A DNA stretch of 32,000 bases. It comes from an uncultured Clostridia bacterium. GTDB taxonomy: Bacteria > Bacillota > Clostridia > TANB77 > CAG-508. Positions 1-32,000 of this stretch are shown here, one piece after another. The position numbers and the translations under genes were made by a program. Each line of letters opens with the position of its first letter. Positions within the stretch are counted from its first letter, which is position 1. The stretch lies in contig CALXRX010000007.1 of NCBI GenBank assembly GCA_944390975.1, positions 13,636-45,635 on the forward strand. The letters are read 5' to 3'. The notes beneath the pieces were generated by a model. It searched no databases. It was given only the letters and a program-made list of their open reading frames with translations, and was not told the origin of the DNA.

Positions 1-559
1 CTTCACGATAGCATATTCTTTTTATTTGCTTTCTATAATCTGCATTATCTGATATATTTTCTGCTATTATATCTAACGCTCCATTTATTGCTTCTTCACA
101 ATTGTTTATTCCTACTTCTTCGTTTATATATCCACTTGCTATTTTTTCTATGTTATTTTCTTTTTGTTCACTTATTATATTTGCAAGTGTTTCTAACCCT
201 TTTTCTTTAGCAATAGTTGCTCTTGTTCTTTTCTTTTGTTTATATGGTCTATATATATCTTCAACTTCTGAAAGTGTTACTGCATTTTCTAAGTTTTTTT
301 CTATTTCATCAGTTAGTTTTCCTTGTGTTTCTATAGATTTTTTTACTTCTTGTTTTCTTTGTTCTAGATTTCTTAAATAATTTAATCTTTCTCCTAAATT
401 TCTTAAAGTTTCGTCTGAAAGTCCTCCTGTTACTTCTTTTCTATAACGTGCTATAAATGGGATTGTATTTCCTGCATCTATTAATTCTACCGTATTTTCT
501 ACTTGTTTTTCCTTGATGCCTAATTCATTTGCTATTATATTTGTAATTTTATCCATCAT
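1..559 (-). CDS. tex: Tex-like transcription accessory protein (S1 RNA-binding family), N-terminal part; the 3' end runs off the window
   Basis: Absent from the ORF track because it is open to the window edge. Reverse-strand translation from ATG at 559/556 gives MMDKITNIIANELGIKEKQVENTVELIDAGNTIPFIARYRKEVTGGLSDETLRNL...VEDIYRPYKQKKRTRATIAKEKGLE, a typical Tex N-terminus. Confidence 0.8.
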   Translation of the reverse strand, partial: MMDKITNIIANELGIKEKQVENTVELIDAGNTIPFIARYRKEVTGGLSDETLRNLGERLNYLRNLEQRKQEVKKSIETQGKLTDEIEKNLENAVTLSEVEDIYRPYKQKKRTRATIAKEKGLETLANIISEQKENNIEKIASGYINEEVGINNCEEAINGALDIIAENISDNADYRKQIKRICYRE

Positions 560-585
560 TATTCCTCTTTCTATTAGTTTAGATA

Positions 586-1146
586 TTAAATACTAATTTT
601 TAATTTATCATTACATATTCCTAATTTTTTATATAAGTTTTCTATAATTTTTTTAATCTCAATATTGTTATAATTATTAGAACTATTTGGTGTGTATATT
701 AATATATCATAATCTACATTACATAAAACATATTTCATGTTCTCACATTGTTTAAATTCTGCTTTAGTGTAGTATTTTTTTCTTCTTTTTATTATTTCTA
801 GTTCGATATCATTATTTGCTCTTGTTTCAGCTTCTACTTCAACAATTAAAATATTTTTATTTGCTAAATATTCTTTAACTTCTTCTAAAAATATTTTTCC
901 TATACCTTTACTTCTAAATTCTTCTATTACTGCTAAATGTGTAATTAAAACATTATTATTTTCTTCTACTGTTATAAAGTATGCCACATTCTGTCCATTT
1001 TTTTTATATAAATATGCATTGTATAATTCTTTTTTGCTATGCTCTAAAAATCTTTCATATTCTGGAATCTCATCATCTGGAAAATCTTTTATCATATATT
1101 TATTATAAATATATTTTATTTCTTCTAAATTAGCTTTTTCTATCAT
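586..1146 (-). CDS. GNAT-family N-acetyltransferase
   Basis: 186-aa ORF with an acetyl-CoA binding motif A-like segment, LAVIEEFRSKGIGKIFLEEV. It lies 26 nt upstream of the tex start, so co-transcription is likely. Confidence 0.7.
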   Translation of the reverse strand: MIEKANLEEIKYIYNKYMIKDFPDDEIPEYERFLEHSKKELYNAYLYKKNGQNVAYFITVEENNNVLITHLAVIEEFRSKGIGKIFLEEVKEYLANKNILIVEVEAETRANNDIELEIIKRRKKYYTKAEFKQCENMKYVLCNVDYDILIYTPNSSNNYNNIEIKKIIENLYKKLGICNDKLKISI

Positions 1147-1231
1147 TTTGTTCTATATTTTCTCCTTTCTTTTAGTTATAACTAGTTTATTATACCACTA
1201 GTTTAATTATTTTATCAATTATCCTTTAAAT

Positions 1232-1253
1232 AAAAGAGGTATTTCTACCTCTT

Positions 1254-1255
<2 letters not shown>
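1232..1255 (-). terminator. Intrinsic terminator overlapping the ABC-F stop codon
   Basis: Stem AAAAGAGGTA / TACCTCTTTT with a 4-nt loop. On the minus strand it is followed by TTTTATTT. Confidence 0.6.
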
Positions 1256-2853
<1,598 letters not shown>

Positions 2854-3068
2854 TTACAACTTCAACTATTATACATGATTTTATTATGTTTTGCAAATAT
2901 AATAGGAAAAAGATAGTTGTAATCATAAGATTTTGTTTTCATAATTTTAATATTTTTAACGCAAATATATTTGCATTAATTTTATATAATATTTTACATG
3001 CAAGTTTTTTTATAATAAAAAACTTTGCATAAATTCCAAATAAATTTGCTAGACATTTAAAATAAAAG

Positions 3069-3096
3069 CTTATACAATATTTATATATTGTATAAG
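3069..3096 (+). promoter_or_regulatory. Operator-like perfect palindrome just upstream of the RBS of the XRE gene at 3108
   Basis: CTTATACAATAT-tt-ATATTGTATAAG, 12-bp perfect arms. A second 14-bp palindrome, GCAAATATATTTGC, lies at 2961-2974. Confidence 0.35.
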
Positions 3097-3107
3097 GGGA
3101 TGATTTT

Positions 3108-3776
3108 ATGGATTTAGGAAGTAAAATTTGCAAATTAAGAAAAGATGCAAAAATGTCACAAGAACAATTATCTGAAAAGTTAAGTGTTACTAGACAAACT
3201 ATTTCAAATTGGGAATTAGGACAAACTGTACCTGATATATCTCAAGCAAAAGAAATTTCAAAAATATTTAATATTAGCTTAGATGAACTTACAGATAATG
3301 ATATTAAAGATATTTTAGTACAAAGAGTTACTAATACAGAAAATATGGCTAATACTACAATTAAGATTTTTAAATTTTTATCATTTATTATAATTTGTAT
3401 ACTTTTAATAGTTATTTCCTTAAATTTGTTTTATGTTGTAAAAAACAGAAAGGAAACTTTAGAATTGCAAAAAGAACAACAATTTCAATTGCAATCTTTT
3501 AAAGAATACATGGCCAATTCAGTATCTAGACGTTTTAGTATTAAAATAGATAATGAAGAATATGAATACTGTATACAATATGGTCCAGATTTTAAACCTA
3601 TAAGTGATGTTTTTTCTTTAAAAAGTAGCCCTAATAATATAGATAATTTTAATTATTATTATATGTATATAAAAGGGTTATCCATTGATTTATACCCAGA
3701 TGCAAGAGAAAAAATTTCATATTTGAAACAATATTTTTTGGATAATGGTGGGAGTTTTGAAGAAGTACCTTACTAA
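3108..3776 (+). CDS. Membrane-anchored XRE-family HTH transcriptional regulator
   Basis: N-terminus MSQEQLSEKLSVTRQTISNWELGQTVPDISQAKEISKIFNISLDEL matches HTH_3/XRE. One hydrophobic helix, FLSFIIICILLIVISLNLFYVV, is followed by a ~110-aa C-terminal domain. RBS is AAGGGGA. Confidence 0.75.
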   Translation: MDLGSKICKLRKDAKMSQEQLSEKLSVTRQTISNWELGQTVPDISQAKEISKIFNISLDELTDNDIKDILVQRVTNTENMANTTIKIFKFLSFIIICILLIVISLNLFYVVKNRKETLELQKEQQFQLQSFKEYMANSVSRRFSIKIDNEEYEYCIQYGPDFKPISDVFSLKSSPNNIDNFNYYYMYIKGLSIDLYPDAREKISYLKQYFLDNGGSFEEVPY

Positions 3777-3806
3777 AAAATAGGGAGCAAAAGCCCCCCT
3801 ATTTTT
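3775..3806. terminator. Bidirectional intrinsic terminator between convergent genes
   Basis: An A-run, an imperfect GC-containing stem TAGGGAG...CCCCCCTA, then a T-run. It sits between the stops at 3776 (+) and 3805 (-). Confidence 0.55.
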
Positions 3807-4005
3807 AGTCTCTATCGAATAATAGTTTAATTGCCCATAGTCCTGATATTCCAACTAGAATGTATATTATTCTTGACATTAATGTCATATTACCAAATAT
3901 CATTTCTACTAAATTGAAGTTAAATAATCCGATTAATCCCCATACTATAGCTCCTATTATTACTAATACTAGAGCTATTTTATCTATTATTTTCATTATA
4001 GTCAC
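3805..4005 (-). CDS. DUF378-family small membrane protein
   Basis: 66 aa with two hydrophobic helices. KIALVLVIIGAIVWGLIGLFNFNLVEMIFG is typical of DUF378. RBS is TAGGAGTG. Confidence 0.7.
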   Translation of the reverse strand: MTIMKIIDKIALVLVIIGAIVWGLIGLFNFNLVEMIFGNMTLMSRIIYILVGISGLWAIKLLFDRD

Positions 4006-4084
4006 TCCTAACTTTTTTTATTTTTTTCTTTGTTAGTATTAGTATTTTAATTTATTTTATTCATTACATTTTTGGTAATTTTTA

Positions 4085-4133
4085 GAAAAAAATAAATAGT
4101 TTTACTAAAATTAGTATAACTATTTATTTTTTT
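4085..4133 (-). terminator. Intrinsic terminator downstream of corA
   Basis: 10-bp stem ATAAATAGTT / AACTATTTAT with a 16-nt loop, flanked by an A-run and a T-run. On the minus strand a T-run follows the stem. Confidence 0.45.
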
Positions 4134-4137
4134 ATTT

Positions 4138-5088
4138 TTAATTTAATAAATCTCTTCTTTTTAATATTAATACTGCAATTAGTGTAACTAATATGGATAT
4201 TATTACTAATATTGGAAATCCCAATGGATGATTTTGTAGTGGTACTGGTACATTCATTCCCCACAAACTTGCTATTAATGTTGGTATTGCAAGTATTATT
4301 GTTATTGATGTTAAAAATTTCATAACTCCATTTAGATTATTTGATATTATTGATGCATATGCATCCATTGTTCCATTTAAAATGTCAGTATATATTTTGC
4401 TCATTTCTATTGCTTGTTTGTTTTCAATAATTGCATCTTCTAGTATATCTTCATCTTCATCATATAATTTCAATATTTTTCCTCTAAGTGTCTTTTCCAT
4501 TACTACTTCATTTGATTTTAATGATGTAGTAAAATATACTAATCCTTTTTCTAAGCTTAATAATTTTAATAGTTCTCTATTTTTCATTGAATTTTTAAGT
4601 ATTGATTCTGCAATTTCTGTTTCTTTATTAATTTGTTTTAAGTATGTTAAATAGTGTGCTGCGTTTGTATACATTATTTGTAACAGAAATCTACTTTTTT
4701 TGTATGTAGAAAATCCTTTTACTCTTTTCTTTTCAAAACTGTCTATTATATAGTTCTTTTTTAATGATACTGTTATAAAGTATTCATCTCTTACAACTAT
4801 CATTCCAAGTGGCATTGTTGTATATATTTCAGATTCTTTTTCTTTTTCTATAATTGGAACATCAACTACGAAAAGTATTGTTCCATCTTCGTCTTCTTCG
4901 TCTATTCTGGCTTTTTCTTCATAATCGAGTGAATATCTGATAAAATCTTCTTTGATTTTTACTTCCTGACATATTTTATTTACTTCTTCTTCTGTTGGAT
5001 TTATCATACTTATCCAACTTCCTTTTTCTATTTTTTTTATTTGGTTTAATTCATTAGTGTCTATATCTGAATTGTATATTTTTATCAT
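4138..5088 (-). CDS. corA: CorA-family magnesium/cobalt transporter
   Basis: 316 aa with two C-terminal TM helices and the signature GMN motif (LWGMNVPVP). Confidence 0.85.
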   Translation of the reverse strand: MIKIYNSDIDTNELNQIKKIEKGSWISMINPTEEEVNKICQEVKIKEDFIRYSLDYEEKARIDEEDEDGTILFVVDVPIIEKEKESEIYTTMPLGMIVVRDEYFITVSLKKNYIIDSFEKKRVKGFSTYKKSRFLLQIMYTNAAHYLTYLKQINKETEIAESILKNSMKNRELLKLLSLEKGLVYFTTSLKSNEVVMEKTLRGKILKLYDEDEDILEDAIIENKQAIEMSKIYTDILNGTMDAYASIISNNLNGVMKFLTSITIILAIPTLIASLWGMNVPVPLQNHPLGFPILVIISILVTLIAVLILKRRDLLN

Positions 5089-5173
5089 AATATCACCCCT
5101 TATATTTTTTGCTCTATATATTATTATATTCCTTTATTCTATTTTTTTCTACCCTTTTTTACATTTTTATTTT

Positions 5174-5479
5174 TTATCCCCATTGAACTTTATTAATAAT
5201 TTTATTCATACATTTTTTACAAATATATTTTCCTTCAAATTCTATAAGTTTCCTTTCTTCATAACAAAATATACATTTTGTATTTAATTTTCTAAAAATC
5301 AAAAAATCTTTATATACATATATACCAATAAAATCTCCTTCTTTCCATTCTAATTCTTGTCTATATTCTTTTGGAACTACAGGTCGCCCTAATGCATCTA
5401 ATTTTCTAGCTATTCCATCATAATTATCTGTTACTTTTCTACAGATAATACAATCTTTTATCTTTTCAAATGTTACCAA
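5174..5479 (-). CDS. AbrB/SpoVT-family DNA-binding protein with C-terminal CxxC...CxxC zinc ribbon; the 5' end appears disrupted
   Basis: TTG-start ORF. IARKLDALGRPVVPKEYRQELEW is a SpoVT/AbrB swapped-hairpin motif, and CIFC-x14-CKKC is a zinc ribbon. The same frame stays open upstream to 5560 and encodes a second AbrB motif, GIIRKLDKLGRFVIPIKFR, with no start codon. Confidence 0.65.
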   Translation of the reverse strand: MVTFEKIKDCIICRKVTDNYDGIARKLDALGRPVVPKEYRQELEWKEGDFIGIYVYKDFLIFRKLNTKCIFCYEERKLIEFEGKYICKKCMNKIINKVQWG

Positions 5480-5647
5480 TGTTTCTTTATTAAATCCATA
5501 TTTATACCTAAATTTAATAGGAATAACAAATCTTCCTAATTTATCTAGTTTTCTAATAATCCCTTAAACATATTATTAGAACACTTTTGTAGCCTATGTT
5601 CTTAAAAAAATTTGATATATGTAATAACATAAGAAAGGAGCGTTACT

Positions 5648-5908
5648 ATGCAACTAAAAGATGCTATTAGAAAAAGAATTAATTTTTTTTTAAATCGAAA
5701 AGGACTTAATTCTTTATGGGAATTATACAAAAACTCTGGTGTTCCAAAATCTACTATTAATTCTTTATTTGCATCAGAAATACATAGTTTACCTCGTTTA
5801 GATACTCTCCTTCACTTATGTGAAGGTCTTGATACTAATCTAAAAGAATTTTTCAATGATGATATATTCTTAGATGTTATTGATTCTTCTGAAGATAAAA
5901 AACACTAA
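5648..5908 (+). CDS. XRE-family HTH DNA-binding protein
   Basis: 86 aa with a strong RBS (AAAGGAG). It is divergent from the AbrB-like gene and has an HTH-like segment, LWELYKNSGVPKSTINSLF. Confidence 0.6.
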   Translation: MQLKDAIRKRINFFLNRKGLNSLWELYKNSGVPKSTINSLFASEIHSLPRLDTLLHLCEGLDTNLKEFFNDDIFLDVIDSSEDKKH

Positions 5909-6125
5909 TAACTTAAAAATTGTATAGTTATTTGTTATTTATTTTTTATTTTTCAAAATATTTATTATATATAAGCAATCCCAATAATTAAACACTTCCC
6001 TCCTTTTGTGAATATTTCTCTTTATTTATGTAAATTGAGTTTTTAAAAGTAGAGTCTCTCTCGATATGTTACCAAAAAAAAATAATAAAATCAATATTAA
6101 TATTATTTTTTATAGGAGGCATATA

Positions 6126-6368
6126 TTGAAAAAATATGAAAATACTAAAAACAATGTTGTTGGTAATTTAATAAAAAAGTACCGAGAAGAAAAAAACTTG
6201 AAGAAAATTGATGTTTGTAAACAGTTACAGTTACATGCTGTTTATATTGATTCTACTGAACTTAAAAGAATGGAGGATGGCAAAATGATTATAAAAGATT
6301 TTGAACTTATTGCTTTGTGTAAGGTTTTGAATATTGATTTTGATAAATTAAAAAATACAATATACTAA
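6126..6368 (+). CDS. XRE-family HTH DNA-binding protein (short)
   Basis: The track ORF starts at 6066, but AGGAGG at 6114-6119 is followed 6 nt later by an in-frame TTG at 6126. VGNLIKKYREEKNLKKIDVCKQLQL is HTH-like. Confidence 0.55.
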   Translation: MKKYENTKNNVVGNLIKKYREEKNLKKIDVCKQLQLHAVYIDSTELKRMEDGKMIIKDFELIALCKVLNIDFDKLKNTIY

Positions 6369-6543
6369 TAAACAGCAACAATATATGCTTGCTGTTAGTT
6401 TATACTTATTGTAGAATTTCTAATATATTAACAAATTTATTATTTCGTTACATATTTTATCATAAAATTTCAATTTCTAATAATATTTATTTACTCAATA
6501 TAAAAACATTTATATATATACCTTTTCCTACCTTTATATTTAC

Positions 6544-6595
6544 ATTTTTTATAGTATGCTATTATAATTATGTCGGAGGTAATAAATGAAAAAAA
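6544..6595 (+). repeat. Copy 1 of a ~52-bp repeated cassette junction (paired with 7658..7708)
   Basis: ATTTTTTATAGTATGCTATTATAATTATGTCGGAGGTAATAAATGAAAAAA versus ATTTTTTATGGTATGCCATTATAATTACGTCAGATGTAATTAATGAAAAAA. Six mismatches across the 44 columns up to the end of the shared A-run (9 mismatches over a 55-column span including the unannotated upstream flank; only 6544-6595 and 7658-7708, 52 and 51 nt, are annotated). Confidence 0.6.
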
Positions 6596-7224
6596 CTAAA
6601 ATAGTATTAGTAATATTTTTATCTATTTTTTCTTTATTTTTTATCTATATATTGAATTTTAAATTTTATAAAAAAACTATAAGTAAAGAAGAACTGAATA
6701 ATATCACTAATTATTTAAATCACGATTTAAATAATGGTTTTATTAATCATACTTATAATACTTCAAATGATATAAAACTCTCTGAGGTATTATATAATAA
6801 CACTTCAGTAGGTACTATAGTCCCAAAAGATAGCGAAGAATATAAGTTTATTGTTAAAGAACTTTATAATGGATTACCCCCCATTGGAGATATAATAAAA
6901 TTTAACTTGCTAGATATTAAAATCTTGTACTTTGAAAAAACAGGTCTTGATATATCAGAAAACAATGAACAGATTAATTTAAAATATTACAGTAATTATT
7001 TAGAAGAAAATACTAATATATATCAGAATGGAACAGCTATATATTGTCAGAATTATAGTGACACGCATTATTTAAAAGTAAATTGTATTTCTGGGTTTAT
7101 AGATAAAAATAATTTCTATCATATTAAATATGAATTGGTAGAAGATACTAGTAAGAATTATGAAGTTACATTAAGAAAAACAGGCAATAATTATGTTTTT
7201 ATACAAAATAAGGAGGTAATATGA
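6586..7224 (+). CDS. Hypothetical N-terminally membrane-anchored or secreted protein
   Basis: 212 aa. GGAGG RBS 6 nt upstream. N-terminus KKTKIVLVIFLSIFSLFFIYILNF is a signal or anchor. No recognisable family. Confidence 0.6.
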   Translation: MKKTKIVLVIFLSIFSLFFIYILNFKFYKKTISKEELNNITNYLNHDLNNGFINHTYNTSNDIKLSEVLYNNTSVGTIVPKDSEEYKFIVKELYNGLPPIGDIIKFNLLDIKILYFEKTGLDISENNEQINLKYYSNYLEENTNIYQNGTAIYCQNYSDTHYLKVNCISGFIDKNNFYHIKYELVEDTSKNYEVTLRKTGNNYVFIQNKEVI

Positions 7225-7700
7225 AAAATATAAATAAATTTTTCATTGAAAAGTATAATGTCTTAAAGAAAATATATTTATTCATATTTGTATTTATTGT
7301 AATTACATTCATAATATTTTTAATAATTATGCTCCCTCGTGGTATTCTTATTACATATGAAAAGAATCAAAATACTAATACTGTTATAGAAATGTTACGT
7401 TATGCTTCTCCTGATTTTCATGTTAAAGACAATGCTCATATAGTTAGTATTGAATATACTTCATATTGGCATGATTTTAAATTAAGAGTAAAATATTTAG
7501 AAGATAATATTGAAAATGAATGTGAACTTATAATAGATGGAAATAACAAAGTAAAAAATTATTTTGTCAATAATGGTACAGATATTCAATCTACTTTTGT
7601 TAAACCAATCATCAAAATATATAAATTTATATTTATTTTCATATTAATGATTGGTATATTTTTTATGGTATGCCATTATAATTACGTCAGATGTAATTAA
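7221..7700 (+). CDS. Hypothetical membrane protein (TM helices at the N and C termini)
   Basis: 159 aa. ATGA start/stop overlap with the upstream gene and an AAGGAGG RBS. No recognisable family. Confidence 0.6.
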   Translation: MKNINKFFIEKYNVLKKIYLFIFVFIVITFIIFLIIMLPRGILITYEKNQNTNTVIEMLRYASPDFHVKDNAHIVSIEYTSYWHDFKLRVKYLEDNIENECELIIDGNNKVKNYFVNNGTDIQSTFVKPIIKIYKFIFIFILMIGIFFMVCHYNYVRCN

Positions 7701-7708
7701 TGAAAAAA
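7658..7708 (+). repeat. Copy 2 of the cassette junction repeat (paired with 6544..6595)
   Basis: Covers the 3' end of the 159-aa gene plus an ATGAAAAAA that opens only a 13-codon ORF (MKKEFLDKLCKIN*). Confidence 0.6.
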
Positions 7709-7936
7709 GAATTTCTAGACAAATTGTGTAAGATAAATTAATGATTATGGGAATAGATATTTCTCCACCTATTTATTGGTGACTTAGCTATATTTAGTAT
7801 TGAATTATATGAACTTTTAACAGATAGATTTTTGTTATATAAGAAATTAGAAAAGGAATATAAATTTTTCAAAGCCATTCATTCCCAAAAATGAATAGCT
7901 TTGAAAAACAGGTAGAAGTTCATCCTAAGTTAATAC

Positions 7937-8797
7937 TTATTTTAATTCTTGTTTTTTAAATAAGAAAATTCCTAATATATTTAGCAAGACGATTTCACCA
8001 ATAGCATAAAATGGCATTTCATTTAAATATTGTTTTATTTGGTTTATTTCGTACTCATCTGGCTCAATCATTTCTGTACAAGCATTTTGCAATATACTAG
8101 CTTGACCTGTTGGTAATAAATAATTTATTACTTTATATATTTTTATTGTTGTCTCACCTGGATAGTTAGGATTTATTTCTTCACTAGAAAATTCAATCTC
8201 ACCGTATATATTATATTTTGTTGTTTTAGTAAAAGGTTTTTCCATCAATTTAGTAGATATAAACATCATAACTACAAACATTATAATAAATATAATAACA
8301 CATGCAATAAGAGAAACTGAAGCATCTTTACATAACATAGTAATTAAATTGTAAATTGTACAATAAATTGCAATAATTAAACTAGAATACATAATAATTT
8401 GAGCTAAGTTTAACGTTTGTAATGTTCCAAATAGCTCTGTGCCTAACAAAAAAACTATACTTGTATAAAGTATATTTACTATTAATCCTACTATCACACA
8501 TATAATCAAGTTGGCTAAGTAAATATTACTTCTTTTATGACCTACTACAATTTTATTTCGAATAAATCCTTCTGTATATTCTTTACCTACAAACATACTT
8601 ACAAAGAAAGCAATAAAAATACCAAAATACATGTATAAGTATTCTGTTATAATTCTATCCAAAGCAATTGACTCGCGAAGTCCATTAAAATATTTATATA
8701 AGGTAAATAAAGCAAGTACACAGGTAATAAAAAGTAGCAATAAGAAGACTTTGTCTTTTTTTAATCTATAAAATTCTGCTTTTAATAGTTTAATCAT
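7937..8797 (-). CDS. ABC-2 type transporter permease
   Basis: About 6 predicted TM helices. It overlaps the stop of the upstream ATPase gene. ATG at 8797 lies 8 nt after GGAGG; the GTG at 8806 used by the track lies inside the RBS. Confidence 0.7.
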   Translation of the reverse strand: MIKLLKAEFYRLKKDKVFLLLLFITCVLALFTLYKYFNGLRESIALDRIITEYLYMYFGIFIAFFVSMFVGKEYTEGFIRNKIVVGHKRSNIYLANLIICVIVGLIVNILYTSIVFLLGTELFGTLQTLNLAQIIMYSSLIIAIYCTIYNLITMLCKDASVSLIACVIIFIIMFVVMMFISTKLMEKPFTKTTKYNIYGEIEFSSEEINPNYPGETTIKIYKVINYLLPTGQASILQNACTEMIEPDEYEINQIKQYLNEMPFYAIGEIVLLNILGIFLFKKQELK

Positions 8798-9707
8798 TAT
8801 TTGCACCTCCTATTAAATTGATATAATAGTTTTCAAGTGTTTCTTCTTTTTCATGAAATTCATTTATAATACAATTTCTCTTTGAAAGTGCAATTGTAAT
8901 TTCAGTAATATTGACTTTACTATAAATATTAATTAATTGTTCAGAAACTACTTCATATGAGATGTTTTTCTCATCTAAGTATTTAATACATTCTTTCATG
9001 TTACTAACATTGATTTCTAGTCTTTTTTTACAATTTTCTTCTAACTTATCACTAGTAATTTCTTGAATAATTTGACCATTATTTAAAAAACCATAATGAG
9101 TGGCTATTTTAGATAATTCATCTAAATAATGGCTAGAAATTAAAAATGTAATGCCCTTTTCTTTGTTCAATTTCAATATTAATTCTCTCACTTCTATAAT
9201 TCCTTCTGGATCTAGGCCATTGATAGGTTCATCTAATATAAGAAAATTAGGATTACCAATTAAAGCAATAGCAATTCCTAGTCTTTGCTTCATTCCTAAA
9301 GAAAATTTTTTGACTTTTTTCTTTTCTACTTTATTTAATCCTACTAAATTCAATAATTCTTTTATATTATCTAAGTTAAATGGTAAACCAATTACTTTAT
9401 ATTGTTCTTTTAAATTTTCTTCTGCTGTCATATCTAGATATGCAGATGAATTTTCTATGATGGCACCCATCATTTTTCGCATTTCAATTATTTTTTTATT
9501 TTTATAGGGAATACCACCTATTTTATAACTACCATTACTTGGTTTTTGTAAGCCACAAATTAAACGCATCAAAGTTGTTTTTCCTGCTCCGTTTTTTCCT
9601 ATTAGTCCATAAATAGAGCCTTTTTCAACATGTATATTAAGATTAGAAAGAACTTTGAAATTTTTATATTTTTTTTCAAGATTATTTGTTTCTAAAATAT
9701 ATTCCAT
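8790..9707 (-). CDS. ABC transporter ATP-binding protein (ABC-2 / bacitracin-lantibiotic-export type)
   Basis: Walker A GKNGAGKTT, signature FSLGMKQRLGIA, Walker B FLILDEPINGLD. GGAGG RBS. Confidence 0.85.
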   Translation of the reverse strand: MEYILETNNLEKKYKNFKVLSNLNIHVEKGSIYGLIGKNGAGKTTLMRLICGLQKPSNGSYKIGGIPYKNKKIIEMRKMMGAIIENSSAYLDMTAEENLKEQYKVIGLPFNLDNIKELLNLVGLNKVEKKKVKKFSLGMKQRLGIAIALIGNPNFLILDEPINGLDPEGIIEVRELILKLNKEKGITFLISSHYLDELSKIATHYGFLNNGQIIQEITSDKLEENCKKRLEINVSNMKECIKYLDEKNISYEVVSEQLINIYSKVNITEITIALSKRNCIINEFHEKEETLENYYINLIGGANND

Positions 9708-9889
9708 AATTGCCTCCTTCGATTATATGTTATCATATATGAAAATGTTGGTCAATCAAAAAATAAGCACTCTTTAAAATTATAAGAACAAAGCCCCTTA
9801 TTGAAATTTCAAAATCTCCTCTAAATTTGTTTATTCCGTGTTATTGCCAAAATTCTAATTCTTTTTTCATTTCTGTTAATTTTTATAAC

Positions 9890-9921
9890 AAAAATACCTA
9901 TCTAACTTTACTTTAGATAGG
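9890..9921 (-). terminator. Intrinsic terminator after tRNA-Lys(CUU)
   Basis: Stem CCTATCTAA / TTAGATAGG with a 7-nt loop. On the minus strand it is followed by TATTTTTGTTAT. Confidence 0.6.
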
Positions 9922-9927
9922 CAAATT

Positions 9928-10003
9928 TGGTGAGCCATAGAGGGATCGAACCTCCGACCGTCAGATTAAGAGTCTGCTGCTCTACCAGCTGAGCTAATGG
10001 CCC
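9928..10003 (-). tRNA. tRNA-Lys (anticodon CUU)
   Basis: Reverse complement GGGCCATTAGCTCAGCTGGTAGAGCAGCAGACTCTTAATCTGACGGTCGGAGGTTCGATCCCTCTATGGCTCACCA. It has a 7-bp acceptor stem, a GTTCGATCC T-arm, anticodon loop CTCTTAA and an encoded CCA. Confidence 0.9.
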
Positions 10004-10018
10004 ATTTATAACAGTATT

Positions 10019-10048
10019 ATTATAATTCCAAAGTATTGCTTTTGTCAA
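10019..10048 (-). promoter_or_regulatory. SigA-type promoter for tRNA-Lys(CUU), nested in the vanW terminator hairpin
   Basis: On the minus strand: TTGACA (10048..10043), 18-bp spacer, TATAAT (10024..10019), about 15 nt before the tRNA 5' end. Confidence 0.45.
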
Positions 10049-10058
10049 TACTTTGGAA
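10026..10058 (-). terminator. Terminator hairpin downstream of the VanW-family gene
   Basis: Perfect 12-bp stem TTCCAAAGTATT / AATACTTTGGAA with a 9-nt loop, starting 8 nt after the stop at 10066. Confidence 0.55.
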
Positions 10059-10065
10059 TTAAAGA

Positions 10066-11664
10066 TTATTTTTTTGTGCCTTTTTCAACTATTCTTTCTA
10101 ATGGATTATATGAATCTTTTGATAATAGTGTTTTTGATACTACTTGACCATTTAATTTTAAAATTTTGTACGCTTCACTTTTATATCCATTTACTCCTTT
10201 TTGTATTTCGTTTTCTACTCCCTCTTCTAACTGGCTATTTTCTATATATTTAGTTGTATATGGTATTACTTCTGTTATTTCATCTTGTATTTCAACATCA
10301 TATTCTACTTCTTCTTCTATTCCATAAATGCTAATTTCACAAATTCCATTTTTAGATATACATTCTATTTTTATTGGGTATGTTCTATTATTTTTAAATT
10401 TCAAGTCTATTGTTCCATATGATACTGTTGCATCTCTACTTGCTGGAACATATGCTGTTATAAAATAATGGTTTCTTCTACTTACAATTTCTAAATTTGC
10501 TTCTAAAGCCGCATTATAAAGTGTAGATGATACTTGGCATATTCCTCCACCTATTCCATCAACAACTTTCCCATTCATATAAACAGAGGCTTCTTTATAA
10601 CCTGCTTTTATTGTTCTTGCTCCTACTACTTTATTATATGAGAATGTTTCTCCTGGCATTAGAGTTGTTCCATTTATTTTTTCAGATGATAACTTAATAT
10701 TAGTACTTCTATTTACATTGCTTTCATCATATCTAGTTATATAATTTGATAATTTTTGTGGGAAAAAGTTTTCATAGTCTAAATCTGTGGTTTTTATTTC
10801 TGCTTCAGTAATATTCAATGGAATAACATATTCTTCTTTTTCTTCTTCTAAAAGTTTTTTTGCTTCATCTATTGAAATTTTAAAGTCTACTCCGTTTACT
10901 TCTGTGTGTAACTCAAATGGATTTTCTTCATAATATGCATTTTGTGGCTCTTTATATATTTCTTCTCTTATTTTTTCAATATCTATTTTTTCTGGTTGTT
11001 TTTCTTCTATTGGTATTTCAATTATACCAACTTCTTCACCTTTTATTTGTTTTTTTATTGCTTCAATTATGGTATTTTTAAATTCTTCTTTTTTAACTTG
11101 AATTCCTGCTTTACCATTTTGAATGATTAAATTTTCTCCTTCTATATAATATGAACTTTCTACTACTATTCCTGGTATTTTTGTAGAGATATCTTCTATA
11201 ATTTTATTAAGTTCTTCTTCATTTATATATATTTCTTTTTCAATTTTTTTATTAAATATTCTTGTTAATAAAATTTCATAATTACTAATTAATATATTAG
11301 TATTTCTTCCAACTTTATAGGCATCGTTTACCGCTTCTGCTGTACTATATGTTACTTCTAATTGTCCTAAACTAATTGTGGTTTCATAATCTCCTTGTTT
11401 TACAGTTAAATTTTTAGCTGTTTGTTTTTCTAAATTTTCTCTTATTTTTTCATATGCCTCATTTATTGTTAAACCTGATACATCAATTTGGTTTATTTTT
11501 ACTCCTGTAATTATTTTTTCATTTACTGAATTAGTTATTGCAAATATTGTTGATAATACTAAAACTGCAAAAATTATAGCTGTAGGTATAATTATTTTTT
11601 TTATATATTTTTTAAATATACTATTATTAACTTGTTGTCTTTTTCTTCTATTATTACCTCTCAT
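10066..11664 (-). CDS. VanW-family protein with N-terminal membrane anchor and C-terminal G5-like domain
   Basis: 532 aa. TM helix IIIPTAIIFAVLVLSTIFAI. VanW core GGGICQVSSTLYNAALEANLEIVSRRNH. The C-terminal segment EIQKGVNGYKSEAYKILKLNGQVVSKTLLSKDSYNPLERIVEKG is G5-like. AAGGAG RBS. Confidence 0.8.
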   Translation of the reverse strand: MRGNNRRKRQQVNNSIFKKYIKKIIIPTAIIFAVLVLSTIFAITNSVNEKIITGVKINQIDVSGLTINEAYEKIRENLEKQTAKNLTVKQGDYETTISLGQLEVTYSTAEAVNDAYKVGRNTNILISNYEILLTRIFNKKIEKEIYINEEELNKIIEDISTKIPGIVVESSYYIEGENLIIQNGKAGIQVKKEEFKNTIIEAIKKQIKGEEVGIIEIPIEEKQPEKIDIEKIREEIYKEPQNAYYEENPFELHTEVNGVDFKISIDEAKKLLEEEKEEYVIPLNITEAEIKTTDLDYENFFPQKLSNYITRYDESNVNRSTNIKLSSEKINGTTLMPGETFSYNKVVGARTIKAGYKEASVYMNGKVVDGIGGGICQVSSTLYNAALEANLEIVSRRNHYFITAYVPASRDATVSYGTIDLKFKNNRTYPIKIECISKNGICEISIYGIEEEVEYDVEIQDEITEVIPYTTKYIENSQLEEGVENEIQKGVNGYKSEAYKILKLNGQVVSKTLLSKDSYNPLERIVEKGTKK

Positions 11665-11746
11665 AATTTCTCCTTTTTAATTAATTACATGTTAATATTA
11701 TCACAGTTTTTTTTTCTTTACAATATATATTTTATTCTATTTTTTT

Positions 11747-11950
11747 CTAACTATTATCTCCAAAAAATATTTCTGTTATTGTCTTTCCCAATGTTTGTGC
11801 TATACTTTCCATTATTTTAGTAGATGGATTCATTCTAGTTCCTTTTTCTAAATGACACAAATATCCTGTTGAAATTCCTGCCTTTTTAGCCAATTCTTCC
11901 AAATTCATTCCCTTCTCTTTTCTATAGTCTCTTATTCTATTTTTATACAT
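11747..11950 (-). CDS. Cro-like XRE-family HTH regulator
   Basis: The RBS-supported start is AAAGGAGAAAAATATG at 11950; the track start at 12010 has no RBS. MNLEELAKKAGISTGYLCHLEKGTRMNPS is a classic HTH_3 motif. Confidence 0.75.
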   Translation of the reverse strand: MYKNRIRDYRKEKGMNLEELAKKAGISTGYLCHLEKGTRMNPSTKIMESIAQTLGKTITEIFFGDNS

Positions 11951-11981
11951 ATTTTTCTCCTTTCGTTTACAATTTGTCAAT

Positions 11982-12010
11982 ATTATATCGATGCTAATTT
12001 GACAAGTCAA
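11982..12010 (-). promoter_or_regulatory. SigA-type promoter of the cro-like gene
   Basis: On the minus strand: TTGACT (12010..12005), 17 bp, TATAAT (11987..11982). The -35 is half of the palindrome TTGACAAGTCAA (11999-12010). Confidence 0.5.
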
Positions 12011-12060
12011 TTGTTTTGTGATATTTTTTTATAAAATTTAATATTTTTTTCATTTACTGG

Positions 12061-12089
12061 TAGACAAATTGTGTTTTTTTATATATAAT
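12061..12089 (+). promoter_or_regulatory. SigA-type promoter of the CI/LexA-like gene
   Basis: TAGACA (12061-12066), 17 bp, TATAAT (12084-12089). GACAAATTGT overlapping the -35 is the inverted copy of ACAATTTGTC at about 11969-11978. Confidence 0.5.
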
Positions 12090-12122
12090 AATGAAAAAAT
12101 ATGGAAAAAGAGGTAGAAATTT

Positions 12123-12692
12123 ATGATTGGTGACATGATTGCAAAAGCAAGAAAAGAAAAAAAGATGACAAAAACAGAACTTTCTAGATTAACAGACATT
12201 AATATAGGTCATTTAACACATATTGAAAAAGGAGAAAGAAATCCTAGCCATAAAGCATTAAAAAATATTTGCAAAGCTTTAGATATTCCTTATCAACAAT
12301 TAATGTATACTTATGATAAAGTTATTAATGAAGATCAAGAAAATTATAATGTTATAAGCCATATTTCTTATAATAAATTATTAGCAGTAGATTCTGTTAG
12401 TGGATTTATTGATTGTCCACCTAATGTACCAAGTTCTGCTATTGCTTTAAAAATAAATGATGATTCTATGGCACCAACCTTTGCAAAAGACTCATATGTA
12501 TTTATAGAATTTAATACACCTTTAAACAGCAGAGACTATGGTTTATTTAGTTTAAATGGAGATATTATTATTAGAAAATTCTTTACAAGAAACGGAAAAA
12601 TTATTTTAAGAGCTGATAATAAAAATAATCCTGAAATTTCTGTAAAAAAAGATGATGTTTTTTACATTATTGGAAAAATTTTATCAAAATAA
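12123..12692 (+). CDS. CI/LexA-like repressor: XRE HTH fused to an S24 self-cleaving peptidase domain
   Basis: N-terminus MTKTELSRLTDINIGHLTHIEKGERNPS is an HTH. The C-terminus has the catalytic Ser context INDDSMAPTF and a downstream Lys (IIIRKFF), as in LexA/CI S24 domains. Confidence 0.75.
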   Translation: MIGDMIAKARKEKKMTKTELSRLTDINIGHLTHIEKGERNPSHKALKNICKALDIPYQQLMYTYDKVINEDQENYNVISHISYNKLLAVDSVSGFIDCPPNVPSSAIALKINDDSMAPTFAKDSYVFIEFNTPLNSRDYGLFSLNGDIIIRKFFTRNGKIILRADNKNNPEISVKKDDVFYIIGKILSK

Positions 12693-12713
12693 ATAATTTC
12701 TTGTAAAAAATAC

Positions 12714-12742
12714 TTGAATATTTGTTTTTTTAATAATATAAT
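12714..12742 (+). promoter_or_regulatory. Candidate SigA promoter for the 12778 gene
   Basis: TTGAAT, 17 bp, TATAAT, about 35 nt before the AAGGAG RBS. Confidence 0.35.
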
Positions 12743-12777
12743 ATGGATACAAAAGATAAATAAGGAGAGATATAATA

Positions 12778-13242
12778 ATGGAATTAACAAAAAATATATT
12801 CTTTAATACTGATAAATTAATAGAAAATTCAACTGTTAAAATTTCTTATTCAGGAAAACTATTTCAAGAAAATGCTGAAAGAGTTTTTATTCACTATGGA
12901 TTTGGATTACTTTGGGATAATTTAAATGAAATAGAAATGGAAAAAACTGAACTTGGTTTTCAAGCAGAAATTAAACTTGATTCTTTTGATACATTCAATT
13001 TCTGTTTTAAAGACGATAATAACTGTTGGGATAATAACAATGGAAACAATTATATTTTTCCAATTGAAAAAAATGTTATGTCTTTAGTTGCAACAGAACA
13101 AGACGAATTAAGTATGATTACACCTAGAAGACTAAGAAAATCTTACATTTGGAGTAAAAAAGTAAGACTTGCAATATATAAAATTATTACATACATTCCA
13201 AAAATTATATCTGGAAATTATAAAAGAAAAGTAACTGAATAA
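12778..13242 (+). CDS. Hypothetical protein with a CBM25/CBM53-like (starch-binding-type) domain
   Basis: 154 aa. The pattern VKISYSG...VFIHYGFGLLWDN...FCFKDDNNCWDNNNGNNYIF resembles carbohydrate-binding modules that carry a WDNN-G-NY signature. This assignment is from memory only. Confidence 0.45.
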   Translation: MELTKNIFFNTDKLIENSTVKISYSGKLFQENAERVFIHYGFGLLWDNLNEIEMEKTELGFQAEIKLDSFDTFNFCFKDDNNCWDNNNGNNYIFPIEKNVMSLVATEQDELSMITPRRLRKSYIWSKKVRLAIYKIITYIPKIISGNYKRKVTE

Positions 13243-13252
13243 TATATAAATT

Positions 13253-13274
13253 AAAGACGGAATAATCCGTCTTT
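13253..13274. terminator. Bidirectional terminator between convergent genes
   Basis: Stem AAAGACGGA / TCCGTCTTT with a 4-nt loop. It is flanked by A/T runs and overlaps the SDR stop codon. Confidence 0.6.
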
Positions 13275-13999
13275 TAAATTACCCATCCGCCATTTGGAGA
13301 TATAATTTGCCCAGTTGTATAAGTATCTTCAACTAACCATTTTGCACATTTTGCAATTTCTTCTGGCATTCCAAATCTTCCTAATGGTATTTGATTATTT
13401 ATTTCTTCAATTTCTTCCTTTGTACAATCATTATTCATATCTGTCATTATTGCACCTGGCGCAATTGAATTAACTCGTATTCCAGATGGTCCTAGTTCTT
13501 TTGCTAATGCTTTTGTTAAACCATCTATTCCAGCTTTACTAACAGAATATGCAACTTCACATGAAGCTCCTGTTATTCCCCATATAGAAGAAATATTTAT
13601 AATACATCCCTTTTTATATTTAATCATATCTTTTACTACTTCTTGAGTCATATAAAAAACAGAATTTAAATTACAAGAAATTAATTCATCCCAATCTTTA
13701 TCTGTAATATCAGTAAATAACTGCCATTTATCAATTCCTGCATTATTAACTAATATATCTATTTCACCAAATTTTTCTTTTGCAAATGCTATAAGCTTTT
13801 GGACTTCTTCTCTTTTAGAAACATCAGCTTTATATATTTCTACTTTATTCCCTTTTTGTGTTAAATCTTTTTTTAGGTTTTGTGCTTCTTGTTCAGACTT
13901 ATTATAATTAATTACTACATTTATCCCCATTTGTGCAAATTCTTCAACTATCGCTCTTCCAATACCTTTTGCTCCTCCTGTTATAATTGCTGTACTCAT
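13274..13999 (-). CDS. Short-chain dehydrogenase/reductase (FabG-like 3-oxoacyl-ACP reductase family)
   Basis: TGGAKGIGRAI cofactor motif, NNAG, and the catalytic YSVSKAG (YxxxK). Confidence 0.85.
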   Translation of the reverse strand: MSTAIITGGAKGIGRAIVEEFAQMGINVVINYNKSEQEAQNLKKDLTQKGNKVEIYKADVSKREEVQKLIAFAKEKFGEIDILVNNAGIDKWQLFTDITDKDWDELISCNLNSVFYMTQEVVKDMIKYKKGCIINISSIWGITGASCEVAYSVSKAGIDGLTKALAKELGPSGIRVNSIAPGAIMTDMNNDCTKEEIEEINNQIPLGRFGMPEEIAKCAKWLVEDTYTTGQIISPNGGWVI

Positions 14000-14071
14000 T
14001 TATTTCCTCCTAATTAATAAAATAAAAGCCAATAATTAAGAGCTTTCTCAAAACTATTGACCTTTTTAATA

Positions 14072-14148
14072 TGGAGCCACTTCTCAGATTCGAACTGAGG
14101 ACCCCCGCATTACAAGTGCGGTGCTCTGGCCAACTGAGCTAAAGTGGC
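14072..14148 (-). tRNA. tRNA-Thr (anticodon UGU)
   Basis: Reverse complement GCCACTTTAGCTCAGTTGGCCAGAGCACCGCACTTGTAATGCGGGGGTCCTCAGTTCGAATCTGAGAAGTGGCTCCA. Full cloverleaf with anticodon loop CTTGTAA. Confidence 0.9.
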
Positions 14149-14150
14149 GT

Positions 14151-14225
14151 TGGTGACCCGTACGGGATTCGAACCCATGTCTCCGCCGTGAAAGGGCGGT
14201 GTATTAACCTCTTTACCAACGGGCC
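14151..14225 (-). tRNA. tRNA-Glu (anticodon UUC)
   Basis: Reverse complement GGCCCGTTGGTAAAGAGGTTAATACACCGCCCTTTCACGGCGGAGACATGGGTTCGAATCCCGTACGGGTCACCA. Anticodon loop CTTTCAC. It lies only 2 nt from tRNA-Thr. Confidence 0.9.
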
Positions 14226-14264
14226 AAATATAAAAGAATGCTAAATTTTCATTTAGTATTCTTT

Positions 14265-14340
14265 TGGTGAGCCATCGCAGACTCGAACTGCGGACAACTT
14301 GATTAAAAGTCAAGTGCTCTACCACCTGAGCTAATGGCCC
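14265..14340 (-). tRNA. tRNA-Lys (anticodon UUU)
   Basis: Reverse complement GGGCCATTAGCTCAGGTGGTAGAGCACTTGACTTTTAATCAAGTTGTCCGCAGTTCGAGTCTGCGATGGCTCACCA. Anticodon loop CTTTTAA. Confidence 0.9.
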
Positions 14341-14498
14341 AAAAATGTACCCGTGAAATAGGTACTTTAATATGTTACTACATTTTTTATGTTCTGTCAA
14401 TCTTTTTTTCACATTTTTTTCATATTTTTGAAACTTTTTTATCATATTTATTGTTTTATTATATAATATATATTTTTTATACCTTTAATATAACAAAT

Positions 14499-14684
14499 TT
14501 ATGCGTTTAATTCATTTAAAATTTCTTCTACATCTATTCCATGTACCATACAAGCTTCTTCTATAGTTTCTTCTTGTGATGCTGGACATCCTAAACAATG
14601 CATTCCTGCATTTAATAATATTTCTGCTTTTTCTGGTGCATTTTCTAATAATTCTCCAATTTTTGTTGTTTTTTCTATTTTCAT
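14499..14684 (-). CDS. DUF1858-family small protein (hybrid-cluster-protein-associated redox disulfide domain)
   Basis: 61 aa. TKIGELLENAPEKAEILLNAGMHCLGCPASQEETIEEACMVHGID is the typical DUF1858 pattern with CxxC. Confidence 0.7.
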   Translation of the reverse strand: MKIEKTTKIGELLENAPEKAEILLNAGMHCLGCPASQEETIEEACMVHGIDVEEILNELNA

Positions 14685-14739
14685 TGTTTCACCTCCTATC
14701 TTAATTTCTCATATTTTATCATATTTATTCAAAAAAGTA

Positions 14740-14768
14740 TAGACAAATTTATTTTTTTGTTATATGAT
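14740..14768 (+). promoter_or_regulatory. Candidate SigA promoter for the coupling-protein operon
   Basis: TAGACA, 17 bp, TATGAT. It is followed by a 10-bp inverted repeat, GTGATAAAAA (14786-14795) / TTTTTATCAC (14817-14826). AT-rich background, so support is weak. Confidence 0.3.
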
Positions 14769-14950
14769 TATGCTATTGTTAGGTGGTGATAAAAATTAAT
14801 ACTTTAATTAATCTATTTTTTATCACTTTCATTATAAATATTTTTATTGTTTTTTATTCAATTTATACTTTTTTCGATATTAAAATTTTCCATAATTTAC
14901 AAGGTGCAAAATTAAATATCAAAAAACGTGACTTTAATTAGGAGGTTTTC

Positions 14951-16675
14951 ATGTTAGTACAAAAATTTTATCATAGGCTATTTTTTTGCTTTATTTTTTG
15001 TTTTTTCCTCTGTTTAATTGGATTTATATTATTTAAACCTATTTTTTTAACTAATACAGTAATTATTCCCTATTCTTTACATCCTTATGATATATGTGCT
15101 ACTAAACCCGTTTTATGGCAGAATATTAAAATTTGTTTTATTATTTTTTACGTTATTTCTTCAATTATTTGTTCAAATTTTTTATATTCTTTAATTTTTC
15201 GAAAATATATACTTAATGTAAAGAAATTAAATAAAAAAAGCAATAAACTTATTAAGCCCAATTTAAATGATAAAAATTTATTTTTATTTGTAGGAAAAAA
15301 TGAAAGTGACAATTTAGTTTATATTCCAGAAAAAAGTTTATATCAAAACATTTTAATTACCGGTACTATTGGTACTGGAAAAACAAGTTCTTGTATGTAC
15401 CCATTTACAAAACAATTAATAAATTTCAATAATAATAACCCTAATTCTAAATTAGGCATGCTAATTTTGGATGTTAAAGGAAATTTCTATCGTGAAGTTA
15501 TTAATTTTGCAAGAAATTCTAATCGTTTGGATGATTTATATATAATTGAATTAGGAAAAAATGTAAAATATAATCCGCTTGATAAGCCAAATTTAAAACC
15601 AAGTGTTCTTGCTAATAGATTGAAAACAATTCTTATGCTTTTTTCTCCCAATAACTCGGATTCCTATTGGCTTGATAAAGTAGAGCAAGTTCTGACTGAA
15701 GCAATAAAATTCTGCAGGTTATATAATAATGGCTATGTTACTTTTTTAGAACTTCACAAATTAGTTACTATTCCAAATTATTATATCGATAAATTAGATA
15801 TTATAAAAGATATTTTTATTTCTGGTAAGTTATCCAAAAAAGATTGTTATGATGCAATTTCTTCAGTTGAATTTTTTGAAAAAGAATTTAATTCACTTGA
15901 TAATAGAACTTCTTCTATTATCAAATCCGAAATTACTCGTATTACAAATTGTTTTGTTTCAGATTATGATGTAATGAATACTTTTTGCCCCCAAAAAGAA
16001 GATATTACTTTCTCTGGTTTTAGAGATTTAGTAGATAATGGAAAAATTGTTGTATTAAATATGAATATTGCAGAATACAGGAATTTATCAAAAATTATTG
16101 CAACCTATTTAAAATTAGATTTTCAAACAGAAGTTATGAACAGATTAAATAGGTATGATAATAATGATTTTAGAAGTGTAGCATTTATATGTGATGAGTT
16201 TCATGAATACTGTTCTATCTCAGATGCAGATTTTTTTGCACAATCAAGAGAAGCAAAATGTATAAATATTGTTGCAACACAAAGCTATTCCTCTTTATTA
16301 AACTCAATTAATAATCAATATGCAGTAAAAGTAATTGTTCAGAATTTAATAAATAAATTTTGGTTTAGAACTGATGACATTAATACAATTGATGATATCC
16401 AAAAGCAAATTGGTAAAGAGGATAAAGTAAAAATATCTAAAAGTATTTCTGAAAATGCTAAGGAAACTCATTACAGCTATTTTACAAAATCCTTAAATTC
16501 TAAAGATTCAAATTTGTCTGAGAGTATAAATGAATATGTACAAAGTGATTATATTTATGATACTAATTTTTTTACTACAGGATTAGAAACCTTTTCATGT
16601 TTGTCCTTTTTATCTGATGGATATAAAATTTTAAAACCAATGAAATTAAAATTGATTCCATATTTTCGTAAATAA
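14951..16675 (+). CDS. VirD4/TraG/TraD-family type IV coupling protein (T4CP)
   Basis: 574 aa. N-terminal TM helices. Walker A ILITGTIGTGKTSS, then LILDVKGNF. Walker B VAFICDEFHEY, followed by AQSREAKCINIVATQSYSSL (TraG-D_C-like). AGGAGG RBS. Confidence 0.8.
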   Translation: MLVQKFYHRLFFCFIFCFFLCLIGFILFKPIFLTNTVIIPYSLHPYDICATKPVLWQNIKICFIIFYVISSIICSNFLYSLIFRKYILNVKKLNKKSNKLIKPNLNDKNLFLFVGKNESDNLVYIPEKSLYQNILITGTIGTGKTSSCMYPFTKQLINFNNNNPNSKLGMLILDVKGNFYREVINFARNSNRLDDLYIIELGKNVKYNPLDKPNLKPSVLANRLKTILMLFSPNNSDSYWLDKVEQVLTEAIKFCRLYNNGYVTFLELHKLVTIPNYYIDKLDIIKDIFISGKLSKKDCYDAISSVEFFEKEFNSLDNRTSSIIKSEITRITNCFVSDYDVMNTFCPQKEDITFSGFRDLVDNGKIVVLNMNIAEYRNLSKIIATYLKLDFQTEVMNRLNRYDNNDFRSVAFICDEFHEYCSISDADFFAQSREAKCINIVATQSYSSLLNSINNQYAVKVIVQNLINKFWFRTDDINTIDDIQKQIGKEDKVKISKSISENAKETHYSYFTKSLNSKDSNLSESINEYVQSDYIYDTNFFTTGLETFSCLSFLSDGYKILKPMKLKLIPYFRK

Positions 16676-16760
16676 TAATTTATTTTACTTTTAAATTAAT
16701 AATAAACAATTTTTTTAAACTGTTTTATATTTATTAAAATTTATTTTAGGAGGTTTTATT

Positions 16761-17090
16761 TTGAAAACAAAAAAATTATTTTTTATTTTATTTACTGTAT
16801 TTTTATTTATTATTATTTTATTTTCATCTGCTAATTATTCTTACTGTGCAGATCAAAAACTTGTAAATACTATAAATAAGGCTTTTGAACAAATACAAGA
16901 CTGGTTATTAAAGCTTGCAACCCCTGCTGCTGCAGTTGCTGTTGGCACTGGTGTTTTTATGAAAAAGTTTAGTTTTGGAGATGAAGAGAGAATTAGAGTT
17001 GGAAAAAAATTAATTAAAAGTTCTTTATTTTCTTATGCATTTATTCTAGCAATTGATTTAATTCTATCTGCTATTAAATCACTAATTTAA
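16761..17090 (+). CDS. Small TrbC/VirB2-like or Maff2-like membrane protein
   Basis: 109 aa. TTG start 7 nt after AGGAGG. A signal-like N-terminus is followed by two hydrophobic helices (LATPAAAVAVGTGVF and LFSYAFILAIDLILSAI) separated by a charged loop. Its position between T4CP and VirB6 matches clostridial conjugation modules. Confidence 0.55.
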   Translation: MKTKKLFFILFTVFLFIIILFSSANYSYCADQKLVNTINKAFEQIQDWLLKLATPAAAVAVGTGVFMKKFSFGDEERIRVGKKLIKSSLFSYAFILAIDLILSAIKSLI

Positions 17091-17105
17091 TAGGAGGTTG
17101 ATTTA

Positions 17106-17984
17106 TTGGAAGAAGAAATAAATATAACAGAAGTAATTATTAATTCTATTAATACTATTTTTCAAACTATTTTTTCATCTATTGATAATAATTTATATTC
17201 TATTATTGATGAAATAACTTTTGTTAATACAGATATTTTAGATACTTCTTATTTTAGAAATATTTTTGGTACATCAACAACAAATGGAATTCTTTTAATT
17301 GCAAATTCTCTTGTTTTAGGATTTTTTCTATATTATTGTTTTAAATTATTATTATCAAATCTTTTAATAACTCAAACAGAACGCCCTGTTAGTTTTATTT
17401 TTAAATTATTAATTTTTTGCATTTGCATGAATTCTTCAATATTTATTTGTGAACAGATAATTTTTATTAATAATTCTATTTCTTCTGCAATAAAAGAACT
17501 AGGAAATAATTTATTTGGAACTACTTTAAGCTTTTCTGCTTTAGTAGAAAAATTAAATATTATGATACAAATAGAAGAAAATAGTTTTACTATTTTTTCT
17601 ATAGATGGTTTGTTGAAAAGTATAATTTCAATTAGTTTTTTAAATTTAACTTTTTCTTATTCTCTAAGATACATAATGATAAAAGTGTTTGTTCTTATTT
17701 CTCCTTTTGCTTTTTTATCTCTTAGCACAAGTTCTACTTCTAGCTTTTTTAAAGCTTGGATTAAGTGTTTTTTATCATTATTATTTATACAAATTTTAGT
17801 GTCATTTGTTTTACTAATAATATTTTCTATAGATTTTAGCTCTAATAATATTTTTTCTAAATTTTTAATTTGTGGCTCTATTTTTGCTTTGCTTAAGGCT
17901 AATTCTTATGTTAGAGAATTTATGGGTGGAATTAGTACTGATATATCTAATAGCTTTAATGGTATAAAATCTTTTATTAAGTAG
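17106..17984 (+). CDS. VirB6/TrbL-like polytopic membrane protein
   Basis: 292 aa. TTG start 8 nt after AGGAGG. Multiple TM helices. The conserved-looking core is SYSLRYIMIKVFVLISPFAFLSL...FFKAWIKCFLSLLFIQ (an RY...SP...W.K pattern). Confidence 0.6.
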   Translation: MEEEINITEVIINSINTIFQTIFSSIDNNLYSIIDEITFVNTDILDTSYFRNIFGTSTTNGILLIANSLVLGFFLYYCFKLLLSNLLITQTERPVSFIFKLLIFCICMNSSIFICEQIIFINNSISSAIKELGNNLFGTTLSFSALVEKLNIMIQIEENSFTIFSIDGLLKSIISISFLNLTFSYSLRYIMIKVFVLISPFAFLSLSTSSTSSFFKAWIKCFLSLLFIQILVSFVLLIIFSIDFSSNNIFSKFLICGSIFALLKANSYVREFMGGISTDISNSFNGIKSFIK

Positions 17985-17995
17985 GTGTGTTAATT

Positions 17996-18277
17996 ATGAA
18001 ATTTATATTTCCTCAAAATTATAATTTTAATAGCAAATTATTTGGTTTTATTGATTATTCCACTGCTATATTGAATATTGTTTGGTTTAGTTTTGTTTTT
18101 TGTTTTGTTAATTTATTTTTTTCTAATATTAATTTAAAAATATTTATATTTATTGTTTTATGCTTTCCTGTATTACTATTTAGTATTATTGGATTTAATC
18201 ATGAAAATATTATATATGTTTTTATATATATTTCTAAATATGTTAGAAATCCTAAAATATATCTGTACAAAAGATAA
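17996..18277 (+). CDS. PrgI/TcpE/VirB3-like small two-TM protein
   Basis: 93 aa from ATG 17996; the track uses GTG 17987. Two TM helices. It occupies the slot that normally precedes virB4. Confidence 0.5.
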   Translation: MKFIFPQNYNFNSKLFGFIDYSTAILNIVWFSFVFCFVNLFFSNINLKIFIFIVLCFPVLLFSIIGFNHENIIYVFIYISKYVRNPKIYLYKR

Positions 18278-18307
18278 AATATTTTACGAATATTTTTAGT
18301 GTTAAAA

Positions 18308-18361
18308 TTCAGACTATTTTACTTTTTTAAAATTTATAGGTAATAGTATATAAATATTTTG
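18308..18361 (+). repeat. Direct repeat copy A (paired with 23328..23381)
   Basis: TTCAGACTATTTTACTTTTTTAAAATTTATAGGTAATAGTATATAAATATTTTG versus TTCAGACTATTTAACTTTTTTAAATTGATAGATAATTATATATAAATATTTTTG. About 88% identity with 2 single-nt gaps. Starts 31 nt after the PrgI-like stop. Confidence 0.6.
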
Positions 18362-18398
18362 AGCAATAATTTTTTAGTAGATAATTTTCTCCATTTTA

Positions 18399-18427
18399 TT
18401 GTATTAATTCTTTTAAAATGATATAAT
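18399..18427 (+). promoter_or_regulatory. Candidate extended -10 promoter for the dnaD-like/dnaI-like operon
   Basis: TTGTAT, 17 bp, TGaTATAAT (18419-18427), about 60 nt before the ATG at 18491. Confidence 0.4.
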
Positions 18428-18490
18428 TTGATATATTATTACATAAGATAAAAATTTATATATGATGTATACAAGGAGAGAAAAATATTT

Positions 18491-19456
18491 ATGAAATTAG
18501 AGCAAAATGATTTATCTATGATATTTTCTACAACAGAAATTTCTGACATTTTTTTTACAGAATATTTATCACAAGCGTCAGGTGACTATATAAAAGTTTA
18601 CTTATATATTTTATTTTTATCTAAATATGGAAAAGATGTTAAATTAAATGATTTAGCCAAAAAACTTTCATTACCTTTAAAAACTATACAAGATGCACTT
18701 AAATATTGGGAAGAAGAGGAAGTTATTATTAAAAAAAATACTGGTTATATTGTTAATAACCTTCAAGAAATAGAACTTCATAAATTATATAAACCAAAGC
18801 TTTCAACTACAGCTGATATAGAAAAAAATTCTAAAAACCAATATAGAGCAAAAGCAATTGATGCAATTAATACATCATTCTTCCAAGGTGTAATGTCTCC
18901 TTCTTGGTATAATGATATAGATTTATGGTTTAAAAAGTATGGCTTTGATGAACAAGTAATGCTTGCTTTATTTAGGTATTGTTTTGAAAGGTCTGCATTA
19001 CATAGAAACTACATACAAACAGTTGCTGATGCATGGCATAAAAATAATATAAAAACATTTTCAGATTTAGATTTATACTACCAAAAACAAGAAAAATTAA
19101 ACATTATAAAAAAATCTATTTCAAAAAAATTAGGATTAACTAGAGGATTAACACAATATGAAGAAGCATATATTGAAAAATGGGTTGTAGATTTTGGTTT
19201 TACCCTTGAAATAATAGAACTTGCTTTAAAAAGAACTACTTCTAAATCAAATTTCAGTTTTGATTATATAGATAAGATTCTTTGCGATTGGCAAGATAGA
19301 AATTTAAAAACTGTAGCAGATATTCAAAAATTTTTATTAGATATGAAAAATAAAAAAACAGATATAAAGAATTTAGAGAAAAAAAGTTATAATAATTATG
19401 AGCAAAGAAAATATGATAATTTTGATTCTCTTTATGCAAATGTTCAAAAGGCTTAA
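18491..19456 (+). CDS. DnaD/DnaB_2-domain replication initiation / helicase-loading protein
   Basis: 321 aa with two DnaB_2-like repeats: WFKKYGFDEQVMLALFRYCFERSALHRNYIQTVADAWHKNNIKT and YIEKWVVDFGFTLEIIELALKRTTSKSNFSFDYIDKILCDWQDRNLKT. Confidence 0.75.
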   Translation: MKLEQNDLSMIFSTTEISDIFFTEYLSQASGDYIKVYLYILFLSKYGKDVKLNDLAKKLSLPLKTIQDALKYWEEEEVIIKKNTGYIVNNLQEIELHKLYKPKLSTTADIEKNSKNQYRAKAIDAINTSFFQGVMSPSWYNDIDLWFKKYGFDEQVMLALFRYCFERSALHRNYIQTVADAWHKNNIKTFSDLDLYYQKQEKLNIIKKSISKKLGLTRGLTQYEEAYIEKWVVDFGFTLEIIELALKRTTSKSNFSFDYIDKILCDWQDRNLKTVADIQKFLLDMKNKKTDIKNLEKKSYNNYEQRKYDNFDSLYANVQKA

Positions 19457-19479
19457 AAAAATATTTAGGAGTTACACTT

Positions 19480-20478
19480 ATGAATGATTCTACTCTAAAA
19501 AAATTATTAAAAGAATATGATAAAAAAAGACAATTAGCATTTCTTGATTTAGATAAAAGAAAACAAGAATTATTTTCTTCTAATAAAAGATTAGAAGAAA
19601 TAGATAATGAAATTAATTCATATTCTATACAAATTGCAAAAAATATTTTATCTTCTCCAAATAATACTACTTTTTTGGAGAATTTAAGAAATAAAATAGA
19701 TACATTAAAAAAAGAAAAAAATATGCTTTTAAAAAGTTTGAATATAGATGATAATTTTTTTAAACCACATTTTGATTGCAATTTATGCAATGATACTGGA
19801 TATATTCAAGATGGTTATAGTTTTAATTTATGTTCATGCATCAAACAAAAATTATTTGATATTGAATATAATAAATCTAATATTGATAAATTAGAAAAAG
19901 ATAATTTTGATAATTTTAATTATAATTTATATTCTGATAATATTAATGAAGCTTTGTATTCTTCAAATTTATCTCCTAGAGATAATATTAAAAATATAAG
20001 AAAAATTGCATTATCTTTTATAAATAATTTTGATGATAGTAATGAAAAAAATTTACTATTTATAGGTAATACTGGTCTTGGTAAAACTTTTTTATCTAAT
20101 TGTATTGCAAATGAATTATTAAAAAAAGGAAAGACCGTTCTTTACCAAACTGCATCTGTTATGCTTGATTCTATTATTGATTATAGATTTAATAAAAATT
20201 CTTCTACAAATATGTATGAAAATATTTTAACTGTGGATTTATTAATTATTGACGATTTAGGAACTGAATTCATGAATAGTATGAAATTTAGTGAATTATT
20301 TAATGTAATAAATACTAGATTATTAAATCAAAATAATCATATTACTAAAACAATTATCTCAACTAATTTAAATTTACAAGAATTAAGCCAAAAATATGAT
20401 GAAAGAATTTTTTCAAGATTTGTTGGGTACTATAATATTTGTAGATTCTTTGGAGAGGATATTCGTTTTAAGAAGTAA
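19480..20478 (+). CDS. DnaI/DnaC-like helicase loader (AAA+ ATPase with N-terminal zinc-binding motif)
   Basis: CNLCNDTGY...CSC cysteine cluster. Walker A FIGNTGLGKTFL. Walker B LLIIDDLGTE. AGGAG RBS. Confidence 0.8.
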   Translation: MNDSTLKKLLKEYDKKRQLAFLDLDKRKQELFSSNKRLEEIDNEINSYSIQIAKNILSSPNNTTFLENLRNKIDTLKKEKNMLLKSLNIDDNFFKPHFDCNLCNDTGYIQDGYSFNLCSCIKQKLFDIEYNKSNIDKLEKDNFDNFNYNLYSDNINEALYSSNLSPRDNIKNIRKIALSFINNFDDSNEKNLLFIGNTGLGKTFLSNCIANELLKKGKTVLYQTASVMLDSIIDYRFNKNSSTNMYENILTVDLLIIDDLGTEFMNSMKFSELFNVINTRLLNQNNHITKTIISTNLNLQELSQKYDERIFSRFVGYYNICRFFGEDIRFKK

Positions 20479-20512
20479 GATACTCACAATATTTAAAATA
20501 TTGTGAGTATCT
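20477..20512 (+). terminator. Perfect 36-bp palindrome at the dnaI-like stop
   Basis: AAGATACTCACAATATTT|AAATATTGTGAGTATCTT, overlapping the TAA stop. Confidence 0.55.
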
Positions 20513-20541
20513 TATTAACATTTTAATAAGTTTTGTGGAAA

Positions 20542-20572
20542 AAAGGATGTGTAATTTTTTAACACATCCTTT
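20542..20572. terminator. Bidirectional intrinsic terminator between the dnaI-like gene and gyrA
   Basis: Stem AAAGGATGTGT / ACACATCCTTT, preceded by an A-run and followed by GATTTTTT, so it can function on either strand. Confidence 0.65.
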
Positions 20573-20703
20573 GATTTTTTGTTTAAATTTTAATTATTTT
20601 TTGTTATCTTTGAGTTGTTTCTTCATAGTCTTTTCTTTATGTTTTGTTTATTTTTATTTTTGTTTTTGTTTTTTATTACATTTTTTTATGTTTTATTTGT
20701 TTA

Positions 20704-23145
20704 TTACTCATTTATATTTTCTTCATTAGATATTGTTTCTATGCTTACAACTTTTGAGCCATCATTTGTTCTCATTAATGTAACTCCTTGAGTAGATCTT
20801 CCAAGAACACTTACTTCTTTAACTGCTAGTCTTATAATTGTTCCTTTGTCTGTAATAAGCATAACATCTTCATCTTCTCCAGTAACTCTAATTCCTACAA
20901 TTGTTCCTGTTTTTGGTGTTACTTTATATGTTATAACTCCTTTTCCACCTCTTGTTTGAACTCTATATTCATCTAATTCTGTTCTTTTTCCAAAACCATG
21001 TTCAGTTATTGCAAGTAATGTTGCTTTTACACCTGTTATTATAGATTCCATTCCTATTACATAGTCATCTTTATTTAATTTAATTCCTATAACTCCTTGT
21101 GCTACTCTACCAATTGGACGTACATCTTTTTCATCAAATGTAATACTCATACCTTCTTTTGTAACTAATACAACATTATCTTCTCCATCTGTAAGTCTTA
21201 CACCAATTAACTCATCATCTTCTTTTAATGTAATTCCTTGTAATCCTGTTTTTCTAGTTGTATTATACTCTGTTAGTGCTGTCTTTTTAATTAATCCATT
21301 TCTTGTTGCCATTAATAAGAATTTTCCTTCAGCAAAGTTTTGGATTGGAATAACCGCAGATATTTTTTCTCCAGCATCTAAACTTAATAAATTAACTATT
21401 GCTGTTCCTTTTGCAGTTCTTCCCGCTTCTGGTATTTCATATCCTCTTAATTTATATAGTTTTCCTTTGTTACTAAAGAATAAAATAGTATCATGAGTAG
21501 ATGCTGTAAATATTTGTTTTACAAAATCTTCTTCTCTAGTTGCTATTCCTGTAATTCCTTTTCCACCTCTTCTTTGGCTTTTATATGTATCAATTGGCAT
21601 TCTTTTTATATATCCAAAATGTGTTAAGGCTATTACTGTTTGTTCTTCTTTTATTAAATCTTCAACATCAAATTCTCCCTCTGCTGCAACTATTTTTGTT
21701 TTTCTTTCATCTCCAAATTTAGTTTTTATTTCTATTAATTCTTCTTTTATAATATCAAAAACTAATTTTTCGCTTCCTAATATTTCTTTTAAATGAGCAA
21801 TTAATTTCATCAATTCTTCATATTCTTCTTCTATTTTTTCTCTTTGCAATCCTGATAATGTTTTTAATCTCATGTCTAGAATTGCTTGTGCTTGAATATC
21901 TGAAAGACCAAATCTTTCCATTAATCTTTCTTTTGCATCATCATAAGAAGAACGAATTATATTAATTACTTCATCAATGTTGTCTAAAGCTATTTTTAAT
22001 CCCTCTAAAATATGTGCTCTTGCTTCAGCTTTATCTAATTCAAATTTTGTTCTACGTAAAATAACATTTTTTCTATGATCTAGATAATACTCTATACATT
22101 GTCTTAATGTTAATATTTTTGGCTCTCCATTTACAAGTGCTAACATGATAATTCCAAATGTATCTTGCATTTGTGTGTTTTTATATAATTGATTTAAAAC
22201 AACTTGTGCATTTGCGTCTCTTTTTAATTCAATAACAATTCTAACTTTTTCTTTTCTGTCTGATTCATCTCTTAGTTCTGATATTCCTTCAATTCTTTTA
22301 TCTCTAACTAAGTGTGATATATATTCAATTAGTTTTGCTTTGTTTACTTGATATGGTAATGATGATACTATTATTCTTTGTTTATTACCACTCATTTCCT
22401 CTATTTCTGCTTCAGCTCTTACTATAATTTTTCCTTTACCTGTTGTGTATGCTTCTTTAATTCCTTCTCTACCTAAAATTATTCCTTCTGTTGGAAAATC
22501 TGGTCCTTTTATTACTTGCATTAAATCTTCATCTGTTACATTGTCTTCCTCAATTACTTTTATTATTCCATTTACAACTTCTGTTAAATTGTGTGGTGGT
22601 ATATTTGTTGCCATTCCAACTGCAATTCCAGATGAGCCATTAACTAATAATGTTGGTATTCTAGCAGGTAATACTGTTGGCTCCTGTAATCTATCATCAT
22701 AGTTTGGCATAAAATCTACTGTGTTTTTTTCTATGTCTGTTAACATATAGTTTGATATTTTTGCCATTCTAGCTTCTGTATACCTCATGGCAGCAGCTCC
22801 ATCACCATCAATTGAGCCAAAATTTCCATGTCCATCAATTAGTGGGTATCTAAGTGAGAAATCTTGAGCCATTCTAACCATAGCATCATATACTGAAGAG
22901 TCTCCATGTGGATGGTATCTTCCAAGAACTGATCCTACTGTGTTTGCACATTTTCTATATGGCTTGTCTGATGTAATTCCATCTTCATGCATTGCATATA
23001 AAATTCTTCTATGCACTGGTTTTAATCCATCTCTAACATCTGGCAATGCACGTGATACAATTACACTCATTGCATAATCGATATAAGATGTTTTCATCTC
23101 ATTTTCAATATTTCTTTCTATAATTTTTTCTCCTGGTCTATCCAT
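20704..23145 (-). CDS. gyrA: DNA gyrase subunit A
   Basis: 813 aa. YAMSVIVSRALPDVRDGLKPVHRRILY, HPHGDSSVYDAMVRMAQ (QRDR region), active-site AAMRYTEARM, and C-terminal beta-pinwheel repeats. Confidence 0.97.
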   Translation of the reverse strand: MDRPGEKIIERNIENEMKTSYIDYAMSVIVSRALPDVRDGLKPVHRRILYAMHEDGITSDKPYRKCANTVGSVLGRYHPHGDSSVYDAMVRMAQDFSLRYPLIDGHGNFGSIDGDGAAAMRYTEARMAKISNYMLTDIEKNTVDFMPNYDDRLQEPTVLPARIPTLLVNGSSGIAVGMATNIPPHNLTEVVNGIIKVIEEDNVTDEDLMQVIKGPDFPTEGIILGREGIKEAYTTGKGKIIVRAEAEIEEMSGNKQRIIVSSLPYQVNKAKLIEYISHLVRDKRIEGISELRDESDRKEKVRIVIELKRDANAQVVLNQLYKNTQMQDTFGIIMLALVNGEPKILTLRQCIEYYLDHRKNVILRRTKFELDKAEARAHILEGLKIALDNIDEVINIIRSSYDDAKERLMERFGLSDIQAQAILDMRLKTLSGLQREKIEEEYEELMKLIAHLKEILGSEKLVFDIIKEELIEIKTKFGDERKTKIVAAEGEFDVEDLIKEEQTVIALTHFGYIKRMPIDTYKSQRRGGKGITGIATREEDFVKQIFTASTHDTILFFSNKGKLYKLRGYEIPEAGRTAKGTAIVNLLSLDAGEKISAVIPIQNFAEGKFLLMATRNGLIKKTALTEYNTTRKTGLQGITLKEDDELIGVRLTDGEDNVVLVTKEGMSITFDEKDVRPIGRVAQGVIGIKLNKDDYVIGMESIITGVKATLLAITEHGFGKRTELDEYRVQTRGGKGVITYKVTPKTGTIVGIRVTGEDEDVMLITDKGTIIRLAVKEVSVLGRSTQGVTLMRTNDGSKVVSIETISNEENINE

Positions 23146-23183
23146 TAAAATCCCTCTTTTTCGTTATATTTTAACCTAGTGTA

Positions 23184-23212
23184 ATTATACTTTAACATAT
23201 TAAAAATTGCAA
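23184..23212 (-). promoter_or_regulatory. gyrA-proximal SigA-type promoter
   Basis: On the minus strand: TTGCAA (23212..23207), 17 bp, TATAAT (23189..23184), about 35 nt upstream of the gyrA ATG. Confidence 0.5.
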
Positions 23213-23327
23213 GAATTTTTGACAAAAAATATAGAAAAAAGCCTAATATTTCAATAATTTTATTAGAATTATGATACTAATTTTTTTAGTTTTTTATAAT
23301 TATTTTTGTACTAATTTTTATTTAACG

Positions 23328-23381
23328 TTCAGACTATTTAACTTTTTTAAATTGATAGATAATTATATATAAATATTTTTG
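23328..23381 (+). repeat. Direct repeat copy B (paired with 18308..18361)
   Basis: See copy A. This copy ends 12 nt from the stop (23394) of the 253-aa minus-strand gene, so it is inverted relative to that gene. Confidence 0.6.
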
Positions 23382-23393
23382 TAATTATTTTTA

Positions 23394-24155
23394 TTATATT
23401 AATTTTTTAGCAAGTGCTAGTTCATCTTCTGAAAGATTAAAATCTTGTCCTTTATTTTTTATTAATGTATGTAAATTTTCTACTTGGTGTGCTTTTTTTA
23501 ATGTATCTTCTAATGGAATTAATTCTTCTAATTTTTCTTTTATTTTATTATATTCTAATTCCATTTTAGAGAAATTTTGTTGTTTATAATAAGTGTTCCA
23601 ATTATTTATATATTTATCTAATTTTTCTATACCTTTTAATTGATTTGTTAATGTATTTTCTATGTTGCTTTCTATATTGCTAATTAAAACATTTTTTCCA
23701 TTTTTTATTATATCTTCTAAACTATTTGGTAATATTCCACTTTTACTTGCTACATTTATTCCAAAATCTATTCCATCTGAAATTGTATCTAATAATCCTC
23801 CTTTTTCAACTGCTTTTTGTATTTGTGTAATATTATCAAATTTTCCTGTTACTATTCCTAATGCACTTTTACCTAAATCAATTGCACTTTCTATCGTTTT
23901 ATTTATTCCTTCTTTAAAACCTTCTTTTATTATTGTATCTTTTATTTCTATTACTTGGTCTTCTATAACATCTGGTAATAAATATCTAAGCCCTACATTT
24001 AAAGCTGTATTTATGGTTTTTCCAAGTGTTGTGTCTAAAAAATTATTTTGTTTTTCTGCAGTTATATTATAATCTATATTGTTATTTATTAATTTATTTT
24101 CATTTTCTAAATTATTTTGGGTTGGTTTATTATCTTTTTCTAATTCTACAGTCAT
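23394..24155 (-). CDS. Hypothetical soluble, helix-rich protein; last gene of the virB4 to parA-like gene string
   Basis: 253 aa. GAAAGGAA RBS. No TM segment or signal peptide, and an N/K/E/I-rich composition. I recognise no family. Confidence 0.6.
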   Translation of the reverse strand: MTVELEKDNKPTQNNLENENKLINNNIDYNITAEKQNNFLDTTLGKTINTALNVGLRYLLPDVIEDQVIEIKDTIIKEGFKEGINKTIESAIDLGKSALGIVTGKFDNITQIQKAVEKGGLLDTISDGIDFGINVASKSGILPNSLEDIIKNGKNVLISNIESNIENTLTNQLKGIEKLDKYINNWNTYYKQQNFSKMELEYNKIKEKLEELIPLEDTLKKAHQVENLHTLIKNKGQDFNLSEDELALAKKLI

Positions 24156-24200
24156 TTATTTTTTCCTTTCTATTTATATTTATTATTTTAATTTTGTTTT

Positions 24201-24440
24201 AATTAATTATTTTTTTTTACTATTTTATTTTCATTTTTTAATTAATTATTTTTTTATTTACTTTTTTATTTTTATTTTTTAATTAATTATTTTTTTATTT
24301 ACTTTTTTATTTTTATTTTTTAATTAATTATTTTTTTATTTACTTTTTTATTTTCATTTTTTAATTAATTATTTTTCAATTTACTATTTTATTTTTGTTA
24401 ATTAATTTATTTTTAATTTATTATTTTATTTTTGTTTTTT
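24201..24440. repeat. Tandem array of about six 37-41-bp units, each starting AATTAATT
   Basis: Unit starts at 24201, 24240, 24281, 24322, 24363 and 24400, with a partial unit at 24441. Units 2 and 3 are identical (AATTAATTATTTTTTTATTTACTTTTTTATTTTTATTTTTT) and unit 4 differs by 1 nt. The array occupies most (240 of 283 nt) of the intergenic space. Confidence 0.8.
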
Positions 24441-25812
24441 AATTTTCTATTTTTTCTAAATAATATTTTTTTAATTTATTATTTCTAATTATTTTTTTTG
24501 CAATATTTTTATATTGTTTTTTTATTTTATTTTCTAAAAATATTTCATTCATGTTTTGATTAATTAAAGTATTACATTTTTTTATAAAATTAATTTTTCC
24601 TATTATATTATAATTTTTAAAAACTTCTTTTAAAATATCAAAACATATAGTATCACTTTTTATTTTATTAAATAAAATATATATTTTTTCTTTATTTATA
24701 TTCCACTCATTTAAATATTTTTCAAGTAAATTTTTTGCTTTTTTTATTTGTAATAAATTTGGCTCTGTCATAAATATTATTTTATCTGCATTATTTACTA
24801 AATTTGTTATGCTTTTATAATTTATATTATTATTTTTTTCTTGTTCAAAATCTATTAATATATAATCATATTTATTTTTTAAATTATTTATTATTTTAAT
24901 TAATTCAATATCATTATTTATAATATTATTTATTTTAGAGATTAAATCTATTTTTGAATTAATTTTTATTATTTCCTCATTTAATTCTGTTTCTTCCTGA
25001 ATATTATTTTTTTGATTTTCACTATTTTTTACATTTTTATTTTTTATATTTTTTCCAAATAGAGTTTGTATGCTGTTATTAATGTAATCGAAATCTATTA
25101 TTAATATTTTTTTATTTAATTTTTCTAATTGCTTAGCTATATTTACAGTAAATATTGTTTTTCCTACACCTGTACATCCACTAATAATTATTAATTTTGA
25201 AATTGTTTTTTTATTTTCTTTTTTTATAATTTTTAATATACTATTTATTATTTTATTTTTTAATAAATTATTTTCATATTCTTTTTTTATTTCTGTTTCT
25301 ATTTCTATTTTTTCTTCTTTTGTAATTAAATTTATTTTTTCATTGTTTTTTATTTCTTTTTTTTCATTTTTTTCAATATTTTTTTCTTTATTTTCTTCTT
25401 TGTTTAATATTATTTTTTTTAATTCTTTTATTTCATTTTCTAATTCTTCTTTTTTATTTTTATTTATTATTAATTCTGCTATTTCTTTTATTTCTATTTC
25501 ATTGTTATAAAATATATTAATATTTCCTTTTGCAAATAAATAATTTTCTAATGCTTTGTTTTCTTTTTCTAGTATAATTATTAATTTTATTTCTTTTTTT
25601 ATATTTTTTATTTCTTCTATTAGTTCTTTTATATTATATTTTCCTGGTAGCAATTCGCTAATAATTATAATTTCAATATCTGGATGTATTTCTAATGCTT
25701 CTATAATTCCTTCTTGATATTGTATATCATTCATTACTATTTCTATTTCTTTGTATTCTTTTAGTTTTTCATTAACATTTTTATTTAGTAAAGCTGTAAT
25801 TAATTTTTTCAT
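24439..25812 (-). CDS. MinD/ParA-superfamily P-loop ATPase (CpaE/TadZ-like) with N-terminal pseudo-receiver domain and K/E/N-rich linker
   Basis: 457 aa. The N-terminal ~115 aa has a receiver-like alternating beta/alpha pattern but lacks the acidic pocket (LITALLNKN in place of the DD pair, IIISE at the phospho-Asp position). The P-loop is IIISGCTGVGKT, followed by ILIIDFD and YDYILIDFE, both MinD-like. Confidence 0.65.
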   Translation of the reverse strand: MKKLITALLNKNVNEKLKEYKEIEIVMNDIQYQEGIIEALEIHPDIEIIIISELLPGKYNIKELIEEIKNIKKEIKLIIILEKENKALENYLFAKGNINIFYNNEIEIKEIAELIINKNKKEELENEIKELKKIILNKEENKEKNIEKNEKKEIKNNEKINLITKEEKIEIETEIKKEYENNLLKNKIINSILKIIKKENKKTISKLIIISGCTGVGKTIFTVNIAKQLEKLNKKILIIDFDYINNSIQTLFGKNIKNKNVKNSENQKNNIQEETELNEEIIKINSKIDLISKINNIINNDIELIKIINNLKNKYDYILIDFEQEKNNNINYKSITNLVNNADKIIFMTEPNLLQIKKAKNLLEKYLNEWNINKEKIYILFNKIKSDTICFDILKEVFKNYNIIGKINFIKKCNTLINQNMNEIFLENKIKKQYKNIAKKIIRNNKLKKYYLEKIEN

Positions 25813-25841
25813 TTTTGAAATCCCCTTTTTTATAGGTATAA

Positions 25842-27428
25842 CTAAATTTTATTTATTATTTCTTTTTCAAAATTGTTTGCTTCTATTTTTGTTAGAATAT
25901 GATTTTCTCCTGCAAACATTAAGCATTCTCCTCTTTTTAATGATTTTATTTCTACTTTTTCTTTTTCTGATAAGTTAGAATATTGTGCTAATATTTTTAT
26001 GTTTTCTTCTTCTAATGAAAAAAAAGTTTTTATGCTTGTATTGTTTAATATACTTCTTCCATATATTCCATTTTCTAAACTAAATAAATCTGATATGTCT
26101 TGAGTTATTGCTACTGCACTTCCTCCATATTTTCTTATTGTTTTAAATATTTTATATATAAAGCTTGCTACGTTTTTATTTGATGTTACTCCAATTAGTC
26201 TCCATATTTCATCTAGATATATTGCTTTTTTTACTTTTCTGTTTATTTTTATTTTATCCCAAAATAATTCTGTAAATATATACATTCCATATTGTAAATT
26301 TTCTTCTCCTAATTCATATACATCTGCAACTATAAAGTTGTTATCTATTTTTACGTTTGTGTATTGGTTAAAAAATTTTAATGAGCCTTTTATAAATGGA
26401 ATTAATTTTGTTTTAAATACTTTTGTTTTTGGATCTTTGTCTAAAATATTATATAAATCTTCTAATATTGGCATGTCTTTACTGTCTTTAAATATTTTTG
26501 TTATTGTAATTTTATTTTCTTCATTTTTGTATAAGCTTTCATCATCAAATGTTATTCCTTTTTCTGAATAACATTGAATTAATTTGTCTTCTAATATTGC
26601 TTTTTCTTCTTCATCCATTTCTCCAAAAATTAAATTAAAAAAGCCTATTAGTTTTCCTATTTTTGTTGCTAAATATCCTTTTTCATTTTCTTCTATACTT
26701 TCTTTTCTTATATCAAATATATTTATGTATGTACTAGATGTTGGTCCTATTTTTAACAGTGTTCCACCTAAGTTTTTGCAAATGTTATTATATTCTCTAT
26801 CTGGATCTATTACATATTGTTCTATTCCTAATAATCTATTTCTTAGTATTAGTAATTTTGTGTAAAATGATTTTCCTGCTCCACTTGTTCCAAATATGCT
26901 TATATTTGCATTTTTATATTTATTTGTATTATATCTGTCTATAAAAACTAAACTGTTGTTATATATGTTTGTTCCTATGTATATTCCATTTTCATCAAAT
27001 ATTGATGATGATATAAATGGATATGTTGATACAAGGCCTTGTGTTAATATGTTTCTTTTACTTACTTCTTTTATGTCTTCATGATTTTTCATTATTGGCA
27101 TGCATGATAAAAATGCTTGTTCTTGTCTAAAGTATGCTCTTCTTGTTTGCATTCCTTTACTTTGTATTATTCCTTCTGTTTTATTTATAAGGTATTCTAA
27201 TTCTTTTTTATTTTTTGTGAATAAGTTTATATAAATATATAAAAAATATAGTTCTTCATTGTTTACTTGCATTTGTTTTCTGATGTATTTTGCGTCATTG
27301 TATGTAAATGCTGCTATGTCTATATCTTGACTATTTTGATTTTTATTTTGTAAATCTACTCCTACATTTCCAATATGATATGTTAATTCTCTAATTATTT
27401 TATATGAGTCTTTTTTCTCATAAAACAT
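25842..27428 (-). CDS. VirB4-family (TraE/TcpF/PrgJ-like) conjugation ATPase, P-loop part
   Basis: Walker A ISIFGTSGAGKSFYTKLL and Walker B AIYLDEIWRLI. The first canonical start is ATG 27428, but the frame is open and homologous up to 27692 (DIIAPTYINLQNPKYIEIDDIYYSSLLI). Confidence 0.85.
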   Translation of the reverse strand: MFYEKKDSYKIIRELTYHIGNVGVDLQNKNQNSQDIDIAAFTYNDAKYIRKQMQVNNEELYFLYIYINLFTKNKKELEYLINKTEGIIQSKGMQTRRAYFRQEQAFLSCMPIMKNHEDIKEVSKRNILTQGLVSTYPFISSSIFDENGIYIGTNIYNNSLVFIDRYNTNKYKNANISIFGTSGAGKSFYTKLLILRNRLLGIEQYVIDPDREYNNICKNLGGTLLKIGPTSSTYINIFDIRKESIEENEKGYLATKIGKLIGFFNLIFGEMDEEEKAILEDKLIQCYSEKGITFDDESLYKNEENKITITKIFKDSKDMPILEDLYNILDKDPKTKVFKTKLIPFIKGSLKFFNQYTNVKIDNNFIVADVYELGEENLQYGMYIFTELFWDKIKINRKVKKAIYLDEIWRLIGVTSNKNVASFIYKIFKTIRKYGGSAVAITQDISDLFSLENGIYGRSILNNTSIKTFFSLEEENIKILAQYSNLSEKEKVEIKSLKRGECLMFAGENHILTKIEANNFEKEIINKI

Positions 27429-27692
27429 TGATATATTTACATTTATGTTTGTGTCTATTAAATTTTTTAATAATAAATCGGTTTGTTCTCTATAATAATT
27501 TACTATTAATAGTGAGGAATAATATATATCATCTATTTCTATGTATTTTGGATTTTGTAAATTTATATATGTTGGTGCTATAATATCTTTTTGATTTATT
27601 GCTCCTTCTAAAAATTCTAATTTTGGGTTTTCTGTTTCTTTATTTTTTTTATTATTTTTAAATATTTGTATTTTTATTTTTTTTCCTCCTTT

Positions 27693-28268
27693 TTAATTAT
27701 TTTCGATAAAATTTTTTGTACTTAAAAATGATAATATTATTTGTATTATTTCTTCTTTTGAATCATATTCTTGTACTACATTTCCACATCTCGATAGACA
27801 TTCTTTTATTTTAAAATATTTTTCGTTTAAGTCTTGAAATATAATTTCTTCATTAATATTTTCTTTTTTGTTTTTATGGGAGTTTTTTATTATGATATAA
27901 AAATTTTTTGATGATGATTTTTTTTCATTGTTTATTTTTTGAATAAAATTTATATAATTTTGAGATAATTCTAAAATATTTTTATTTGTTTCTTTTTCCA
28001 TTTGTGTGTTTATGTTTGAACTATGTTTTGATAAATCTTTTTTATTACTTTGAATTAATATCTGAATGTCAAAATTACATGTTTTTAAGAAAATTTTATA
28101 AGAATTTAAAATTGCTTCTTTTTCTAATTCTGATTTTAAATTATAGTTTATTGGAATAACTTTTAGGATTTTAACATAGGAATTGTCTTTTAATTTTATA
28201 ATTCCTTTTTCAAAAATTGTTTGAATTGGCAACCAGTTCTGTACAGAAAAAATTTGTTTTTCCTCCAT
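27693..28268 (-). CDS. VirB4-family ATPase, N-terminal domain fragment (same frame as 25842..27692, ended by a single TAA)
   Basis: 191 aa. WLPIQTIFEKGIIKLKDNSYVKILKVIPINYNLKSELEKEAILNSYKIFLKTCNFDIQILIQS matches the N-terminal domain pattern of Gram-positive VirB4 proteins. AAGGAG RBS. Confidence 0.7.
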   Translation of the reverse strand: MEEKQIFSVQNWLPIQTIFEKGIIKLKDNSYVKILKVIPINYNLKSELEKEAILNSYKIFLKTCNFDIQILIQSNKKDLSKHSSNINTQMEKETNKNILELSQNYINFIQKINNEKKSSSKNFYIIIKNSHKNKKENINEEIIFQDLNEKYFKIKECLSRCGNVVQEYDSKEEIIQIILSFLSTKNFIENN

Positions 28269-28297
28269 TTTTTCTCCTTTTTAATAAAATTATTATT

Positions 28298-28326
28298 ATA
28301 ATAAATCTTTTTCTTTGCTTTGTCAA
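28298..28326 (-). promoter_or_regulatory. Strong SigA-type promoter of the virB4 operon
   Basis: On the minus strand: consensus TTGACA (28326..28321), 17 bp, TATTAT (28303..28298), about 30 nt before the ATG at 28268. Confidence 0.5.
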
Positions 28327-28334
28327 CAAAAACA

Positions 28335-28352
28335 TTTCGACACCTTTCGACA
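28335..28352 (-). promoter_or_regulatory. Two direct 8-bp repeats one helical turn apart, abutting the -35
   Basis: Plus strand TTTCGACA at 28335-28342 and 28345-28352 (minus strand TGTCGAAAggTGTCGAAA). These are GC-containing words in a very AT-rich spacer. Confidence 0.35.
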
Positions 28353-28468
28353 GTTGCTTTTCCATTTTTTTCTTTTTATTTTTTGTATATATTTTTTATT
28401 TTTGCTTATAATAATGTCATAAGGTTAATATTAGTCGAACAAAGAGTAATATTAGGTTTATTTAAAGC

Positions 28469-28497
28469 TTTTTATTATTTGAGCAAAGATGTATAAT
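28469..28497 (+). promoter_or_regulatory. Candidate extended -10 promoter firing toward gyrB (orphan plus-strand unit)
   Basis: TGTATAAT at 28490-28497 with a weak -35 (TTTTTA). There is no plus-strand ORF of 60 aa or more downstream. Confidence 0.3.
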
Positions 28498-28862
28498 GGC
28501 TTTATTTTAGGTTATTATATGTCGGCGATAAGAAATTATTATTTGTATGCAGGCTATATTTACTTATATTAATTATTTTTAATTTTTATTTGTTTTAATA
28601 TATGGTTATATTATAGGTAATAATTTTGAGTTAAGATTATATTTATATTTTTGCTAATATTTTTTATTTTATTTATTATTATATTAAATATTATTAAGTG
28701 GTTGTTATTAGTCCCATGAGGATGAATATGGTTACTTAGGGTGTATTTATAGTCGAGCGACTGATTTTTATGTGTGGTGAATTGCTTATTTATATAGCAA
28801 TATATATTAGGTAAGTAATTATGCATATTAGTTTTAGCTGTAGATTAATATTAGCTTTATAG

Positions 28863-28905
28863 ATTAATAGCGTAATAATGTTATTTGCATTATTACGCTA
28901 TTAAT
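28863..28905. terminator. 18-bp perfect hairpin between the gyrB 3' end and the non-coding gap
   Basis: ATTAATAGCGTAATAATG, loop ttatttg, CATTATTACGCTATTAAT. On the plus strand ATTTTATTG follows. It lies about 80 nt downstream of the gyrB stop on the minus strand, where no U-run follows. Confidence 0.55.
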
Positions 28906-28985
28906 ATTTTATTGTAAAGCAAAACCACATATAAGATTTTTCATTTATAAAATACAAAATGGTTAAGCTTTTCTTATTTGCTTTA

Positions 28986-30899
<1,914 letters not shown>

Positions 30900-30962
30900 T
30901 TAAATTCCTCCTCTTTAATGCCTAATCATTTATATTATATATTTATTTTGAAAAAAAGCAAG

Positions 30963-31205
30963 TTAAAATTTTCTTTTTCCTAATGTTGTTGAAGATATAT
31001 TTGATATATAAGCTTTTATGATATTGTTTTCTTTTGTAATTATTATTGATTTAGCTTTTCCTTCACTTATATCATATTTATTATTTTTATCAATTCCTTC
31101 ATAGAATTCTTTAAATATTTTATTATCTTTTAAATTTTCATAGTCTAATATAAATATAATATTTTCTTTATTTATAATAACATTATTTCCAATATGCAAG
31201 TACAT
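30963..31205 (-). CDS. remB: DUF370 / RemB-family small protein
   Basis: 80 aa. MYLHIGNNVIINKENIIFILDYEN...ISNISSTTLGKR parallels B. subtilis YaaB/RemB. It holds the canonical position between recF and gyrB. Confidence 0.75.
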   Translation of the reverse strand: MYLHIGNNVIINKENIIFILDYENLKDNKIFKEFYEGIDKNNKYDISEGKAKSIIITKENNIIKAYISNISSTTLGKRKF

Positions 31206-31213
31206 TTTTTCTC

Positions 31214-32000
31214 CTATCTTTTAATAACATTTCCGTTATTAACCAAGTAAGTTTTCCACATTTTATCACAAATTGTGAATTCATCTGTACATGTTATTAA
31301 TATTTGTGTATTATTAATATTTTTTAAAAAATTTTCCCTTCTAATTATATCTAATTCAGACATAAAATCATCTAGTAATAATATTGGATACTCCCCTATT
31401 TCTTCATATATTATTTCAAGTTCAGATAATTTTAATGAAAGAATTACAGTTCTATTTTGTCCTTGTGATCCATAAATATTTACTTGTTTTTTATTTATAT
31501 AAAATATTAAGTCATCTCTATGTATTCCTTTTGAAGTATATCCTTTTGCAATATCTATTTCCCATGTTTTTTTCAAATCTTCTATATATTTTTCTTTACT
31601 AATAAAATCTGTTAAATATTTTATTTTTATTTCTTCTTTATTTTCTGTTACATTACTATGAATTTTATTTATTTTATTTTTTATTTTATCAATAAATTCA
31701 TTTCTATATTCGTAAATATTTTTTGCATATTCTGCTAATTTCTCATCCCATATTTCTAATAATTGTTTAGATTTATTTTCTAATTTTATTTGTCTTAAAT
31801 AACTGTTTCTTTGTTCTAATGTCTTTAGATACATATTAAGATTATATATGTACCTTGGTCTTAATTGGCTAATTAAAACATTTAAAAATCTTCTTCTTTT
31901 TGCTGGTCCACTTTTTAATATTTCTATATCATCAGGACTAAACATTACTATATTTATATTTCCTAAAATATCACTTAATTTTTCTTGTTTTATATCATTT
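31214..32000 (-). CDS. recF: DNA replication and repair protein RecF, C-terminal part; the 5' end runs off the window
   Basis: The frame stays open upstream of the track's internal Met (…NDIKQEKLSDILGNINIVMFSPDDIEILKSGPAKRRRFLN). It has the SMC-like signature region GSQGQNRTVILSLKL and Walker B ILLLDDFMSELD. Confidence 0.9.
   Translation of the reverse strand, partial: NDIKQEKLSDILGNINIVMFSPDDIEILKSGPAKRRRFLNVLISQLRPRYIYNLNMYLKTLEQRNSYLRQIKLENKSKQLLEIWDEKLAEYAKNIYEYRNEFIDKIKNKINKIHSNVTENKEEIKIKYLTDFISKEKYIEDLKKTWEIDIAKGYTSKGIHRDDLIFYINKKQVNIYGSQGQNRTVILSLKLSELEIIYEEIGEYPILLLDDFMSELDIIRRENFLKNINNTQILITCTDEFTICDKMWKTYLVNNGNVIKR

Follow-up and report, generated by a model that had tools for sequence, protein, structure and literature searches.

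The closest published parallel to the locus described here is the origin-proximal, relaxase-less T4SS of the Patescibacteria, also known as CPR (PMC12102498). It has been reported that this chromosomal system derives from the MPF-FATA class, has no relaxase nearby, counts VirB2-like pilins among its parts and often adjoins dnaA/dnaN at the origin (Quinonero-Coronel et al. 2025, PMC12102498). The system is widespread in this host-dependent clade with reduced genomes, and its co-option for a non-conjugative role has been inferred (PMC12102498). A role in protein transport or partner contact has already been proposed for Saccharibacteria and other Patescibacteria.

The system of the order TANB77 is likewise derived from the monoderm MPF-FATA class, chromosomal and locally relaxase-less, with VirB2-like pilins; it too lies near the origin, is widespread in a probably host-dependent clade of small genomes and would have been co-opted for a non-conjugative role. 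It differs in its host, which belongs to the Bacillota (Clostridia), the donor group itself, in a VirB4 that is split in two genes, and in the nearly invariant order in which its genes alternate with gyrB, gyrA and dnaD/dnaI. The VirD4 gene lies inside the TANB77 locus, whereas in Patescibacteria it is mostly far from virB4.

Gram-positive conjugation modules, such as CD1110/CD1115 of Clostridia, Prg/Pcf of pCF10 and Tra/Trs of pIP501/pSK41, share with the TANB77 system a VirB4, a coupling protein, a VirB6-like protein and a PrgI-like protein. The best-scoring family model for the TANB77 VirB4 is CD1110, and the coupling protein is nearer to TraD/TrwB-type models than to CD1115. The separate VirB4 N-domain protein is reminiscent of TrsD plus TrsE in pSK41 (match to the TrsD model, 5.7e-6). 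In contrast to these modules, the locus contains no relaxase, VirB8/TcpC-like, hydrolase, adhesin or integrase gene, its VirB4 is at most 37% identical to those of plasmids, and its inheritance is vertical.

Conjugation machinery has been domesticated for DNA import in the ComB system of Helicobacter pylori and, reportedly, in the archaeal Ced/Ted systems. Both have a core of VirB2-like pilin, VirB6-like protein and VirB4-like ATPase and are not known to have a relaxase or a coupling protein, whereas the TANB77 system keeps a conserved VirD4. The GGI of Neisseria gonorrhoeae is a chromosomal DNA-secretion T4SS of benefit to the population, with a coupling protein and a ParA-like ATPase; it is a horizontally acquired island with the relaxase TraI and diderm F-type machinery. 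VirC1 of Agrobacterium is also a ParA-like protein. In contrast to these two cases, the ParA-like gene of TANB77 appears to be dispensable.

Gene content of the locus

In the window, the whole 32-kb stretch of DNA that was analysed, genes for a VirD4-type coupling ATPase, a VirB2-like pilin, a VirB6-like protein, a two-helix membrane protein, a two-gene VirB4, a ParA/MinD-like ATPase and a 253-aa orphan protein are interleaved with recF-remB-gyrB, gyrA and dnaD/dnaI. A check of the ORFs found all of the T4SS-like genes where an earlier note, made from the sequence alone, had placed them. The genes and the repeat array are as follows.

14951..16675, plus strand: VirD4-type coupling ATPase, 574 aa, N-terminal transmembrane helices (Pfam TrwB_AAD_bind 7e-11, TraG-D_C 6e-8)
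16761..17090, plus strand: VirB2-like pilin precursor, 109 aa (T4SS_pilin 1.8e-5, TrbC 1e-3)
17106..17984, plus strand: VirB6-like polytopic membrane protein, 292 aa (AlphaFold model, PDB fold matches)
17987..18277, plus strand: 96-aa membrane protein with two transmembrane helices, weakly PrgI/VirB3-like (alignment, PrgI matches)
18491..19456, plus strand: DnaD/DnaB_2-domain replication protein (Pfam DnaB_2 1e-31)
19480..20478, plus strand: DnaI/DnaC-like helicase loader (NCBIfam PRK06835 equivalog 4e-104, 348 bits against a cut-off of 215)
20704..23145, minus strand: gyrA, 813-aa ORF, parting the T4SS gene set into two halves
23394..24155, minus strand: 253-aa orphan protein, soluble, all-helical, disordered N-terminus, conserved at the locus
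24173..24498, no strand: AT-rich tandem array, 41-bp unit, about 8 copies (TRF score 373)
24439..25812, minus strand: ParA/MinD-like ATPase, 457 aa, low-complexity N-terminal half (Pfam AAA_31 6e-13, CbiA, ParA)
25842..27677, minus strand: VirB4 ATPase polypeptide, about 611 aa (NCBIfam CD1110 8e-89; PDB 4AG5 4e-44)
27693..28268, minus strand: VirB4 N-terminal domain as its own gene, 191 aa, TraC-like/TrsD-like (NCBIfam CD1110 positions 1-131, 4e-10; TrsD 5.7e-6)
28986..30899, minus strand: gyrB, 637-aa ORF

The VirD4-like coupling protein proposed in the earlier note is borne out by both Pfam matches, which exceed the Pfam gathering scores, and by TraD-type coupling-protein models, which match 20/20 orthologues. 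Its Walker A and B motifs do not vary among 23 orthologues. As frameshifts interrupt the gene in two lineages, L046 and L008-L010 (the latter in three independent assemblies), the coupling protein may be dispensable, which would weaken the export model. The proposed VirB2-like pilin also holds; its T4SS_pilin match falls just under the Pfam cut-off, and the same family is matched by 16/16 orthologues. It is built of a signal peptide followed by two hydrophobic helices, with a nearly invariant mature part.

The VirB6-like protein of the window itself gave no Pfam match, and weak TrbL/VirB6 matches were obtained for 16/28 orthologues. In agreement with the earlier assignment, the top eight PDB matches to its AlphaFold model (pLDDT 75.5) are all TrwI/VirB6 of R388 (probability 0.96-1.0, E 2e-3), with low TM-scores of about 0.36-0.40. 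The 96-aa protein is a two-helix membrane protein as described, and its assignment as PrgI/VirB3-like is weak, with PrgI matches in 7/29 orthologues (best E 0.0055). The conserved start of this gene is probably the ATG at 17996. It is adjoined by the DnaD gene in every relative examined, and dnaD and dnaI are probably the host's own housekeeping helicase-loading genes. The gyrA homologues at related loci belong to the DNA_topoisoIV and DNA_gyraseA_C families. Shine-Dalgarno sites, described earlier as strong for every T4SS-like gene, are present but weaker for the 96-aa, 253-aa and ParA genes; strong sites are general in the genome, gyrB and remB included.

The earlier note had recognised VirB4 in two pieces, and the identity stands. 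The C piece, read from 27680, covers CD1110 model positions 183-731 and matches the VirB4 C-terminal domain structure PDB 4AG5. Its start is probably the ATA at 27677, 7 nt after an AGGAGG; the first ATG lies at 27428, and homologues are 587-624 aa long. Walker A and B are invariant in 81 sequences. The N-domain gene, which carries a precomputed Pfam PF26593 (TraC-like) assignment in relatives, was found at 76/80 species loci. A single in-frame stop codon separates the two ORFs in the window, the second has its own ribosome-binding site, and in most species the two lie in different reading frames. The pieces are a conserved natural two-gene architecture and not a broken gene or pseudogene. The nearest plasmid relative shares 37% identity. 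Among the representatives of 50%-identity clusters in a library, VirB4s of the ordinary 800-1000 aa mostly reach no more than 41% identity, and one fused 849-aa VirB4 reaches 47%.

The 253-aa protein is an orphan as first described, with no Pfam or NCBIfam match; it has 2492 homologues, with no Pfam domain among the matches listed. Its AlphaFold model (pLDDT 76) has no fold match in PDB or BFVD, and the protein has no signal peptide. The gene is present at 48/48 informative loci. The MinD/ParA-like ATPase was correctly named, as the AAA_31 match indicates. It is full-length at 12/49 loci having any match, degenerate or absent in many species, and its gene has a GC content of 11-16%; it appears to be a variable accessory, the one dispensable part of the system. 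The 41-bp array is missing at the corresponding position of L016, and L005 has only 33 bp between its ParA and 253-aa homologues. Judged by these loci the array is lineage-specific and unconserved.

A Pfam scan of the ORFs across the 32 kb found no match to relaxase, integrase/recombinase, VirB8/TcpC or CHAP/lysozyme families, in line with the earlier reading. Neither the window nor the annotated flanking regions in relatives yielded a mobility gene, no att was found, and in none of the roughly 80 species does a relaxase lie near the system. A VirB8/TcpC-like scaffold and a peptidoglycan hydrolase are normally needed in monoderm T4SSs; here they may be encoded outside the window or replaced.

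The spacer between virB4 and gyrB

Two divergent promoters, an operator-like repeat and a structured RNA occupy this spacer.

28298..28326, minus strand: sigma-70-type promoter of the virB4 operon, TTGACA-17-TATTAT (best promoter match in the region, 11/12 positions)
28336..28352, minus strand: operator-like direct repeat TGTCGAA-N3-TGTCGAA, between the two divergent promoters
28383..28412, plus strand: promoter-like site of the structured RNA, TTGTAT-18-TATAAT (read from sequence)
28419..28912, plus strand: structured non-coding RNA, about 490 nt, convergent with gyrB and divergent from virB4

The promoter with a consensus -35 that had been noted for virB4, upstream of the VirB4 N gene, is real and conserved across loci. 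TGTCGAA occurs at only two sites in the whole window, and the repeat is conserved in distant loci. The -35 and -10 blocks of the promoter-like site of the RNA are also conserved in the alignment.

The 3′ end of the RNA is formed by a hairpin (28863-28905) followed by a T-rich tail. The MFE z-score is -7.55 on the plus strand versus -3.98 on the minus strand. The consensus contains 112 predicted base pairs, 73 with compensatory changes, and 97.7% of cells are paired, compared with 35-45% when the partners are slid; the observed values were reached by 0/500 shuffles. The RNA was present in 115/115 metagenome loci examined, always adjoining gyrB. It resembles OLE, ROOL, GOLLD and raiA in being large and multi-helical, with strong covariation support, and in occurring in anaerobic Bacillota. 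The usual context of OLE is ole-oapA. The spacer RNA, unlike OLE, is convergent with gyrB and divergent from virB4, and a search at E up to 10 gave no match to any Rfam model, that of OLE among them. An OLE 'variant 1' has been reported in TANB77 (PMC11332333). The spacer RNA is structured and, by the Rfam search, undescribed.

Conservation and descent

The same arrangement is shared by 80 species-level genomes, all from uncultured Clostridia of the gut that belong to order TANB77, family CAG-508; the loci compared were all chosen via VirB4 or the RNA, and TANB77 species without the system fall outside such sampling. The gyrB gene is directly upstream at 60/63 informative loci, and gyrA is downstream of the 253-aa gene at 45/48 informative species loci. 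The second half of the T4SS genes lies at most 10 kb away at 32/40 loci and is convergent in 29/32 of these. An exact copy of gyrB was found on four metagenome contigs with dnaA-dnaN-recF-remB upstream, and independent metagenome contigs show the identical layout with the same upstream genes. The earlier note would have taken contiguous gyrB-gyrA in close relatives, with only sporadic occurrence of these genes, as a sign of recent insertion; contiguous gyrB-gyrA was not seen among loci selected by VirB4 or RNA. In L070 and L049 the whole gene set sits elsewhere in the genome, and in L070 it is flanked by leuS, ABC-transporter genes and a capsule-synthesis gene, with no mobility genes.

Pairwise distances of the T4SS proteins follow those of GyrB with r of 0.76-0.92, compared with 0.86 for RecF. 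The dN/dS of the core genes (0.02-0.35) is similar to that of recF and dnaI: 0.03-0.13 for the VirB4 ATPase, 0.04-0.17 for VirD4, 0.02-0.21 for the VirB6-like gene, 0.06-0.20 for the 96-aa gene and 0.05-0.35 for the 253-aa gene, with 0.20-0.47 for the ParA-like gene. Median identity is higher for VirB4 (74%) than for DnaD (60%) and DnaI (55%). The ORFs are intact across species up to about 35% apart in VirB4.

Function and competing explanations

The genes are identified, fixed in place and of vertical descent; they are under purifying selection, their ATPase motifs are intact and they have a promoter of their own. The system is very likely a domesticated, functional and vertically inherited T4SS. 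Lodged among gyrase and replication genes and maintained by selection, it is on this reading now host equipment and no mobile element. The reading of a chromosomally fixed, repurposed T4SS without a dedicated relaxase, one of three offered in the earlier note, is thus strongly supported by synteny in 80 species, co-divergence with GyrB, selection and motifs. It would mean that an entire order of uncultured gut bacteria with small genomes has, as host equipment, a secretion machine of conjugation type with no DNA-mobilising genes close by.

The ancestor would have been a Gram-positive, MPF-FA/FATA-type, CD1110-like conjugation module, fixed beside the replication origin in the ancestor of TANB77 (family CAG-508) and vertically inherited since. 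Solved T4SSs allow its assembly and transport direction to be outlined by analogy. A membrane platform would be made up of the VirB6-like protein and the small membrane protein with two helices. The two-polypeptide VirB4 (N-domain protein and ATPase) would dock there and drive the VirB2-like pilin to assemble as a conduit or pilus. Recruiting and pumping the substrate would fall to the VirD4-type ATPase, with the 253-aa helical protein as a clade-specific cytoplasmic partner and the ParA-like ATPase as an optional accessory. The system would no longer serve its own transfer and would carry a macromolecule through the envelope, probably when cells touch. DNA is tentatively favoured as the substrate over protein or partner-cell interaction; it would be exported or exchanged, either with a relaxase whose gene lies elsewhere or without one.

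The same domesticated T4SS may instead handle proteins or partner-cell contact (effector delivery, adhesion, nutrient acquisition) in an obligately dependent lifestyle, a possible if somewhat doubtful reading. The lack of a relaxase near the system in roughly 80 species and the loss or splitting of VirD4 in two lineages agree with it, as do the matching hallmarks of the Patescibacteria T4SS, which one strain needs for its epibiotic growth (PMC12102498). Published work regards TANB77 as probable obligate symbionts whose genomes are highly reduced (PMC11332333; PMC11680825), and L051 is one complete chromosome of 1.55 Mb. However, none of the conserved genes of the locus is a candidate for an effector, adhesin or toxin, the 253-aa protein, the one conserved product left unassigned, has neither signal peptide nor informative fold match, and VirD4 is otherwise strictly conserved with intact motifs. 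This conserved coupling ATPase, present in nearly all species, also makes a competence machine of the ComB or Ced/Ted type, importing DNA instead of exporting it, unlikely; uptake T4SSs are not known to have a coupling ATPase. The absent relaxase and the dispensability of VirD4 in two lineages would suit such uptake, and the set of VirB2-like pilin, VirB6-like protein and VirB4 is reportedly the archaeal Ced/Ted core.

The two other readings of the earlier note fare poorly. An ordinary ICE or integrated conjugative plasmid targeting the gyrB-gyrA interval, by repeated or recent acquisition, is highly improbable. A conjugation-family (CD1110-like) VirB4, a ParA-like gene with a repeat array, and the gene sets that two species, L070 and L049, have elsewhere in the genome would fit it. 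Against this, integrase, relaxase and att are all missing, the distribution is not patchy among the loci compared, distances co-vary with GyrB, and order and orientation are constant in dozens of species. Moreover, the nearest plasmid VirB4 is distant, the L070 flanks hold no mobility genes, the array is unconserved, the ParA-like gene dispensable and dnaD/dnaI host-like. An ICE or integrated plasmid is at most the remote origin of the system. It is equally hard to credit a decaying remnant, with non-functional genes awaiting deletion, as the missing VirB8-like, hydrolase and relaxase genes, the stop codon between the VirB4 ORFs and the often degenerate or absent ParA-like gene might suggest. 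The catalytic motifs are invariant, dN/dS is low, ORFs are intact across diverged species and the VirB4 split is conserved, mostly in different frames; useless DNA would be expected to vanish fast from such reduced genomes.

Gene layout and components of the T4SS set

The T4SS genes of the window fit a conjugation-derived machine which has become fixed in the chromosome and repurposed. The G+C content of the window is ~23%, and the two halves of the set are interleaved with replication genes in the following layout. The plus-strand run toward gyrA ends with the dnaI-like gene at 20478.

Genes of the T4SS set and their replication-gene neighbours
14951-16675, plus strand: VirD4-like protein
After virD4, plus strand, in this order: genes for a 109-aa pilin-like protein, a 292-aa membrane protein and a 96-aa membrane protein, then a dnaD-like and a dnaI-like gene
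20704-23145, minus strand: gyrA, on which the plus-strand T4SS half converges
23394-24155, minus strand: 253-aa orphan
24439-25812, minus strand: ParA/MinD-like ATPase, 11-16% G+C
25842-27680, minus strand: VirB4 ATPase ORF
27693-28268, minus strand: VirB4-N, 191 aa
Between virB4-N and gyrB: 717-bp spacer, which holds a structured RNA (the spacer RNA)
28986-30899, minus strand: gyrB
Right-hand window end, minus strand: recF, cut by the window end, then remB

The earlier note described VirB4 as being in two pieces. The two ORFs stand, but they are not a broken gene, as the split is conserved across species. In the window the ORFs share a frame and have one TAA codon between them, while in most of the related genomes virB4-N and virB4-C lie in different frames. 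Homologues of the ATPase in >100 clusters are 587-624 aa in length, not about 800 aa, and the N-domain gene is kept in 76/80 species loci. The junction always has its own ribosome-binding site, a strong AGGAGG, with a start codon 6-9 nt later that is often ATA or ATT, not ATG. The lengths of the homologues, the differing frames and this junction together identify the split as a conserved architecture. A pseudogene and readthrough of the in-frame TAA were both rejected, due to the ~600-aa homologues and the differing frames in most species. Mollicute genetic code 4 was also rejected as a cause; the window uses the standard bacterial code (code 11), under which both gyrA and gyrB read as intact genes.

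The VirB4 ATPase of the window most likely starts at an ATA codon at 27677 (minus strand). Its non-canonical start leads gene callers to shorten the protein, and 528 aa are called in the window vs a likely ~611 aa. The junction sequences suggest that non-canonical initiation codons are frequent in these very AT-rich genomes. Among the junctions examined in L005-L090 (loci of related genomes and contigs are given L-numbers), many of the ATPase orthologues lack all of ATG, GTG and TTG at the position of the conserved start. A separate, small upstream protein for the N-domain is a feature common to the window and the split VirB4 of the pSK41/pIP501 type (TrsD and TrsE). The match of VirB4-N to the TrsD model (5.7e-6) is below the cut-off, which indicates a shared architecture and not family membership.

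The VirB4 ATPase piece matches positions 183-731 of the NCBIfam CD1110 family model (8e-89) and the crystal-structure sequence of the VirB4 C-terminal domain, PDB 4AG5 (4e-44). The 191-aa VirB4-N matches positions 1-131 of the CD1110 model (4e-10). The assignment of VirB4 as the VirB4-family ATPase of a Gram-positive (MPF-FA/FATA) T4SS module is solid. VirD4 exceeds the gathering scores of the Pfam domains TrwB_AAD_bind and TraG-D_C, and its orthologues (20/20) match TraD-type coupling-protein models, far below the whole-protein cut-offs. The protein is very divergent, and a profile search against PDB sequences gave no informative match. The predicted type IV coupling protein (VirD4/TcpA) is a solid assignment at the domain level.

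In the pilin-like protein, a signal peptide precedes two hydrophobic helices with a charged loop between them. The protein falls narrowly under the T4SS_pilin threshold, as do 16/16 orthologues. The 292-aa protein itself has no Pfam match, and TrbL/VirB6 is weakly matched by 16/28 of its orthologues. The eight best PDB matches of its AlphaFold model (pLDDT 75.5) are all TrwI/VirB6 chains of R388, with a probability of 0.96-1.0, an E of 2e-3 and a TM-score of about 0.36-0.40. The fold points, with moderate confidence, to a VirB6-like polytopic membrane protein (PrgH/TcpH/TraL). The 96-aa protein contains two transmembrane helices and has the right size and position for a VirB3/PrgI-like protein; the window protein itself is unmatched, and 7/29 of its orthologues match PrgI weakly (best E 0.0055). 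The component assignments first proposed for this DNA are solid for VirB4 and, at the domain level, for VirD4, moderate for VirB6 and weak for PrgI/VirB3.

The 253-aa protein has 2492 homologues, and none among the matches listed has a Pfam domain. It is modelled with confidence as an all-helical protein, and fold searches of PDB and BFVD gave no match. It was rejected on these grounds as an equivalent of VirB8, VirB5 or a hydrolase, and is a true orphan. The ParA-like gene is the sole poorly conserved member of the set, being truncated or absent in many species. The N-terminal half of its protein is long, of low complexity and rich in K, N, I and E. A tandem array of ~8 copies of a 41-bp unit lies between the ParA-like and 253-aa genes (24173-24498, ~11% G+C). 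No such array was found at that position in L016, and the two genes are just 33 bp apart in L005. A centromere or iteron was rejected, as the array is not conserved.

Fixation in the chromosome

Exact copies of the window GyrB are found on metagenome contigs with the order dnaA-dnaN-recF-remB-gyrB, followed by the same genes. Contigs with VirB4 homologues at 78-88% identity carry the whole layout, including gyrA, dnaI, dnaD and the genes of the VirB6-like protein, pilin and VirD4. One genome was scanned for each species, which gave 80 loci in 80 species, all of them uncultured Clostridia, from the guts of human, mouse, rabbit, chicken and ruminant. Candidatus Merdicola is among them, and by it the group is assigned to the GTDB order TANB77, family CAG-508. 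The comparison loci were all chosen via VirB4 or the spacer RNA, and so cover only carriers of the system.

Gene arrangement around virB4 in the informative loci
gyrB directly upstream, same strand: 60/63
253-aa gene downstream: 48/48
gyrA downstream, same strand: 45/48
Second T4SS half within 10 kb: 32/40
Second half convergent: 29 of the 32 loci with a second half within 10 kb

The exceptions to this layout are rearrangements, not losses. The block from virD4 through dnaI is inverted in L057 and L086. In L070 (9432-19069) and L049 (7436-14138) the T4SS genes are found apart from gyrB and gyrA, and virD4 comes directly after the 253-aa gene and in its orientation. The ten genes from virB4-N to dnaI in L070 all run in one direction as a single block, which has leuS at one end and a capsule-synthesis gene at the other, with no mobility genes around it. 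The contig of L049 ends within the pilin gene. A further group of genes, at 10066-13999 of the window, co-travels and keeps near virD4 even in species with the inverted block. It encodes a VanW/G5/PG_binding_4 wall protein, an XRE-S24 (LexA/CI-like) repressor, a CBM53/CBM25-like protein of 154 aa and a short-chain dehydrogenase.

The pairwise distances of every T4SS protein correlate with those of GyrB (r 0.76-0.92; RecF 0.86). The dN/dS ratio is 0.02-0.35 for all core T4SS genes, with recF and dnaI in a similar range, and 0.20-0.47 for the ParA-like gene, which alone is relaxed; single values are rough, since dS is high (0.4-1.3) for several pairs, and the closest pairs agree. The Walker A and B motifs are invariant across 81 VirB4 and 23 VirD4 sequences. 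The nearest plasmid-borne VirB4, a PrgI-VirB4 fusion from a Vescimonas plasmid, is 37% identical. Among 50%-identity cluster representatives, the VirB4 family is found as one cluster at 73%, then a few ~600-aa proteins at 44-53%. The ordinary VirB4s among these representatives (800-1000 aa) are mostly <=41% identical, the exception being one fused protein of 849 aa (47%).

The T4SS gene set is not mobile. Of the three options put forward at the outset, a chromosomally fixed, repurposed T4SS is borne out by the synteny in 80 species, the co-variation with GyrB and the purifying selection. An ICE in decay was another of the three. No window ORF matches an integrase, and both the constant position beside gyrB (60/63) and gyrA (45/48) and the distances which co-vary with GyrB speak against an ICE.

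Two genes of the plus-strand run are in pieces in some relatives. VirD4 is split by a frameshift in L008/L009/L010 (~20580-21857), which are three independent assemblies of one lineage, and in a second species, L046 (10834-12484). As the other T4SS genes are intact, the coupling protein may be dispensable or work as two chains. The dnaD-like gene, a single gene of 321 aa in the window and most relatives, is called as two overlapping ORFs of 157 and 179 aa in L005 (17908-18874), from one mouse-gut MAG lineage.

The spacer RNA and its divergent control region

The 717-bp spacer is conserved far above the synonymous sites of the flanking genes. Its folding against shuffled sequence gives a z of -7.55 for the plus strand and -3.98 for the other strand. 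The following elements are found within and beside the RNA.

28336-28352, minus strand: operator-like direct repeat TGTCGAA-N3-TGTCGAA, between the divergent promoters
28383-28412, plus strand: conserved promoter-like site of the RNA, TTGTAT-18-TATAAT
28419-28912, plus strand: spacer RNA, ~490 nt, antisense to gyrB and virB4-N
28863-28905, plus strand: terminator hairpin of the RNA

A 41-species alignment yields a consensus of ten helices that together hold 112 base pairs, with a long-range stem as closure. Compensatory double changes are found in 73/112 of these pairs. An independent count gave 97.7% of cells paired vs 35-45% with the partners slid. The covariation score is 0.374 vs about 0.07, and 0/500 shuffles reach the observed values. 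Many invariant G-U pairs fix the strand of the RNA.

An OLE variant has been reported in TANB77 (PMC11332333). The spacer RNA has no Rfam match at gathering scores, with only noise at E up to 10 (window and L064), and ARAGORN found no tmRNA. OLE (RF01071), ROOL and GOLLD are among the families not matched, and the readings as OLE variant 1, RNase P, tmRNA, 6S or SRP were rejected for want of an Rfam match. A small-protein gene was also rejected, as the ORFs of the spacer are all short (22-71 aa) and their low-complexity translations do not convince, and its substitutions are those of compensatory base-pairing. The spacer RNA represents a new class of large structured RNA with unusually clean covariation support. 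A metagenome pattern scan for the RNA gave 117 matching DNA stretches. The RNA adjoins the 3′ end of gyrB in 115/115 loci examined, with virB4-N on its other side wherever the contig extends that far. The order gyrB, RNA, virB4 is a practical marker for TANB77 in metagenomes.

The promoters of the RNA and of virB4 are divergent and ~60 bp apart. The TGTCGAA heptamer occurs nowhere else in the window, and the direct repeat is conserved in distant species; the same operator is not present upstream of virD4. The divergent promoters and the conserved repeat between them suggest a shared regulation of the RNA and virB4. Loci with a short spacer (L024, L083 and L088/L089) lack the RNA, and it is also missing upstream of virB4-N in L070 and L049, the two species whose T4SS genes are apart from gyrB. 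These absences weaken the case for a strict functional tie between the RNA and the T4SS. It seems improbable that the two form one functional unit, with the RNA as a component, regulator or even cargo of the machine. If they did, an RNA-linked T4SS would be a defining organ of the TANB77 lifestyle.

Absent genes, known systems and putative function

The absence of relaxase, integrase, VirB8/TcpC and hydrolase from the 32 kb, as noted earlier, was confirmed by a Pfam scan of the window ORFs, in which none of the relaxase, integrase, VirB8/TcpC or lytic enzyme families was matched. No window ORF matches a VirB8/TcpC-like (NTF2-fold) scaffold in Pfam, and no dedicated peptidoglycan hydrolase (CHAP/SLT/lysozyme) is found in the window. 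Relaxase/Rep_trans families are absent both from the window ORFs and from the annotated 10-kb flanks of L005-L010. For the VirB8-like and hydrolase functions, the absence from the window is a real gap. The gene of the VanW/G5/PG_binding_4 protein is 3.3 kb away from virD4, and relatives often have it close by as well. Insertions at variable spots of the related loci, examined for relaxases or effectors, hold only miscellaneous ORFs, which by eye are prepilin-like, toxin-antitoxin-like and transposase-like. Prepilin-like N-termini (GITIITLVITIIILLILAGI) were seen by eye in ORFs inserted near gyrA in L034 (15057-15959) and L015 (16965-17993).

A literature search gave no paper tying TANB77 to a T4SS. 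A Nature Communications paper on a ‘conserved TANB77 pilin’ describes a Tad-type pilus cluster (CpaB, CpaF, TadB/C); it was rejected as the system of the window, being of Tad type and at a different locus. A chromosomal, MPF-FATA-derived T4SS without relaxase, often adjoining dnaA/dnaN, was described in Patescibacteria in 2025 (PMC12102498). This is the closest published parallel, drawn here without a claim for or against common descent. The window set is likewise a chromosomal, origin-proximal, relaxase-free cluster with a clade-wide distribution; dnaA-dnaN-recF-remB-gyrB lies immediately upstream, and the set is under purifying selection in its 80 species. Further precedents for domesticated conjugation machinery are the archaeal Ced/Ted systems and ComB of H. 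pylori. These DNA-uptake T4SSs are not known to have a coupling protein, whereas VirD4 is present and conserved in the window set. The retained VirD4, the split VirB4, the clade-specific orphan and the interleaving with gyrB, gyrA and dnaD/dnaI set the system apart. The novelty is T4SS domestication in a new clade, one that belongs to the donor group of such machines, Bacillota.

By analogy with solved systems, the VirB6-like protein would form a platform paired with a small VirB3-like partner, and the two-chain VirB4 would act as the motor. The VirB2-like protein would provide a pilus or conduit and VirD4 the substrate pump. The 253-aa protein may be a clade-specific cytoplasmic factor, and the ParA-like ATPase an optional accessory. 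Conservation of the coupling protein favours export. With no relaxase nearby and VirD4 frameshifted in two lineages, classical relaxase-piloted DNA transfer is unlikely to be the full explanation. DNA exchange is tentatively, and only slightly, preferred as the putative function. A Patescibacteria-type role, for proteins or for contact, is a credible but less probable reading.

TANB77 has been linked to the response to cancer immunotherapy (PMC11680825). It is a prevalent, uncultured gut order, thought to be dependent on other organisms. As a clade-wide machine set amid essential replication genes, the T4SS is a strong candidate for DNA exchange or partner interaction in TANB77, and such a role would be a candidate reason why the order resists cultivation. 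The domestication of conjugation machinery, seen earlier in Patescibacteria and archaea, has here an independent case inside Bacillota. This makes convergent exaptation testable, as to which parts are kept and whether or not a relaxase is needed.

The remaining genes of the window encode ABC transporters, CorA, GNAT, the VanW/G5 protein, the XRE-S24 repressor, the short-chain dehydrogenase and four tRNAs. An ABC-F-like gene (ABC_tran and ABC_tran_Xtn) at 1254-2838 (minus strand) reads as a 383-aa ORF followed by one of 163 aa that bears a partial ABC_tran domain. This split could be a frameshift or a second missed non-canonical start. A run of small ORFs at 5648-7700 (plus strand), comprising two HTH proteins followed by proteins of 66, 212 and 159 aa without a family match, may be a small accessory or defence islet.

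Follow-up and report, generated by a model that had tools for sequence, protein, structure and literature searches.

Several described systems resemble the locus reported here in part. In the staphylococcal conjugative plasmids pSK41/pGO1, a small homologue of the VirB4 N-terminus, TrsD, is encoded immediately upstream of TrsE, a body without that region (TraD/TraE in the naming of NF041427). In pSK41, trsD (227 aa) is followed after a 14-nt gap by trsE (672 aa), whose start is ATG, and the system is plasmid-borne and accompanied by a relaxase. According to the literature, TrsD is remotely homologous to the N-terminal part of VirB4 (PMC12102498). A TrsD homologue also occurs in the type IV secretion system (T4SS) of Patescibacteria, together with VirB4, VirB2-, VirB3- and VirB6-like genes and a coupling protein; this T4SS is chromosomal, often located by dnaA/dnaN, and derived from monoderm conjugation systems (PMC12102498, in which its start codons are not discussed). 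The single-chain VirB4 proteins of Firmicutes, such as the CD1110 family (NF045971) and P0174, consist of one polypeptide and belong to relaxase-bearing mobile elements. An explicit statement on split VirB4 was looked for in selected reviews and was not found. With respect to translation starts, infC, ccpN, cvfC1 and citZ of S. aureus possess conserved AUA/AUU starts with an extended Shine-Dalgarno (SD) sequence and yield ~10-30% of the AUG output (bioRxiv 10.1101/2025.06.19.660503), and mRNAs with AUA or AUU starts can be translated in vitro (PMC5499595). Ribosome profiling and reporters served to map the S. aureus starts, and these genes, like E. coli infC (AUU), encode regulators or IF3.

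The window, a stretch of 32,000 nucleotides from an uncultured Clostridia bacterium, contains on its minus strand (28268..25842, 2427 nt) one frame of 809 codons that includes a single internal stop, TAA 27695-27693. The upstream part is a TrsD-like gene of 191 aa (27693..28268), which begins at an ATG with AAAAGGAG upstream and ends at this TAA. From the stop onward the DNA reads TAA AAA GGA GGA AAA AAA ATA: the SD sequence AAAGGAGG (27692-27685) begins 1 nt past the TAA and is followed by seven A's and an in-frame ATA (27677-27675), 7 nt past the last G of GGAGG. The computed duplex of this SD with the anti-SD is -12.2 kcal/mol. According to the ORF list, the first ATG, GTG or TTG past the stop lies at 27428 and opens a 528-aa ORF, leaving 88 codons without a canonical start. 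The original prediction had described the single frame with one TAA, the SD with an ATA at 27677, and the lack of a canonical start before 27428, and each of these observations is borne out. Counted from the ATA, the downstream gene (25842..27677, stop 25844-25842) encodes a VirB4 body of 611 aa, in which Walker A (GTSGAGKS, 26868..26891) and Walker B (YLDE, 26208..26219) are intact and invariant in the alignment of relatives. A promoter-like site on the same strand (28298..28326; TTGACA, 17 nt, TATTAT; 11/12 consensus matches), ~30 nt upstream of the TrsD-like gene, probably drives a two-gene transcript; the assignment is by consensus match only, and promoter-like matches in this region are no commoner than in shuffled sequence.

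Both pieces are related to VirB4, as had been proposed. On the CD1110-family profile, the 191-aa piece covers positions 1-131 (38.5 bits) and the downstream 616 codons cover positions 183-731, and the two are thus collinear with one full-length VirB4; on the Mbov_0397 VirB4 profile the corresponding ranges are 100-286 and 274-893. A full-length VirB4 match that includes the N-terminal domain is obtained solely with the two genes together. When concatenated, they align end to end with the genuinely fused 849-aa VirB4 P0174 at 41% identity, and likewise with the fused P0250, so that window and single-chain proteins are collinear across the junction and share the same ATPase motifs, whereas the window holds two genes at a conserved chromosomal site. 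The body contains a P-loop_TraG domain (PF19044, 71.3 bits against a cut-off of 25.8) and matches the VirB4 C-terminal domain in PDB 4AG5 (E 3.8e-44). Its score of 298.8 bits against the CD1110 equivalog cut-off of 325 makes the body, taken alone, a relative of that family by profile, not a member.

The affinity of the N piece with TrsD is more distant. The TrsD/TraD profile (NF041427) matches it at positions 13-182 of 201 (E 5.7e-6), with 26.3 bits lying far below the curated cut-off of 200. Among 32 members of the N family, 21 match this profile (E<=1e-3, best 1.3e-11) and 30 match the VirB4 N-terminal region. Since the N piece gives no significant match to pSK41 TrsD in pairwise BLAST, homology to TrsD/TraD can be claimed at the profile level alone, and profile matching does not place the piece in the curated family. 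Pfam returned nothing useful for the piece and its 32 relatives, PDB sequences gave no meaningful match, and tblastn against plasmids gave weak partial matches alone, from which the fused or split state is not clarified. The entry PF26593 "TraC-like" appears in precomputed annotation tables.

The layout of the pair is close to that of pSK41 trsD/trsE. In both, a stand-alone small gene lies directly upstream of the body and the split falls at the same point, the window having 191 aa, a 15-nt gap and 611 aa. Residue 31 of the window body stands opposite residue 36 of pSK41 TrsE (E 4e-51), the N-termini thereby aligning within 5 residues, while identity is 27% only. Unlike the plasmid system, the window system is chromosomal and lies between gyrB and gyrA, and the start proposed for its body is ATA instead of ATG. 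The split may reflect shared ancestry with TrsD/TrsE or an independent origin at the same linker. A TrsD-type VirB4 split within a secretion system that is fixed in the chromosome of gut Clostridia, beside replication genes, may merit its own study.

The split was compared among metagenome-assembled genomes (MAGs) of uncultured gut Clostridia representing >80 related species. Without exception, these species encode the N piece and the ATPase body in separate genes, and wherever the upstream DNA extends far enough (~77 species-level loci) the N gene lies upstream of the body gene. The 120 closest body homologues are nearly all separate proteins of ~530-624 aa, and close relatives of the N piece are nearly all stand-alone proteins of ~170-200 aa. 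In 68 related loci the relative frames 0/+1/+2 number 19/26/23, and the N-to-body distance ranges from -14 (overlap) to 1160 nt. Because relatives are split in any frame and at variable distance, the frame shared by the two ORFs of the window is a coincidence, and the in-frame TAA carries no special meaning. The original framing of one interrupted 809-codon frame is in this respect misleading: the two-gene layout is kept in all relatives, and the shared frame is not. The split is real and conserved, and very probably goes back to the ancestor of a large clade of gut Clostridia that are uncultured and very AT-rich.

A lone TAA in an otherwise continuous 809-codon frame could suggest a recent nonsense mutation in a decaying VirB4 pseudogene, one of the options raised in the original prediction. 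This reading is refuted by the separation of the genes in all >80 species and in all three relative frames. Moreover, the body is 73-89% identical across species, its ATPase motifs are intact, and both parts are under purifying selection (dN/dS is 0.11-0.25 in the N gene, ~0.2-0.4 across the 88 orphan codons and 0.07-0.24 in the remainder of the body). The 88 orphan codons are themselves under purifying selection. A pseudogene therefore retains practically no probability. Hardly more credit is due to a sequencing or assembly error at 27693-27695, for which nothing speaks beyond the oddity of the TAA. Three independent metagenome contigs from two studies contain this DNA at 100% identity and a fourth contains it at 99.8%, so that four independent assemblies (four samples, two projects) carry the same TAA, and relatives have the same two-gene layout. 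The TAA is not an artefact.

A single 808-aa VirB4 produced by programmed readthrough of the TAA, or by a reassigned stop, would account for the ORFs being in frame in the window and in 19/68 relatives. This in-frame arrangement is no commoner than chance (19/26/23), and the separation of the genes in all three frames in >80 species excludes readthrough as the basis of the layout, contrary to a further option of the original prediction; programmed readthrough is extremely improbable. A 797-aa database entry, P0012, is apparently fused and would seem to favour it, but provides no evidence of fusion: an in-frame TAG at its junction was read as Gln, a gene-calling artefact. At least one "fused" database entry thus stems from a wrong genetic code. 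An alternative code was also considered for the window and rejected, since gyrB, gyrA and other genes are clean under table 11 and TAA ends neighbouring genes normally. Low-level readthrough of the TAA may yield some fused protein in the window species.

Two separate, functional, co-oriented genes that jointly supply the VirB4 type IV secretion ATPase, with the body beginning at AUA, very probably explain the locus, in line with the two-polypeptide option of the original prediction, which the comparative data support. The TrsD-like protein (28268..27693, 191 aa) would be the equivalent of the N-terminal domain of single-chain VirB4, and 27677..25842 would encode the ATPase body of ~611 aa. The point of division coincides with the trsD|trsE boundary of pSK41, in a linker of low conservation.

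The start of the body is most likely the AUA at 27677 behind the strong SD, and comparison indicates that an AUA or AUU start is most likely also used in most related gut Clostridia. No ATG, GTG or TTG is found upstream of the conserved motif in 49/81 non-redundant loci (~60% of species), and nearly all relatives carry a strong SD in the corresponding position. Near the SD, 61 loci lack a canonical start, and 53 of these have an in-frame ATT, ATA or ATC 6-9 nt past GGAGG, against 10.7 expected (p ~5e-32). As a caveat, Ile is commonly encoded by ATA and ATT in the lysine/isoleucine/asparagine-rich tail (background 14.7%), and the p value ignores species relatedness, although many independent codon changes are still counted on the tree. 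Predicted body starts in 68 loci are ATA (28), ATT (27), ATC (1), ATG (11) and TTG (1). On the body-gene tree, ATT/ATA is reconstructed as the root state, and changes between it and a canonical codon, in either direction, number ~7. Where a canonical start is lacking, the SD is stronger (median -12.2 vs -10.7 kcal/mol, p 3e-6). The ATG of ATG loci lies 3-5 nt past GGAGG and the ATA/ATT of the others 6-9 nt, and owing to this one-codon offset the exact start codon is uncertain in some species. The possibility that ATA/ATT starts are habitual throughout the genome was considered as well: the other real genes in the window all have canonical starts and short leaders, and none of them needs one. 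The clade offers a clean comparative case of a near-cognate start with a compensating strong ribosome-binding site, kept through deep divergence.

Gene callers choose the ATG at 27428 (27426..27428), and database clusters of 528-587 aa exist, which would suit a 528-aa body with the 88 upstream codons left untranslated. No SD precedes this ATG, and 70/82 relatives have ATT or ATA at the aligned position. All relatives keep the 88 codons open in this frame; these codons contain invariant residues, their dN/dS is 0.2-0.4, and they align with TrsE from residue 36 onward and with CD1110 from position 183 onward. A start at 27428 is accordingly very unlikely, and this ATG is most likely an internal Met codon only. 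Because they admit only ATG/GTG/TTG, gene callers remove 23-88 residues from the body protein in most of the clade's species, and they sometimes choose a GTG inside the ribosome-binding site.

The ATA start had originally been linked to re-initiation, and of this pairing only the start codon is upheld by the comparison. In a strictly coupled scheme, ribosomes ending the TrsD-like gene at the TAA would restart at the ATA, which agrees with a stop 15 nt upstream of the ATA and abutting the SD in the window, and with genes that overlap or lie <=30 nt apart in 37/68 loci. Against this, 16/68 loci have the genes >150 nt apart (max 1160 nt) and keep the SD and ATA/ATT arrangement, as seen in relatives separated by 200-1160 nt, and the SD is strong enough for independent initiation. 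Coupling may therefore be additive but is not the general basis of initiation, and termination-reinitiation as the sole route is improbable. Under the preferred two-gene reading, ordinary initiation would be directed by the SD AAAGGAGG at the near-cognate AUA 7 nt downstream, which the initiator tRNA would read as Met. Ribosomes terminating at the TAA 15 nt upstream may add some translational coupling, without coupling being needed.

Initiation at 27677 and any regulatory purpose are inferred from comparison, whereas the S. aureus starts were mapped directly. The likeness to the S. aureus AUA/AUU genes and E. coli infC lies in the near-cognate start kept across species, the strong extended SD and its proper spacing; the gene class differs, the window gene being a secretion ATPase. 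By analogy with the tested Firmicute genes, the weak AUA/AUU with an extended SD would throttle translation to about a tenth to a third of that from AUG, and the throttled translation of the body could be sensitive to IF3 or nutrients. The locus extends two known kinds, the TrsD-type split VirB4 and AUA/AUU initiation with an extended SD, and carries a mechanism recently demonstrated in S. aureus over to a secretion ATPase.

In addition to VirB4, the window contains a coupling-protein homologue at 14951-16675 (TrwB_AAD_bind, E 7e-11), a VirB2-like pilin at 16761-17090 (PF18895, E 1.8e-5, just under the cut-off), and adjacent multi-pass membrane proteins of 292 aa and 96 aa, identified from hydrophobicity alone. 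VirB4 is thus associated with other T4SS components, and no relaxase is seen within the window. This set resembles the chromosomal T4SS of Patescibacteria, which form a different phylum; the MAGs considered here are labelled Clostridia and carry RemA, DnaD and DnaI. A bolder and rather doubtful reading is that selection keeps the AUA/AUU start across the clade as a translational throttle, dependent on IF3 or nutrients as in S. aureus ccpN, which sets the TrsD:VirB4 ratio or gates assembly of a domesticated, origin-proximal chromosomal T4SS, a Firmicute counterpart of the T4SS that Patescibacteria require for their epibiotic life. If so, it would hint that these tiny, 24% GC gut Clostridia depend on other cells. 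On the downstream side, a ParA/MinD-like ATPase gene of 457 aa (24439..25812, minus strand) begins 30 nt past the VirB4 stop and is a conserved cassette neighbour, being found downstream of VirB4 also in L001-L003 and L005.

On the minus strand, positions 28268..25842 form a single frame of 809 codons whose sole internal stop upon translation of the window is the TAA at 27695-27693, in line with the original prediction. The frame comprises an upstream ORF of 191 aa (28268..27693, minus strand; the N piece) and a downstream body, which the ORF list begins at the first ATG, GTG or TTG, at 27428 (528 aa, minus strand). The 88 in-frame codons between the TAA and 27428 contain no canonical start, as had also been noticed. 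The DNA past the stop reads TAA AAA GGA GGA AAA AAA ATA, that is, AAAGGAGG after the TAA, followed by seven A's and the ATA at 27677, which bears out the proposed Shine-Dalgarno (SD) sequence and in-frame ATA. The N piece matches positions 1-131 of the CD1110-family VirB4 profile and 100-286 of the Mbov_0397 VirB4 profile, and the 616 codons downstream of the TAA match positions 183-731 and 274-893, respectively; both pieces are therefore collinear with one VirB4, and the VirB4 homology suggested for the 191-aa ORF and the post-stop codons holds. The N piece also matches the stand-alone TrsD/TraD family profile, more weakly than the VirB4 profiles. An artefactual TAA, previously considered less likely, is rejected: the 191-aa and 528-aa products are found on contigs from four samples in two metagenome projects, of which three match the window at 100% identity across 2.9-3.3 kb and the fourth at 99.8%. 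At window position 27685 (position 664 of contig L004), a G-to-A change inside the SD converts GGAGG to GGAGA in L004; it is the one internal difference, two other mismatches lying at the contig end. This variant within the population would make for a weaker ribosome-binding site.

Almost all of the closest 120 database homologues (76-96% identity) are separate proteins of ~530-624 aa covering only the body. A species scan with one genome per species yielded 80 loci, all in metagenome-assembled genomes of uncultured gut Clostridia from rabbit, chicken, mouse, human and zoo animals, and wherever a locus extends far enough upstream, the N-terminal piece has an ORF of its own, located upstream of the body. 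In the 68 loci that allowed both ends to be placed, the frame of the body start relative to the upstream stop is 0 in 19 cases, +1 in 26 and +2 in 23, not different from one third each (chi-square ~1.1, hand calculation), and the two genes overlap by up to 14 nt or lie up to 1160 nt apart (median distance 22 nt). With all three frames and variable distances among relatives, the shared frame in the window is a coincidence, and the 'interruption' is an illusion: two conserved neighbouring genes are in one frame by chance. Readthrough of the stop codon is excluded by these frames and distances, and a recent nonsense mutation by the occurrence of the two pieces as separate ORFs, in any frame, in relatives; neither of these two options of the original prediction survives. 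The ortholog comparison it proposed upheld separate genes, not a fixed in-frame arrangement. The sole 'fused' entry, the 797-aa protein P0012 (L006 98-2491), carries a TAG in frame at the junction; under table 11 its DNA does not yield this protein, which came from a gene caller that applied another genetic code on a short contig and read the TAG as Gln. The two genes lie 260-1160 nt apart in L005 (7740-8000), L021, L022, L041, L067, L025 and L042, the L005 spacer having a very high AT content and apparently no coding sequence. The 3' end of the L005 TrsD-like gene, the N-piece equivalent (7690-7742), looks one base shifted compared with the window; another frame restores the ending NFINKN-stop, resembling NFIENN-stop in the window, pointing to an indel or a sequencing error in the L005 assembly.

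Purifying selection acts on both genes: compared with nine relatives, dN/dS is 0.11-0.25 in the N gene, about 0.2-0.4 in codons 25-88 of the stretch between the TAA and 27428, and 0.07-0.24 in the remaining body. Both Walker motifs, A (GTSGAGKS) and B (YLDE), are intact in the window and invariant in the alignment, and the C-terminal half matches 4AG5, a VirB4 domain of known structure (E 3.8e-44). The body gene is not broken.

In 49 of 81 non-redundant loci, no ATG, GTG or TTG occurs from the upstream stop to LEFLEG, the first conserved motif, and several further 'canonical' candidates are merely a GTG within the ribosome-binding sequence GGAGGTGAT. A strong SD is present at nearly every locus. 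Of the 61 loci that combine an SD match of 5 nt or more with the lack of an adjoining canonical codon, 53 carry an in-frame ATT, ATA or ATC 6-9 nt past the last G of GGAGG; 10.7 would be expected, given that these codons make up 14.7% of the tail that follows (binomial p ~5e-32, a value that ignores species relatedness). On a neighbour-joining tree of body proteins, the inferred root state is ATT/ATA, and the codon changes ~25 times in total, ~7 of these changes being switches to or from ATG/TTG; AT is kept at the first two bases, and the third varies. The predicted starts in 68 loci are ATA (28), ATT (27), ATG (11), ATC (1) and TTG (1). The median SD duplex energy is -12.2 kcal/mol at loci without a canonical start versus -10.7 kcal/mol at those with one (Mann-Whitney p 3e-6), as would be expected of compensation for a weak codon that is in actual use. 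Where present, ATG sits 3-5 nt past GGAGG, one codon nearer than ATA/ATT, an unexplained offset. No SD was found upstream of ATG 27428 in the window, and the codon aligned to it is ATT or ATA in 70 of 82 relatives. We infer that the body is translated from AUA 27677, where ribosomes terminating 15 nt upstream may lend added help to initiation. The separate ORFs and the 53/61 enrichment thus favour the remaining option of the original prediction, a genuine two-polypeptide VirB4 with an ATA/ATT start. NCBI translation table 11 already permits ATA, ATT and ATC as starts; within the window, no other real gene needs a non-canonical one. Annotated body-gene starts are unreliable clade-wide (L005 8001; junctions of L009, L012, L042, L043 and L073), as also reflected in database clusters of 528, 543, 565 and 587 aa. 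Some lie on internal ATG codons, shortening the protein by 23-88 residues, and others on the GTG within the ribosome-binding sequence GGAG(G)TGAT.

In the staphylococcal plasmid pSK41, trsD (227 aa, annotated as TrsD/TraD family) is followed by a 14-nt gap and the 672-aa VirB4-like TrsE. Read from the ATA, the window body is 27% identical to TrsE in the alignment (E 4e-51), its residue 31 opposite TrsE residue 36, and the split point is therefore the same in both. The N piece resembles TrsD only at profile level (26 bits; curated cut-off 200) and shows no pairwise similarity to pSK41 TrsD; among its relatives, 21 of 32 match TrsD/TraD and 30 of 32 a VirB4 N-terminal region. Among 1.8 billion representative proteins searched, the 150 best matches to the N piece are almost all stand-alone proteins or fragments up to ~240 aa, with a few long fused VirB4s at 28-39% identity. 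The concatenated window pair aligns end to end, at 41% identity, with one of these few, P0174, a true 849-aa fused VirB4 ORF in a relaxase-bearing element. The literature describes TrsD as remotely homologous to the VirB4 N-terminus and, among monoderm conjugation systems, as restricted to the pGO1 subclass (PMC12102498). The split in the window appears to be of the known TrsD/TrsE kind. In S. aureus, infC, ccpN, cvfC1 and citZ have conserved AUA/AUU starts, all with extended SD motifs, yielding about 10-30% of AUG output (bioRxiv 10.1101/2025.06.19.660503), and AUA and AUU mRNAs are translatable in vitro in a context- and nutrient-dependent manner (PMC5499595). The start likewise seems to be of a known kind, an extended SD paired with AUA/AUU. 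What is new is the membership of the window pair in the known split and start kinds, the clade-wide retention of a weak start with compensating SD strength, and the systematic mis-annotation resulting from the non-canonical start.

The VirB4 cassette is chromosomal, running from gyrB through the TrsD-like gene, the VirB4 body, a ParA/MinD-like ATPase and a 253-aa protein to gyrA (interval genes at 23394-28268, minus strand). The L005 stretch opens with dnaA, dnaN, recF, remA and gyrB, and therefore adjoins the replication origin. A second group of secretion genes (14951-18277, plus strand), ~4 kb beyond gyrA and directly upstream of dnaD-/dnaI-like genes, encodes a coupling-protein homologue (574 aa), a VirB2-like pilin (109 aa), a multi-pass membrane protein (292 aa) and a two-pass membrane protein (96 aa). 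No relaxase was found in the window. The window and L005 1-17484 thereby show a dispersed chromosomal type IV secretion gene set among replication genes, closely paralleling the chromosomal, origin-proximal system of Patescibacteria, in which TrsD is abundant beside VirB4 (PMC12102498). As a lead, this origin-proximal system, which belongs to a reduced Clostridia lineage of 24% GC, is probably of greater interest.

The TrsD-like gene is preceded, at a distance of 30 nt, by a promoter-like site in which 17 nt separate TTGACA from TATTAT. Just downstream of gyrB (end 28986), a perfect palindromic hairpin with a 19-bp stem (28863-28905) is likely a bidirectional terminator. The ~700 nt from gyrB to the TrsD-like gene in the window hold no convincing ORF; in L005 this interval contains two small genes, CrtO-like and NTPase_I-T. 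Of the four tRNA genes located at 9931-10003 and 14075-14340 (minus strand), three form a cluster, and a 111-aa ORF at 14110-14445 is spurious, reading across tRNA genes. Over 24001-25800, GC falls to 11-16% where the ParA/MinD-like protein has its N-terminal half, a long low-complexity region that is rich in Lys, Glu, Ile and Asn and precedes the ATPase domain (residues ~205-445).
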